A stretch of 64,000 nt of DNA from Nitrososphaerales archaeon (lineage in GTDB: Archaea > Thermoproteota > Nitrososphaeria > Nitrososphaerales > CADDZS01), in the NCBI GenBank assembly GCA_030041355.1, contig JASHNZ010000011.1, positions 97,165 to 161,164 of the forward strand. The letters are read 5' to 3'. The notes below the pieces were generated by a model. It did not search any database. It was not told the origin of the DNA and worked only from the letters and a program-made list of their open reading frames with translations. This document shows, one piece after another, positions 1 to 64,000 of this stretch. Position 1 is the first letter of the stretch. Every line of letters begins with the position of its first letter. Both the position numbers and the translations under genes were made by a program.

Positions 1-492
1 CCTGAACTTACGGAAGAAGCTCGAAAGAGATTATCGGATTATTATATTGAGCTTAGACGGCTTGCGCAACCAGGACAAATTGCAGTTACGCCTAGGTGGC
101 TTGAGGGGCTCATCCGACTGTCATTTGCGAGGGCGAGAGTCCTTCTTCATCCCAGAGTTACTGAAGATGACGCGCTAAGAGCAGTTGGTCTGATGAGGAG
201 AATGCTTGAAACTGTGGCTGTAGATCAGAATACTGGCGGAAAACAGGTAGACGTCGGAGTCCTCTACGGAAAGCCGCTTAGCGAGCGAAATCAATTGGAG
301 ACTGCATTGGAGACTTTCAAGAAACTTGAAGGGCCGGGTCCTTCGAAGCAACCAGTTGAGGACAAGGCATTTCTTGAAGAACTTGAAAAAACTGGCAAGT
401 TCAACAAAGAGGAAGCGGACAAGATGCTAAAGACTCTTTACCGATCCGGGCAAATCTACGAAATCAAACCGCACTTTTACCGAAGGATCTGA
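1..492 (+). CDS. mcm: MCM replicative helicase, C-terminal part (5'-truncated by window edge)
   Basis: Frame 1 is open from nt 1 and translates to ...YYIELRRLAQPGQIAVTPRWLEGLIRLSFARARVLLHP..., which looks like the MCM C-terminal region. The listed ORF 193..492 is its tail. Confidence 0.65.
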   Translation, partial: PELTEEARKRLSDYYIELRRLAQPGQIAVTPRWLEGLIRLSFARARVLLHPRVTEDDALRAVGLMRRMLETVAVDQNTGGKQVDVGVLYGKPLSERNQLETALETFKKLEGPGPSKQPVEDKAFLEELEKTGKFNKEEADKMLKTLYRSGQIYEIKPHFYRRI

Positions 493-551
493 TCCTGTAT
501 CGCTCACAGTTACTCATATATCAACTGGGGGAAAGCTCCAAATCCTTCGTT

Positions 552-2735
552 ATGCTCATTCGTGAGATCCCGGGACTCAGAACAGAATTCGTCGAGTCCT
601 TAGAAGCGCAGGGCTACTCCACACTCTATCCTCCTCAAGAGGAGGCCGTTAAAAGTGGGATCTTGGATGGGGAAAACCTCGTTCTGGCAACGCCAACTGC
701 AAGCGGCAAGACGCTTGTCGCCATGATTGCAGCAATGCGAACCATCGAGAAAGGTGGTAAAGTCGTTTATCTTGCTCCGCTTCGCGCTCTTGCGTCTGAA
801 AAGTACGAAGAATTCAAACAGACCTTTTCCAAGATTCTGAGAAAAAATGACGATCCAAATTCTAGAATTAGAGTATTCATTTCGACTGGTGATTTCGACT
901 CATCAGGAGAATCTCTGGGAAACGCGGACATCGTGGTTCTCACAAATGAGCGATTTGATTCAATTCTGAGACATGGGGTAACTTGGACGGATGCTGTGGG
1001 CCTTTTCATTACAGATGAGGTCCACCTTGTGGGAGATCCGCATCGTGGACCCACACTGGAAATGATTCTTGCCAAAATAATTCGTTATGTCCCTGGGTCT
1101 CAAATACTGGCTCTTAGCGCCACCATAAGTAACACGGAAGACCTTGCAAAATGGTTGAACGCGAAACTCATAGACACAGAATGGAGGCCCGTAAAGCTGG
1201 TCGAGGGTATCTACGACTACGGGGCTTTGCAATTCGTCGACGGTGATTCAAGGAAAATTGCCCAGACCAATCGTGGGTCTGCGCTGGATGTTGCGATCGA
1301 TGCTGTGAGGAACGACTCGGGTCAGGCACTAATTTTCTGCGAAACTAGGAAGAGGGCCGTCGCAATGGCGCAAAAAGCCGGCGAATTGATCAGAACGTTG
1401 CTTACGTTTGACGAAAGCTCAAAACTGCGTGCTCTGGCCCTAAAAATACATTCAGCTGGAGAGGAAACGGAGGTTTCAAGACGTCTAGCTGAAGCGGTTG
1501 AAGGAGGGTCGGCGTTTCATCATGCTGGTCTCGATAGCCGACATCGCAAAATAGTTGAAGAAGCTTTCAAATCTAGACAGATCAAAATTCTAACATCGAC
1601 ACCGACGCTTGCCGCCGGAGTGAACCTGCCCGCTCGCAGAGTAATCCTGAGTTCTTTAATGCGCTATGACGCGGAGCAAGGCGGACAAGCTCCGATTAGC
1701 GTTCTGGAATTCAAACAGATGGCTGGGCGAGCAGGTCGACCTAGATATGACAAGATTGGAGAGATAGTACTTCTGGCAGGGTCTGGAATGAATTCCGAAG
1801 AGCTGGTCGAACACTACATACAAGGCAGACCTGAACCCATAAGGTCGCAATTTGCGGCGGATGGTCCGCTCCGATCGCATCTCCTAGGACTAATAGCATC
1901 ACAAAGAGGAATCAGGGAGCAGGATCTCTACGATTTCTTCCAAAGTACTTTGTTCGGATCTCAATATCGGCCTTTGACAATAAAGTCAAAGGTGAAGAAA
2001 TCACTCATGTTTCTCACAGACGAGCAGCTGATTCTTACCAGGTCCAAGAAATTTCTTGCAACTCAATTTGGAAAAAGAGTCGCCTACCTTTACATCGATC
2101 CCCAATCTGCCATTATCATGCGTAGAGGCATAAGATTCGCGGAAAAAGCGAAGAAGCATACTCTGGGACTGCTCCATCTTATCACTCAGGCCCCGGACAT
2201 GATGCCAAAGTTTCGTACTCGCGAAAAAGATGCAGCGGAACTAGACGAAATTCTCTCTAGCAGGGAATCAGAGTTTATGGTGCCGGTCCCGGAGAGAGGC
2301 GATTTTAGCTTCTTTCAAGAGTACGACGAACTGCTTGGCGATTTTAGGACAGTATTGGCGTTGAACTCTTGGATTAATGAAAATCCGGAACAATTCTTGA
2401 TTGAAAAATACTCTGTTGAGCCAGGTGACCTTCATCGGATGGTAGACAGCGCAGATTGGTTGCTCTATTCTCTGGGCGAATTAGCTCGACTTTTTGGCCG
2501 AGTAGATCTCGCGCTGGAAACGGAAGAACTCAGAGAGAGAGTGAGATACGGGATCAAGCCGGAGCTAATTGAGTTAACCAAACTGGAGGGGATCGGCAGA
2601 GTTAGAGCTAGGTCGCTCTTTAATGCGGGCTATACGAGCGTCGAGAAGCTCTCTCAAGCTCCTGTTGAAAAGTTGGCTAACATTCCAAAAATAGGGAATT
2701 CCGTTGCGGCTCAAATAAAGGAGCAGCTGAACTGA
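552..2735 (+). CDS. hel308: Hel308/Hjm (Ski2-like) DNA helicase
   Basis: 727 aa with a Walker A motif (TASGKT), a DEVH box (FITDEVHLV) and a C-terminal helix-hairpin-helix region, as in the archaeal Hel308 family. Confidence 0.85.
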   Translation: MLIREIPGLRTEFVESLEAQGYSTLYPPQEEAVKSGILDGENLVLATPTASGKTLVAMIAAMRTIEKGGKVVYLAPLRALASEKYEEFKQTFSKILRKNDDPNSRIRVFISTGDFDSSGESLGNADIVVLTNERFDSILRHGVTWTDAVGLFITDEVHLVGDPHRGPTLEMILAKIIRYVPGSQILALSATISNTEDLAKWLNAKLIDTEWRPVKLVEGIYDYGALQFVDGDSRKIAQTNRGSALDVAIDAVRNDSGQALIFCETRKRAVAMAQKAGELIRTLLTFDESSKLRALALKIHSAGEETEVSRRLAEAVEGGSAFHHAGLDSRHRKIVEEAFKSRQIKILTSTPTLAAGVNLPARRVILSSLMRYDAEQGGQAPISVLEFKQMAGRAGRPRYDKIGEIVLLAGSGMNSEELVEHYIQGRPEPIRSQFAADGPLRSHLLGLIASQRGIREQDLYDFFQSTLFGSQYRPLTIKSKVKKSLMFLTDEQLILTRSKKFLATQFGKRVAYLYIDPQSAIIMRRGIRFAEKAKKHTLGLLHLITQAPDMMPKFRTREKDAAELDEILSSRESEFMVPVPERGDFSFFQEYDELLGDFRTVLALNSWINENPEQFLIEKYSVEPGDLHRMVDSADWLLYSLGELARLFGRVDLALETEELRERVRYGIKPELIELTKLEGIGRVRARSLFNAGYTSVEKLSQAPVEKLANIPKIGNSVAAQIKEQLN

Positions 2736-2840
2736 AGAAGATTTTTTGATAGTTAATTTGGTGCAGCTTCTGACTTTCTTAGGAAATGTTTTTCAGCCTA
2801 GAGATTAGCTTGGAGTTAGTACCAGCGTGGCGTCAGGTAA

Positions 2841-4337
2841 ATGTCCTTTAGTTCATCGAAGGCCAGCGTAGTAAATCAAAGATACGAGCTTCAGAAAATT
2901 AGCGATGTAGAATTTCGTATAGATCCATCCGCTCGACCGGGCATGAACGTACCAGTAACGATCTATGCCAATGATTCACTAATTACAAAAATGCAAACTG
3001 ACCGGACCATCGGTCAGGCCGTAAATGTTTCTTTTCTTCCCGGTGTGAAAAAGCATGTCCTGGTATTACCCGATGGCCATGAAGGCTATGGGTTTCCCAT
3101 CGGCGGGGTGGCTGCTACCGATTTTGAAAAAGGAGTTATTTCGCCGGGCGGGGTGGGCTACGACATCAACTGCGGAGTCAGACTAATTCGAACAAATCTC
3201 ATGGAGAAGGATGTCAGACCAAGGGTCAAGGAACTTGTAAAGGAAATGTTTCGAGCTGTTCCCTCTGGCTTGGGATCTTTTGGGGCGCTTAACCTCTCGA
3301 CTTCTGAACTGGATCGCGTGCTTTCGGAGGGTGTCAAGTGGGCAGTCGCAAGCGGATACGGCGTATCAAAAGACTTGGAGTTTTGCGAAGAAAATGGGAA
3401 CATGAAACACTCTGATTCAAGTAAAGTGTCCGGCGAAGCAAAAAAGAGAGGAGCCAAGTCTCTAGGGACTCTTGGTTCAGGAAACCACTTTGTGGAAGTC
3501 GAAACAATCAACCAAATCTTGGATCCCGAAGCCGCAAAGGCATTCGGCATCGAAAACAGGGGCCAAGTATGCGTTCTCTTGCACACTGGCAGTAGAGGAC
3601 TGGGGCATCAGGTTTGCAGTGACTATCTTCGAATAGTCGAAGCAAACTCTGGGAATTTCAAAATTTCCTTGCCCGATAGAGAACTAGCCTGCGCCCCTGC
3701 CGGCTCCAGAGAAGCAGAAAACTACAGACTCGCGATGGGTTCTGCTCTAAACTACGCTTGGACAAACAGACAGGTTATAACCCAAAATATCCGTAGAGCT
3801 TTCGAAAGAGTATTCCATATGAGCGCCTCTGATCTCCAGATGGATCTAGTATATGATGTTGCTCACAACATCTGCAAGGTCGAAGAGCATGAAATTGACT
3901 TTGGAAACCCGAAGAAAAAAGCTAAAGTTTTCGTTCACAGAAAGGGCGCAACAAGGGCTTTTCCAAAGGGAAATGAAGCAGTCACAATGGCCTACAGAAA
4001 CGTAGGACAGCCAGTGTTGATCCCTGGTTCAATGGGAACCGCCTCTTGGGTTCTTTTAGGCCAGGCAAAATCGATGGAAGCGAGTTTTGGCTCGACAGCT
4101 CATGGTGCGGGAAGAATGATGTCTAGGGGCGCCGCGATAAGGACCTATCCATACGAGCAGATAAGACATGAATTGGAGAGCAGAGGGATCGTTCTAGAAG
4201 CCGCCAGCAAAAAAGGGGCCGTTGAAGAGGCGCCCGGCGCTTACAAGGATGTAGATATGATCGCTGAAGTATCGGACAAAGTAGGAATAGCTACAAAAGT
4301 CGTTAGGTTGACACCTATGGCGGTAGTGAAAGGCTAG
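2841..4337 (+). CDS. rtcB: RtcB RNA 3'-phosphate ligase (tRNA-splicing ligase)
   Basis: 498 aa. It carries conserved RtcB metal-binding His and Cys motifs (GYDINCG, SGNHF, HTGSRG, HGAGR). Confidence 0.9.
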   Translation: MSFSSSKASVVNQRYELQKISDVEFRIDPSARPGMNVPVTIYANDSLITKMQTDRTIGQAVNVSFLPGVKKHVLVLPDGHEGYGFPIGGVAATDFEKGVISPGGVGYDINCGVRLIRTNLMEKDVRPRVKELVKEMFRAVPSGLGSFGALNLSTSELDRVLSEGVKWAVASGYGVSKDLEFCEENGNMKHSDSSKVSGEAKKRGAKSLGTLGSGNHFVEVETINQILDPEAAKAFGIENRGQVCVLLHTGSRGLGHQVCSDYLRIVEANSGNFKISLPDRELACAPAGSREAENYRLAMGSALNYAWTNRQVITQNIRRAFERVFHMSASDLQMDLVYDVAHNICKVEEHEIDFGNPKKKAKVFVHRKGATRAFPKGNEAVTMAYRNVGQPVLIPGSMGTASWVLLGQAKSMEASFGSTAHGAGRMMSRGAAIRTYPYEQIRHELESRGIVLEAASKKGAVEEAPGAYKDVDMIAEVSDKVGIATKVVRLTPMAVVKG

Positions 4338-4340
4338 TCT

Positions 4341-4814
4341 TTAAGCAATCAAGAGTGTGTCGGAAGGAGATATTACCCTTTGGCAAAACCGACATTTGAG
4401 AATCGGAACTTCCTTATCGACCACGTCGATCGTTGGAATTATCGGTTCGTTCTTTCTGTTGGATATGCAGGTCGGATTTGGGCACTTCAATATACCGCGG
4501 AATAGGTCTGGAAGCTCAACTTTCCTTTTTTCCGCAACCTTATAATTTCTGATTATGTTGACAGTTGCTAGTGGCGCTACAAGTGCTAGCTTGTCCGTTT
4601 CCTCTGGCCTAAGAAAGCGATTTGCGACTTTGACGACGTCTTTAGTGCCTATTTTTGAGCTCGACACATTCATGGCCACGCTGACTATTTCGCCGTCCTT
4701 CCCAGTGATGCCAAGTATATCGAGCACTTGCAGTGCTTCTCCCGCTTTTATGTGATCTATCACTGTTCCTTCTTTTATTCTGCGAATCAGGAGCTGGGTT
4801 TCTTCATCAGACAT
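4341..4814 (-). CDS. pyrI: Aspartate carbamoyltransferase regulatory subunit PyrI
   Basis: 157 aa. The N-terminal allosteric domain is followed by a C-terminal zinc domain with CxxC...CxxC (CPNPTC...CRFCQ), the typical PyrI pattern. Confidence 0.85.
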   Translation of the reverse strand: MSDEETQLLIRRIKEGTVIDHIKAGEALQVLDILGITGKDGEIVSVAMNVSSSKIGTKDVVKVANRFLRPEETDKLALVAPLATVNIIRNYKVAEKRKVELPDLFRGILKCPNPTCISNRKNEPIIPTIDVVDKEVPILKCRFCQRVISPSDTLLIA

Positions 4815-5001
4815 TTTATCTTACCGCGCGAGAACGTTTTTTGAAGCGACTGCGCTTTCAAAAAATCAACGCCTTAAAAGCGATTTCTAGAGTAACAGTT
4901 TTTTCCGGAATTGATTATTATTTCCAGCCATACTCTAATCCTGTCATATACATTGACTTCGCAGGATGTGAGGAAACTCACCGTTAAGATGCCTTGATCA
5001 C

Positions 5002-5502
5002 TCAGTATCGCGTAGATGGATACTCTCTTTTCGCTCTCGCATAGGCGATTCTGCTAAGTAAATCTGCCTCTTTATTTTGAGATCTGTCCACCCATTCCAC
5101 CTTGAGAGACTCAAAATCTCCTAGCAGTTTCTTAGCTCTCATGTAAAGAGGGCGAATGCGTGCGGCTTTCACCTTAAACGTGCCTTTCAGCTGATTTATT
5201 ACCAGGCTAGAGTCTCCACGCACTATGACCTCAAATTCTGACATTTTGTGCTCCTTTAACCACTCGAGACCTTTAATCAAGGCTGAATATTCAGCGACGT
5301 TATTTGAAGCCTCGTAAGTCCACGGTTTTGCAAATGCAAGACCATTGTCCTCGAGCAAATGTACTTTCCCTCGGCGTATTACGACACCGTATGTTGCGAT
5401 TCCCCCAGGGTTCTTAGGCTCGCATAATCCATCAAAATTCAGAAAAATAGTATCTGAGGTCGATGATTTAAATTCCTGATGTTGCGCTGCTTTTGATTGC
5501 AA
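5002..5502 (-). CDS. rnhA: RNase H type 1 (RNase HI-like)
   Basis: 166 aa with an RNase H-like fold signature (FDGLCEPKNPGG...ATYG, EY.ALI.GLE, DS.LV) similar to archaeal RNase HI. Confidence 0.7.
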   Translation of the reverse strand: MQSKAAQHQEFKSSTSDTIFLNFDGLCEPKNPGGIATYGVVIRRGKVHLLEDNGLAFAKPWTYEASNNVAEYSALIKGLEWLKEHKMSEFEVIVRGDSSLVINQLKGTFKVKAARIRPLYMRAKKLLGDFESLKVEWVDRSQNKEADLLSRIAYARAKREYPSTRY

Positions 5503-5970
5503 CTAAAAATCGGAAAGTTCCCAACGTGTATATTGCTTCCTAAAAGCGAATTATCGAAGGCTCGATTTAGATTTGTTGCAGAATGGAGATCTCAAAAACT
5601 TGTAGTTATTGTTGGAGAAAATTCGGTATTTTTCTAACCTCAGAAAACATTTCCCACCCTCGATGATAACCGTCCGTTCTCGAATGAGGAAAAGAGATGT
5701 TACTGAGAAGCTGCAGGAGTGGCGAGCCAACTCGGAGACAAAGATCTGCGGACTGAGGAAAAGACGTGGCAGAGTTGTCGCTAGCCGTGCTTCAAGCGCC
5801 TTAGAGCTAGAGTTCCCACTTGCTCAAATAGTCGGGAACCAAGTTTCCGATCGGGGGTTTGCGCGCTATCAACGCCGGCAGTTTGCCAGGCGCGCAAACA
5901 TGATATACGAATCTCGTTCGGTTTGTTAATAACTCGTTACTTTTTTCGATCATAAAGAGGTTTTCAAGCT

Positions 5971-7416
5971 ATGAGTCAGGATCTCGTTTCATTTGCGATT
6001 GAACAAGCGCAGACGAAAGGCAGCGAATACGCTGAGGCCAGATATCAAAAAACATTCGATCTTGCCTGTCTACTTAGAAATGGCGTTCCGGAGCCGGCAA
6101 CAATGGTTGACGCAGAAGGAATTGGTGTAAGAATAATATTTGAGGGCGCCCTCGCATTCGGAGCTACGAACCAGCTTTCTAGGGAAAATATCTCTGCGCT
6201 AATCGAAAGACTGGTCTCCAACGCAAAAGGCGCCTCTAGAATTCTCAAAGAGAAGATACACTTCTCCTCTGAAGAGGCTCATGTTGCTAAGTGGTCCGCA
6301 GAAGAGCAGAAGAAAGTTGAGGATGTATCGCTGGAATCCATGATCTCTCTACTCAAGGACATCGATTCTACTTTGAACGGATCCATTGCTGACGTAACCT
6401 TTCCCAACAGAATGCTCGTCGCAGGATACGAGGTTGACGAAAAATACTATGCGAACACCGATGGTTCCAAACTCGAAAGTCGAGTGCCTCGCGTTTATTA
6501 TCAAAATATTCTAGTCGCAATGTACGAAGGAAAGCCTAGAACCGTTTCGATTCCACCGGGATTTGCAACACTCGGAGGCTCAGGCGGCTGGGAGATCATA
6601 GATAATCTCAATTTGCCAGAAAGAATCCCTCGAAGTGCAAAACAAATCACCACCGCCGTCAAAGCGACTGACAAAGCGCCGGCCGACGAGAGCCTTGACG
6701 TAATATTAGGACCAGGTGTATCGGCGCTGACCAGTCACGAATCCTGCGGTCATCCAGGAGAAGCAGATAGAATTTTGGGAAGAGAGGGAGCCCAAGCCGG
6801 AGAGTCGTTTCTTAAGCCGGAGAAACTAGGTATGGAGATCGGGAGTTCAGAGGCAATGGTTTCTGATGATCCCACGATTCCTCACTCTATGGGATTCTAC
6901 ATGTATGATGATGAAGGAGTCAAGGCTACCAAGAGAAGGCTAATTACTAACGGAAAGTTCACAGAGTTTCTGCAAAACCGCGCCACGGCCGAGTTCTTCG
7001 GTATCAAAAGCAACGGATCCTCTCGCACGGTGCAATTTGATCGCGAACCAATTATCAGAATGGCAAACACATTCATCGAGCCTGGAGACTGGTCGTTTGA
7101 AGAAATGCTCCGAGAAATAAGGCGTGGCGTATACATCAGGAGCTTCATGGAGTGGAATATTGATGACAAGAGATTGAATCAGAGATATGTCGGTCTTGAG
7201 GCCTTTATGATTGAAAACGGAGAAGTGAAAAATCCCGTCAAAGATCCCGTGCTTGAAATTACTACTCCAAAATACTGGGGCAGCATCGACGCACGAGCTA
7301 AAGATCTTGAATTTGTGTGCGCGACTTGTGGAAAAGGAGATCCCATGCAGGGTGCCCCAGTTTTCACAGGCGGACCGCATATTCGGCTAAGGGATGTGAG
7401 GGTGGGTTCAAGATGA
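5971..7416 (+). CDS. tldD: TldD-family metalloprotease
   Basis: 481 aa with an HExxxH motif (HESCGHPGEADR) and a Gly-rich C-terminal beta region. Confidence 0.8.
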   Translation: MSQDLVSFAIEQAQTKGSEYAEARYQKTFDLACLLRNGVPEPATMVDAEGIGVRIIFEGALAFGATNQLSRENISALIERLVSNAKGASRILKEKIHFSSEEAHVAKWSAEEQKKVEDVSLESMISLLKDIDSTLNGSIADVTFPNRMLVAGYEVDEKYYANTDGSKLESRVPRVYYQNILVAMYEGKPRTVSIPPGFATLGGSGGWEIIDNLNLPERIPRSAKQITTAVKATDKAPADESLDVILGPGVSALTSHESCGHPGEADRILGREGAQAGESFLKPEKLGMEIGSSEAMVSDDPTIPHSMGFYMYDDEGVKATKRRLITNGKFTEFLQNRATAEFFGIKSNGSSRTVQFDREPIIRMANTFIEPGDWSFEEMLREIRRGVYIRSFMEWNIDDKRLNQRYVGLEAFMIENGEVKNPVKDPVLEITTPKYWGSIDARAKDLEFVCATCGKGDPMQGAPVFTGGPHIRLRDVRVGSR

Positions 7417-8771
7417 CTTTGGTCTCAAGCAAAGAAACCGGTCCAGCTCAGCTGGAAGGGCTTGCCGAGCTTGCCTTGGCTGAGGGCAAGAATCTCGGTT
7501 GCAGCGACGTTTCGATAATCGGCGAAATCACTAACAATTCACAGGTCAGGTTTTCGAATAATACCATCACACTTGTAAACAATGTCCAAGAGATCACTCT
7601 TGAAGTCTATCTCGCCAAAGACAAGAAAAGGATTGTCGGTGCGACATACAACCCGAGTGAAGAAGGGGTCAAGAAATTTGTGAATAACCTACTTGCGTCG
7701 TGCCTCTCTCTTCCGGAGAACGAAGACTATACCCCCCTTCCTCCCGGCCCATTCGCTTATCGCGGTACCGGTAACTTTGATACCAAGGTTCAAGACGCTG
7801 AAATTGTGGAGTTCACCGGAGAAGCGATAGATCAAGCGCTCAAAGCCGGAGCCAATAGAGTGTCTGGCTCTCTGAACACGTCGAGCTCTGAGCTTCTCAT
7901 TCGAACTTCAGCGGGGGCAGCGGGAAAAGATCACGTATCCATGATGCTTCTTAATGTGAGGGCATTTGCCGATGATAACGCATCTGGCCATGGATTATCC
8001 TGTTCCTCGTACGTTTCTGATTTTACCCCGGGAAAGGCCGGCTACACTGCGGGGGAATTCGCAAAAAAAAGTTTGAATCCAAAACTGATTGACGAAGGGA
8101 CCTACGATGTCGTGTTTAGTCCCACAGTAGTAGCCAATATCCTTCCAATGGCTGATGAAGCTTCGGCCTTCGCAATTGAATCTGGAACCTCGGTGCTCAT
8201 AGACAAACTGGAAGAAAGAGTTGGGGTCCAGATCTTCTCACTAGATAGCTATGGATCCTACTCACACGGTTTAGGAGGAAGGGTCTTTGATGACGAGGGA
8301 AATCCAACCAAGGACACCGCAGTGATTCAGAACGGCACCTTTCGAAACATGCTCCACAATTGCACCACTGCACGCAAGTTCGGAGCACAGAGCACAGGTA
8401 ACGCAGGAATTATTGTTCCTCATCCCTTCACTGTCGTATTTGAAAAAGGCGAGATAAGTTTAGACAACATGATCCGAGACACGAAACAAGGAGTCTACGT
8501 CACTAACAACTGGTACACAAGGTACCAGAACTATCGAACAGGCGAGTATTCCACCGTTCCGAGAGATGCCGCATTCAAGATTGAAGATGGTGAATTGAAA
8601 GAGCCGATCGCGGGATTTCGCATAAGCGATTCGATTCCTAGACAGCTTTCGAACATTGAATTCATTTCCACTGAGCGAAATTGGATCAAATGGTGGGAAG
8701 TAGAGACTCCAACCTTAGCTCCTGCCATGATGATTAGCGATGTACGGATAACTCGTGCCGTGGGCAGCTAG
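7413..8771 (+). CDS. pmbA: PmbA/TldE-family protein (TldD partner)
   Basis: TldD/PmbA family paralogue. The start at 7413 is chosen because ATG overlaps the tldD stop (ATGA). The ORF-track start at 7317 would overlap tldD by 100 nt. Confidence 0.75.
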   Translation: MTLVSSKETGPAQLEGLAELALAEGKNLGCSDVSIIGEITNNSQVRFSNNTITLVNNVQEITLEVYLAKDKKRIVGATYNPSEEGVKKFVNNLLASCLSLPENEDYTPLPPGPFAYRGTGNFDTKVQDAEIVEFTGEAIDQALKAGANRVSGSLNTSSSELLIRTSAGAAGKDHVSMMLLNVRAFADDNASGHGLSCSSYVSDFTPGKAGYTAGEFAKKSLNPKLIDEGTYDVVFSPTVVANILPMADEASAFAIESGTSVLIDKLEERVGVQIFSLDSYGSYSHGLGGRVFDDEGNPTKDTAVIQNGTFRNMLHNCTTARKFGAQSTGNAGIIVPHPFTVVFEKGEISLDNMIRDTKQGVYVTNNWYTRYQNYRTGEYSTVPRDAAFKIEDGELKEPIAGFRISDSIPRQLSNIEFISTERNWIKWWEVETPTLAPAMMISDVRITRAVGS

Positions 8772-8804
8772 ATTTCTAAGCTTCGTCACGGTGTCCATTT
8801 TTCA

Positions 8805-10013
8805 TTGAGCTCAAAGAGTAGAGCTAGATCGTCCTTCAAAAAAAGAGAAGCCTCAACCCGGAATATTTCAAACAGAAAAACCACAAAGAAAATGCAATCA
8901 AAGACATTAGAGATGGGGAAGAAGTCCATTGGTGTCGGGGCCGAGGAGACATTTCAGATACTCGACACTAATGGAAAAATCATTGGACAAGATCCGAAAA
9001 TTTCGACGGACTTACTTCTTCAAGCATATCGAAACATGGTCCTCACAAGGACTCTAGATGAGAAGTTAATCTCTCTTCAAAGGCAGGGAAGGATGGGGAC
9101 CTACGTTTCTTGCTCTGGCCAAGAGGCTTCGCAGATAGGTGCTGTGATGGCCCTCTCGAAAGAAGATTGGATTTTCCCAATGTATCGCGACATGGGTATG
9201 ATCATACAAGCTGGCGTATCACTCAAACAGCTTGTCAACAGAATGTTAGGTAACGCGGAAGACGAAGCTTTAGGGCGCGATCTTCCTAACCTTTATGCTT
9301 GGAAGGCCAACAAAATTGTCAGTTTCGCCGCGCCTATCGCGTCTCATGTCCCGGTGGCAGCAGGATTTGCAATGGCTGCAAAATCAAGAAAAGAAAATCT
9401 AGTCACGATCGCTACCTTCGGGGACGGCGCGACTTCATCGGGAGAATTTCATGTGGCGATGAATTTTGCCGGCGTGTACAAGGCCCCTACAATTTTCATA
9501 TGCGAGAATAATCAATATGCGATCTCGGTTCCTGTTAGCGAGCAAACAGCCTCCGATTCAATTGCCATCAAGGCGTCAGCCTATGGGTTCGAAGGCTTGA
9601 AAGTGGATGGAAACGACCTCTTCGCGGTTTATGCGACTGTCAAAAGGGCGGTTGAGAAAGCCCGGAGAGGTGAAGGGCCCACTCTCATAGAATGCCTAAC
9701 TTATCGCTTAGGTTCTCACTCCACTGCCGACGATTGGAAGAAGTACAGGTCCGGCGACGAAGTCGAATCTTGGAAAAGGAGAGACCCTATTCCAAGGTTG
9801 AAAGACTATCTGATCAATGACAGAAAGGCTTGGTCTGAAGATGAAGATTCAAAACTGAGATTGGGAGTCGAAGCGGAAATAAGCCAAGCGATAGCTTCTG
9901 CTGGGAAAATTCCGCCTCCCGAATTGAAGACCCTCGTTACTGATGCTTACTCAAGCGTACCTAGGAATCTGGAAGAGCAGTCCAAAGAGCTTTTTGAATC
10001 AATGGAATCCTAA
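8805..10013 (+). CDS. pdhA: 2-oxoacid (pyruvate/branched-chain) dehydrogenase E1 component alpha subunit, TPP-dependent
   Basis: Carries the TPP-binding GDG...N motif (FGDGATSSGEFHVAMNFAG...ICENNQYAIS). The basic N-terminal extension makes the true start uncertain. Confidence 0.8.
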   Translation: MSSKSRARSSFKKREASTRNISNRKTTKKMQSKTLEMGKKSIGVGAEETFQILDTNGKIIGQDPKISTDLLLQAYRNMVLTRTLDEKLISLQRQGRMGTYVSCSGQEASQIGAVMALSKEDWIFPMYRDMGMIIQAGVSLKQLVNRMLGNAEDEALGRDLPNLYAWKANKIVSFAAPIASHVPVAAGFAMAAKSRKENLVTIATFGDGATSSGEFHVAMNFAGVYKAPTIFICENNQYAISVPVSEQTASDSIAIKASAYGFEGLKVDGNDLFAVYATVKRAVEKARRGEGPTLIECLTYRLGSHSTADDWKKYRSGDEVESWKRRDPIPRLKDYLINDRKAWSEDEDSKLRLGVEAEISQAIASAGKIPPPELKTLVTDAYSSVPRNLEEQSKELFESMES

Positions 10014-10034
10014 AAAAGAAGAGGAACAACCTGT

Positions 10035-11282
10035 TCAATTCATAATCTTTGAAATTTTATCAAGACCTAGCCCGATGTTTTCAAGCGAGTTTGCGTAAGC
10101 GATCCGCAGGTGATTTTCACCTAGCGACCCAAAGGCTGACCCTGGCACTGTCGCAACGTGAGCTTGGTCAAGAATCTTCATCGCCAGATCAAATGAGTTC
10201 AGTCCCGTTCTGCTTATGTCGGGAAAGGCATAGAACGCCCCTGTTGGCATAGGACAGCTAAATCCTTGAATTTCATTCAGCCTGCTCACCGTCAGGTCCC
10301 TCCGTTTTCTGTATGTCTCGATCATTTGTTTTATCGAATCTTGGGGTCCATTTAATGCTTCCAAGGCTGCAAACTGGGAAATAGTTGAAATGCAGGAATT
10401 TGCCGCAGTAAGGATTTTGATCAACGCTTGGACAATTTGCTCGTTCGCTGCCACGTAGCCAATTCGCCACCCGGTCATCGCATAAGTCTTGGAGAATGAA
10501 TTTATCGTCAATGTTCGATCCTTCATCTCCGGAAGATTGGCTATGCTTGTATGACGAAGGTCTGAGTTCCGAGAGTCGGCATAAAGAAATTTTTCGTAAA
10601 CCTCGTCAGATAGAACCATCAAATTATGATCTTGCGCAAATTCTGCTATTTCTTGCAAATTCTCTTTTGAGCAAACAGTGCCCATTGGATTACTTGGGGT
10701 GTTGATGAGAATGGCCTTCGTTCTTTTTGTCACGAGAGTCTCTGCGATCTCCCTTCGAAATGAATAACCGGAAGCAGGATCAAGGTTGTAAAGCACCGGC
10801 CTTGCTCCCACTAATGTGACAGCATAGACATAGGTTGCCCAGCCGGGGTTCGGAACCAGAACTTCATCGCCCTCATCCACTGTTGCAAGCAATGAAAGAT
10901 TAATGCCCGAAGTGGCGCCGGCCGACACAATAATCTCTTTAGCTGGATCATAAAAGATCCTATTCTCTTGTTCTAGCTTTTTGGAAATCGCATTCCGAAG
11001 CTCTGGCATTCCCGCTGAAGAAGTATATTTTGTCTTGCCAGCTAAAATCGCGCGAATAGCAGCGTCCTTAATATTCTGTGGCGTATCAAAGTCCGGTTCT
11101 CCGAATTCTAGCCTTATGACGTCAGGTATTCTTTGAGCATTTTCGAAGATGAGTCGGATCCCAGAGACTCCTAGCTTTTCAGATCTTTTTGAGGCCAGCC
11201 CTGACGTTTTGATTTCGGAAACTGTCATTAGTCGCGAATTCTCTTTTTGTCTAGAGTTGGTTTGGGTTATAAGACATATCAT
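10035..11282 (-). CDS. Class I/II pyridoxal-phosphate aminotransferase (aspartate aminotransferase-like)
   Basis: Carries the AAT-family PLP lysine motif (SFSKTYAMTGWRIGY) and NPxGT (NTPSNPMGT). The start may instead be the internal Met (MTVSEIK). Confidence 0.8.
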   Translation of the reverse strand: MICLITQTNSRQKENSRLMTVSEIKTSGLASKRSEKLGVSGIRLIFENAQRIPDVIRLEFGEPDFDTPQNIKDAAIRAILAGKTKYTSSAGMPELRNAISKKLEQENRIFYDPAKEIIVSAGATSGINLSLLATVDEGDEVLVPNPGWATYVYAVTLVGARPVLYNLDPASGYSFRREIAETLVTKRTKAILINTPSNPMGTVCSKENLQEIAEFAQDHNLMVLSDEVYEKFLYADSRNSDLRHTSIANLPEMKDRTLTINSFSKTYAMTGWRIGYVAANEQIVQALIKILTAANSCISTISQFAALEALNGPQDSIKQMIETYRKRRDLTVSRLNEIQGFSCPMPTGAFYAFPDISRTGLNSFDLAMKILDQAHVATVPGSAFGSLGENHLRIAYANSLENIGLGLDKISKIMN

Positions 11283-11449
11283 CGGTTGGTGAAATCCTTC
11301 ATTGTACTCATCAGCTCGATAACTAGCTCTCTTTTTCCTTCGACCGACCTTATGATAATTGGCTGACCATCTTCGATCTTCATTGAATCACGAATCAGTT
11401 TCGGTATAGTGAGCCGACCCTGCGTCGATACGTGGATTCTCTTTTCCAT
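11279..11449 (-). CDS. Small AbrB/SpoVT (swapped-hairpin) DNA-binding protein, 56 aa, not in ORF track
   Basis: My own translation of the minus strand gives MEKRIHVSTQGRLTIPKLIRDSMKIEDGQPIIIRSVEGKRELVIELMSTMKDFTNR*. The GRLTIP...IR core is typical of the AbrB/MazE fold. Its stop overlaps the aminotransferase ATG (ATGA). Confidence 0.5.
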   Translation of the reverse strand: MEKRIHVSTQGRLTIPKLIRDSMKIEDGQPIIIRSVEGKRELVIELMSTMKDFTNR

Positions 11450-11787
11450 AGAAGTTCATCGTTTTCTGAAAACAAATCCGAAATAATTGTTTTGGATTGG
11501 CTGTTGCGGAAGTTCCTATGGATTTGAAAGGCGGATTCGTGCTCGGCACTTGTTAAATATCCAGTCGCGAATTGGGAGAGCAAGGCCGAGCGATTGCCGC
11601 AGCAACAAAAGAAGGCAAATCCAGCCAAGAAGGATGCAGTTAACAACGAGCTGTACGAGCTTGGCATCTACGTCCAAGACTATGAGCTTTTCATTTCAAA
11701 GCAAATAGGCGACATACTGCCCGTCATCAAAACACTTCCTAGATGGTCTTGGCTGAAGAACGAGTCAGAGACTGTCTCTATTGCTTC

Positions 11788-12960
11788 CTAGAGCGGAAGA
11801 AGTTTTCCAGATTCCAGGACTTTTACGCCGTCAAGTGTTAGATTCGCATTCGAAAGGGTAGCTATGAACTGATAATCGGTCTTGTTTCTGTCTCCTTCTC
11901 CTAGCGAACCTATTCCTATGGTGAGTGCTCCTTCTACATGGAAATCTTGATTGAATCCATAATCCAACTTTGGATTTAGTCCAATTGAGAAGACGCCAAC
12001 TTTGTTCTTGTCACCACTTGCTTTTTCGTAATCCGCTTTGAAAATATCCAAGTTTTTCTTTGCGTCGTAATGGATAAGTTTCCCTTTCTTAAACGTCCAA
12101 CTCAATCCTTCAATTCTCTTGTTACCAGAGAAAACAGGGCAATCGAACACCACAGTGCCCTCGACAGACCTTGCTTTTGGTACAACGTCGATCTCGCTTC
12201 CTGGGATACTCATTACACAGGAGAAAATATTGTACGAAATGGGGTTTGCCATTATACCGCTGTACAAATGCGGTTTAAGACTGCTTAGATCCATGCTGAG
12301 GTTTGTTCCATTTGGAGCGCTAATCTTCATACTGTTTGCGTGTTTGAACATGAACTTGAGCTTCTTTCCAGTCTTCTGGATTTTCTGATAATCTACATCT
12401 ATGGCATCTAGCGTGTTTTCGCGCCACTTGTTCAGATCGAAACCCATCATATCTGCTCTACTCGGAGTTACATAGGCGGTTCTTATTCTAATGCCCCGGA
12501 CGCCCGCCTTGCTCGCTCTTTTATACCACTGCATATTGTAGGCCTGTGCTTCTTTTCTTTTTTTGGCATCGAGCTTAGACTGTCTTTCCGCGTCAGCGGG
12601 TCCAGGAAAGAAGACATAGGCATCCGAATTCTCGAGAAGACTCCACTCGTGTTTTCCTACTTGTCCGAGAATTTCTTCGTATCCCCCTTCTGCCAATCTG
12701 AAATAACTGTCATCGTCTTCGATGTGAAGAAGAACATTGGCTCCAAGCTTGCGGGCTTGAAGTTTGATTTCTTTGGCAAACGGAAGTTCGTGCTCCCAGG
12801 CTTCAATCGTCAGGTTTTCTCCCGGCTTCAGATTAAGGACATCATTTACTATCCGCTTCGCGTATTTCGAATAGCTCGCTTGATCTTGAAAATCAGAGAA
12901 CGGTCGTTTTCCACTTAGTCCTTGAGATACGGTTTCTTGGTTCGAAGATGAGGTTGACAT
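11788..12960 (-). CDS. Aminopeptidase, M29 (AmpS/aminopeptidase T) family
   Basis: 390 aa. The N-terminal (LNLKPGENLTIEA...) and C-terminal (GALTIGIGS) blocks resemble thermophilic aminopeptidase T. Confidence 0.65.
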   Translation of the reverse strand: MSTSSSNQETVSQGLSGKRPFSDFQDQASYSKYAKRIVNDVLNLKPGENLTIEAWEHELPFAKEIKLQARKLGANVLLHIEDDDSYFRLAEGGYEEILGQVGKHEWSLLENSDAYVFFPGPADAERQSKLDAKKRKEAQAYNMQWYKRASKAGVRGIRIRTAYVTPSRADMMGFDLNKWRENTLDAIDVDYQKIQKTGKKLKFMFKHANSMKISAPNGTNLSMDLSSLKPHLYSGIMANPISYNIFSCVMSIPGSEIDVVPKARSVEGTVVFDCPVFSGNKRIEGLSWTFKKGKLIHYDAKKNLDIFKADYEKASGDKNKVGVFSIGLNPKLDYGFNQDFHVEGALTIGIGSLGEGDRNKTDYQFIATLSNANLTLDGVKVLESGKLLPL

Positions 12961-13154
12961 GGTCTGTACCTAACATGAGTTGAAGATTAATGTTTTCGTC
13001 AGCCTATGTCATTACCTGCTTCGTCCGCAATGCGCGCTGGTAGCCGAGAGGTCTCGCAATCAGAAGTCGTGCGCGAAAGCCGGGATTCGGATGCGCAGTC
13101 CACAAGTAATTAGAAAGTTGCGCGTTGAGAATGTAGTCGGAAGGCAGACATGAT

Positions 13155-13514
13155 TTGACCACTTTCGCCTTTGATTCTGCTCTGGAAGCTGTGTCTGCTG
13201 TTTTCCTATTGGCAGCCTTGCTGTATGGCTACCGCCTGTCGCGACTAACTAAGGGCGCTGAAATCGTGGCTCTTGCCAAGCCCAAGACCTTCTTTGTTTC
13301 TATACTCGTTTCGTTTGCTTCCCTTTTTCTTATGGAATTTCTGCTTCTCCTTAACAATTTGTTCTTCTCGATCCCGTATGTCGCGGAGTTGGCTCGGCTT
13401 CTCATCATTGTCACAGGTTTTTCTGGAGTCTTCGGATTATACACGGCTGTGTACTACTATAGAACCTCGCCACGAAAGGTTTCAGCAAATCTTGCACGGA
13501 AGGAACTAAGCTGA
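13155..13514 (+). CDS. Hypothetical membrane protein (3-4 TM helices)
   Basis: Hydrophobic segments; no recognisable family. Confidence 0.35.
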   Translation: MTTFAFDSALEAVSAVFLLAALLYGYRLSRLTKGAEIVALAKPKTFFVSILVSFASLFLMEFLLLLNNLFFSIPYVAELARLLIIVTGFSGVFGLYTAVYYYRTSPRKVSANLARKELS

Positions 13515-13520
13515 TTTCAA

Positions 13521-14009
13521 TTGATTGGATTTGTCGCGTTCGGTGAGCTTGACTTTGCTTGGGGTCAAACTGCTCGATCTTTGAAAGTCCTAGTCCGAGG
13601 TCAAAACACCAAATCTGTGCAGGTACGCAGGGCCCTCGATATATCTTCTCAAGCTGCATCTCGAGAAGCGTCCCCTGAAATAGAAATTAGGTTGAATGAT
13701 CTTGTAGGAGAAGCAGTTTCTCAAGGTCTGTCACATTTCGGTGGAGACGATGTTGTCGAATCCTTGATCTACATTCTCGAACTCGAGCACTCGGTGAATC
13801 TAAGGAACATTGTAAACCAAGTGGAAGAATTTCGCAAGGGGCTAACGAAGATGTTTGGAGACGCGGCATATGTCGTAGAAGGACATGTGTGCAGTAACCT
13901 CGCAAGGACCATGGGTTTAGACCCGGAAGGGAGAACTCTGGAGGAACTTATAGAAACTGCGCGAAGCTTCGTTAATGAAAGCTACGAGCAGAATTCAAAA
14001 ACGCTCTGA
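13521..14009 (+). CDS. Hypothetical protein
   Basis: ORF of 162 aa, co-directional with its neighbours; no recognisable motif. Confidence 0.35.
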   Translation: MIGFVAFGELDFAWGQTARSLKVLVRGQNTKSVQVRRALDISSQAASREASPEIEIRLNDLVGEAVSQGLSHFGGDDVVESLIYILELEHSVNLRNIVNQVEEFRKGLTKMFGDAAYVVEGHVCSNLARTMGLDPEGRTLEELIETARSFVNESYEQNSKTL

Positions 14010-14081
14010 TCAAACAAAGAAGATCTAATAAATTCAAAATGGATCTCAATCTCATCGCCACGTATATATTGAGAGCCCACT

Positions 14082-14363
14082 GTGTCTCGTCTCAAATCTT
14101 TGATAGACATTTCTTTCTCCAGACAGGATTCTACCAGGGCTTCCGTTTATCTCGATGGGCCTGACGCGCGAGTCTTCAAAGCACTCAGGTCTAAGTTGGG
14201 GTCGGATCAAGCGGTTCAAAATGCCATGATCTTGGAGGGGTTGTTACGCAAGCTACAGGGCTCGGCAAACGTGCGGAAGCTTGAAGAAATTAAGACAAGC
14301 TTTGCGGACATAGTGGGAGTGTCCTATTCCCACTTTCAAAAGATCGTCTATTCGATTTCCTGA
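14082..14363 (+). CDS. Hypothetical small protein
   Basis: 93 aa ORF; no motif. Confidence 0.3.
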   Translation: MSRLKSLIDISFSRQDSTRASVYLDGPDARVFKALRSKLGSDQAVQNAMILEGLLRKLQGSANVRKLEEIKTSFADIVGVSYSHFQKIVYSIS

Positions 14364-14648
14364 GAGACTGCTGCTTCACTTTCACCAGGGGACTCTCGCA
14401 GTAGCAAATCCCTTGAAGCCTTGGTCTGATTAAGCCGCTCTCGAAGCACGCTCGTCAACAACATGGTAAAACTGCCTGCTATGATCAAACTCAAGGCAAG
14501 ATACATGCCAACGCTTGACAACAAAACTACTGAGGCGACGGCCGAAATGAAGAGCAGGATCGAGATCGCAAGCAGAATGTAAGTTAGTCTTCGGAGGCTT
14601 TGAGCCATTCCCAAATCGAAACTAGCTTAAAGGGAGTGCTCAAAAGGG

Positions 14649-15119
14649 TTGCTGAAGGCCGATTCTCGCACCCGCGTCGGAGTCCGCAAAAGTTGGCCCA
14701 CGTCTCTGGCAAACGATTGCTTCTCGAAGGATGAAAATAGCTTCTCGCTTCGCGATATCGAGAATTATAGAGCGAAAGCTCTTTCGAAGTTGACTCCGCC
14801 TAAGAAATTTGGTCTCATTGCCTCGGTCTCCCACAAAGACACTCCAATGCAAGAACCAGATGATAAACGTCAAAGCGAGCCTGTAGTCGAAACTGCAAGC
14901 GCTCCTGATCTTTTCGAGCAGCTGGAACACCGAACAAGACAGCAAATCAAAATCGTCGGTAGAACGGTGTTCTGTTTTAGGTGCGACGGCTCCAAAGAGA
15001 TTGCTAGCTTTTACTGTGCTTGCGGATCCTTCCTCTGCACATTGCACCTTACCGAACACAGCTGCTTAGTTTCAGCAAGCATGCAATACAACGAAGAATT
15101 GCTTGCGGCGCTAACTTAG
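14649..15119 (+). CDS. Hypothetical protein with C-terminal AN1-like zinc finger
   Basis: C-terminus reads CFRCDGSKEIASFYCACGSFLCTLHLTEHSC, i.e. C-x2-C-x10-C-x-C-x4-C-x2-H-x4-H-x-C. I chose it over the overlapping minus-strand ORF 14640..15059 because of this Cys/His pattern. Confidence 0.4.
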   Translation: MLKADSRTRVGVRKSWPTSLANDCFSKDENSFSLRDIENYRAKALSKLTPPKKFGLIASVSHKDTPMQEPDDKRQSEPVVETASAPDLFEQLEHRTRQQIKIVGRTVFCFRCDGSKEIASFYCACGSFLCTLHLTEHSCLVSASMQYNEELLAALT

Positions 15120-15120
15120 T

Positions 15121-16542
15121 CTAAAACAGTCTGAAAAGGCAAATTAGCTCTTTGATCGCCTGCGTATAGTGTTGTACGAGAATGTGTTCATTCGGCGCAT
15201 GAAAACCTGAGCCAGGATATGAAACTCCCAATCCCATCCCGGTTTGGAGTTTCAATTTATCAGTGAATAAGCTAAGCGGACCGGTTCCTGGACTGGTAGG
15301 CCACACGTTGGGGCGGCTACCCGTCACAATCTCAGTGCAGCGTATGATTGTTTGGGCAATCTCACTTTCTACAGGCGTCTTGGCAGGATCCTCCATGGAA
15401 TATTGGATCAGTTCAACATCCGTAAATCCATACTTTCGAAGATGTCTTTTGATCTTGGCAAGTACGTCTTTTGCCTTCATGTTCGCCACGAGCCGGAAAT
15501 CCATCTTAACGAAAGCCTCTCGAGGAACTATCGTCTTCGAACCCGCTCCCAAATATCCTGAGCCAAAGCCCGCGATGTTTGCCGTGGGATTATAGTACAG
15601 ATTAGTAACCGTCTCGAGACAGGTCTTTCCTTCAATGAGATAATCGAGACCTAAGGATTCCTTGAGCTCTTTCAAGTTGTATTCGTTGTTTCGAAGGAAG
15701 CTCCTTTCCTGGGGAGAGGGTTTAACGGCGTCATCGTAGAATCCGTCTATCAGGATCTTGCCTTTTTCATCTCGAATCGTTTCTAGCAGATTAACCATCC
15801 TCCAAGCAGGATTTGGAGCGATCGGTCCGTACATTGAGTGCTGGTCTTTACTTCCGACCTTTAGATTGAATTCAACATAAACGAGACCCTTGGTGCCTAG
15901 GTGAACTTCTGGCGTTCCCTTTGTGGAACGATCGCCCCCTTCCCATAAGCAACCATCTCCCTTCAAGAGTGACTTGTTTTTCAAGACGAAGTCGTGGAAA
16001 TGGGCACTTCCGGTCTCCTCTTCGCCTTCGACAACCCATTTAATATTCGGCTTGACCGAGCTTTCGTTGTCAACAAGGCTTTGGATGGCGCATAGTCTCG
16101 CAGCAAGCTCTCCCTTGTCATCTCCTGATCCTCTACCAAAGATTTTTCCATCCAGGATTTCGGGTTTGAAAGGGTCAGTTTTCCATTCCTCAAGAGGTTC
16201 TACTGGCTGCACATCATAGTGGTTGTAAATAACCAGTGTTCTTGCTCCCTTCCTGTCGGAGGGTAACTCGCCATAGACTACATCAGGTGCCTCGGGGACA
16301 CTAATCAATCTCGTTTTAAGCCCGAGCTTCTCCATTTTGCTCCTCACCAGCTCCGCGCATTCCTTCAAACCAACATTCTGCGCAGAGATGCTCGGCTGGC
16401 TTACCAAAGCAGTCAATTCATCAACGAATTCTGTCTCACTCTGGTCAACATAGTTCCACAGTTTTGGAAAATCGACCCCCGCTTCCTCAGCAAGCTTCGC
16501 ATCGGTAAGCGCGGTCTTGCTCGTCTCCATCAACACCTTCAT
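15121..16542 (-). CDS. Peptidase M20 family (dipeptidase / ArgE-DapE-like)
   Basis: 473 aa. Carries the M20 metal-binding blocks (HYDVQP, GRGSGDDKG, EGEEETGS). Confidence 0.75.
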   Translation of the reverse strand: MKVLMETSKTALTDAKLAEEAGVDFPKLWNYVDQSETEFVDELTALVSQPSISAQNVGLKECAELVRSKMEKLGLKTRLISVPEAPDVVYGELPSDRKGARTLVIYNHYDVQPVEPLEEWKTDPFKPEILDGKIFGRGSGDDKGELAARLCAIQSLVDNESSVKPNIKWVVEGEEETGSAHFHDFVLKNKSLLKGDGCLWEGGDRSTKGTPEVHLGTKGLVYVEFNLKVGSKDQHSMYGPIAPNPAWRMVNLLETIRDEKGKILIDGFYDDAVKPSPQERSFLRNNEYNLKELKESLGLDYLIEGKTCLETVTNLYYNPTANIAGFGSGYLGAGSKTIVPREAFVKMDFRLVANMKAKDVLAKIKRHLRKYGFTDVELIQYSMEDPAKTPVESEIAQTIIRCTEIVTGSRPNVWPTSPGTGPLSLFTDKLKLQTGMGLGVSYPGSGFHAPNEHILVQHYTQAIKELICLFRLF

Positions 16543-16708
16543 TCAAACGAAGGGAGATCGTGGCTTAAAAGTGAGCCGGACGAATTTTGTGGCCCAAGAA
16601 ACAATAGTCTGGCAGTTGATTTTTTCGAAAAACCACATCCCAGAGTTTCTTCGACTTTCTCTTGAATACGTTCTAGTTCTCCAATAGATTCGATATTGAC
16701 TATCTTGT

Positions 16709-17965
16709 TCATATCTGGTCTCGCGTTTTGGAGCACACATCATTTGCGACCAAAGTGTACACTTTCGCACAGTTAACCAGGTTTGGAATATACATGGTGC
16801 TTCTCGTTTCCTTTCCGGGTCCTCCCGAGGGTCCATAATTGACTGCCTTTACTCCTTGGCGTGTGAGAATATTGGCGTCAGACGACCAGGAAAAATAAAC
16901 CGTTTCTACGGAGGTTCCAAAAACTGTTGTGTGGGCCTCATTTATCGACTTGCAGATGTATTCGCTAGAATCGAGCTCAGACCATTGGTCCGTAACGTAG
17001 AGGTCTAAATCTGCGACAACGCCCGATTCTTGGCGCACTTTATCCAGCACAACGCCGATTTCCTGCTTTATGTCAAGGACATGATATCTCGGAGGAAATC
17101 GCACATCGACGTAGAGGTTGCAAAACGCAGGGGTTCTCGAAGCACGCCAAGGCCATCCGCCTTCTATGGAACCGATGTTGACCGTAGGCTTGGCGCCCAT
17201 AAACGAATACCGTTCCTGATAATTTGGGATCCAAGCTTCGAGAGCAGAGACAACCCTATTCATCTGCAAAATCACATTCTTTACCCCGACCGAACGCCCG
17301 GTGTGAACAAGTACGCCTTTCAGACCAATTCTGAACCAGCAACTTCCTCCATGAGCTCGCATCAGGCGCAGGCCAGTAGGCTCACCCAAGATAGCAACAT
17401 CCGCAGTTCCACCGTGAGAGACAAGATATGCGGTGCCGTGTCCATATCCTCTGAACTGAGGTCCTCTGTATTGGTCGATCTGAGTTTTTTCGATTTCTCC
17501 TACAACACCTGCAATCACGACATCTCCGCTTAGCTTTACATTTGAGTCTTGGAGTGTCCTGACTGCGCACGCATACGCGGCGAGAGCTGATTTCATATTA
17601 AAGGCCCCAGAGCCATAGAGCCAGTCTCCCTCTATTCGCCCCCAGGGAGGTTGTGACTGATAAAATGGCGAAATTGCCTTCAAAATTTGCGGGTCTTCAC
17701 TGGCAGCAAAAGAAGTGTCTAGGTGTCCGTTGAACATTAGAGTGGCCCCGTCTGCCATCTCACCCCTAAGTGTTGCAAGCACATTGAACCTCGCTTGCTC
17801 TACCTCTTGAAGCACGACCTTCATTCCTAGAGCTCTTAGCTTTGAAGCGTAGGCTTCGCCCACTTCAGCCTCCTTACCGGTCGGGCTGTCAATATTCACA
17901 AGATCGAGAGCGTCTTGAATCAGTTTTCTCGAATCGACTGGCCTGATGCCTGAATCAGCTGACAA
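16709..17965 (-). CDS. Peptidase M20 family (acetylornithine deacetylase / succinyl-diaminopimelate desuccinylase-like)
   Basis: 418 aa. Carries M20 blocks (GHLDT, EGDWLYGSGAFNMK, GEIEKT). Confidence 0.75.
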   Translation of the reverse strand: MSADSGIRPVDSRKLIQDALDLVNIDSPTGKEAEVGEAYASKLRALGMKVVLQEVEQARFNVLATLRGEMADGATLMFNGHLDTSFAASEDPQILKAISPFYQSQPPWGRIEGDWLYGSGAFNMKSALAAYACAVRTLQDSNVKLSGDVVIAGVVGEIEKTQIDQYRGPQFRGYGHGTAYLVSHGGTADVAILGEPTGLRLMRAHGGSCWFRIGLKGVLVHTGRSVGVKNVILQMNRVVSALEAWIPNYQERYSFMGAKPTVNIGSIEGGWPWRASRTPAFCNLYVDVRFPPRYHVLDIKQEIGVVLDKVRQESGVVADLDLYVTDQWSELDSSEYICKSINEAHTTVFGTSVETVYFSWSSDANILTRQGVKAVNYGPSGGPGKETRSTMYIPNLVNCAKVYTLVANDVCSKTRDQI

Positions 17966-17996
17966 TTAGAGTAACCAATTTTTCTTCTAAACTATT

Positions 17997-18806
17997 TCAG
18001 CCTTTGATCGCGATAGGGCGAACTAATGATCCGGTTGATCCTTTGATTTTCAGGGGAGTTATTATCAGTGTTGAAACGTACACGCGATCCTTTGCGAGTT
18101 CTTCCAAATTCATGCTCTTGACCATATAGATCCCATTGTCAACGAGGAAGACTTGATGGAGCTCAAAGGGCTTGGGGACCCCGAATGCGAGGTTGTCGGA
18201 ACAAGCGACCGAAATTTTTTTGGACGCCAAGTGCCTTGCTCCTTGAGCATTCATTCCCGCGAAATCACGCAGATACTTTTGTGGATCGGTCGACATGAAC
18301 CGCGAGTATCCAGTTCGAACCAAAGCTGCGTCGCCTGCATTTAGTTTCACTCCCTGTCTTTCAAGCGTTCCTTCGATGTCTTCAGGAGTAATTTCATATC
18401 TGGACGGAAGTATTTCGACATTCTTGTAAGAAGGGAAATCAAGTAGAACGGCTCTTTTCACAATGATGGGAACCTCATCCACTCCGTATTTTGTATAGCC
18501 CTTATGCGTCTCGAATTCTGCTGGGTTAACGCCTCCAAAGATTTTGCCATTTCTTGACATGTGACATAAAGCGTCAAGATGAGTTCCGGAATGCATACTT
18601 GTGGAAATGAGGTCGATTGAATCCGCAAACCCAAGACCAGGTGCGACTGTTTCAAAAATCTTCTTGGTCTGTTCGTGGTACCTATAGAGGTAGATCAGGA
18701 AAGGAGGATCCTCGGGATGCACCGGCATACCCCACCAATACGGCTGACCCAGATCGTAGACTTTGGATTGTGACAGGGTCTGTACAAATTCTTCGCTGGA
18801 GCTCAT
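17997..18806 (-). CDS. Cyclase-family protein (kynurenine formamidase-like)
   Basis: 269 aa. The HxGTHxD-type motif (HSGTHLDALCH) is typical of the putative cyclase / arylformamidase family. Confidence 0.7.
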   Translation of the reverse strand: MSSSEEFVQTLSQSKVYDLGQPYWWGMPVHPEDPPFLIYLYRYHEQTKKIFETVAPGLGFADSIDLISTSMHSGTHLDALCHMSRNGKIFGGVNPAEFETHKGYTKYGVDEVPIIVKRAVLLDFPSYKNVEILPSRYEITPEDIEGTLERQGVKLNAGDAALVRTGYSRFMSTDPQKYLRDFAGMNAQGARHLASKKISVACSDNLAFGVPKPFELHQVFLVDNGIYMVKSMNLEELAKDRVYVSTLIITPLKIKGSTGSLVRPIAIKG

Positions 18807-19128
18807 TTAATCAACAAACACTTTCAAAATGCAACTTTCACTCAACCCTAAAATGTTTCTTGGTGTCTACTTTTTCTCTAATGAGTCCGGATCCTTCTGG
18901 GAGGGCCGGAAATCAGAGAGTTGCTGTAGAACGCCAGTTATGGTATTGGTTTAGAGCATAGCCCTAAGCATCGCACCACTTCCTCATGCATAGCGTGCTT
19001 AGGTTCGACAATAAACAGCGCATCCTTTGGGGCCGATAAGGCTGGCCTGACAATTCTACTCTATGGTTATATGTGACCAGATCTTCTGAGAAATCTGAAA
19101 AATTCGAAAAAAGAGTGCCATTCCCCCC

Positions 19129-19773
19129 GTGCCAGTATCAGAACATCAAAAGCTTCCGAGGCTGGGAAGCGAGGTACGATTTGGTGATGGCATAACCGCT
19201 GGCAGAATCAGAGCCCTGCATCACGATGGCTTTGTAGTTATCCGAGGAAAAAAGCGCGTGCGCAAGCTCGTTTTCCCCTATACTTCGATCGCAGTGGTCG
19301 GAAATAGGATTGTCACGCTAAGAGACAGCAAGGCAGACATTCTGGAAAAGTCTTTGCAAAACATGTCTCAGGAAAAAGAAGGAACTTCAAAGAAGCAGTT
19401 CATTCGAGAGATAGACGATCACCTGGCTTTTGATAATCTCGATCGCGCCGAGCGAGTTGCGAGGATCACGCTGTACCTTATTTCAAAAAGACTCTCGGCA
19501 AGCGCGAAGAAGCAACTGAAGAGGAACCTGCCTTCAGGCATCCGCAGTCTTTGGGCTACCGTGGAACAGCCAGGCATGGGCCAGTACTTCAATATGTCAG
19601 ATTTTCTCGTTCCGATCAAGAAGCAAGGCCGACTCCAAACTATGGAGGAGGCCTTTGTTGCAGCAAGGGAGGTTTTCTCTGCCCTAAAACGAATTATGTC
19701 CACTGTTGAGGCGATGGAGATATCTAGGTCCCTTCCTCGAGGCATTCAGGAAATCTGGGAAAGCGCCGCTTAA
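19129..19773 (+). CDS. Hypothetical protein (possible N-terminal PRC-barrel-like domain); GTG start
   Basis: 214 aa; N-terminal beta-rich segment, C-terminal helical; no family assigned. Confidence 0.35.
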   Translation: MPVSEHQKLPRLGSEVRFGDGITAGRIRALHHDGFVVIRGKKRVRKLVFPYTSIAVVGNRIVTLRDSKADILEKSLQNMSQEKEGTSKKQFIREIDDHLAFDNLDRAERVARITLYLISKRLSASAKKQLKRNLPSGIRSLWATVEQPGMGQYFNMSDFLVPIKKQGRLQTMEEAFVAAREVFSALKRIMSTVEAMEISRSLPRGIQEIWESAA

Positions 19774-19782
19774 CCTGTTGAT

Positions 19783-20409
19783 GTGCGCCGAGTTCTCGAG
19801 TCTAGGGAAAACCGGTTCTATTCTGCGAGAATAAGCCGAGACCCGGATGAGGTCTTATTTATTGGGCAAATCGAGTCAATGACTATGACCATTTACGAGT
19901 TTGAGGGTAAACGGCCAAAAATTGGAGCTTCATCCTATATCCATCAAAAGGCCAGCATCATAGGCAGCGTGGTTATTGGTGAACAGTGCTTCATTGGAGC
20001 AGGAGCAGTAATCAGAGGAGATTACGGAAAAGTCAACATAGGAAGCAGAACCTCGATACAAGAGAATTCTGTGGTACATGCAAGGCCTGATGAAAAATGC
20101 ATGGTTGGAAATGATGTCCAAGTAGGACATGGGGCTATCTTGCATAACTGCGAAATCAGAGACCTGGCCGTGGTCGGACTGGGCTCTCGGATCTGCGATT
20201 ATGCGGCCGTTGGGGTCTGGGCGATTATAGGCGAGGGGGCTGTGGTCTCCGCAAAGAGCGTTATTCCTGACGGGAAAGTCGCTGTGGGAATTCCCGCCAA
20301 GATCATACGGGACGTGAACGAAGAGGAAAAGAAACTCTGGACAAGTTACAAGCAAAAATATGTCGAATTGGCTTCGAAGTATAAAACCAATCTAAAGGAA
20401 ATTGCTTAG
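19783..20409 (+). CDS. Hexapeptide-repeat protein, gamma-carbonic-anhydrase / PaaY-CaiE family
   Basis: Left-handed beta-helix hexapeptide repeats (IGE.CFIGAGAVI.GD..KV.IG) with the conserved His residues of the gamma-CA family. Confidence 0.8.
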   Translation: MRRVLESRENRFYSARISRDPDEVLFIGQIESMTMTIYEFEGKRPKIGASSYIHQKASIIGSVVIGEQCFIGAGAVIRGDYGKVNIGSRTSIQENSVVHARPDEKCMVGNDVQVGHGAILHNCEIRDLAVVGLGSRICDYAAVGVWAIIGEGAVVSAKSVIPDGKVAVGIPAKIIRDVNEEEKKLWTSYKQKYVELASKYKTNLKEIA

Positions 20410-20489
20410 ATTCGAGCTTGCAAACATCAATTCATTAAGACTAATAAGAAAGACTGAGACCAAACTAGTCTAGTTTCCTAATTTTTTAG

Positions 20490-21818
20490 GTGTTTTCTTT
20501 GGTGCTCGAATTCAAGTTACCTGACCTTGGCGAAGGGGTTTCGGAAGGAGAGATAGTAAAGTGGCTAGTCAACGAAGGCCAGCAAATCAGAGAAGATGAA
20601 CCGATGGTCGAAGTCATGACTGACAAGGCTACGGTTCAAATCCCATCTCCCACATCCGGTACTGTGAGACAAATACTTGCAAAGGAAGGCCAAACGGTGA
20701 AAGTTGGAACAAACTTGGTTGTGATAGACAATTCTGGAGGAAAGGATGGAGGTTTGGAAGCACAACAAATCGAGGATAAACAATCTCAGCGTCGGAAAGA
20801 AATACAGCCCTCAATGCAGAGCTCACCAGAAAAGCTGCCCTCGCAAAATTCACAAGTCAGTTCGGAAACTCGACGAGTAATAGCTACACCGGCGACTAGA
20901 AAATTAGCCCGCGATTTAGGCGTTGATATTGACGCCTTAGCGGGAACGGGTCCTGGAGGTAGAATCACTGATGAGGATGTCAAGAGGATCGTATCAGGTT
21001 CAAAGCAGCCCCAAAGACCACAGACACAATTAGTCCAAAAAGAAATCGAGCGACCAGTTCAGGAACCTAGACAACAACTGGGCTCCGTCGAACAGGCGCT
21101 ATCAGAGATGGAAGAGAGGGTTCCAATACATGGGATCAGAAAACGAATTTCGGAAAAGATGCTCAGATCAGCTCAGACCACGGCTGCTGTAACGCATATT
21201 GAAGAGGTCGATTTCACAGAGCTAATTGCTCTGCGTGAGGCGACCAAACCTCTCGCGGACGCCCAAAACGTTAAACTCACTTACTTGCCCTTCATAATGA
21301 AAGCTGTTACAACGACTCTGAAGCAATTTCCTTACTTCAATGCAGCTATCGACGAGGAAAAACAAGAGTTTCTAATCAAACACTACTATAATCTAGGGTT
21401 TGCAACTGATACACCTAACGGATTGATCGTTCCTGTTGTAAAGGATGCAGAAAAGAAGAACATCTTTGAAATCGCAAAAGAGATACAGAAATTTTCCGAC
21501 GATGCCAGGACAGGGAAGATAGGTCTACAAGACATTCAGGGAGGAACCTTCACTATTACAAACATTGGAACGTTGGGTGGCGTAATGTCTACGCCTATAA
21601 TCAATGTACCCGAAGTTGCGATCCTCGGAGTGCATAAGATCCAGAAAAAACCGGTGGTTCTAAACAATGAAATTGTCATACGAGACATCGCGTTTGTGGC
21701 ATTGAGCTTTGATCACAGGATAGTGGACGGAGCTGACGCCGCAAGGTTTACGTCAAAACTGAAGCAGTATTTGGAAAATCCGAGTCTGATTTTTGTCGAG
21801 GCTTCTCTAAATGGTTGA
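20490..21818 (+). CDS. Dihydrolipoamide acyltransferase, E2 component of a 2-oxoacid dehydrogenase complex
   Basis: Has a lipoyl domain (VMTDKATVQIPSP), an E3-binding domain (ATPATRKLARDLGVDIDALAGTGPGGRI) and a catalytic domain with DHRIVDGA. Confidence 0.85.
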   Translation: MFSLVLEFKLPDLGEGVSEGEIVKWLVNEGQQIREDEPMVEVMTDKATVQIPSPTSGTVRQILAKEGQTVKVGTNLVVIDNSGGKDGGLEAQQIEDKQSQRRKEIQPSMQSSPEKLPSQNSQVSSETRRVIATPATRKLARDLGVDIDALAGTGPGGRITDEDVKRIVSGSKQPQRPQTQLVQKEIERPVQEPRQQLGSVEQALSEMEERVPIHGIRKRISEKMLRSAQTTAAVTHIEEVDFTELIALREATKPLADAQNVKLTYLPFIMKAVTTTLKQFPYFNAAIDEEKQEFLIKHYYNLGFATDTPNGLIVPVVKDAEKKNIFEIAKEIQKFSDDARTGKIGLQDIQGGTFTITNIGTLGGVMSTPIINVPEVAILGVHKIQKKPVVLNNEIVIRDIAFVALSFDHRIVDGADAARFTSKLKQYLENPSLIFVEASLNG

Positions 21819-21871
21819 AGCAAGGTCTGGGTCTAAAGTGCGAGACCAAGATTCCTCTCCCCTAGACGTAA

Positions 21872-22825
21872 CTAAATCAACATTGTGAGAACTAACAGCG
21901 ACGCAAAAAGCCAATTCGCAACTAAACTATTTTCTGTAAACGAAACATAGAAAGGCGGAGGGTTGTTTGGCTGTGCGAATGTCGATCGTTTTCGAAGCAA
22001 GAGAAGAGCGGACGCCAGCGGGGCTGCAATTGACCAGATTGGTAAGACACGGACGAGTGCCAAAATAATAACCATGGTAAAACTCAGCATCGTCAATCCG
22101 AGTGAAGCGAAAAGCGCATTTTTTCTTCCCAGAACAGTGCCTAGGCTTAGCTTTCGAGCTTTCGAATAAACTTCGTAGAAAATTAGGTCGTGATCGATCA
22201 ATACCACAACTGTCATTATACCTATTGGGATTGAGACGAGCAGAGCCGATAAATTCAGAGATCCTGTCTGCACGTAATAGGCTCCGAGGACAGGTATAGG
22301 ACCAAACGAAAGAAAGATCGCAAGCTCCCCGAGTCCGATTCCCCTGTAATCTAATTTTAGCGGAGGCGCGCAGTAAAAAAATGCTAGCAGAAACCCAAAG
22401 AGACCTAGGACAAACGCCCAGGGACCCACTACGAGCCAAAAGTATGCGCCAATTGATAAACTAAGTGCAAATAAAATCAAAGAGACAATTTTTCCATCTC
22501 GAAGAGAAATGAAGCCTCGTGGGATAGGTTTCCAACCGCCGAAATCGTTGGGAAAAATTGAGTTTGCAATCTGATCTACTCCATTTTCGTAGTCATAACA
22601 GTCGTCGACCGCGTTGGCTCCGAGATGTAGCAAAGCAACCCCAACGATGACCAGTCCAAGAAAAGCAAAGTCGATACTATGGTGGTTTGAAAAGGCTAGC
22701 GCCGTTCCTGCAAGAGCGGGAAGAATAATTAAAGGAATGAATTGAAATCTTGTGAGTCTCAGGAAGAGAGTGACCTTGCCCGGCGGCTTGCTGTCTCTAC
22801 TAACACTTGCGGGCCTCTCAACCAT
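21872..22825 (-). CDS. UbiA-family prenyltransferase (integral membrane)
   Basis: 317 aa, multi-TM, with an Asp-rich motif (NAVDDCYDYENGVD). Substrate unknown (could be DGGGP synthase, a quinone prenyltransferase, or something else). Confidence 0.65.
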   Translation of the reverse strand: MVERPASVSRDSKPPGKVTLFLRLTRFQFIPLIILPALAGTALAFSNHHSIDFAFLGLVIVGVALLHLGANAVDDCYDYENGVDQIANSIFPNDFGGWKPIPRGFISLRDGKIVSLILFALSLSIGAYFWLVVGPWAFVLGLFGFLLAFFYCAPPLKLDYRGIGLGELAIFLSFGPIPVLGAYYVQTGSLNLSALLVSIPIGIMTVVVLIDHDLIFYEVYSKARKLSLGTVLGRKNALFASLGLTMLSFTMVIILALVRVLPIWSIAAPLASALLLLRKRSTFAQPNNPPPFYVSFTENSLVANWLFASLLVLTMLI

Positions 22826-22920
22826 ATTGCTCGATGCACCAAAGATTTCATATTCTTACAATAGATTTAGTTTTTGACTATCGTTTAGCTTCTAGACGGC
22901 TTGGATCGTTACGTCGTGGG

Positions 22921-23574
22921 TTATAATCTGCGCGAGAGTGAATCAACCAGAAGGTCCTTTACCCGAACCTGATCTACTCTCTCTAAGGATAGTTCTTTCG
23001 CAATGCTTGTCATGATTCCGGATTCGAATCCGCAAGGTTTGATCTTTTGAAAATATGAAAGATCAGTGTTTACGTTTAGAGCAAGTCCATGATACGTAAC
23101 CCAATGAGAAACTGCCACGCCAATACTTGCAATCTTTCGCGTGTTGTTGATCCAAACACCCGTCTGCGCTCCCAATTTCCCCTTTGCTTGCGTGATTCCC
23201 ATCGCAGAAATCGCTTCTATGATCGAGGCCTCTAAAATCTCGATGAACTGTCTTACCCCAAGGTTTTTCTCTTGCAAGGAAACGATGAGATATACAACCA
23301 ACTGACCCGGACCGTGATAAGTCACGTCACCACCCCTTTCTATCTCGAACATGGGGAGGTCTTTCACCAAGATATTTTCAAAGTGTGAGGATCGTCCCAA
23401 AGTGAGGACATGGTCATGTTCCACGACTATTATGGAATCGCAAATCTTCCCTTCTATCCTTTTGCTCAAGAGCTCCTTTTGAAAATGCCAGACGACTCCA
23501 TAGTCCTTTGAAAAGCCAAGGTCGTATACCTCGATAGCATTTCTTGAGTTGAAAGCTTGAGTTTGCCCATTCAT
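22921..23574 (-). CDS. lipB: Octanoyltransferase LipB (lipoyl(octanoyl) transferase)
   Basis: 217 aa with LipB blocks (RGGDVTYHGPGQLVVY, KIASIGV). Confidence 0.8.
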   Translation of the reverse strand: MNGQTQAFNSRNAIEVYDLGFSKDYGVVWHFQKELLSKRIEGKICDSIIVVEHDHVLTLGRSSHFENILVKDLPMFEIERGGDVTYHGPGQLVVYLIVSLQEKNLGVRQFIEILEASIIEAISAMGITQAKGKLGAQTGVWINNTRKIASIGVAVSHWVTYHGLALNVNTDLSYFQKIKPCGFESGIMTSIAKELSLERVDQVRVKDLLVDSLSRRL

Positions 23575-23584
23575 GTTTTGGAAC

Positions 23585-25033
23585 TCACGCTGTTTGAGCT
23601 TTTGATTGAATTTGCCTGTTCATGATATGAATCGCCTTTCCTTGCGCGTTTTCGGCTGCTTCCATCAAAGTCTCAGAGAGAGTCGGATGCGGATGGACAG
23701 TCAATCCCATGTCATCCAAAGTAGCGCCCATTTCAATCGCTAGACTAGCTTCGCTAATGAGATCGGAAGCCTCAAGCCCTACGATTTCGACCCCCAAGAC
23801 TAGGCCGGAGTCCTTATCGGCCAAAACTTTGGTGAACCCCTCCGACTCGTTTGCTGCGAGAGCCCGAGCATTGGCGCTAAACGGAAACTTTCCTATGGAA
23901 AGTTCGATACCTTTTGACTTTGCCTCTTCCGGGTTTATACCAACTATCGCAATCTCCGGATCCGTGAATATCGCTGCAGGCATTGCCTGAAAGTCCGCGG
24001 CACTGTTCTCTCCACATATTACCTCAGCGGCTACAATGCCTTCTTTCATTGCTTTGTGAGCAAGAAGAGGGCCTCCAACACAATCTCCTATGGCATAGAC
24101 ATTTGGAAGGCTAGTGCGCATGTGCTTGTCGACCCTAACAAATCCCTTGTCGGTAAACTGAACTCCAATGTTTTCTAGGCCAAGTCCCTGGGTATTCGGC
24201 TTACGTCCAACTCCGACGAGAACGTAATCAACAAGTACACTTTGAGACTTTCCATCAGGAGTCTCAAATTCTACGTCAACTTGTTCTTGAATCACTTTTC
24301 CCGAAATCACTTTGCTTTTGGTATTGATCTTTGCGCCAAGTTTCCCGAGCTGTTTCGAAACCAAATTAACAAGCTCAATGTCCGTTCCAGGAAGTAGTTG
24401 ATCTAACAATTCCACAATCGTTAGTTCAGTTCCGAACAGATTCGCGTACGCCATGCCGATTTCTAGCCCGATGACACCTCCTCCAACAAGCAGCATCTTC
24501 TTTGGAACTTCTCGTAGATCCAGGGCTTCTGTGCTTGAAATAATTCTCTTTCCGTCATATTTGAGATTAGGAAGCTCGATGGATGAAGCACCTGTCGCCA
24601 CGATAGCATCTTTAAATGAAATCCTAGAATTTCGTCGGGGGGATCCCTGGATCACTTCAATTTCATTCGGCGAAATATACTTCGCATAGCCTTGTATTAT
24701 TTCGACATGATTTTGTTTGCAAAGGAATTCTACTCCGCTTGTCAGCCGGTGGACTACACTCTGTTTCCAGTCTTGGAGTTTCGAGATGTCAACTTCAACC
24801 TTCGCGTCTATTCCCATCTTTTTTGCTTCGCGCGTATTCTTGACAAGCTTGCCAGCGGTTATGAGGGCCTTGCTAGGGATACAACCCACGTTAAGACAGA
24901 CGCCGCCGACCTTATCTTTCTCGATCATGGCTGTTCTCTTGCCTAGTTGACCCAACCTAATTGCAGCGTGGTATCCTCCGGGGCCTGAGCCTATCACGAC
25001 GGCGTCGAAATTCAACTGCGTTGACGAGTTCAA
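23585..25033 (-). CDS. lpdA: Dihydrolipoamide dehydrogenase, E3 component
   Basis: 482 aa with FAD-binding GSGPGG, the redox disulfide GGVCLNVGCIPSK, and an NAD-binding GGGVIGLE. Confidence 0.9.
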   Translation of the reverse strand: MNSSTQLNFDAVVIGSGPGGYHAAIRLGQLGKRTAMIEKDKVGGVCLNVGCIPSKALITAGKLVKNTREAKKMGIDAKVEVDISKLQDWKQSVVHRLTSGVEFLCKQNHVEIIQGYAKYISPNEIEVIQGSPRRNSRISFKDAIVATGASSIELPNLKYDGKRIISSTEALDLREVPKKMLLVGGGVIGLEIGMAYANLFGTELTIVELLDQLLPGTDIELVNLVSKQLGKLGAKINTKSKVISGKVIQEQVDVEFETPDGKSQSVLVDYVLVGVGRKPNTQGLGLENIGVQFTDKGFVRVDKHMRTSLPNVYAIGDCVGGPLLAHKAMKEGIVAAEVICGENSAADFQAMPAAIFTDPEIAIVGINPEEAKSKGIELSIGKFPFSANARALAANESEGFTKVLADKDSGLVLGVEIVGLEASDLISEASLAIEMGATLDDMGLTVHPHPTLSETLMEAAENAQGKAIHIMNRQIQSKAQTA

Positions 25034-25124
25034 AATCTAATCAGAAGTTTCCTTTTTCCTGTATCTGGATAAGATTACAAGCAGAAAATCCAAACCTGCA
25101 TAATAATGATTTAGCAGCACGAAA

Positions 25125-26216
25125 CTAATTCCATCTTTTTTTCTTTGCTCTATAGTAGGCGTTCCAGTAAGGGTCTGCAATGGGATACTTGATGGGAGCT
25201 GCTTCGCTTTTTGCATCAATTAGCCTTGTGCCTTCCTCAGGCCTCAGTAGCTCTCCCACGATGGCCGCGTTAATTCCCTTTCCTCGAAGAAGTGCAACTG
25301 CGTCAGTGGCTCTCGCAGGGTTGCAAGAAAAAACGAGCGTCCCTTCGCTCAGGCTCACATAAGGATCAATCCGAAAAAGTTGGCATATATCTTTCGTTTC
25401 TTCGGAAATCGGGATCTTCTCTAGCTCGACGCGCAGGCCAAGAGAGGCAGCCTTGGCAAGCTCACACACCCCAGACAATACGCCTCCTTCAGTCGCGTCA
25501 TGCATGGCGCTTACCCCGCTTGCTTTTAGGCCAACCTTGGTTGCAGTGGAAGCGTCTTCGACAACTGAAGTCTTTCTCACATAACTCTGAGCTATTGCCA
25601 GTCTATCCTTTCCGATCCTTTGTCTAACTCTCCTTGGAAAGACCTTCGATAGCACACCTGTCGTTTCTATAGCAGCTCCTTTCGTGATGATTACGCTATC
25701 GCCTAACATTGCGCCCGCAGGAGTCAAATAAGCTCTAGACGAGCCAACTGAAAACAGAGTTCCAGCCCCGATAATTGTAGAATCAATGCCTTCAAACCGG
25801 CCAGTGTGACCTCCTACGATCGCTATTCCCAGTCTTTCGCATTCTTTACTTAGAGCAGTCCAATACATTTCAAAATCTCCTGACAGAAATCCTGCTGGTA
25901 AGTTGAAATCGAACATGGCGTATTGCGGATGGAATCCACTGGTGGCGATGTCAGATGCAATTGAATGGATTGAGAGCCACGCGGAGTCTTCTGTTCCCAA
26001 TTCGGAAATATATGACAGCGGATCTGTGCTTGTGACTAGGACCTGGCCTCCTCCGACATTGATAACCGCGTTATCCACCCCCACTGAAGGGCCAACTAAT
26101 ACTTCATTTCTTTTGGCACCTAGATTTGGATAGATCACTTTTTCAAAGAATTCCTTGTTGATCTTACCGTACTCAGGTATTTCCGTTTTCGGAACCGAAC
26201 GTGCTCGTTTTTCCAA
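25125..26216 (-). CDS. AIR-synthase-related (PurM-like superfamily) protein; possibly ThiL-like kinase
   Basis: 363 aa with PurM-like N- and C-domain blocks (VGVDNAVI, TSTDPL, IVGGHT). The ThiL assignment is only a hypothesis, suggested by the divergently placed ThiN/HTH gene. Confidence 0.5.
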   Translation of the reverse strand: MEKRARSVPKTEIPEYGKINKEFFEKVIYPNLGAKRNEVLVGPSVGVDNAVINVGGGQVLVTSTDPLSYISELGTEDSAWLSIHSIASDIATSGFHPQYAMFDFNLPAGFLSGDFEMYWTALSKECERLGIAIVGGHTGRFEGIDSTIIGAGTLFSVGSSRAYLTPAGAMLGDSVIITKGAAIETTGVLSKVFPRRVRQRIGKDRLAIAQSYVRKTSVVEDASTATKVGLKASGVSAMHDATEGGVLSGVCELAKAASLGLRVELEKIPISEETKDICQLFRIDPYVSLSEGTLVFSCNPARATDAVALLRGKGINAAIVGELLRPEEGTRLIDAKSEAAPIKYPIADPYWNAYYRAKKKRWN

Positions 26217-26379
26217 GGTGCGTCACAACCTCGTCTTTTTTTGATTGTTCTTTAGCAATTTCAGGTTGATCAAATATTTTATGTTGCCAATAAGCCTGAT
26301 TTGCGTATTGTCTGACAAACTGGAAAAAATCGCTCGTTCAAATTTATAAGCGTCTCAATAAGTCGATTATACCGGAAAT

Positions 26380-27402
26380 GTGCACATGCAACCTCCATGC
26401 GAAATCATGGTCGATTACTTTCTTCCAAGTATGAGAGGTATAGTAGCACACGAGCTGAATGAGAGGGGACATAGTCAGCGCATAATTGCATCAGAGCTTG
26501 GAATAACTCAAGCAAGAGTCAGTCATTACCTTTCAAACAAAAAAACCTCCTACTATAGTGACTTAGCAGAACGTTTCGGAACAAATCAAACGGAACTTGA
26601 AGGCTTCGCAAGAATCCTAAGCGATGACGTTAGCAGGAGCCAAGTTGACGGAATTTTTACACTTTATTCTATTTGGAAGAATATGCTGTTTAACGGAGAC
26701 ATATGCGCATTCCACCAACGAAAATCAGCGATTTCAAAGGAGTGCTCTGTATGCATGGATCTCCATCGTCCACCGCAAGAATCTTCGATTACAAAAGATT
26801 CGAAGGAAGAAGATTATGCGATTTTGCATACTCTTTCTGAGGCCGTGGCGCAAATCGAGAGCTCTCCTTTATTTCCCACAATAATGCCTGAAGTATCGGT
26901 GAATATCGCGATGTGCAGAGTAAATCCAAAATCCAAAAGAGATGTAGCAGCGATTCCGGGCCGTATCAATAAGATCCACGGGAGAGCAAAGGCCTTCGTG
27001 CTGCCTGAATTCGGATCATCAAATCATATGTCTAAGGTTTTACTTTTGTTCAACTCCAAGTCTAATTACATCAAATCCGTCCTAAATCTGCGTTATGATG
27101 AATCACTAGAGCGCGCTCTTACATTGGTTGGTTTAAGGAAGATAATGACGAAAGAGAGAGAAAGGCCTCAAAGGAAAAACGCAGATTCTTTGGAAGTTCC
27201 TCCTTCAAACGACGAAATTGTGTTGCAAAGATTAGCTAGCGTTGTTCTTTCGGAATCCTTCTTAAAGAACAGAGTTCCATTTGCGGTTGTGGATCTGGGT
27301 TCTGAAGGACTGGAACCGATCACATATCTGTTTGGAAGCACAGCAACAGAACTTTCGCACCTTGCAGTGAAGATTTGCTATGCTTACGCGGAAATTCAAT
27401 GA
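26380..27402 (+). CDS. HTH DNA-binding domain fused to a ThiN-like domain (ThiR-like thiamine regulator candidate)
   Basis: N-terminal HTH (IIASELGITQARVSHYL). Central region has ThiN-like blocks (MPEVSVNIAM, AIPGRINKIHG). A TATA-like TTTATAAG lies about 35 nt upstream. Confidence 0.5.
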   Translation: MHMQPPCEIMVDYFLPSMRGIVAHELNERGHSQRIIASELGITQARVSHYLSNKKTSYYSDLAERFGTNQTELEGFARILSDDVSRSQVDGIFTLYSIWKNMLFNGDICAFHQRKSAISKECSVCMDLHRPPQESSITKDSKEEDYAILHTLSEAVAQIESSPLFPTIMPEVSVNIAMCRVNPKSKRDVAAIPGRINKIHGRAKAFVLPEFGSSNHMSKVLLLFNSKSNYIKSVLNLRYDESLERALTLVGLRKIMTKERERPQRKNADSLEVPPSNDEIVLQRLASVVLSESFLKNRVPFAVVDLGSEGLEPITYLFGSTATELSHLAVKICYAYAEIQ

Positions 27403-27473
27403 TCTGTGATCGGCTAGGCTTTCCTAAAGGAAAGGACAAGTATTTCCATCAGAGTTAATTATTCAAAATAAAC

Positions 27474-28436
27474 CTAGACGTGTAAAAGGCATCCTTCGTC
27501 AAACTTTCTCCCCGTCATCATGTCTCTATAGATTAGGCGGATCTTTCCTTTCTCAAGCTCATCCTCGCTAACACCCAACGAATCTCTGGGTTCTAATTTC
27601 TTTTCATTGAAGGTTTTACTGCCAATGCTGTCGATTATCGCGGGGTTTGTACCTAAATTGAGTAGCCAAACGCACCCTTTATCAGGATAGGTCACGATGA
27701 AAGAACCTTCCTCGACACGTCTGTAGTCATTCGGAGGCAGAAACAAGAGTCTGTCCGTTGGAACTCCCGCCCGAAGTGCAAGCAACTTGAATTCTTTCAT
27801 GATTAGTTCAGAGCGTTTCTTGGTATCTTCAGATAATTTTTGATCGCCAGATTGAGCCTGACCCGAGGATTCTAGAAGTAGAGCCTGGGAGATGCAATAT
27901 CGTATGTAAGCATCAATAACCGTTGATATTGGGTGATACTCGTCGCGAAAGCTCAACGCAATCTTTGACTGCTCATATAACGCAATAGCATTTCTGTACC
28001 CTTGAAGTTTCTCTGGATCGAATTTCTCTAACTTATCTGTGGTCTCAGTAGTGGCACACGCAGAGATGAACGGAGCCAAAAATCCGAAGTGAGCGGTCGA
28101 ACGAAGGATCTGTGTGGCTTCATTGAATTTGGACAGGGCCTCATCAAACTTATTGATTGAAATTGCCAAGCGACCTAATTGTGTTCGACAAAAAGCGTCC
28201 ATAAGTGTAGAATACTCAAAAAGAGCTTTTGCGATATTTTCCTCGGACGATGCCATGTCGAAGAATTTCTGGGCCGCCTGCATAAATTTGGAATAGGAAA
28301 GTTGAAGTTCCGACTTTAGATCGAAGTTGATACCTTCCTTCCAAAGTACGAAAGGTTTCAAGTCTTGTTCAGTTATTCCCATATCAGATTTGCTCAACTC
28401 AAAGTTCGCATACGAAATTTTTGTTAGACAAGCCAT
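27474..28436 (-). CDS. Hypothetical protein, 320 aa
   Basis: Long ORF with an alpha-helical N-terminal half; no recognisable family. Confidence 0.4.
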   Translation of the reverse strand: MACLTKISYANFELSKSDMGITEQDLKPFVLWKEGINFDLKSELQLSYSKFMQAAQKFFDMASSEENIAKALFEYSTLMDAFCRTQLGRLAISINKFDEALSKFNEATQILRSTAHFGFLAPFISACATTETTDKLEKFDPEKLQGYRNAIALYEQSKIALSFRDEYHPISTVIDAYIRYCISQALLLESSGQAQSGDQKLSEDTKKRSELIMKEFKLLALRAGVPTDRLLFLPPNDYRRVEEGSFIVTYPDKGCVWLLNLGTNPAIIDSIGSKTFNEKKLEPRDSLGVSEDELEKGKIRLIYRDMMTGRKFDEGCLLHV

Positions 28437-28522
28437 CCTTTCAACGTTTTTCAGATTTTATTTTGGTGGGATATATTCAAATAAAGTAAGAACAGTGCAC
28501 ATGAGATAAGTTACTCTGAATC

Positions 28523-29362
28523 ATGCAATGCCACTATTGTGAGCAGTACAAACCGGGTCTTCCCTTCAGATGCAACTACTGTGGCAACTATTTCTGTTCG
28601 GATCACAGGCTACCGGAAAATCATGCGTGTCCGCGAGTTGGAGGACCCAAGCAACCTGGTTATTCAGACGTTCCATCACTCCAAGAAAAATATGCGAAAA
28701 GTCATGGTCACTTTGGCACTCTGCCCGGAATGGGGCGCAGCAGGTTTCGTTTAGGTTATCCTGGCGTATTTTCAAAAGCGGAGAGAAAACACATTCTGAT
28801 TGCTGCCGGATTACTTACCGCAGTAGGTCTTAGTATGATGGCTTTCACTATTCCGGTGTCTATTGATCCGCTTTTTCTCATTATAGGAGTAATTGGCTTT
28901 CTGATTTCTTTTTTTGGGCATGAGATGGCTCACAAATTGTTTGCGCAGAGAAATGGCATGTGGGCTGAGTTTCGAACAAATACTTACGGGTTAATTTTGA
29001 CTGCTCTTAGCATCATCCCTATACTACCGATCAAGTTCTTGGCCCCGGGCCAAATTACTGTCGTCGGGGATGCCAATCGTGAGCTTCAGGGTGCCATCGC
29101 CTTAGTAGGCCCGGCGTTCAACATAGTTTTTGGAACAGTCAGTATTTTTGCGGGCGCGCTGATTGGATTAGCAGACCTACATTATGCTCTGCTCTTTATT
29201 GGAGCTTTCAATGGATACATGGCACTCTTTAATCTGATCCCCTTCATGGGCTTCGACGGACTGAAAGCCTTTGAATGGGATCGGACAAGATGGGCAATTG
29301 CCCTCATAGGTTCCATTGCTCTTCTTGCAGGTGGCGCTTTCTTATTGAAAGCTTTCCCTTAA
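28523..29362 (+). CDS. AN1-type zinc finger fused to a site-2-protease-like (M50) membrane metalloprotease
   Basis: N-terminus CHYCEQYKPGLPFRCNYCGNYFCSDHRLPENHACP fits AN1 exactly (C-x2-C-x9-C-x2-C-x4-C-x2-H-x5-H-x-C). It is followed by TM helices with HEMAH and a LIPFMGFDG (LDG-like) motif. Confidence 0.65.
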   Translation: MQCHYCEQYKPGLPFRCNYCGNYFCSDHRLPENHACPRVGGPKQPGYSDVPSLQEKYAKSHGHFGTLPGMGRSRFRLGYPGVFSKAERKHILIAAGLLTAVGLSMMAFTIPVSIDPLFLIIGVIGFLISFFGHEMAHKLFAQRNGMWAEFRTNTYGLILTALSIIPILPIKFLAPGQITVVGDANRELQGAIALVGPAFNIVFGTVSIFAGALIGLADLHYALLFIGAFNGYMALFNLIPFMGFDGLKAFEWDRTRWAIALIGSIALLAGGAFLLKAFP

Positions 29363-29368
29363 CGGAAA

Positions 29369-29734
29369 TCAACTGTTTGTTGAGGAAGAAATAGCCTTCA
29401 AAGCATCTTCAAGATCCTCTTTCCCCAATCCTTTCAAGCGTCTGGCATCGCGTCTGAAGATTTGTTTTCCGTTTAGGAAAACTAGAATTGTGGGAACTAG
29501 GTTAACATTGAAAGTATCCCAGAGCGAACCGTCACCACTTTCGATATTGACTACTTCGAGCTCACTGGATGGAGCTGAGAGCAAGTTTGATTTGAGATCA
29601 AAGTCGGAGGCCATATTCAAAAAGCGACGGCAATAGCCGCACCACTCTGCGGCAAATAGCACTAGTCTAGGAGTCGAAGACGTCAAGATTTGACTTTCGA
29701 ATTCATCCTTCTCAATCCATTGCCTTGTTTTCAC
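29369..29734 (-). CDS. Thioredoxin-like protein
   Basis: 121 aa with a W-C-G-Y-C active site (AAEWCGYCRRF) in a thioredoxin-fold context. Confidence 0.7.
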   Translation of the reverse strand: MKTRQWIEKDEFESQILTSSTPRLVLFAAEWCGYCRRFLNMASDFDLKSNLLSAPSSELEVVNIESGDGSLWDTFNVNLVPTILVFLNGKQIFRRDARRLKGLGKEDLEDALKAISSSTNS

Positions 29735-29843
29735 TTTCGTCGCCGAAACTCAGATCAGCATAGAGAGATAAAGAATTTGCTTGCAGGTTCGTCGCCTGAA
29801 CAGCCTTATAATGCAAGAAGAATTGGATTTGTAGCAGAATTTC

Positions 29844-30242
29844 TTGACTCAAATGAGCGGGGTCCCAGAATTCCGAGACACGGCGTCCTATCCCGAACAA
29901 GCCTCTCAGCCTGCTTCAAGCGTTCCTTCTAAGGAGGCGCAGCGGCAAGAAAAAAGAAAGAGATATTGGGATACAAGATTTGCAATTACAAACGCTATCC
30001 TAGCTTTTCTCGGGTTACTTGCTGCCTATCTCCAATACTCGGTCTATCCTTCAATAATGGTTGACCAATTCAGCGAGTGTAACCCAAGTTTGCATCTTTC
30101 ATTTCTGACTTATACATGGAATGCGTACAGGTGCCTATCTAGCACATACGTGCCGGGCCTACCGTCGTTTGATTTTGCCCAGCTTTTTCTCATAATTGTA
30201 GTACTTACGCAGCTTTATCATTTCGTCAAGCTCAAAAGATAA
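29844..30242 (+). CDS. Hypothetical membrane protein
   Basis: 132 aa, 2-3 predicted TM helices. Confidence 0.3.
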   Translation: MTQMSGVPEFRDTASYPEQASQPASSVPSKEAQRQEKRKRYWDTRFAITNAILAFLGLLAAYLQYSVYPSIMVDQFSECNPSLHLSFLTYTWNAYRCLSSTYVPGLPSFDFAQLFLIIVVLTQLYHFVKLKR

Positions 30243-30322
30243 GTAGCGCGTAGTTACCCAGCTTTTGGCTTTTTGGGTATAGTTGCATAGTTCATATAAC
30301 AGAACTGTTAGTTGCTTGGAAG

Positions 30323-30697
30323 ATGACCCAGAAGCCAGAAGGAGGAAAACGCTTTGTTTCGGTCCAGTCTGTAATTGAGGATCGAATCTTTACAGTTGAC
30401 CTTCTTCGGTTGAGCAATGGCTGCTTTGCAAACGTCGCTGAGGGCGCGAATCCAAGGCTAGGGGCCATCACCATCTCTATCAAGTCCCAGCAGGGAGTGA
30501 ACTCTTCTACGTTGATCCCAGACCCGAGAGGAGGAATTTTCTCTCGAACATTAGGCGAGCTTATTACTGAAAGGACTGAAGGAATTGCCATTATCTCCCT
30601 TTATCTGCGAGCGGAAATCGATTCCGAAATTACCAAATTGCTTCTGGCGCAGGTTTCCAAATTGTTAGCTGAGATCGATGGTAAGACCTCCAGTTGA
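30323..30697 (+). CDS. Hypothetical protein
   Basis: 124 aa ORF, no motif. Confidence 0.3.
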   Translation: MTQKPEGGKRFVSVQSVIEDRIFTVDLLRLSNGCFANVAEGANPRLGAITISIKSQQGVNSSTLIPDPRGGIFSRTLGELITERTEGIAIISLYLRAEIDSEITKLLLAQVSKLLAEIDGKTSS

Positions 30698-30811
30698 CTC
30701 CCTCGTGAAACCAATTCAGTACTGGAATCGGAGCTGCGCTATAATGCAGGGCAAGCCTATGCTATTTCCGGGCGAGGTGGACTTTCCAATTCAGGTGACT
30801 AAGCAGCGGAA

Positions 30812-33190
30812 CTAACTCTTCGGTTTCGGTTGAGGCTTATTCTGGTTGGTGCTCTGATCTGTAACCCGACCCGCGGATGTGACAGAAGCCACTTGATTTG
30901 TGGGAGTCGTGTTTTGAATTGAGGTTGATGACTCCTTGTTCTCCGACGTCTGGGGAGCCGATATGGGAACAACTTTCTTTACGTCTATGGCACCAGGAAG
31001 CTTTTCGCTCACGGCAGACTGATTTCTGATGGAAGAAATCGAGCTAGTCATCGAAGAGGCATCAGGTAAGGAAAAGTCAGTTGGTGGGCTTCCCTCGGAA
31101 TTGTTATTTGGCGGAGTTGTTTGTGATCCTTCGTCCATTTTTTGATAGGGAGCTATCGGTGGTGATGGCTTGTTCATCATATTAGCGAGCCAACCGGTAA
31201 ACATCATACTTCCGACCTCCTGTCCACTTGCTCCACTCATGACCACGGTCTCGGGAACCAGCCTGGTGCTGGAGTTCTTTATTTCGTCAAGAGACTTGAT
31301 CAGCGCAATCTTGTCCCCCCCGAGGACGTCCGCCTGTGCATGATAGGCGTCTGCTTGAGCTTCTCCAACTTTGCGTATTGCGGCTGCCTCACCGTCTGCC
31401 AAATTCTTTTGATAGTCTCTTAGTCCTTCTGACTGTCTCCTCACCGCCTCCGCCTTGTTTCGCTCGATGTCGATTTGAAGAATCGCGTTCACGACTTGAG
31501 GCTGCATATTAGCCCTAGCGGTCTGTTCTTGGACGGCTATTCTTTGTTGTTCCGCTTTTGCTTGTTCTTGAAACTGGCTTTGTTGTTGAAGAGCAATTTG
31601 TTTCAGATTCTGAGTATTGAGAAGTGCCTCTCCTTGCTCATTAGAGGGGCGGATGAAAGAAATCAAAAGAGCTTGCGCTTCGACGTGATATTTGCCAAAG
31701 TTCTCCCTTGCGTTCTCGAAGACATATTTCTGAAGATCCGTCCTTGTCTGAAAGAAGTTGAGCGCTTCTTTGTCTCCTGCATCATTTCTGAATGAAGAGT
31801 CGATCAATGGATGGACGATTTGCTGAATGAGGTTGAACACAGTTCCGAATCTGGCTATGACGAAAGCTGCGTTTTCCTGCCTGATCCTGATCACCATCCT
31901 CACTCCAACTTCAAGAAGGAAGCCGTCCTTTGTGATCACTTCCAGCTGACTGAAATTGAAATAGGACACACCTTTCGTGCTCAAGTCCGTTGTGTAGGCA
32001 TAATCTGTAGGATTCGCTACGGAATCTGCCGCCGTTGTCCTAGTCCGGGTAGTGACTGCAGGTCCTGCCATTGTTGGGGCGTTGATCTTGCTCGAATCTG
32101 CCCAGTCAATCATAATTGCACTTGTCGGAACAGCGTAGGCAGTATATGCGATCGTGTTGAGGTTATATGTTCCGGGAGCTAGCGGAGTCTCGTAGATGCC
32201 TCTCTCCGTCATGTCTTCGATCAGAACTGTTTCGACGTCCGAACTGATTCTTTCGCCGGTATCTGCTCCAACAACCTGATTTTGTAAATCTCCGCTTATC
32301 AATTGTCGACCCGTCCGCTCATCAAACATGGGTACCAAGGCTGGTGTTGCATTGGGCTTATGAAGTTCAGGGCCTACATTGGATCTCAACACAGCCACAA
32401 AACCGGGCTCCACCTCATACTTAGCCAAAACTGTTACTTTGAAAAGCAGGTCGTTGATGAAATACTTCCCCGGTTGGAGGGTATCGAGCTGGGGCCCTCT
32501 GTATCCGCCGCTATCAATGAACGCTTGCCCATCTTGGAAGTGTTTGTGGCCTCGAGCCATCGGAAATTTATCATTGGCTGATTCCGTACATTGTGGCGCG
32601 ATGATGTAATTCGAGGGAAGCGGGATTCCGTCTTGAGCTATCACGATGCCAGTGCTATTTGCATCAATAACAATAGTGGCTTTGATTACGACTTTGAACA
32701 ACAGGGGGTTGATTCTGTAGCTTCCAGGTGTCAAGACGCCAACTTGCTGACCTTTCTTACCGTGATTTGCGAGGAAGCCCTCCCCATCTTGGAATCTGTT
32801 ACACTCTACCTCATCCCCGGTAAATCTTCCCGGAAGTAGAGGTTCACCGTCTATTGCTTCGATTGTTCCAACTTGATCGGGTCCTATTTCAGTAATGTCG
32901 AACTTTCGGACCGACCAAAAGAGAGGGATTCGCCAATAGAGACCTGGCTGAAGCGTCCCAGCCTGAATGCCAATCTGGCCTTGTCTTGCAATAATTTGTC
33001 CCGGCGGCATTCTCTGCCCGCCGAATTTCTTTGTTAGTACTCCGACTTGATTCGCTTTGATCAGGAACAGGCCCCTACCGACAAAAACGTAAACCAGTAT
33101 CAATGCGAGAATTACGAGAAAGAGTAACAGGTCTATTGTTGCAGGGGATACTGAGCTCGTCGCAAGTATTCCTGTTTGAAAATTGTACAT
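30812..33190 (-). CDS. Flotillin/SPFH (band-7)-domain membrane protein, unusually long (792 aa)
   Basis: N-terminal TM, SPFH-like core, and a Gln/Ala-rich coiled-coil (QQQSQFQEQAKAEQQRIAVQEQTARAN) typical of flotillin/YqiK. Three copies of an LxPGxY.IN.LLFKV beta-module. S/T/N/P-rich C-terminal tail. Confidence 0.7.
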   Translation of the reverse strand: MYNFQTGILATSSVSPATIDLLLFLVILALILVYVFVGRGLFLIKANQVGVLTKKFGGQRMPPGQIIARQGQIGIQAGTLQPGLYWRIPLFWSVRKFDITEIGPDQVGTIEAIDGEPLLPGRFTGDEVECNRFQDGEGFLANHGKKGQQVGVLTPGSYRINPLLFKVVIKATIVIDANSTGIVIAQDGIPLPSNYIIAPQCTESANDKFPMARGHKHFQDGQAFIDSGGYRGPQLDTLQPGKYFINDLLFKVTVLAKYEVEPGFVAVLRSNVGPELHKPNATPALVPMFDERTGRQLISGDLQNQVVGADTGERISSDVETVLIEDMTERGIYETPLAPGTYNLNTIAYTAYAVPTSAIMIDWADSSKINAPTMAGPAVTTRTRTTAADSVANPTDYAYTTDLSTKGVSYFNFSQLEVITKDGFLLEVGVRMVIRIRQENAAFVIARFGTVFNLIQQIVHPLIDSSFRNDAGDKEALNFFQTRTDLQKYVFENARENFGKYHVEAQALLISFIRPSNEQGEALLNTQNLKQIALQQQSQFQEQAKAEQQRIAVQEQTARANMQPQVVNAILQIDIERNKAEAVRRQSEGLRDYQKNLADGEAAAIRKVGEAQADAYHAQADVLGGDKIALIKSLDEIKNSSTRLVPETVVMSGASGQEVGSMMFTGWLANMMNKPSPPIAPYQKMDEGSQTTPPNNNSEGSPPTDFSLPDASSMTSSISSIRNQSAVSEKLPGAIDVKKVVPISAPQTSENKESSTSIQNTTPTNQVASVTSAGRVTDQSTNQNKPQPKPKS

Positions 33191-33569
33191 TTTATTCGAT
33201 TTTCGCCCTATCTAATTTTCCATTTTTAGCAAGTGCTCATTTCTTCAGCGAATGACTGGTCGCAATTTTGAAGACAAAGGAGTTACATTAACGCCTTTTG
33301 GGACGATTATTCTGATTATATAAAGTGAAGAGAGCCGTAGAGCTGTACTTTGCTGTAATAGCCCCTAGCTAAATGATTCGTGACTATACTGACAGCGATT
33401 TGTTTCATTCAATTGAATTTGGCGAAGCTATCGCTTCCCAAGCTTAAGAAAATGGAGATCTGGATTTCACCGGTTTGTTGCATTCTTTCATTAGGTCAAT
33501 TTCGTTTTAGAGAGAAAATACTCTTAAACGAATTTCGCGGCCTTCTTTTTGACGGATTGATCTTTTGAA

Positions 33570-34898
33570 TTGAAGGATTTTCTAAGAGAGCTGGATCAGA
33601 AAGGAAAACTGAAGAGAGTGTCTAAGGAACTATCCACAGATCTCGAGATCTCCTCCGTTCTGTTTGCTCTTCAAGATCAGGCAATGTTGTTTGAGAGAGT
33701 CAGCGAGAGCCATCTCAGTGCTGCCGGAAATATCTATGCAACTCCTGAGTTGATGAAACTCGGATTGGACATCCCTCAAGGTCAGGAACTGGCGGAATTT
33801 GCGGGCAATTCAATTGCAGCTCCGGCATCCATTAAGGGTCATGTGTCCAGTTTTGACAATTCTGCTTGGGACTATAATGTACAAGCAGATCTGAAGGAGC
33901 TCCCGATATTGAAGCATTATGACAAGGAGGCTGGAAATTACATCACGGCGGGGATTGTCGCGGCAAAATTTCCTGGAACAGATCTGGAGAATCTTTCCTT
34001 CCATAGGATGCTCGTCCTATCCAAGAATAAATTGGCAGCTAGGATTGTGCCTAGACATTTAGATCAAATCGCAAGGGAAATGGATCGACAAAAGGTTCCC
34101 GTAAGCATTGTAATCGGGCCGCCCCCAGCCGTGTTTCTAGCAGCCTCATTACAAACTGAGTATGGATTAAGCGAATACAAAATCGCGAACAAGATGATGG
34201 ACCAAAAGTTGGAGCTTAACACGTCTGAGCTCAACGATATTGCCGTCCCAACCGATTCTGAAATTGTATTGGAGGGATATTTGGATTATCAGGAGCTTAC
34301 GAAAGAGGGCCCCTTTGTTGATCTGACTGGAACCTATGACGACATCCGCGAGCAACCCGTGATTACTATTCAGCGAATGCATTACAGAAAGGATTCTGTT
34401 TATCAAATCGTTCTTGCAGGTTCGAAAGAGCATGCCCTGTTCATGGGACTCCCCCAGGAGCTAAAGATTAGAAACGTCCTTTCCAGGTCAATTCCGAAAA
34501 TCCGCGGCATTAACTTAACGCCTTCAGGCAATGGATATTTTCATTGCGTCGTTAGCATCGAAAAGGCGAATGACGGCGATGGCAAGACAGCCATAATGAA
34601 TTGCCTTGCAAGCTCACACCCGTTGAAGCTTGTCATCGCCGTGGATATTGATGTAGATCCCTTCAATCTTTCCGACGTGGAGTGGGCTCTGGCGACAAGG
34701 TTTCAAGCCGATCGGGGACTGGTCCAAGTTAATGGTGCGAGGGGATCGAGCCTCGATCCTTCAAGTGGAAAATCAGCTGTTACAAGCAAACTTGGTCTGG
34801 ACGCCACATTGCCGTTAAAGGGAGACAAGAGCAAGTTCGAAAGGGCGAAGATCACTCTGAGTCCTGTTGCGGCATCCGTGATCTCAGCTGCCAGCTGA
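33570..34898 (+). CDS. UbiD-family decarboxylase; candidate trans-anhydromevalonate-5-phosphate decarboxylase
   Basis: 442 aa UbiD-like. It sits immediately upstream of the AcnX large and small subunit genes. Confidence 0.7.
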   Translation: MKDFLRELDQKGKLKRVSKELSTDLEISSVLFALQDQAMLFERVSESHLSAAGNIYATPELMKLGLDIPQGQELAEFAGNSIAAPASIKGHVSSFDNSAWDYNVQADLKELPILKHYDKEAGNYITAGIVAAKFPGTDLENLSFHRMLVLSKNKLAARIVPRHLDQIAREMDRQKVPVSIVIGPPPAVFLAASLQTEYGLSEYKIANKMMDQKLELNTSELNDIAVPTDSEIVLEGYLDYQELTKEGPFVDLTGTYDDIREQPVITIQRMHYRKDSVYQIVLAGSKEHALFMGLPQELKIRNVLSRSIPKIRGINLTPSGNGYFHCVVSIEKANDGDGKTAIMNCLASSHPLKLVIAVDIDVDPFNLSDVEWALATRFQADRGLVQVNGARGSSLDPSSGKSAVTSKLGLDATLPLKGDKSKFERAKITLSPVAASVISAAS

Positions 34899-34941
34899 TA
34901 GCCTAAAGTCTCTGACAATCAAGGAATGCTGATGCGGCAGT

Positions 34942-36120
34942 TTGTATCTTACTCAGAGTGAAGAAAAGGCTCTTGCGGGAGAGTACGGCGAACCACTCGA
35001 AATTGCATACAGAGTTCTCCTGGCAATCGGAAGACTCGGGAACGCTGAGAGGTTAATTCCGATCAAGTGGGCTCACGTTTCCGGAGTTTCATACCTCACA
35101 ATTGGCGATTATGGGTCAGACTTTCTCCAAAGAATCAGCAAAATAAAGGGTACAAAGTTCAAAGTCTTCACGACCGTAAATCCGTGTGGGATGGACGTAG
35201 AAAATTGGGATCGCCTTGAAATACCGCCGGAGTACGCAGAGAAACAACTCAAAATCATCAGCGCTTATCAGAAGCTAGGAATCGCAAATTCATTCACATG
35301 TGTGCCATTTCAATCCTATCCGGTGCCTGCCAAAGGAACTCATGTTTCATGGGCTGAATCCTCAGCAGCTATTTACGCAAACTCCATTCTTAATCTAAGA
35401 ACAAACAGAGAAAGTGCCGTCAGCGCTCTGGCAAGCGCATTGACAGGAAAGACGGTCTACTCCGATCTTCACATAGACGCAAACCGGAAACCCAAATTCG
35501 CAATCAGAGTAAAGTTTTCCAGTAGGAGGCGTTTGATTGGATCTGTCGATTACGGCATTCTAGGATATTTTGCGGGAAAGGTTACGGGAGGAGTAATTGA
35601 GTTTCAAGGTATTAATTCCGGCATGAACCTAAGTGAATCAAAGGCTCTGTGTGCCGCAGTCGGAACGGTTGGTAGCTCTGGCATGTTCACGTTTGGCCGC
35701 TCAAAGGATCTTGAGTGCATGGACTTTACGGAAAAGGAGTATTCGAACACTTTTGAGGAAATCTCAGATGCCAAGGATGGTGACGCTATCGTCTTCGGAT
35801 GCCCTCAAATGACAATAGAAGAGCTTTATCAGTTGAGCAAAGATTTGATCGGAAAACACTTCAAAAAAAGGTGCATCGTATTCTGTTCTTCAAAAGTTTA
35901 CGATCTTGCTAGGTCAAGAGGATATGCGGGCGGCATCGAAAAAGCTGGCGCGACTTTTGTGCGGGACTCATGTGCTGATTTTACGCCACTGATATCTTCG
36001 TTGAAGGTGAGTTCGGTTCTGACAGATTCCGCTAAGGGGGCGCATTATATGAAACGAGTTCACGGGATGAAAATAGCCCTGAAGGACACCAAGACAATTC
36101 TTGAGCAGAATCTGAATTGA
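34942..36120 (+). CDS. Aconitase X catalytic (large) subunit; candidate phosphomevalonate dehydratase large subunit; TTG start
   Basis: 392 aa. The first in-frame start is TTG at 34942 (frame opens at 34933, no ATG or GTG before it). Confidence 0.7.
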   Translation: MYLTQSEEKALAGEYGEPLEIAYRVLLAIGRLGNAERLIPIKWAHVSGVSYLTIGDYGSDFLQRISKIKGTKFKVFTTVNPCGMDVENWDRLEIPPEYAEKQLKIISAYQKLGIANSFTCVPFQSYPVPAKGTHVSWAESSAAIYANSILNLRTNRESAVSALASALTGKTVYSDLHIDANRKPKFAIRVKFSSRRRLIGSVDYGILGYFAGKVTGGVIEFQGINSGMNLSESKALCAAVGTVGSSGMFTFGRSKDLECMDFTEKEYSNTFEEISDAKDGDAIVFGCPQMTIEELYQLSKDLIGKHFKKRCIVFCSSKVYDLARSRGYAGGIEKAGATFVRDSCADFTPLISSLKVSSVLTDSAKGAHYMKRVHGMKIALKDTKTILEQNLN

Positions 36121-36563
36121 AGAACGCCCAAGAACCCAAATCTTTCAATGCTATTCGCCCAAGGATAGCTCGGGTAAGATGCATAGTTGAAGCATCTAGG
36201 GTGATTGAGGGCGAAGTGCTTTTTTCCTCCAGCCCTATTGCATTTCTTCAGGGTGTCGATCCTGAGAAGGGAATCGTGAGTGAGAAGCAACATGAGATCT
36301 ACAACAAACCATTTGCGAACAAAATCCTCGTGTTTCCGAATACAGTCGGCAGCTCTGTAGGGGCGTACGTGATTTATAGATTGAAAGAGAATCGAGTGGC
36401 TCCTAGAGCGATGATCAATCAGGTTTCTGACATCATTACGGCATCTGGCTGTGCGCTATCCGCCATTCCTCTCTTTGACCTCCCCAACAGCAAAATTAGC
36501 GAACTAAGTAAGACGAAAGAAATCAAAATAGAAAAGAACTCGCAGATTATTGTTAGATCATAA
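36117..36563 (+). CDS. Aconitase X swivel (small) subunit; candidate phosphomevalonate dehydratase small subunit
   Basis: 148 aa. ATGA overlap with the large subunit. Confidence 0.65.
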   Translation: MKNAQEPKSFNAIRPRIARVRCIVEASRVIEGEVLFSSSPIAFLQGVDPEKGIVSEKQHEIYNKPFANKILVFPNTVGSSVGAYVIYRLKENRVAPRAMINQVSDIITASGCALSAIPLFDLPNSKISELSKTKEIKIEKNSQIIVRS

Positions 36564-36617
36564 AAGTGAAAGTCGAGTTAGGTCGATGTTGCCCATTCGA
36601 GTAGGATAGAACAAAAC

Positions 36618-36917
36618 GTGCCAAAGAGAAATTCAGTCCTGATTTTCTTTATCGCGGGCGCAATCTTTCTGGTTGTTCCCTTGATTCTGGTGCTTTTCTG
36701 GGATGGTCCTAGTTGCGGCTTCGGGGATAAGTTTTCAGTTGTGCCAAACGACTACTGCCTTTCTCCGCGTCTTCTGAAAAGCTTCGCCTCATTTTTCCCG
36801 TTCCTGATGGTTATAGGAGCGGTTCTGATAGGCTACAACCTAAAGAGAATCTCTGATTCTTATCTTCCACCAAAGGAAGAACCCGACGAAGACAATTCAG
36901 AGATTAGCGAGACATAG
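36618..36917 (+). CDS. Small hypothetical membrane protein
   Basis: 99 aa, 2 TM helices. Confidence 0.3.
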   Translation: MPKRNSVLIFFIAGAIFLVVPLILVLFWDGPSCGFGDKFSVVPNDYCLSPRLLKSFASFFPFLMVIGAVLIGYNLKRISDSYLPPKEEPDEDNSEISET

Positions 36918-36925
36918 AAATTAAC

Positions 36926-37594
36926 ATGGCAGGAACCAATTTTTCACGCAGGTCAATTAGAAAAGGCATATTGAGGATTGAGGCCCTAGTAGTTCCTCCT
37001 TTGGCGAATAATGTGTACATTCTGTATGAGGATGGATCTGACGACGCATTGATTATTGATGTGGCCCAAGGAGCAAATCCGCTGTTTGAGCGAGCAAAGG
37101 AATTAGAAGTAAGACCCTCAATGATAATCAATACGCATGGCCACACTGATCACACCGCAGAGGACGGCCTCCTAAGAAAGATGACTGGAGCGAAGCTAGC
37201 AATACACGAGCTCGACGCGTACAGGCTCGCTTTAGACGATGAAGCTTCTAAAGAATTGGGAATCAAAAAAGAACCAATTGAACCTGACATTCAGCTGACT
37301 AGCGGACAAGAAATCAAGTTTGGAAAACAATGTGTTCTCAAGGTCATTCACACGCCCGGGCATACAGAAGGTTCAATCTGTCTTTACGATGAGAAGGATC
37401 GCCAATTATTGTCGGGAGACACACTATTCCAAGCAGGTTATGGGAGGGTGGACGGAATGGGATCTGATCCCGATACTATGAAATCATCCTTGAAGAAATT
37501 GCTCGAGCTCCCGGGCTCAACAGATGTGTATCCGGGACACGGAGGATTTACAACGATTCAAAGCGAAATGTGGCTGATGGAAATGACCGAGTAA
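36926..37594 (+). CDS. MBL-fold metallo-hydrolase (glyoxalase II-like)
   Basis: Carries HxHxDH (THGHTDHT) and downstream His/Asp ligands (HTPGHTEG, GDTLF). Confidence 0.8.
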   Translation: MAGTNFSRRSIRKGILRIEALVVPPLANNVYILYEDGSDDALIIDVAQGANPLFERAKELEVRPSMIINTHGHTDHTAEDGLLRKMTGAKLAIHELDAYRLALDDEASKELGIKKEPIEPDIQLTSGQEIKFGKQCVLKVIHTPGHTEGSICLYDEKDRQLLSGDTLFQAGYGRVDGMGSDPDTMKSSLKKLLELPGSTDVYPGHGGFTTIQSEMWLMEMTE

Positions 37595-37671
37595 GACTTC
37601 TGCGTGCAGGGTCTTCGGGCTCGCTGATATTCCGCAAACAATTATATCCATTTTGCAAAAACAAATGAGTC

Positions 37672-38661
37672 ATGTTCAGAATAGTCTCTCTTTCTCCGTT
37701 TCCCTCTTCTCTTGTTCGAAGCTTCTTTGCACCTGCCATTTCGAAATTGGGAATCGAAGTGGAGGTTCTCACCGTAAACAAATTTGATATGAGTGTTTTT
37801 CAAAAAGAATTGCCAAACGCGGATTTTGTAATTGGTGATTTCTCTTTCGCGATTCCGATAACCGCACAAATGGCCGACTTGATGCAAAAAGTCAAGTTGA
37901 TTCAACAACCAAGCACCGGATATGATCATATCGATATTGAGGCTTGCAGAAGAGAAGGAATTCCGGTCGCAAACATAGGGGGCGCGAACTCTATTTCCGT
38001 AGCGGAGTACACAATCACGGTCGCCTTGATGCTCGTTAAGAGAATCATCTATTCCCACAACAGACTGCTCCAGGGAACTTGGGCCCAGAGTGAGATGATG
38101 AATGTCCCGGGGGAACTGAACGGAAAGATCTGGGGTGTAATAGGCTTGGGGAGAATAGGAAAAGGGGTAGCATCCAGAGCGAAATCGCTGGGAATGTCGG
38201 TAGTATACTACGACACAGTAAAATTTGGCTCGGACGAGGAAAGCTTAGGTGTTTCGTTTCGCCCACTTTTGAAACTCCTTTCCGAAAGTGACGTAATTTC
38301 TGTTCACACTCCTCTGACAAAGGAGACGACGAAACTCATAGGCGAAAAGGAGCTTCGCATGATGAAGCCCAGCGCTGTTCTTGTGAACCCTGCAAGAGGT
38401 GAAATTGTGGATGAAGAGGCGCTGGCTCGAGCCACTCGTGAAGGCTGGATCGCCGGAGCCGCTGTAGACGTGTTCACCAGGGAGCCTCCGCCCAGAGACC
38501 ATCCGCTAATCATGGCCGCCAAAGAGGGAGCTCCTCTCATCGTAACCTCGCACATCGCCGGCGCAACAAGCGAAACCAGACAAAGGATAATTCAGTTTGC
38601 AATCGAAAACTTGGTTCGCGTTATGACGGGACAGAATGCAGAGAACGTAGTAAATTCATGA
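37672..38661 (+). CDS. D-isomer-specific 2-hydroxyacid dehydrogenase (SerA/GyaR-like)
   Basis: NAD-binding GxGxxG (GVIGLGRIGKG) and a catalytic His in SHIAGAT. Confidence 0.8.
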   Translation: MFRIVSLSPFPSSLVRSFFAPAISKLGIEVEVLTVNKFDMSVFQKELPNADFVIGDFSFAIPITAQMADLMQKVKLIQQPSTGYDHIDIEACRREGIPVANIGGANSISVAEYTITVALMLVKRIIYSHNRLLQGTWAQSEMMNVPGELNGKIWGVIGLGRIGKGVASRAKSLGMSVVYYDTVKFGSDEESLGVSFRPLLKLLSESDVISVHTPLTKETTKLIGEKELRMMKPSAVLVNPARGEIVDEEALARATREGWIAGAAVDVFTREPPPRDHPLIMAAKEGAPLIVTSHIAGATSETRQRIIQFAIENLVRVMTGQNAENVVNS

Positions 38662-40322
38662 ACGTTTCAGAGACGTTCGTAAACAGTCTAGAGAGATTGG
38701 GCGTAACTCGCGTCTATGGTCTCATCGGGACCTCCATTCTTAGCTTTGTTGATGCCCTAAACGACAGCAAAATACGATACATTTCCACGCGCCAGGATCA
38801 ATCAGCCGTGAGCATAGCGGTTGCTGAGGGAAAGACTCTCGGCAAGCCCGGAGTCGCAGCGGTTCATGGCGGTCCCGGGTTCCTGAATTCACTTACGGCT
38901 GTTGCGGTCGCCCGTAAAGACTGCACGCCCATTACAATGATCACTGGGGCGGTCAAGAGACGTATGAAGGGTCTTGACTCGTGGCTCGAGGTTGATCAAC
39001 AAAGCATAGCAAGACCGATTGCGAAATCCTTCTTTCGTGTTGAAAAGCCAACAGATGCTGAACGAGTGATCGCGAATGCTTTTTCAGTTTCCTGTTCCGC
39101 ACCACAAGGCCCCGTTGTCGTTGAATGCCCCGAAGATAGCTGGGATCTCGACGTAACGAGTTCTGACCTACAGACTGTGACTGCAAATCCTCAACCGCCC
39201 TTGTTAGCTACTCCGGCTGAAGTCTCACAAGTCCTCGAATTAATGAAAAAATCCAGAGCACCTATCATTGTTGGAGGGGGTGGTATAAACAACCGGAGAG
39301 GGGCGGAAATGATTGACAGACTAGTACGAAGATTTCGAGTTCCGGTTGTGACCACAGGGAGCGGTCGCGGGGTTCTCTCCGAGAACAGCGAATTTTCTTT
39401 AGGAAGGACAGGTTTCGGGGGAGGCAGTACTCTTGCTGATTACTGCCTCAGGGATTCAGATTTCGTCTTGGCGTTGGGAGCAGGTCTTTCAGATGTAACA
39501 ACATACGCCTACAACTACATTCCAAATGCGAATATTGTTTGCGTCAATTTGGACCCTCTTGCAGAAATGAAACCAATTCCTTACTCGCTTGTGCTCAAAT
39601 GTGATGCAGTCTCCTTTCTAGAAAAATTTCTAGACGAGACGGACGATACGAAATATGAACCTTCGAAAGAATGGATCATGAAGATCGAAGAGGAACGAAA
39701 CAACTGGAAATCAAGGCTCGAGGAAGCCCTTTCTCGAAAATATGACGGATTCGTAAACCCTTCGAATTTCTTTAGATTCCTCGATTCAAAGCTTCCTGAA
39801 GATGCGATAATTACAGCTGGACAAGGCTTGCACGTTCTTTATGCCCATTCGTTTCTTAAGGTGAGAAAGCACTCGAGTTTCCTTGCTGCCACAAACCTTG
39901 GAGCGATGGGTTACGCGCTACCGGCGGCGCTAGGAGCGAAGGCCTCTAATCCAGAAAGAGAAGTAATCGCCGTTATAGGTGACGGGGAGTTCATGATGAA
40001 TGTCTCCGATATAGAAACTGGAAGTAGAGAAAAGTTGGCAGTGAAAATAATCATCGTCAACGACGATTCATACAGGGTTCTGTTGATGCGCCAGAAGCTA
40101 CAAAAAATGGGCCGAATTCATGGAACACTGTTGACCAATCCAGATTTTGTGAAACTAGGTGATGCTTTTGGTGTTCGATCCATGTCAATTTACGATAACA
40201 CTAGTATTCAAGATGCGGTCGGATTCGTCCTCGAAAAATCAGATTTGCCCCGTCTACTTGAACTGAAAATCAGTAGAGATGACCTGCCTCCGCTCAATTT
40301 GGAGGCTTCAATGAGGTTCTAG
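38658..40322 (+). CDS. Thiamine-pyrophosphate-dependent enzyme (acetolactate-synthase-large-subunit-like)
   Basis: 554 aa. TPP motif GDGEFMMN. ATGA overlap with the upstream dehydrogenase. Confidence 0.8.
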   Translation: MNVSETFVNSLERLGVTRVYGLIGTSILSFVDALNDSKIRYISTRQDQSAVSIAVAEGKTLGKPGVAAVHGGPGFLNSLTAVAVARKDCTPITMITGAVKRRMKGLDSWLEVDQQSIARPIAKSFFRVEKPTDAERVIANAFSVSCSAPQGPVVVECPEDSWDLDVTSSDLQTVTANPQPPLLATPAEVSQVLELMKKSRAPIIVGGGGINNRRGAEMIDRLVRRFRVPVVTTGSGRGVLSENSEFSLGRTGFGGGSTLADYCLRDSDFVLALGAGLSDVTTYAYNYIPNANIVCVNLDPLAEMKPIPYSLVLKCDAVSFLEKFLDETDDTKYEPSKEWIMKIEEERNNWKSRLEEALSRKYDGFVNPSNFFRFLDSKLPEDAIITAGQGLHVLYAHSFLKVRKHSSFLAATNLGAMGYALPAALGAKASNPEREVIAVIGDGEFMMNVSDIETGSREKLAVKIIIVNDDSYRVLLMRQKLQKMGRIHGTLLTNPDFVKLGDAFGVRSMSIYDNTSIQDAVGFVLEKSDLPRLLELKISRDDLPPLNLEASMRF

Positions 40323-40515
40323 ATGAGAAAGGCTAAAACAATTTTTCGTTATTCGGGCGTATGCGAAGTTTCAACCTTCCGTTTCATCGTAGGAGAAAAA
40401 TGACCAAAATATTTCTCCGTGTGTAATGAAATCTCTAATCTCGATTTTGGAAGAGACCCAGAGTTTCTTGGGGTATTCTTTCAAACTCGATTCTGGGTTC
40501 GATTTTCGTTAAACT

Positions 40516-41652
40516 CTAATGGGTTCCCGGAGGAAAGATAACCTGCCTTGCTGCCCAGAACTTACTATCATCGTAATGAATCGTGTCCGGATTCGTTCCT
40601 TTGAATAAGGAAGTATAGTAGGCAAAAAGTTGCAGGGGCACAATGTATTCTAACGGACTGAGCTCCTCGCTGATGTCAGGCATGAAAATCGAGTCACCTG
40701 CAAGTTCTAGAAGATGCTTGTCGTCTGTTATTACAACTGTGGGCACGGAAAGATCTTTGCATATTTTCAACAGATCGACGTTTCTGTTGTGCGATGGTCC
40801 TTTCGTGGCAGCTAGAAAAACGGCGCTACTGGGTTTAAGAGAAACCCAGGGGCCATGAAGAAATTGTTCAGTTTCCATTCCTTCTGCTATCGCATAATTT
40901 GTCTCTTTCATCTTAAGCGAGGCTTCATATGCGGTCGCTACATTTGGGCCAGACCCGAGAAAGAAGAATTGGGATGTTTTCGACAACGAGGATGATAGTT
41001 CTGCTATTTGTTTCTCGCAATGTTCTATAGTTGAGAGGACACTTTGGGGAACATCGTTGAACTGTTCTAAAATTGCGTTGGCCGCTCCGCTGGATGTCTG
41101 TGATTGAGTGTAGTACGCTGACAGATACATTGCTGCAAGAATTGCACACGTGTAGGAAACGGTATGAGCCCTAGACTTTTCTTTTCCATTGCCGACTACC
41201 AAAAAGCGGCCGGATTCTTTTGCAATCGGTGAGTCACGCACGCCTGTCAGGGAAAAAGTCCTGGCCCCGCTCTCTTTCGCCTTCGCCATAGCATCCACAG
41301 TAGTCTTCGTGAAGCCAGTATGAGAAAAAGCCATGAGCAGACAGCCCGGCTTTAGAAGGCTGTAGTAATGTTTCACCTCAAAAGCTTGAATTGCCACGGC
41401 CTCAGTCTTCTGAAAGAGCGCATAGAGCATATAGGAGCTTGCGAGGGCAGCGTGATAACTTGTTCCACATCCCGTAAGTACGAATTTATTCGACCCTTCC
41501 CAGTAGCTCGAAATATCCGGCGCTCCTTTCTTGCAAGTCTCCAATGTCGCATGGAGGGCACTGGGTTGGTCAAGAATCATGTCATGCATGAAGTAAGGAT
41601 GTTTCGGTCTCTTTTCGTCTGTTAACTGTGGTTGCATTGTTCTATATCCCAA
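40516..41652 (-). CDS. SIS-domain sugar-phosphate isomerase (GlmS C-terminal / AgaS-GlmD-like)
   Basis: 378 aa with two SIS domains (GCGTSYHAA..., GSGPNVATAYEASLK); no glutaminase domain. Confidence 0.7.
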   Translation of the reverse strand: MGYRTMQPQLTDEKRPKHPYFMHDMILDQPSALHATLETCKKGAPDISSYWEGSNKFVLTGCGTSYHAALASSYMLYALFQKTEAVAIQAFEVKHYYSLLKPGCLLMAFSHTGFTKTTVDAMAKAKESGARTFSLTGVRDSPIAKESGRFLVVGNGKEKSRAHTVSYTCAILAAMYLSAYYTQSQTSSGAANAILEQFNDVPQSVLSTIEHCEKQIAELSSSLSKTSQFFFLGSGPNVATAYEASLKMKETNYAIAEGMETEQFLHGPWVSLKPSSAVFLAATKGPSHNRNVDLLKICKDLSVPTVVITDDKHLLELAGDSIFMPDISEELSPLEYIVPLQLFAYYTSLFKGTNPDTIHYDDSKFWAARQVIFPPGTH

Positions 41653-41735
41653 AAGAAGGAGGTAAGCAAAAAGGATTAGCTGAATACCTCAGAAGGCGTA
41701 TATCTAAACCACCCGCTTCAGGTTGCTGAGGAGAA

Positions 41736-41933
41736 GTGCCCAGAAAGAAATTCAACAAGGAAACCGCTGACAAGTTTTGGTTGAACTATACCAAGAATCT
41801 TTCTGACTCCATAACTGAAACTGAAAAGGAAGGTTTGGACAAAGGCTACTCTTCGTTCGAAATAGAGAGATTATGGCAGGAAAAAACACGACAAAAGTCT
41901 CAAAAGACAGCTGACTCTAAAAAGAAAAGCTAA
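41736..41933 (+). CDS. Small Lys-rich hypothetical protein
   Basis: 65 aa ORF in a divergent intergenic region; weak. Confidence 0.2.
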   Translation: MPRKKFNKETADKFWLNYTKNLSDSITETEKEGLDKGYSSFEIERLWQEKTRQKSQKTADSKKKS

Positions 41934-42047
41934 CAGATTTTCGTTAGAAAGAATTCGTGTTCTTATTTTTCTAAATATCCAAGCTAACTTGAATCCTTCT
42001 TAAACAATCATTATTAAGTCCTGAACACTGAAGGCGTTTGTTTCTTT

Positions 42048-43208
42048 ATGGCAATCTCGAGTAGGATTGCATTTGTTCGTAAATCTGGCATCCGTGAAAT
42101 CTTCGATCTTGCCCAAGAGATTCCAAATACAATCAGCCTTGGTATTGGCGAACCAAACTTCAAGACTCCAAAATTCATTGACGAGGCGGCAAAGAAAGCT
42201 ATTGACGAGGGATTCGACAAATACACACTGAACATTGGAATTCCTGAGTTGAGGCAACAAATTTCAAGTAAGCTAAAAAGGGAAAATAATATCGAAGCTG
42301 ATCCGAAAACAGAGATCATAGTTACTGCCGGAGCGACGCAAGCAATATTCTTGCTCATGTACTGTTTGCTCGAGCAAGGCGATGAAGTATTATTACCTAC
42401 TCCGGCATTCACGGCATACGAGTATTCAGCTCGTCTCGCTGGAGGAAAGCCTGTCCAATGCCCTCTCAATGAGAGCGAAGACTACGAAATTGATTTTGAT
42501 CTTTTGGGGAAGCGATGTTCAAAGAAAGCAAAATTGCTAATCCTCAATTCCCCCTGTAATCCCACGGGAGTGACTTATCGAGAGAAAGAGATCAAGAAGC
42601 TCGTTGAGTTTGTCTCAGAGAGGGGTCTTTACCTAATATCTGACGAGATCTATGAGAAGTATGTGTACGATGATGCGAAACATTTCAGCCCGGCTTCCTC
42701 GAAAGAATTCAAAAATCGCATCGTAACGGTCAATGGTTTTTCGAAGACTTTTGGAATGACAGGATGGAGATTGGGCTATGCTGTCGCAAACGAAGAAATA
42801 ATTTCAGCATTGACACGGTTTAATATGTATAATTCAGTTTGCGCGAACTCGATAGCCCAAAAGGCTGGAGTGGCGGCCTTGGAGGGTTCGATGGGTTTCT
42901 TCATACCAATTCTAAAGCAATACAATAAAGCCAGAAATTCGATGTGCAAATATCTCGATGAACTATCTTTGTCTTATGCAGCACCTTCGGGTGCATTCTA
43001 CATTTTCCCGGACATATCTTCCATTTCAAAAGACTCTTTGCACTATTGCAAAGGGCTTCTTGCTGAAGAGCATGTAGCGACCGTTCCGGGATCTTCCTTT
43101 GGAACAGTCGGCGAAGGCCACATCAGACTCTCATACTCAGTTGATGAAAACTTACTAATTATCGCCTTGGAAAAAATGAAGAAATTCAACGAGCGCTTTC
43201 GGAAATAA
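42048..43208 (+). CDS. Class I/II PLP aminotransferase (aspartate aminotransferase-like), paralogue of 10035..11282
   Basis: Carries NSPCNPTG and the PLP-lysine block GFSKTFGMTGWRLGY. Confidence 0.8.
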   Translation: MAISSRIAFVRKSGIREIFDLAQEIPNTISLGIGEPNFKTPKFIDEAAKKAIDEGFDKYTLNIGIPELRQQISSKLKRENNIEADPKTEIIVTAGATQAIFLLMYCLLEQGDEVLLPTPAFTAYEYSARLAGGKPVQCPLNESEDYEIDFDLLGKRCSKKAKLLILNSPCNPTGVTYREKEIKKLVEFVSERGLYLISDEIYEKYVYDDAKHFSPASSKEFKNRIVTVNGFSKTFGMTGWRLGYAVANEEIISALTRFNMYNSVCANSIAQKAGVAALEGSMGFFIPILKQYNKARNSMCKYLDELSLSYAAPSGAFYIFPDISSISKDSLHYCKGLLAEEHVATVPGSSFGTVGEGHIRLSYSVDENLLIIALEKMKKFNERFRK

Positions 43209-43265
43209 GCTGTCACCAGAAGCTGTCACAGTTGGGTGCCTAACATGAGAGTTGTATAGGGTGGC

Positions 43266-44105
43266 TTGACACAAGAGGTCCTTCTTGAAGAACTGGACTT
43301 CATCGCAAAGAGAGTAGTAGATCAATGTCTCTCGGACAAGGGATTCGTCCTATATTCAGGCGGAATCGATAGCGCAATTCTTGCTACTCTAGTAATGAAC
43401 AAGGTTCGGCCAAAAGCTTGGGGTCTCTTCACTTTAGGAGTTAGCGGCTCTCAAGACACTACGAATTTGATTGCCGAAAGCAATCTATGGAATTTGTTGT
43501 CTTCGTTTCGAAGAATAGTACGAGAAATAGATAAGGAGAGAGTCACTGCCGCTGCAAAAGAGACTGCGAAAATCGTTAATGTCCCGTCCATTTCGCACTT
43601 TGAAGATTGCACGGCTTTTTATTTGATTTGCGAGGAGATCAACAAAATAGCAGAAGGCAAAGATAGCATACTACTTTCTGCTAACGGTCCGGACGAACTA
43701 TTTTGCGGCTACGATAGGTTTAGGCGGATCGTTGATGAAGGTGGTTACAAGGCAGCAGAGTTAGAGATAACTCGAGCTCTTGATCTATCGAATATTCTTC
43801 GTGCCCAAGTAAGGTTAATTGCGACTCATTTCGAACTTGCCATCCTCGAACCTTTCTTTCAAACTGATTTTGTAAATTTTTGTTCGAAAAAAATCCCTAT
43901 CGAGTTAAAGATTCTAAAAAATGGCGATATGCTTCGAAAGAGGATCTGGCGCCGTTACGGAGAATATCTCAGTATTCCAAATGAAATTGTCACGAAGCGC
44001 AAAAAGGCAATGCAATATAGCATGGGGATCCACAAATCTATACTATCTCTAGTGAAAAGAGGAGAACTAACCATTGAAAGAGATTCTCTTAAGGCCACCA
44101 TTTGA
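43266..44105 (+). CDS. Asparagine-synthase-domain-like PP-loop ATP pyrophosphatase (no glutaminase domain); TTG start
   Basis: PP-loop SGGIDS and an Asn-synthase C-domain-like block (NGPDELFCGYDRF). 4-nt overlap with the downstream ftcD-like gene. Confidence 0.55.
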   Translation: MTQEVLLEELDFIAKRVVDQCLSDKGFVLYSGGIDSAILATLVMNKVRPKAWGLFTLGVSGSQDTTNLIAESNLWNLLSSFRRIVREIDKERVTAAAKETAKIVNVPSISHFEDCTAFYLICEEINKIAEGKDSILLSANGPDELFCGYDRFRRIVDEGGYKAAELEITRALDLSNILRAQVRLIATHFELAILEPFFQTDFVNFCSKKIPIELKILKNGDMLRKRIWRRYGEYLSIPNEIVTKRKKAMQYSMGIHKSILSLVKRGELTIERDSLKATI

Positions 44106-45697
44106 TAGAGATGTTTTCAAAAAACGCTAGTAGAGCACATAACATCTTGAAAATCGTCGAATGCGTTCCCAATTTCAGCGAGGGTCGAAGGCCGGATGTG
44201 ATTGAAGCCATAAGGAATGCTGCAGAAGCCATTGAAGGAGTGACGGTTCTCGACTGCGAAAACGATCCTAATCACAATCGAATGGTCCTGACTTTTGTTG
44301 GCCCACCAGAAGCGGTGAAGGAAGCTGCTCTTGCGGCAAGCGCTGTCGCGATCAAATTCATAGATCTTAGGACTCACAAGGGAGAGCACCCGAGAATGGG
44401 AGCGGTAGATGTAGTTCCCTTCGTCCCGCTAAGAGAGATTTCGATGGATGAATGTATTACACTTGCGAATGAATTTGCCGTGGAATATTCAAAACGATTC
44501 GGAGTACCGGTTTTTCTCTACGAATTCGCGGCCAAAAGACCAGAAAGGAAGGATCTCGCAAACGTCAGAGAGGGCCAATTTGAGGGTCTTAGAGACTCAA
44601 TTGGAAAGGATCCATCAAGAGACCCGGATTACGGACCGAAGGCAATCAATCCTACAGCCGGGGCGACCGCAGTGGGGGCACGGCCCATTCTTATCGCATA
44701 CAATGTGAACTTGGCTACAACTGACCTCTCAGTTGCAAAGAAGATAGCGCACCTTGTAAGAGGAAGAGATGGTGGTCTTCCGACCGTCAAGGCTCTTGGC
44801 TTTGAGCTAAAGGACCGATCAATCGTCCAAGTTTCTATGAATCTAACCGATTACAAGGTCAGCTCTATCTCCCTGGCTTTCGACCAAGTTTCAAAACACG
44901 CCGCAGAGTTAGGAGTACAGGTTCTTGAGAGCGAAATAGTAGGTCTAGTTCCATTAGACGCCCTAACCGAAGCAGCCACTTCTTATCTTAAGTTATCCAC
45001 TTTTAATTCAAACCAAATAATAGAAAATCGTCTCTTCAACTTGGCAAGTAGTACGCCTAGAACAGACTTGGTCGAGACTCGGCAGACCGATGAGGATTTT
45101 TCGAGAATGTCTTTGGCAGATTTTGCCTTGTCCGTCTCGTCAAAGGAACCTACGCCCGGAGGGGGAACAGTTGCAGCTTATACCGGGGTTCTTGCGGCTT
45201 CACTCGTAGTCATGGTCTGTGCTTTGACTCTTGGCAAGAGAGGATACGAATCAGCTTTTGGGAGGGCAGCTGAAATCCAACTGGAGGCAGAAGAATCAAA
45301 AAGAAAATTGCAGGATCTCGTGAATAGAGATTCCGCTGCTTACTCAAAGGTGTCAAAAGCACTTGCGCTTCCAAAGGGAACAGACAGCGAAAGGGCCGAA
45401 AGGAAGACTATGATCGACGTTGCGACGAAGGAGGCAACCGATGTGCCAGCCGAAACGATGACAGAGTGCGTGAAAGTTCTAAAACTTGCACAGGAAATTC
45501 TGCTAATAGGGAATAGGAACGCGAAATCTGATGCAGAAACAGCAATGGAACTTGCGAGAGCTTCAGCTAAAGGTGCATGGAGCAACGTCAGGATTAATCT
45601 CGACGCATTGTCTTCGGATGTCAATTATGTGGAAACAATAACGGCTAAACTGCAACCCGTCATCAACGAAATGTATAGTGATCCTTCGAGAAATTAA
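44102..45697 (+). CDS. ftcD: Bifunctional glutamate formimidoyltransferase / formimidoyl-THF cyclodeaminase (FtcD-like)
   Basis: N-terminal formiminotransferase domain (VECVPNFSEGR, HPRMGAVDVVPF) plus a C-terminal cyclodeaminase-like domain (PTPGGGTVAAYTGVLAASLVVMV). Confidence 0.7.
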   Translation: MIEMFSKNASRAHNILKIVECVPNFSEGRRPDVIEAIRNAAEAIEGVTVLDCENDPNHNRMVLTFVGPPEAVKEAALAASAVAIKFIDLRTHKGEHPRMGAVDVVPFVPLREISMDECITLANEFAVEYSKRFGVPVFLYEFAAKRPERKDLANVREGQFEGLRDSIGKDPSRDPDYGPKAINPTAGATAVGARPILIAYNVNLATTDLSVAKKIAHLVRGRDGGLPTVKALGFELKDRSIVQVSMNLTDYKVSSISLAFDQVSKHAAELGVQVLESEIVGLVPLDALTEAATSYLKLSTFNSNQIIENRLFNLASSTPRTDLVETRQTDEDFSRMSLADFALSVSSKEPTPGGGTVAAYTGVLAASLVVMVCALTLGKRGYESAFGRAAEIQLEAEESKRKLQDLVNRDSAAYSKVSKALALPKGTDSERAERKTMIDVATKEATDVPAETMTECVKVLKLAQEILLIGNRNAKSDAETAMELARASAKGAWSNVRINLDALSSDVNYVETITAKLQPVINEMYSDPSRN

Positions 45698-45712
45698 GGC
45701 GAACTCAGGATC

Positions 45713-46681
45713 TTGAACGGTCTCTTATGTGGAGTCTTCGGAACGAGCAAAGATCAAAAGTCGCTCTTCGAGAATTCAGTTGCGAAGAAAAGCGAGGTTG
45801 AGGGAATAATTGTGTATCACAAGAGCGAGTCTGGTGTTCGCTATTCCTTTATTGATGATTCTCAGTTTCCCGACAAAATTCAAGGGTACTCTAGGATTGC
45901 TTCGATTTGTGATTACGCCTATTACATATTTCCAAGCAGTGGCAAGTTAACAGCTCCCGATGGAGAACTCGCTGTGCTTTTGGATGGGTTTGGCACAGAT
46001 GGAACGATTGAGCTAATCGATGCTAATATCGCCAAGGAAACAATCTATTCGTCTTTCAAAGGTCTCAAACTGTCAAAATTTCCAATCGAAGAAAGGGAGA
46101 GCAAATCCTCAGTTATAGATCTGGCGAGGATACAGCCTTCTCGGAACTTTCCGAAATCAGGTACCGTAATCTACATCGACCGCTCCTTTAATGTAAAAGG
46201 AGTCGGTATCGTTGTACTCGGATTCATCCTCAGTGGTGAAGTCTCCCTTCATGACAAACTTCGTTTAATTCCAAGTCAAGGTAGCAAAAAGTATGCGGAG
46301 GTCAAAGGGATCCAAGTCAGCGACGAAGATTACAATAGTGCAGGCCGAGGCATAAGAGTAGGTCTCTCCCTCAAAGGAGTAGAGCTCAATGATCTTTCGA
46401 AGAGCTCTTGGCTCGATGACGATTCATGCTTGCTGTCAAACAAGATTTCGATGAAATTTAGTCAATCTCCGTTCTACAAACAAGCTCTCGTCGAGAGAGA
46501 TTTGCATGCGCAACTTCCCGGGGAAATAGTTCTTGGCAAGATTTCAAAAGGAACACAACAGAATCAACTTTTGGTTAGCCTTCAACTAGATGTGCCTGTT
46601 TGGGAAGGAATGAAAGTCTGTATTATAGATCTGAACGCAAAGAACCTTCGGGTAGCCGGTGTCGGATCCGCAGTAGTCTGA
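45713..46681 (+). CDS. EF-Tu/EF1A-like protein with a degenerate G domain (pseudo-GTPase) and beta-barrel domains II/III
   Basis: A domain-II-like block (VIYIDRSFNVKGVGIVVLGFILSGEVSLHDKLRLIP) is present. The P-loop position reads GVFGTSKDQKS instead of GHVDHGKT. DxxG is retained (LLDGFG) and no NKxD is present. Confidence 0.45.
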   Translation: MNGLLCGVFGTSKDQKSLFENSVAKKSEVEGIIVYHKSESGVRYSFIDDSQFPDKIQGYSRIASICDYAYYIFPSSGKLTAPDGELAVLLDGFGTDGTIELIDANIAKETIYSSFKGLKLSKFPIEERESKSSVIDLARIQPSRNFPKSGTVIYIDRSFNVKGVGIVVLGFILSGEVSLHDKLRLIPSQGSKKYAEVKGIQVSDEDYNSAGRGIRVGLSLKGVELNDLSKSSWLDDDSCLLSNKISMKFSQSPFYKQALVERDLHAQLPGEIVLGKISKGTQQNQLLVSLQLDVPVWEGMKVCIIDLNAKNLRVAGVGSAVV

Positions 46682-46776
46682 TTGACCTCATTTGCTCAAG
46701 AAAAGCTTGCATCGAGACACGATATGCCAATCGTCAACACAAGCTTCTAATATTACATTTAACAAAGTGTCTTGCC

Positions 46777-47193
46777 ATGCAGAGAACGACAGAGAAGATT
46801 GTCACTTTGTCTCCCTTAGCGGTAGAACGTGTGAAGACCTTCATTGCAAAAGACAAGAAATTCAATGCCAATGGTCTGAGAGTTTTTGTAATGCCGGGAG
46901 GCTGTTCCGGATATCAATACGGAATGGTCTTGGAGAATGAAGCCAAGAGCGATGACATTTCTTGGTCGGAAGGCGGTATCAACGTCTACGTCGATGCGCA
47001 AAGCGCGAAGTTGCTTCAGGGAGCAAACATTGATTTCGTAGAAACCGTCCAGGGCTCAGGATTTAAGATCGACAACCCAAACGCTGTCTCTTCTTGTGGC
47101 TGTGGGAACTCTTTCGAAACTAAGGGGTTTGGCCACGGGCATTCAGATGACGAAGCGGAAGAAGGTTGCGCGTGTGGATGCGGCGGTCACTGA
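46777..47193 (+). CDS. iscA: Fe-S cluster insertion protein IscA/HesB/ErpA family, with a His/Cys-rich C-terminal tail
   Basis: Carries the A-type-carrier C-terminal motif (SCGCGNSF). I chose the start at MQRTTEK. The ORF-track start at 46600 would overlap the upstream gene by 82 nt. Confidence 0.75.
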   Translation: MQRTTEKIVTLSPLAVERVKTFIAKDKKFNANGLRVFVMPGGCSGYQYGMVLENEAKSDDISWSEGGINVYVDAQSAKLLQGANIDFVETVQGSGFKIDNPNAVSSCGCGNSFETKGFGHGHSDDEAEEGCACGCGGH

Positions 47194-47207
47194 GTTAACC
47201 AGACTGT

Positions 47208-47567
47208 TTATCCTCGCATGTTCCCCAGATAGGCTCTGAGCTCGCCCTCAATAATTTCTTCAAATTTTTGGAAATATAGTCGGGTAGCGAAAGGCATCGA
47301 ATTCAGATTATTCTCGATCGCGTCAATAACGTAAGGGATTGCCCTTTTTGACGACTTGAATTCGAACTTCATCGGCAGATCGGCGTTCTGAATGACCGCG
47401 ATACTTGATCTGAGTTCGTCGGTGGGGCAAAGAGCCTTTGATTCTGCTTCCAGAATCTCATACCATGTACATAAAATGTTAGGATCGAGGCCGTTCTGAA
47501 CATCCTGAATCGTTTCGACAAGTTTGTTGAGAGTGTTTAACTCGATATTTTCAGGAACACTGCTCAT
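47208..47567 (-). CDS. Hypothetical protein
   Basis: 119 aa ORF. Confidence 0.35.
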   Translation of the reverse strand: MSSVPENIELNTLNKLVETIQDVQNGLDPNILCTWYEILEAESKALCPTDELRSSIAVIQNADLPMKFEFKSSKRAIPYVIDAIENNLNSMPFATRLYFQKFEEIIEGELRAYLGNMRG

Positions 47568-47682
47568 TTCCCAAACTCTTCCGAATTTACGATCTTCGAG
47601 GCTGAGAAAGTGGAATGGGATTATTACAAAACGAGCCTAGAAAAACAATGCAAGAGCTCTAAAGATGTTCAGTTTTCCAGAG

Positions 47683-49131
47683 CTAGTCATCCAAAGTTCC
47701 CCTGTATGATTCGTTCAAATGCTTTGCGACTTTAACTGCCCGTTCCAACGAAAAAAATACGGGAATTCCTTTTGACTCAAAGACACTTCTTTTGTCCACA
47801 CATTTCTTACCCTCAAGAGTCGCTACGACAACAGGCTTCCCGGATCTCTTTATTATTCCAGAAAGTATCTCTCCGATCCTCTCAGAACTTTGAGGCAATC
47901 CCCAAAGAGCTAAGTAGATGCCGATATCGGCAAAATCTCTTTCGACAAGGGCCCGTTCCAAAACAAATTCCGCGCTGCCGTCGCTTCCACTTGCGGTGAG
48001 ATCTATCGGGTTCCTTACAGACGCATAAGGTAAGGTGCCTTCTTTCAAAGATTCCGCGAGATCTTTTTTGGTTTCAGGTATCTCGAGACCTTCTGAGATG
48101 CACAAATCCGCAACTGTGAGACCCAGGCCTCCTGCATGCCCAACGATCAACACTCTACGACCTCTGGCGGCCGGCAGAGAAACAATCGCCTTGCACGTAT
48201 CGATGAATTCGAGTTCAGATTCTACTTCGATCAGGCCCGATTTTCTAAAAGCTGCTTTGTAGGAAGTATAGCTGCCAGCGATCGCGCCGGTGTGCGAGGT
48301 TAGAGCGTTTGCAATCGACTCATGTTTTCCAGTCTTAAGAACCACAACAGGTTTTTTGCTTGCGCAATATTCCGCCGACCTTAGAAATTGTCTCCCCTCC
48401 GTCACTCCCTCTAGATAGATTCCAACTACTTTGGTTTTGGGATCCTCTGCGAAGTAATTTAAGGCGTCACTCTCGTTGATGTCAATTTTGTTTCCATAAT
48501 TTATGACTCTTGAAATCCCCAAATGTTCGAACGAAGCAAGATCCATCAGGTGTGCGACAAAGGACCCGCTTTGAGAGGCAAGAGAAACTCCGCCATAATG
48601 CGGCCTTTGAATCAAAGAGCGAGGAATGAAGAAAGTATCGAGTCTTGAGAAATTATCGTAGATTCCAAGGCAGTTAGGACCTATGATCCTAATCCGATTC
48701 TCTCTTGCCACGGACTGAAGTTCGTTCTGAAGTCGCTCTCCATCTGCTCCCATCTCTTTGAAGCCAGCGCTCATTACTATGACATTCTTAATTCCTTTGG
48801 AGGCATGTTCCCTCAAAGCTTCTACAACGGATCCCGCAGGGATGAGAATCACAGAGAGATCGGGAATACAAGGAAGCTCGGAGACCCGCCGGTAGCATTT
48901 CAGGGCGCCGATATGAGTTAGCTTTGGATTAACAGGATAGATATCGCCGTTGAAACTTTGGAGGCGCATATTCTGGAGAACAAGAGTTCCGAGCTTTCGT
49001 GGAGTAGAGGAGGCTCCGACAATCGCGACTGACCTTGGATTGAAGAAACTTTCAAGGCTTTTTCTCCCTTGCATTTCAACAGGTTCTACATTGGCGGATT
49101 CATTCGACACTATACGATGACTTCCCAACAT
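47683..49131 (-). CDS. NDP-forming acyl-CoA synthetase alpha-type subunit (CoA-binding plus succinyl-CoA-synthetase-like flavodoxin domains)
   Basis: 482 aa with a CoA-binding N-terminus (SVAIVGASSTPRKLG) and a phosphohistidine-loop-like HTGAIAG. No beta/ATP-grasp gene is adjacent. Confidence 0.7.
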   Translation of the reverse strand: MLGSHRIVSNESANVEPVEMQGRKSLESFFNPRSVAIVGASSTPRKLGTLVLQNMRLQSFNGDIYPVNPKLTHIGALKCYRRVSELPCIPDLSVILIPAGSVVEALREHASKGIKNVIVMSAGFKEMGADGERLQNELQSVARENRIRIIGPNCLGIYDNFSRLDTFFIPRSLIQRPHYGGVSLASQSGSFVAHLMDLASFEHLGISRVINYGNKIDINESDALNYFAEDPKTKVVGIYLEGVTEGRQFLRSAEYCASKKPVVVLKTGKHESIANALTSHTGAIAGSYTSYKAAFRKSGLIEVESELEFIDTCKAIVSLPAARGRRVLIVGHAGGLGLTVADLCISEGLEIPETKKDLAESLKEGTLPYASVRNPIDLTASGSDGSAEFVLERALVERDFADIGIYLALWGLPQSSERIGEILSGIIKRSGKPVVVATLEGKKCVDKRSVFESKGIPVFFSLERAVKVAKHLNESYRGTLDD

Positions 49132-49142
49132 CGGACGCGATG

Positions 49143-50522
49143 CTACTTTTTGAAGCTCGATAGCTTGTCGGCAAAGTTCTCGGTGCTTTCAACGAAACGC
49201 AAAATGTCGGTCGCTGTATGAGCCGTCGAAATTGCTCCAATGTGCCCCGGAAGAAAGAAGATTCCGTAAGATGCGATCAAAGCGAAGCAATATTTATGCA
49301 TCGTCTTTTGGTCAGTCATCACGACATCCTGCGGATTCTTGATATCTTCTTGATTAGATCTGAGAAAGTGTGTCGCAAAGAGGGAACCGGCTCCTGTCGT
49401 TCTAGTACTTATTCCGGCTTCTGAAAAACTGCGATCGACCTTTCTTCGCAACTCTTCTCCCAGTTTGCCAATCGTGCCATAAACCGAACTTCTTCGCGCC
49501 CTCAGAAGTTTCAAGGTGGCTATGCCTGCACGCATCGACAATGCGTGTTCGGAAAAGGTTCCACCGCCGATCCAACACCTTTCTTGTTTGGGCCTTTTGA
49601 TTGTCGTATCTGCTAGCGAGAGGATTTCGTCTCTTCCCACGACCGCTGATGCGGGAAGGCCACCACCTAGTATCTTTCCGAGCGTACAGAGATCGGGCTC
49701 CACGCCAAAATACTCTTGGGCGCCTCCCAGGGAGAGCCGGAAGCCTGTTATGATCTCATCAAAAATCAAAACAGCTCCAATTTTATCGCATTGTTCTCTG
49801 AGCGCTTTCAGATACTCTTTATCAGCTGGGATCACTCCGCCTGCCCCCAGCAGTGGCTCAAGAATAACTGCGGCCAGATCGGAAGAATTCTGGGAAAGAA
49901 CTTGGCAAGTAGATTCAATGTCATTGAAGCGGGCCAGTTTCACTAGATGGTCCTCCTCTTCGGGCAAGCCTGCACTTTCGGGAACTTCATACGGATAGCT
50001 CACGCCAACCGCGAGAGCAGAGTTGTAGCCATGCCAACCTCCCGCGATTTTAACGATAGATTTTCTTTTGGAATAGGCTCGTGCAAGTCTCACCGCATAC
50101 ATAGTAGCTTCAGCTCCTGTCGTGCAGAATCTGACCGACTCCGCGCAGGGCACTGATTTTGAAACGAGCTCGGCTAACTCGACTGCATATTTGTTTGGAG
50201 CCCCCAGGAGGAGACCGTTAGCTGCCTGCTTTCGAATCTCGTTTGTCACAATCGCTGGAGAGTGTCCCAGAATTAGGGCGGTATGGCCCATCCAGTAATC
50301 CACATATCGGTTATTGTCGACATCCCAGATGAATTTTCCTCTTGCTTTGGAAGCGTAAAATGGGTAGGGATTGTAAAATCGCGCGTTGTGACTTTGTCCT
50401 CCTGCAAGAAAGCTTCTGGCATGCTCATACATTTCTTTGGAGGCAGGTGTCTTTGACAGATATTGCTGAATTGCACTATCTGTCTTCGGAATTAGCCTTT
50501 GATTCTGCGGCTGGGCTTTCAT
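49143..50522 (-). CDS. Class III PLP aminotransferase (glutamate-1-semialdehyde aminomutase-like)
   Basis: 459 aa, class III fold blocks (DEIITGFR, GGG). Confidence 0.8.
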   Translation of the reverse strand: MKAQPQNQRLIPKTDSAIQQYLSKTPASKEMYEHARSFLAGGQSHNARFYNPYPFYASKARGKFIWDVDNNRYVDYWMGHTALILGHSPAIVTNEIRKQAANGLLLGAPNKYAVELAELVSKSVPCAESVRFCTTGAEATMYAVRLARAYSKRKSIVKIAGGWHGYNSALAVGVSYPYEVPESAGLPEEEDHLVKLARFNDIESTCQVLSQNSSDLAAVILEPLLGAGGVIPADKEYLKALREQCDKIGAVLIFDEIITGFRLSLGGAQEYFGVEPDLCTLGKILGGGLPASAVVGRDEILSLADTTIKRPKQERCWIGGGTFSEHALSMRAGIATLKLLRARRSSVYGTIGKLGEELRRKVDRSFSEAGISTRTTGAGSLFATHFLRSNQEDIKNPQDVVMTDQKTMHKYCFALIASYGIFFLPGHIGAISTAHTATDILRFVESTENFADKLSSFKK

Positions 50523-50979
50523 ACGAACTAATGGAACCGTTCTATTTCATGCCTAAAAAAGAGAGACCTTGCATGGGGCTCAACACTTCCCGCTTTGTTT
50601 GAAACCCCCGCTGGTCTCGCAAGCGCCTTCCTTTATTAAGCAAGATTGTAGGGTTCTGGTAAGATACCATTGGAAAATCAAAGTGTTGAGCCTCGTTTGG
50701 TTTGTTATTGTTGTTTCGGGTGAAATCACCTAAGCTCTCGATTTCTTCCCAATCGTATTTGCCACTGCTTTTTTGAAATCAGTCCTTGGTCATCGAGAAT
50801 ATCGACAAGTGCATCTAATTTATCGTTAAGCTCGTGCATTTGCTCTCTTGCAACTGCGATGTCCCATTCTGTCTTGGTCTTTCTTCGGCTAGGCACTTTT
50901 CTGCTAAACGCCATTGATCTGAGAGTCTTTTATTTCGATTCCTTTGAGGCCTCTCCTTGTGCTAACGAAGCGTTCTCAA

Positions 50980-51418
50980 TTAAAGTCGTCCATCTATTTT
51001 CTCCATCGATCTTGATTCCCGCTTCTCTGCGAGAGTTGTGCCTAAGCTCATGTGAGAACGAATGTAGTTGTGATAAATCTGCATGCCTTTCAGGATCGGG
51101 TTGTCTTTTCGCTTGAGAGATCGCATAAATTTCTCGCTGTGCATTTTTGGAGTGAACAACGCATAGTGCAATGAACAGACCATTGCAATACGCTTCTTAA
51201 GAAGAGAGCATTATCCTCATTTCCGGTAGAATATTTTTTCTTCCTTTGTTCGCAAAGGAGTAGTTTTTCTTCCCGAACAAACAACAGTTGTCTGATCTGC
51301 AATTCTTGTTTGTCTTCAATTGAAAGACTGCAATTTTTGTATCCTGTCCAAGAATATGGTACAGGTCGAGACTGTTCACCGGGAAAGAAATTGGATCTTC
51401 TTTGATTTCGGCTTTCAA
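50980..51418 (-). pseudogene. Decayed DDE (rve-type) transposase, C-terminal half only, frameshifted
   Basis: Minus-strand ORF 50980..51183 ends ...YHNYIRSHMSLGTTLAEKRE, like an integrase-core C-terminus. A different frame (51197..51418) carries ...CRSDNCC..., a possible D-N-G-x-E-F region. The N-terminal half is missing. Confidence 0.45.
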
Positions 51419-51599
51419 AGCTATCCTAGAAATTGAGCCAACTTAAACCCTCAGTGTGGGCGGCTTGTCAAAAACTATCAAGTCTATTCAGGAGATCTAA
51501 AAAAGGACCGAATGACAATGTGCCCTTCGTGTAAAATCAGGCCCAAAGCTAAAGTTTATCGATATTGAAAAGGCTGCCTAATGGAAGAGAGAAAGCTTC

Positions 51600-52703
51600 T
51601 TGCCGAAGGCAATCTTTGCTTCTCAGAGAATCAAATGGGGAGTCTCAATTGACAACATGTGGGACTACGCGGACGTACAGCAACCAAAGTCCGCGATTAT
51701 CCCTTACCTCATTTCCTTCAGACTTCCCAGAGGTCCAACAAGATACTTCCCAGACATTGATCCCAAGTCTGTGGAATCTGAAATTCAGCAAGAGACGTCA
51801 GTAGGAAACGATAGAGACACTGAGGTAGTTTGCAAAGAGCTTGCCGCTGAACTAAAGAACAGGAGCATGGATTTTGTGCGTTGCTGGTTTCCATGGAATT
51901 TCTTTGAGCCCAAGATTGATTCTGAAGAGTTGAACTACAAGTTTCCACTTGATGATTTCGTGTCAGCTATGAATGCAGAGAATATCGGAATCGTGGCAGT
52001 TCTCGCTTGCGGATATTCGCGGTTTCTGCCTGAAGGCCTGAAAGCAGATGATTCAAAGGTATACATTGATCGCATGGTCAAAATGGCAATGTCTGTAATC
52101 GATCATTACAAAGATTCTGTCTCGGCGTGGCAGATTGAAAACGAGCCCAACTGGTGGGATGAGCACTATGCAACTCACTGGAGAAGCGGGGGCATGTGGC
52201 TAGAACCGGGAACGCAGGAGCTAATCCTAGGCGCCCTACATGACACAGTCAGAAGGCAAGACTCAGACGGACTTATATTGATTAACCTCGAGGCTGACAA
52301 CAAGAAGACCAATTGGTCATTTTATTCAAAATATTGCGACATCCTCGGTCTCGATTTTTATCCTAATTACATGCATTCCATCCCCGTCGACGCTTCAGAA
52401 CTGAAATTCTCTTCCGAAGTCAAAAAGGCAACTGGGCTCCCAGTTTGCGTCGCTGAGACCGGCTATCCTTCAGGCCCTTCCTTCTGGGGGTACGATGTTG
52501 CAAAACAAAGCGAGTACGTCGAATCCGCGTGCAAAGAGAGTTTAGCTTGCGACGACATTACAGCTCTTTGTATGTGGCGATTTTCGGATTCTTATTGGAA
52601 ATCATTTCCCTTCCAGGAAAACTACTTTGGTCTCTTGACCAAAGAAGGCTTGCCCAAACCGGCTTGGGGGACTTATCACGATGAAATAGTTGCCGGGCAT
52701 TAG
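51600..52703 (+). CDS. Glycoside hydrolase, clan GH-A type
   Basis: Acid/base motif (WQIENEPN) and nucleophile motif (VAETGYPS) at the spacing expected for a clan GH-A (beta/alpha)8 enzyme. Confidence 0.6.
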   Translation: MPKAIFASQRIKWGVSIDNMWDYADVQQPKSAIIPYLISFRLPRGPTRYFPDIDPKSVESEIQQETSVGNDRDTEVVCKELAAELKNRSMDFVRCWFPWNFFEPKIDSEELNYKFPLDDFVSAMNAENIGIVAVLACGYSRFLPEGLKADDSKVYIDRMVKMAMSVIDHYKDSVSAWQIENEPNWWDEHYATHWRSGGMWLEPGTQELILGALHDTVRRQDSDGLILINLEADNKKTNWSFYSKYCDILGLDFYPNYMHSIPVDASELKFSSEVKKATGLPVCVAETGYPSGPSFWGYDVAKQSEYVESACKESLACDDITALCMWRFSDSYWKSFPFQENYFGLLTKEGLPKPAWGTYHDEIVAGH

Positions 52704-52724
52704 GAGCAAGATACTATGTGAGAA

Positions 52725-53126
52725 TTAGAGCTTGCGCCGTCGGAAATTCGGCTTTTCTACGGAAAAAACCAGAGTTTTTACGAAGCTCATTTGTTTCCCA
52801 TCTGCCATAGGAACCGCGAAAGTACCTACCGTTGCTGAGATGTCAAAATCAGCTTCTCTCGTACTTCCTTTGAATTTGATATGCGCAGTGTTTGGTTGCT
52901 GTTGCATAGAATTTGCGGAATCTACTGACAGGTGGATGTTCTTGTCCCTTTTTCCAAACCACTGAACGATTGCGTTTCCGACATCGAGAGGATAGGATTT
53001 TTGTTCGAACTTCCTGTGCGTGGTGTTGAAATCTTCGAGCAAGAAGCGGGTACATTCTCTTGCGAGTTTTTCTATGTATTCGTACGACTTTTCCACAAGC
53101 TCTTTGCCAGTTAGCGGATCAGTCAA
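52725..53126 (-). CDS. Hypothetical protein
   Basis: 133 aa ORF. Confidence 0.35.
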   Translation of the reverse strand: MTDPLTGKELVEKSYEYIEKLARECTRFLLEDFNTTHRKFEQKSYPLDVGNAIVQWFGKRDKNIHLSVDSANSMQQQPNTAHIKFKGSTREADFDISATVGTFAVPMADGKQMSFVKTLVFSVEKPNFRRRKL

Positions 53127-53160
53127 TCAAACATCGATTCTCCAATTGTATTTTCCTGAA

Positions 53161-53676
53161 TTAAAAATTATGCGAACGTGATGAAGCTGTCCTGACTTCA
53201 TCTAACTTTGATTGTATTCTTTCTAGGGCCTGGGATACAGCTTTGTCCAATTTTTTCTGCAGCGAGTCATTTTCTCCTTTGAACGTAGATTCGAGAATTT
53301 GTAGGGCCTCCTCCATCCCGAACTTTTCCGTCTCAGGCACCGATCCGGTATCTCTTCTAGTAAAGGTCCAAACCAGCGCCCACATGCCAAGTTCGATCAG
53401 AAATAAGTGAACTTGGCCTTGCCTAGATCCCTGCGCGAGTGCGAAACTCACCGAATAACGCTGCCTTAACATTCTGATTGCCGGTTCTTTCTCAGACATG
53501 AGTGCAGGTGGGCCTCTTCCAGAGAAGAGATCATCAGCCTTGGCCAGGCCTTTGTCACGATCTTCACATGTCATCTGAATCGATACGGACTCACCCATAT
53601 TTCTAACTTGAGTATTTCGTGAACTCTGATAAACATAGAAAATAAATTTCGGTCGATGACTCACCTGTGATTTCAA
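53161..53676 (-). CDS. Hypothetical protein
   Basis: 171 aa ORF; start uncertain. Confidence 0.35.
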   Translation of the reverse strand: MKSQVSHRPKFIFYVYQSSRNTQVRNMGESVSIQMTCEDRDKGLAKADDLFSGRGPPALMSEKEPAIRMLRQRYSVSFALAQGSRQGQVHLFLIELGMWALVWTFTRRDTGSVPETEKFGMEEALQILESTFKGENDSLQKKLDKAVSQALERIQSKLDEVRTASSRSHNF

Positions 53677-53772
53677 AAGACCGTTCGGAAAAAACCGCGC
53701 TTGGCATTTCAGGAATCTCCGATCAAGAAATTTGAAAACAAAAAAATTTCTGGTCAGTCATGCGCGCAAGCC

Positions 53773-53780
53773 TTATAAAA
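53773..53780 (+). promoter_or_regulatory. Candidate archaeal TATA box (TTATAAAA) of the rRNA operon
   Basis: AT-rich box about 195 nt upstream of the 16S 5' end, in the non-coding region. Confidence 0.35.
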
Positions 53781-53924
53781 TACGCGAGCGCAAACCAATA
53801 GCCCGCATGTTTTGTTGGCGGCGTCTTTTTTCAAGCTGAGGGCGTAGCCCGTGCGATGCGATAAGGACCTCCAAGCATGCGAACAATAAGATGGAGGTTC
53901 AATAGGAATATTGAATCTAACGTT

Positions 53925-53960
53925 GGCTTGTGCTTTTCTTCCGCAAGTGAAAGCAATTCG
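53925..53960 (+). other. Upstream half of the 16S processing stem
   Basis: GGCTTGTGCT...GAAAGCAATTCG is complementary to AGCACAAGCC / CGAATTGCTTTC at 55498..55534. Confidence 0.6.
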
Positions 53961-53974
53961 TACTTCCCAATATA

Positions 53975-55472
<1,498 letters not shown>

Positions 55473-55497
55473 TAGAAAAAAGTAACGATTGGGGGTG

Positions 55498-55534
55498 CGA
55501 ATTGCTTTCTGCGAAAAAGGTTAGAGCACAAGCC
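55498..55534 (+). other. Downstream half of the 16S processing stem (in the 16S-23S spacer)
   Basis: Complementary to 53925..53960. The spacer is about 180 nt with no tRNA-like sequence. Confidence 0.6.
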
Positions 55535-55649
55535 AAATTAGATATGCAGATCCTCACGTTGAATGAGGATTGAAGGACGTAGCAAGCGTCTGTTCCGCTT
55601 GTGATGATCGTCGTGCACAGGTTGCGTATGCGTTCGTCGATAATGTAAT

Positions 55650-59070
<3,421 letters not shown>

Positions 59071-59214
59071 GATATATGATTACATTTGAAACGGACTGCG
59101 CAATAACCTGTGTACGACGTAATTTGTCTAAATCCTACTGTAAAGTAGGCACATCACAGATACCTTCAAGTAATTAGCACGACTGGAATTTCCGTGAAAC
59201 AACAGTCAGATTGT

Positions 59215-59230
59215 CTGTTTTCATTTTTCG
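59215..59230 (+). terminator. T-rich tract downstream of the rRNA operon (archaeal terminator-like)
   Basis: CTGTTTTCATTTTTCG follows the 23S 3' processing stem. Confidence 0.3.
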
Positions 59231-59260
59231 CAAGCTTCTGATCCGGAGCGCAGCTTTGAG

Positions 59261-59590
59261 ATGGTAAACTGTCCAGTTTGCAAGGGACATGTGGATTATA
59301 AATTTCTAAGATCTGATAATCCAAAGGACGAGTTTGGTCACGACTTGGGCAAGTGGGTCCATTGTGAAAATGAGGCCGAGCGACACGTCTACCTACGAAA
59401 TCAAGACTCGTTGCAAAAGTGCCCATATTGCTCTTCAGGCAATTTCTCTGACATGAAGGAAGGAGAGAAAGTCAAGTGCTTGCACGTGACTGATACCGGT
59501 GGCGCGTGTACTACGAGAGCTTACGTCTGGATGGAAGAAGGGCCTCCTTGTTTTATGAACCACGTCGATAAGACGCGTTTAGAAGTTTAG
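59261..59590 (+). CDS. Cys-rich small protein (zinc-ribbon-like)
   Basis: 109 aa with CPVC...HCENE...CPYC and more Cys/His. Confidence 0.4.
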   Translation: MVNCPVCKGHVDYKFLRSDNPKDEFGHDLGKWVHCENEAERHVYLRNQDSLQKCPYCSSGNFSDMKEGEKVKCLHVTDTGGACTTRAYVWMEEGPPCFMNHVDKTRLEV

Positions 59591-59648
59591 GCGGAGCAAA
59601 GAACATCTCATAGCTGTTCTTTTTCTCACGATCACATTTTACTGCGCG

Positions 59649-60329
59649 TTACTTTTTCTTCCTACTTCGGGGCTGTTTCTTTCTCCTGCTTCTTTTACCC
59701 CTAGGCTTCTCGGACATGCTCAACTTGTGAACTAACCCGTACTTTTCAGCAAGAAACTTACCTTCTTCTTTGGCTGGCTTATTCCTTGGATCTCGCAACC
59801 GCATAATTCTTGAAAGAAAATGCTCCACGAGCTTCGGCTCTTTGCTCAAAAGATACTCTGAAGAGGAAACAGCAGTTCGCTGAAGGTCTTCATTTTCAAC
59901 TTCCTTCATGATCCAGGCGTTAAAGAGTTCCTTTTCTGTCGTTCTTCTGTCATAAACCCAGAGATTTGAAAGCGATGCTTCGACAGGCATTCTCAGCATA
60001 TGATCATCCACAAGGAGAGTTTTGAGTGCATTGATGGCTTTCTTCGGATCGCCTCGACCTATTCTTCCCAAGGTCAACGAGACTACAAGAGTGGAATTTC
60101 TTTTTTCTCTTCTCGTGTCCGCCTGGAGTTTTAGCACATAATCAGCAAATTTCCAAACCTGCCGAGAATCGAACATTGAAAATATGTTTGCGACAGATTT
60201 TGCGAGTTCGAGATCGTTTGTTCCGCAATCTTCGTAGAGCTGTTGCCATGCGGACCGTTGAAGCAAATCCGAAATCATGAATCTTACTTCTGCAAAGCGC
60301 TTTGAGGAAATCGGCATTTCCTTTTCCAA
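59649..60329 (-). CDS. Hypothetical helical protein with a strongly basic C-terminal tail
   Basis: 226 aa, ending KPRGKRSRRKKQPRSRKKK. Confidence 0.4.
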   Translation of the reverse strand: MEKEMPISSKRFAEVRFMISDLLQRSAWQQLYEDCGTNDLELAKSVANIFSMFDSRQVWKFADYVLKLQADTRREKRNSTLVVSLTLGRIGRGDPKKAINALKTLLVDDHMLRMPVEASLSNLWVYDRRTTEKELFNAWIMKEVENEDLQRTAVSSSEYLLSKEPKLVEHFLSRIMRLRDPRNKPAKEEGKFLAEKYGLVHKLSMSEKPRGKRSRRKKQPRSRKKK

Positions 60330-60460
60330 ACGAACCGCGCAATCATCGTGGATATAAGCTCCGACTTGAGATCGTTCGTAATTGAGAAACTTCGCCCCGC
60401 AAATATTGATTAGAGCAAGAAGGCCCGAAACGATTGGGGAACCTCCAAGGTGTTGCGTAG

Positions 60461-61540
60461 ATGAAGGCGATTGTCGTTACTCCAATGGTTGCAAATTCGT
60501 TGCGAATCAAAGAAATGGATCCGCCTGCAGTTTCGAAAGGTCAAATGTTGCTTAATGTTCAGAAAGTCGGCATCTGTGGCACTGACCGTGATATCATAGC
60601 TGGTTTTTACGGAGCTTCTCCAACGGGAGGTGATTTTCTGGTTCTCGGTCATGAATCCTTGTCGCGCGTCGCCGAGCTTGGATCGGGGGTCAGAGGGTTC
60701 AAACCAGGAGATCTAGTGGTTCCTACCGTAAGGCGAAATTGTCCGGAGAATTGCCTGAATTGCCAGAACGAAGAATCCGATATGTGCTTGACGGGTCATT
60801 ACAAGGAGCACGGGATTAAGGAACTTCACGGCTTTGCATCCGAGTTTGCAATCACCGACGCTAGTTTCGTCGTCAAGCTTCCGGAGTCGCTCATCGAGGT
60901 TGGGATCCTAACGGAACCCCTCACAATAGTGGAAAAAGGGGAGATTCAAACCTACCTCATGCAAGAGTCGAGAATGAAATGGAAGCCAAAGAAAGCATTG
61001 GTTCTCGGTGCGGGACCGGTAGGTCTGTTGGCTACAACCATTTTGCGTCTAAGAGGTCTTGAGGTGAGCACAGTCGCCACAAGGTCTGCCGATAGTCTAA
61101 AGGCGAGACTTGTCCAACAGACGGGAGCTCAATACATCAATGCCAAGGAAACGCCACTCAAAGAGATGGAAGATGAATACGACATTGTTTTTGAGATCAC
61201 AGGCAGTCCATCTGTTGCGCTCGAGGCCCAGCATCTAATCAAAACTAACGGTGTTGTGTGCTATCTCGGCATTTACAAGATGCAGCAGGACACGGAAGAT
61301 GCAGGCAAACTCTTCACAGATCTTGTCCTTGGAAATCGCGTTCACTTCGGGTCCGTGAACGCAAACAAAACTTACTTTGAAAGGAGCGTAAATGATCTCA
61401 CAAAGATCAAAAAGAAATGGCCCGGCTTTCTGGAGCAAATCATAACCCGCAGAGCCAAAATGGATGATCTGACGCAAGCGTATCAGCCGGAAAACGAGGA
61501 AGAAATAAAGACAATAATTGAAATTAGGACTCTCATGTGA
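60461..61540 (+). CDS. Zinc-dependent medium-chain dehydrogenase (archaeal glucose-1-dehydrogenase-like)
   Basis: Catalytic Zn ligands (GICGTD, GHES), a structural Zn Cys cluster (CPENCLNCQNEESDMC) and a Rossmann GAGPVG. Confidence 0.8.
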   Translation: MKAIVVTPMVANSLRIKEMDPPAVSKGQMLLNVQKVGICGTDRDIIAGFYGASPTGGDFLVLGHESLSRVAELGSGVRGFKPGDLVVPTVRRNCPENCLNCQNEESDMCLTGHYKEHGIKELHGFASEFAITDASFVVKLPESLIEVGILTEPLTIVEKGEIQTYLMQESRMKWKPKKALVLGAGPVGLLATTILRLRGLEVSTVATRSADSLKARLVQQTGAQYINAKETPLKEMEDEYDIVFEITGSPSVALEAQHLIKTNGVVCYLGIYKMQQDTEDAGKLFTDLVLGNRVHFGSVNANKTYFERSVNDLTKIKKKWPGFLEQIITRRAKMDDLTQAYQPENEEEIKTIIEIRTLM

Positions 61541-61627
61541 AAGCATTATAGCTCTCACCCTTCCTGAAAATGGGATGTTCGCAGCGACTTACTGAAAAGT
61601 TCTACCTGGTTGAGGTTAGCTTTTCTT

Positions 61628-61918
61628 TCAATCGTTCTCGAAGTAATCTTTGAGCATATACAAACTTAGATCCCCGCAGTAAGGACACAGATGAAGAGTC
61701 CCCGACTCAATTTGATCTCGAGGCAGGTTTTCAAAGTCCTCAACAGTAAAAGTGGTATCGAAAATTTTGCGACACGTTCGACACTTAACTTTCATCAATT
61801 CCTTCATTTCTTCCTTTGAGGTCTCTCCAACAGCTATCGGACTTTTCAGCTCGATTGAAATAGGGTATGACTCTACTTGAATTTTGTTGGATCCTGGGCT
61901 TATTGGATCGAAGCTCAT
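61628..61918 (-). CDS. Small zinc-ribbon protein
   Basis: 96 aa with CRTCRK...CPYCG. Confidence 0.4.
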   Translation of the reverse strand: MSFDPISPGSNKIQVESYPISIELKSPIAVGETSKEEMKELMKVKCRTCRKIFDTTFTVEDFENLPRDQIESGTLHLCPYCGDLSLYMLKDYFEND

Positions 61919-62050
61919 TCTTGGTCTTGCTCACTTCTCGTTTTCCTAGCAACAGTCAGAGGTTAAAGCCTGTAACTTTCTTGATTTCAAGAATTACAGA
62001 TTATTTTTGAAAAGAGTCATGGTGTATTCTTATTTACAATCAGATCGTAA

Positions 62051-62530
62051 GTGGAGAATCTCTTCTCAAATGTCATGCAATTCATGAATGCAATGGCGTT
62101 TGAGAAGATCCTAAATGACCTAAATTCATTGTCATACGGGAATTGGCAATGTCAGAATTGTTCATTGCATAGTTCATTCCTTTTGACTGGCTTCTTTTTG
62201 CGTGGGGTTGATCTCAGAAGCTCGACTCAGAGATTGGACATCGAATCTTCTAAAGTGGCGAAACTTTTGGCCTATGCAAAGCTGCTGGCAAAACAAGGCG
62301 AAGTTTTGGAAAAGGATGGCCAAAGTGAAGATGCAATTCCGAAATATATCAAGGCCGTCGATATTCTGTTGCTCCTCGCCGACGTTGCTCCAACCTATCC
62401 GGAATGGACGAAATATGTCAGCAAAGCAGAGTTTTACCAGAAGAGAACAAGGGCGATACTCACAAACCTCTCGTTGAAAAGGGAAGAGGGCGAAGGGATC
62501 CAGAATCCCCTCGCAAAATCATCGGCTTAG
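62051..62530 (+). CDS. Hypothetical protein; C-terminal three-helix region with weak MIT-domain-like character
   Basis: 159 aa; the C-terminal block AKLLAKQGEVLEKDGQSEDAIPKYIKAVDILLLLADVAPTYPEWTKYVSKAEFYQKR reads like an amphipathic helix bundle. Confidence 0.35.
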   Translation: MENLFSNVMQFMNAMAFEKILNDLNSLSYGNWQCQNCSLHSSFLLTGFFLRGVDLRSSTQRLDIESSKVAKLLAYAKLLAKQGEVLEKDGQSEDAIPKYIKAVDILLLLADVAPTYPEWTKYVSKAEFYQKRTRAILTNLSLKREEGEGIQNPLAKSSA

Positions 62531-62816
62531 TCCTTGATGATCTTTGGATTGCACGAGATGTTATTGCTTTGTAACTTAATACTCTGAAGAGGCGAATTCG
62601 TTCTCGAAATGCGTAAATGGCAATTTCTTCACAAGGTTTGCATCTAGTTCAAAAGAAAGATCTACCGATGCGGGTGACGAACACACCGGTTACTGAAACT
62701 CAGTAAGACATCAATTCAATGAAAAGAAACCTTGGCAGGGTGCAAGGGGGAGTTATTCCAGTACGACAGAGTTTATCCTCGAATTAGCCATAGACATCCT
62801 GTACTCATGGGCTAGA

Positions 62817-64000
62817 ATGTTTCTGGCTCTGTTGTTGAGCATTGCATTCAGTTTAGCAGTGGGCATTTATGCAGCGAGAAACAAGAGGGCGGAGACAGTA
62901 ATCATCCCTTTACTCGATGTGTTTCAGTCGATTCCGATTCTAGGATTCTTTCCTTTTGTTATCTATGCTGTAGTAGCCGTTTTGCCTGGGCAACCGGGTA
63001 TCAACTTGGCTATCATAATTCTCATTTTTACTAGCATGTCGTGGAACATTACTTTTGGGGTTTATGAGGCTGTTAGATCAATCCCCCAGGATTACATAGA
63101 TCTTTCTCAAATCTCGGGTTCATCGTCTTGGGAGAGGATCACCTCAATCTATATTCCTGCTTCGCTGAACAGGATCGCGTACAACACTCAAACCTCTTGG
63201 GCCGTTGGACTTTTCTACCTTATCTCAAGTGAGATTATCAGTCTAGGCAATGCAAATTTCAAGGCGAGTTATGGGATAGGCGTTGCAATAAGTCAGTATG
63301 CTTCTTCTCCCTCTACGTTTAACGAATACATCTATAGTATAATTGGACTCGTCATCGCAGTTATCATTTGGCAATTCGTTTTTCTGCGCGAATTCTCACT
63401 TTGGTCGGAGAAGTACAAGTTTGTAGAAGAACCTAGGGGTACGAAAAAAGATTATCTTCTTCGATTCTATTCGTGGGTAAATCAGCGAAGCGTATCAAAA
63501 CTCTTCTTAATCACTCACGGAAAAGGCGTGTCGAGATTCACCTCGTCGGTATCTAGATTCAAAAGAGGATTCAAGTATGCAACCTTGATCTTAGTTTTGG
63601 TCTTCGCAGTTTTCGAAGTTGGGGCTCTTGTCTTTACTCATCACACGAGTATCGCAAGTCTCCCGGCCGCGGGAACAATACTCAGCTCCGAAGCGACTGT
63701 GTTAGTTGCTTTAGCGTATTCCTTCGTAAGGATTTGGTATGTGTTTTTCATTGTTGTGGCCGTTGCAGTGCCAGCTGGAATCGCAATCGGATTACGAATG
63801 AGACTTTACAATATTGCCGTGCCTGGTTTGGAGGTTATTGCCTCGATCCCGGCACCTGCTCTACTTCCGCTATTTGTCCAGGACATAACTCACAACGGCG
63901 AAGCAATTGCTGCAATCGTGATATTTTTGGGAATGTTTTGGTATGTAATTTTCAATGTGATGGCGGGAATCAGGAGTCTACCCATAGAAATTTTCGAGCT
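62817..64000 (+). CDS. ABC-transporter permease (binding-protein-dependent inner-membrane component), 3'-truncated by window edge
   Basis: My own translation from ATG 62817 stays open to the window end. It is multi-TM with an EAA-like loop region and looks like a duplicated permease domain. Confidence 0.55.
   Translation, partial: MFLALLLSIAFSLAVGIYAARNKRAETVIIPLLDVFQSIPILGFFPFVIYAVVAVLPGQPGINLAIIILIFTSMSWNITFGVYEAVRSIPQDYIDLSQISGSSSWERITSIYIPASLNRIAYNTQTSWAVGLFYLISSEIISLGNANFKASYGIGVAISQYASSPSTFNEYIYSIIGLVIAVIIWQFVFLREFSLWSEKYKFVEEPRGTKKDYLLRFYSWVNQRSVSKLFLITHGKGVSRFTSSVSRFKRGFKYATLILVLVFAVFEVGALVFTHHTSIASLPAAGTILSSEATVLVALAYSFVRIWYVFFIVVAVAVPAGIAIGLRMRLYNIAVPGLEVIASIPAPALLPLFVQDITHNGEAIAAIVIFLGMFWYVIFNVMAGIRSLPIEIFE

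Follow-up and report, generated by a model that had tools for sequence, protein, structure and literature searches.

Three contiguous genes in the 64-kb stretch of DNA analysed here (the window) very likely encode the dehydratase and the decarboxylase at the core of the archaeal (Aeropyrum-type) mevalonate pathway, two enzymes for the archaea-specific middle part of the route to isoprenoid-lipid precursors; their source is a soil-type archaeon of the Nitrososphaerales. The initial annotation had read the genes as a module of this alternative route, and that reading is supported by the type IIb character of an AcnX subunit pair, and a deeply conserved gene order in which a UbiD-family gene precedes the large- and then the small-subunit gene. 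In the proposed scheme, the two AcnX subunits would form a heterodimeric [4Fe-4S] dehydratase, phosphomevalonate dehydratase (PMDh), predicted to convert (R)-mevalonate 5-phosphate into trans-anhydromevalonate 5-phosphate. The UbiD-family enzyme, trans-anhydromevalonate-5-phosphate decarboxylase (AMPD), would then use prenylated FMN to decarboxylate this α,β-unsaturated acid to isopentenyl phosphate, which a kinase encoded elsewhere would convert to IPP. The trio is an ordinary pathway module that has already been described, not a new system. Its presence would place the standard core of the archaeal mevalonate pathway in a Nitrososphaerales archaeon, which matters little beyond correct annotation.

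Layout of the locus

The contiguous UbiD and AcnX genes reported by the initial annotation were recovered as three ORFs at the same coordinates, all on the + strand, and each matches its family at scores well beyond chance. The first (33570..34898, 442 aa) encodes a UbiD-family, prenylated-FMN-type decarboxylase, the putative AMPD; the second (34942..36120, 392 aa) encodes the large, catalytic AcnX subunit, and the third (36117..36563, 148 aa) the small, swivel subunit, which would be PMDh's large and small subunits. As the first two genes are separated by a gap of only 43 nt and the last two overlap by 4 nt, the trio is probably co-transcribed. This overlap had been given as ATGA, but the large-subunit gene ends with ...AAT TGA and the small-subunit gene starts with the TTG at 36117, so that the shared letters are TTGA. 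A TTG start had also been pointed out for the first gene; this is correct, but it is not a feature of that gene alone. In-frame stops lie 9–12 nt upstream of all three starts and force a TTG start in each gene, and in the small subunit a conserved N-terminal strand upstream of V29 likewise requires it. We considered the triple TTG as a regulatory oddity and rejected the idea, since TTG starts are nothing unusual in this lineage, where 15 of 49 genes called in the neighbourhood at related loci have one. The window is archaeal by its 16S and 23S rRNA, and the homologues carry Nitrososphaerales names.

The AcnX pair

In a Pfam scan the large subunit matched AcnX (PF04412) with 379 bits and an E value of 3.5e-113, and the small subunit matched AcnX_swivel (PF01989) with 93 bits. 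A search of the PDB gave the type II AcnX of T. kodakarensis (TkAcnX, or TkPMDh; TK1249/TK1248, 7CNR/7CNS, PMC8184944) as the best solved relative of both: TK1249 (7CNR_A, E 1.3e-60) for the large subunit, and TK1248 (7CNR_B, 2.6e-24) together with AF0055 for the small one. The pair has the traits of type IIb. Its large and small subunits are separate products of neighbouring genes, and C120, C287 and C344 line up with the cysteines of TkPMDh as well as with Cys122/297/356 of Aeropyrum pernix PMDh (sites A, 1 and B), while site C, two positions after C344, is occupied by D346 and not by a cysteine. In A. pernix, where APE_2078 (AMPD) and a PMDh pair including APE_2087.1 carry out the same pathway chemistry, mutagenesis has shown that these three cysteines hold the [4Fe-4S] cluster (Komeyama et al. 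2023, PMC10040528). The large-subunit residue E139 matches A. pernix Glu145.

The substrate pocket points the same way. Eleven residues of TkAcnX contact mevalonate 5-phosphate: G48, V49, S50, N53, N79, E129, S130, S131, K361 and Y365 of the large subunit and T63 of the small one (PMC8184944). When these were mapped by hand from the HMMER alignment, nine of the 11 proved identical in the window proteins (G48, V49, S50, N80, E139, S140, S141, K365 and Y369), N80 being the counterpart of the type-II-specific Asn79. The other two are conservative changes: Thr53 replaces Asn53, and in the small subunit Ser80 replaces Thr63, within a GSSVG loop that aligns with the substrate-contacting GSTVG loop of TkAcnX. 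The window proteins further depart from TkAcnX in an insertion (DVENWDRLE..., ~9 residues) that follows the NP(A/C)G motif, and in a small-subunit N-terminus longer by 16 residues.

Alternatively, the pair could be a type I AcnX, that is a hydroxyproline dehydratase, which shares the superfamily fold and is homologous over both subunits. The type I enzyme, however, is a fused single chain that holds a [2Fe-2S] cluster through cysteines at sites A, B and C and acts on a different substrate, whereas the window subunits are separate and show the type IIb cysteine pattern without a site-C Cys. In the PDB search its match to the large subunit (3e-35) falls short of that of TkPMDh by ~25 orders of magnitude, and the profile scores for this reading, 195 and 50 bits, compare with a cut-off of 700. 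The phosphate-binding G48-V49-S50 and the type-II-specific Asn are both present, and no proline or hydroxyproline catabolic genes adjoin the pair. We find a type I assignment hardly credible. The AcnX pair can instead be securely assigned, at the level of sequence, to type IIb AcnX, and hence to a predicted phosphomevalonate dehydratase; every sequence-level test for type IIb agreed with the function first proposed for these genes.

The UbiD-family protein and its substrate

The product of the first gene has the three-domain architecture of its family (UbiD_N, UbiD and UbiD_C at 191, 113 and 46 bits in Pfam), scores 366 bits against TIGR00148 (cut-off 245) and aligns over its full length with solved UbiD enzymes. 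Residues N141, R146, E202, E246 and D251 align with N147, R152, E210, E254 and E259 of HmfF and with their equivalents in E. coli UbiD (EcUbiD); by Fdc1 numbering (N168, R173, E233, E277 and E282), we take the Asn and the first Glu to be the family's metal/prFMN-binding positions, and the Arg with the Glu...Glu/Asp motif to be its catalytic ones.

Which acid the enzyme decarboxylates is less readily told from its sequence. Its best solved relative is the 2,5-furandicarboxylate decarboxylase of Pelotomaculum thermopropionicum (PtHmfF; 6H6V, E 5e-70), which has the same fold family and length and 34% identity, and shares not only the catalytic residues but also the furan-specificity histidine (H296, here H288). 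In addition, most thaumarchaeal homologues are named '2,5-furandicarboxylate decarboxylase 1' by JGI. The gene might then specify a decarboxylase of (hetero)aromatic acids, HmfF-like or of another kind, and be no more than a neighbour of the dehydratase genes, with some other enzyme carrying out the decarboxylation of the mevalonate pathway. Overall similarity is equal to AMPD and to HmfF: a profile HMM built from 25 PMDh-adjacent UbiDs gave 433 bits for the window protein and 426 bits for PtHmfF, and at 102 clade-conserved columns the two matched 76 and 77 times, respectively. Against Methanosarcina AMPD, PtHmfF is 42% identical and the window protein 38% (the comparison used orthologues from the same genus as M. 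mazei rather than APE_2078 or MM_1526 themselves). With PtHmfF the closer of the two to Methanosarcina AMPD and the HMM scores nearly equal, overall similarity cannot assign the substrate.

Individual residues and gene context do discriminate. All PMDh-linked UbiDs, those of Methanosarcina included, share H288, so that it is not diagnostic for HmfF. By contrast, the window protein has all nine residues that PMDh-linked UbiDs keep without exception and that HmfF, InD or UbiD do not (R158, D251, D257, R260, M292, D361, S393, S394 and T405). PtHmfF differs from this set, carrying L164, G265, A268, N401, R402 and S412 where the window protein matches the PMDh-linked consensus with R158, D257, R260, S393, S394 and T405. 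The nine signature residues may take part in substrate binding. In a neighbor-joining tree, one clade of 122 members holds the window protein together with every one of the 35 PMDh-linked UbiDs, Methanosarcina orthologues among them, and lacks PtHmfF, AnInD and EcUbiD; at a bootstrap of 56, this weakly favours the expected clustering with AMPD rather than with aromatic-acid decarboxylases. PtHmfF is bacterial and without AcnX linkage, whereas the UbiD–PMDh gene order is conserved from 96% down to 46% UbiD identity and in unrelated archaea (see below), and no hmf-type or aromatic-catabolic genes flank the window gene. Finally, the JGI names were given automatically, and AMPD is already the name of one homologue. 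Altogether, we consider a (hetero)aromatic-acid decarboxylase very unlikely. The protein is most likely AMPD, mainly by its gene context, which would make trans-anhydromevalonate 5-phosphate its substrate, and the furandicarboxylate label that public pipelines attach to most thaumarchaeal orthologues is probably wrong. Sequence similarity alone thus fails to separate AMPD from HmfF-type enzymes, while gene context and a few signature residues do. A literature search found no AMPD structure paper.

We also weighed a quinone-pathway decarboxylase, either UbiD proper or an enzyme of the futalosine-route SCO4490 type, acting in menaquinone synthesis with a MenA-like UbiA protein encoded in the window. 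The protein does match the corresponding profiles, but weakly and far below their cut-offs: 181 bits against 496 for TIGR03701 (menaquinone biosynthesis decarboxylase) and 175 against 788 for the UbiD equivalog NF008175. Of the solved relatives that we compared, EcUbiD stands furthest from the protein, with 31% identity confined to the core. A score below cut-off was likewise obtained with the VdcC profile NF041204 (230 bits against 650). As to the UbiA-family ORF (21872..22825, - strand), the initial annotation was right that it encodes a prenyltransferase of this family, MenA-like although below all cut-offs. However, the gene lies 11 kb from the trio and on the opposite strand, within a 2-oxoacid-dehydrogenase/lipoylation cluster, and a relative keeps this cluster as such. 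On these grounds we rejected a functional link between UbiA and the trio, including the suggestion that it might use the isoprenoid product, and regard the quinone-pathway reading as extremely improbable.

Gene order and neighbouring genes

The assignment of the first gene as AMPD draws on how persistently it accompanies the dehydratase genes. The trio is kept in seven relatives whose UbiD proteins are 96, 76, 67, 63, 61, 49 and 46% identical to the window copy, and in the most distant of these it is retained although the flanking genes are wholly different. The same arrangement is found in Methanosarcina mazei for MM_1526 (AMPD), MM_1525 (PMDh-L) and MM_1524 (PMDh-S), with which the pathway has been reconstituted in E. 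coli (Yoshida et al. 2020, cited in PMC12547664). These three carry consecutive Gene IDs and represent the same three families, contiguous on one strand in the order decarboxylase, large subunit, small subunit. The orthologues that we recovered from the genus Methanosarcina have the same layout as the window trio at only 37–38% identity for the decarboxylase and 37–39% for the large subunit. The window trio differs from that of M. mazei in the 4-nt overlap of its large- and small-subunit genes and in having TTG at every start; moreover, Nitrososphaerales add two conserved downstream genes, described below.

Among 73 informative metagenomic PMDh-L loci, a same-strand UbiD gene lay within 200 nt upstream in 21, and some UbiD gene was present in the locus in 42. 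The order UbiD, large, small appeared in ~40% of the unrelated archaeal loci sampled (linkage count 21–31 of 73). Since ~42% of the informative loci have no UbiD nearby, the linkage is frequent and not obligatory. In A. pernix, judged by locus tags, the decarboxylase gene presumably lies apart from the dehydratase genes, for which we take APE_2089 to be the partner of APE_2087.1. Six of the metagenomic loci are Methanosarcina-like; one of them encodes a protein 100% identical to the Methanosarcina protein P0270, and an equally close match, P0272 of M. spelaei, bears the UniRef name AMPD. The gene order that was first put to use with M. mazei is therefore widespread. Direct searches for the M. 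mazei genes added little. A degenerate pattern back-translated from the primer-encoded N-terminus MTYRDFIG of the AMPD returned only nine chance bacterial matches in genome contigs; its Methanosarcina relatives read MTYRDFID at this end, so the pattern was missed through a mismatch in the primer-derived last residue or in the native start codon. A two-anchor pattern for the termini of M. mazei PMDh-S had no match in metagenome contigs, and a literature search linking PMDh or AMPD to Thaumarchaeota was unproductive.

For the remaining pathway genes we scanned the window with Pfam, covering 41 ORFs of 150 aa or more that are not nested (seven others were set aside: five that overlap larger ORFs or are nested in them, one within the rRNA genes, and 62051–62530). 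None of the 41 encodes UbiX, a GHMP kinase, an IPK of the amino-acid-kinase fold, HMG-CoA synthase or reductase, or IDI, which bears out the earlier remark that the UbiX-like flavin prenyltransferase is absent from the window. UbiX, MVK and IPK would accordingly be encoded elsewhere in the genome.

Directly 3' of the trio lies a conserved small ORF (36618..36917, + strand, 99 aa) whose product has two hydrophobic stretches predicted to span the membrane and no Pfam or NCBIfam match. No T-run terminator was found between 36563 and 36618, and the ORF is possibly co-transcribed with the trio. At five different loci of Nitrososphaerales the trio is followed by a homologue, and these homologues have in common the motif FPF(L/V)M.IG..(L/I)IGYN(L/M)KRISDS. 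The next gene (36926..37594, + strand, 222 aa) encodes an MBL-fold, glyoxalase-II-like hydrolase (PF00753; TIGR03413 below cut-off). It comes after the trio and the small ORF in the relatives with 96, 76, 67 and 61% UbiD identity, and is absent from the one with 63%; at the 76, 67 and 61% loci the encoded proteins are 69–81% identical to the window copy. Both genes thus accompany the trio in most of the relatives sampled. The trio, the small membrane ORF and the hydrolase could be read as a five-gene module of Nitrososphaerales with a predicted functional tie to the lower mevalonate pathway. The added proteins could, for instance, anchor or channel the pathway to membrane lipid synthesis, or hydrolyse or salvage a phosphorylated or thioester intermediate; if true, the archaeal pathway would have gained a lineage-specific extension. 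We regard such a tie as unlikely.

The UbiD-AcnX trio and its start codons

The trio consists of three consecutive ORFs on the plus strand: a UbiD-family gene (33570-34898; 442 aa; Pfam UbiD_N/UbiD/UbiD_C), the AcnX large subunit, AcnX-L (34942-36120; 392 aa; Pfam AcnX, 379 bits), and the small or swivel subunit, AcnX-S (36117-36563; 148 aa; Pfam AcnX_swivel). ORF listing, Pfam and NCBIfam agree here with the initial annotation, and the NCBIfam UbiD subfamily model TIGR00148 scored the first protein at 366 bits (cut-off 245). With a gap of 43 nt, an overlap of 4 nt and, on reading the sequence, no T-run before the ORFs next to the trio, the three genes are predicted to be co-transcribed. The trio is an already known module, conserved in most archaea according to the review literature: it is the same module as that discovered in A. 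pernix, and, as in the window, the three genes are contiguous in M. mazei, from whose genes the module was rebuilt (MM_1526/1525/1524, in that order, reconstitute the pathway in E. coli, as cited in PMC12547664). Beyond this, the window contributes no more than an orthologue of the module in an uncultured lineage of Nitrososphaerales. What is mildly new is lineage-specific, namely a small two-helix ORF and an MBL hydrolase after the trio, and the probable misannotation of thaumarchaeal orthologues.

The UbiD gene had been noted for a TTG start. Reading the DNA bears this out, but it is not special to the first gene: AcnX-L and AcnX-S also start with TTG. Since an in-frame stop lies 9-12 nt upstream of each, all three starts are forced, and the large/small overlap is TTGA, not the ATGA originally described. 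A later start for AcnX-S is ruled out because the only one in frame, a GTG at residue 29, would delete an N-terminal strand (…RVRCIVEASRV…) conserved at the protein level in relatives, TK1248 and AF0055. Every Nitrososphaerales relative with an identity of 61% or more (including loci L010, L136, L012 and L138) keeps the TTG of the UbiD gene, and most keep that of AcnX-L. As TTG also opens 15 of 49 flanking called genes in related Nitrososphaerales loci, its use in the trio looks like a habit of the lineage rather than operon-specific regulation. In the AcnX-S frame of the 63% relative (L012, 12525-12956), the conserved N-terminal strand KIKVRSIVESNR precedes the GTG called as the start, yet this stretch holds no ATG, GTG or TTG; translation may begin at a non-canonical codon there, or the assembly or the gene call may be at fault.

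The AcnX pair

In a search of all PDB sequences, the closest match to AcnX-L was T. kodakarensis TK1249 (7CNR_A, E = 1.3e-60), and those to AcnX-S were TK1248 (7CNR_B, 2.6e-24) and AF0055. Type IIb AcnX, the class of phosphomevalonate dehydratase (PMDh), has three cluster-ligating Cys at sites A, 1 and B (Cys122/297/356 of ApPMDh) and is without the site-C Cys that type I uses (Komeyama et al., PMC10040528). The equivalents in AcnX-L are C120, C287 and C344; E139 corresponds to ApPMDh Glu145, and the site-C position is D346, not Cys. The mevalonate 5-phosphate-binding residues of TkAcnX have been listed by Watanabe et al. (PMC8184944). Mapped by HMMER alignment, G48, V49, S50, N80, E139, S140, S141, K365 and Y369 of the window pair are identical to them, N80 being the type-II-specific Asn79 of TkAcnX, while N53 (T53) and small-subunit Thr63 (S80) are conservatively changed. 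Closest relatives, Cys pattern and substrate contacts make the proposed identity as PMDh secure at the sequence level. Hydroxyproline dehydratase was rejected as an identity for AcnX, the 195 bits from the NCBIfam model falling far short of its 700-bit cut-off.

The UbiD enzyme and its linkage to PMDh

The UbiD protein can be aligned over its full length with UbiD enzymes of solved structure. It retains the metal and prFMN ligands together with the catalytic Arg/Glu/acid set (N141, E202, R146, E246 and D251, with roles as in Fdc1). Its best solved relative was PtHmfF, the 2,5-furandicarboxylate decarboxylase of Pelotomaculum thermopropionicum (6H6V; E = 5e-70, 34% identity); no structure of trans-anhydromevalonate-5-phosphate decarboxylase (AMPD) was found among the PDB sequences searched. 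UbiD proper, the menaquinone SCO4490-type decarboxylase and VdcC were rejected, the protein falling below all three NCBIfam equivalog cut-offs. The protein's nearest homologues reach 96% identity and stem from soil metagenomes and MAGs labelled Nitrososphaerales. Most thaumarchaeal orthologues (P0006-P0011 and others) carry the JGI name '2,5-furandicarboxylate decarboxylase 1', and only one is called 'anhydromevalonate phosphate decarboxylase'; the automatic furandicarboxylate names are probably misannotations.

The conserved N-terminus of PMDh-L, MYLTKEEE, was used to scan metagenomes and gave 120 loci, 73 of them with enough upstream sequence. In 21 of the 73 a same-strand UbiD gene lay no more than 200 nt upstream; the distance was within 430 nt in about 31, and 42 carried the gene anywhere in the locus, leaving 31 without it. 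A genome scan with a pattern from the M. mazei AMPD primer recovered no AMPD reference. Six metagenomic loci had termini similar to the ones that the M. mazei primers imply, and in a protein search one of these was 100% identical to Methanosarcina sp. protein P0270 and 99% to M. barkeri; UniRef gives the name 'Anhydromevalonate phosphate decarboxylase' to an equally close match, P0272 (M. spelaei). The order UbiD, AcnX-L, AcnX-S on one strand recurs in relatives at 96, 76, 67, 63, 61, 49 and 46% identity, the last with entirely different, informational genes flanking the trio. Downstream of one 40% homologue there is no AcnX pair, and the contig stops within 700 nt. No other argument is as strong as this gene order, kept across such divergence and in Methanosarcina, for our inference that the decarboxylase acts on the dehydratase product.

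We placed the protein in a neighbor-joining tree of 174 sequences: the window protein, 35 PMDh-linked UbiDs (32 from metagenomic PMDh loci, 25 adjoining PMDh-L and 7 nearby, plus 3 Nitrososphaeria homologues adjoining an AcnX pair), 134 representatives of a 50% library, P0118 (a 40%-identical homologue without an AcnX pair next to it), PtHmfF, AnInD and EcUbiD. The initial reading as AMPD is the most likely one, and the tree favours it weakly. One 122-member clade took in the window protein together with all 35 PMDh-linked UbiDs and left the three solved enzymes outside (bootstrap 56%), but overall similarity did not discriminate from PtHmfF: a profile built from 25 PMDh-adjacent UbiDs gave 433 bits for the window protein versus 426 for PtHmfF, and identity to Methanosarcina AMPD is 42% for PtHmfF versus 38% for the window protein. 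Similarity therefore does not settle the HmfF/AMPD boundary. Nor does the furan-specificity His (H296 of HmfF, H288 here) discriminate, because it is invariant in all PMDh-linked UbiDs. Signature residues do separate the PMDh-linked UbiDs from PtHmfF: nine positions 100% (or 97%) conserved in the former are kept in the window protein and differ in PtHmfF (in brackets), namely R158 (L), D251 (E), D257 (G), R260 (A), M292 (G), D361 (E), S393 (N), S394 (R) and T405 (S). The two Arg and the Ser/Thr among them would suit a phosphate-bearing substrate.

In the proposed pathway, mevalonate kinase would provide mevalonate 5-phosphate, from which the [4Fe-4S] AcnX heterodimer would remove water; the prFMN-dependent UbiD enzyme would decarboxylate the resulting acrylic-type acid, trans-anhydromevalonate 5-phosphate, to isopentenyl phosphate, and isopentenyl-phosphate kinase (IPK) would turn this into IPP. 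Both kinases would be encoded elsewhere, the partner genes presumably lying in the rest of the genome. Pfam was run on 41 non-nested window ORFs of at least 150 aa; seven more fell outside the scan (five that overlap a larger ORF or are nested within it, one within the rRNA genes, and 62051-62530). Among those scanned there was no flavin prenyltransferase, as initially reported for UbiX, and no GHMP kinase, amino-acid-kinase-fold IPK, IDI, HMG-CoA synthase or reductase, thiolase or polyprenyl synthase.

Genes around the trio

Downstream lie a 99-aa ORF with two hydrophobic stretches and no family match (36618-36917, plus), a glyoxalase-II-like MBL-fold hydrolase (36926-37594, plus), a 2-hydroxyacid dehydrogenase and an acetolactate-synthase-like ThDP enzyme. 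In five distinct Nitrososphaerales loci the trio is succeeded by a small ORF of this kind (~80-126 aa, two hydrophobic stretches, shared motif FPF(L/V)M.IG..(L/I)IGYN(L/M)KRISDS), and in four of the five the hydrolase comes next; the three hydrolases compared with the window copy are 69-81% identical to it. The stretches concerned in relatives include L136 7051-8033, L137 7000-7946, L138 7153-8302 and L013 4664-4948. The two genes may form a lineage-specific operon extension. Upstream, across a 379-nt intergenic region, a divergent gene (30812-33190, minus), conserved in the 96% relative, encodes a 792-aa protein with a single mid-chain SPFH/band-7 domain and a long Ser/Thr/Pro/Gln-rich C-terminal tail.

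The suggested use of the isoprenoid product by the UbiA-family protein (21872-22825, minus) found no specific tie to the trio. This MenA-like protein scores below every NCBIfam cut-off, and its gene sits between those for E2 and lipoate-protein ligase in a 2-oxoacid dehydrogenase cluster that also has E1 alpha-like and E3 genes (8805-10013, 20490-21818, 21872-22825, 22921-23574 and 23585-25033); the order E2-UbiA-LplA-E3 recurs in L012.

The window also holds archaeal 16S and 23S rRNA genes (53975-55472 and 55649-59074; spacer 176 nt), with no 5S rRNA reported beside the 23S and no tRNA gene found by ARAGORN anywhere in the 64 kb. Six ORFs of 156-367 aa without a Pfam match are putative genes (27474-28436, 59649-60329 and 53161-53676, minus; 51600-52703, 13521-14009 and 14649-15119, plus). 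Finally, this archaeal genome encodes a full-length formiminotransferase-cyclodeaminase (44102-45697; FTCD_N, FTCD, FTCD_C), which in L012 is conserved alongside an Asn-synthase-like gene and an aminotransferase.
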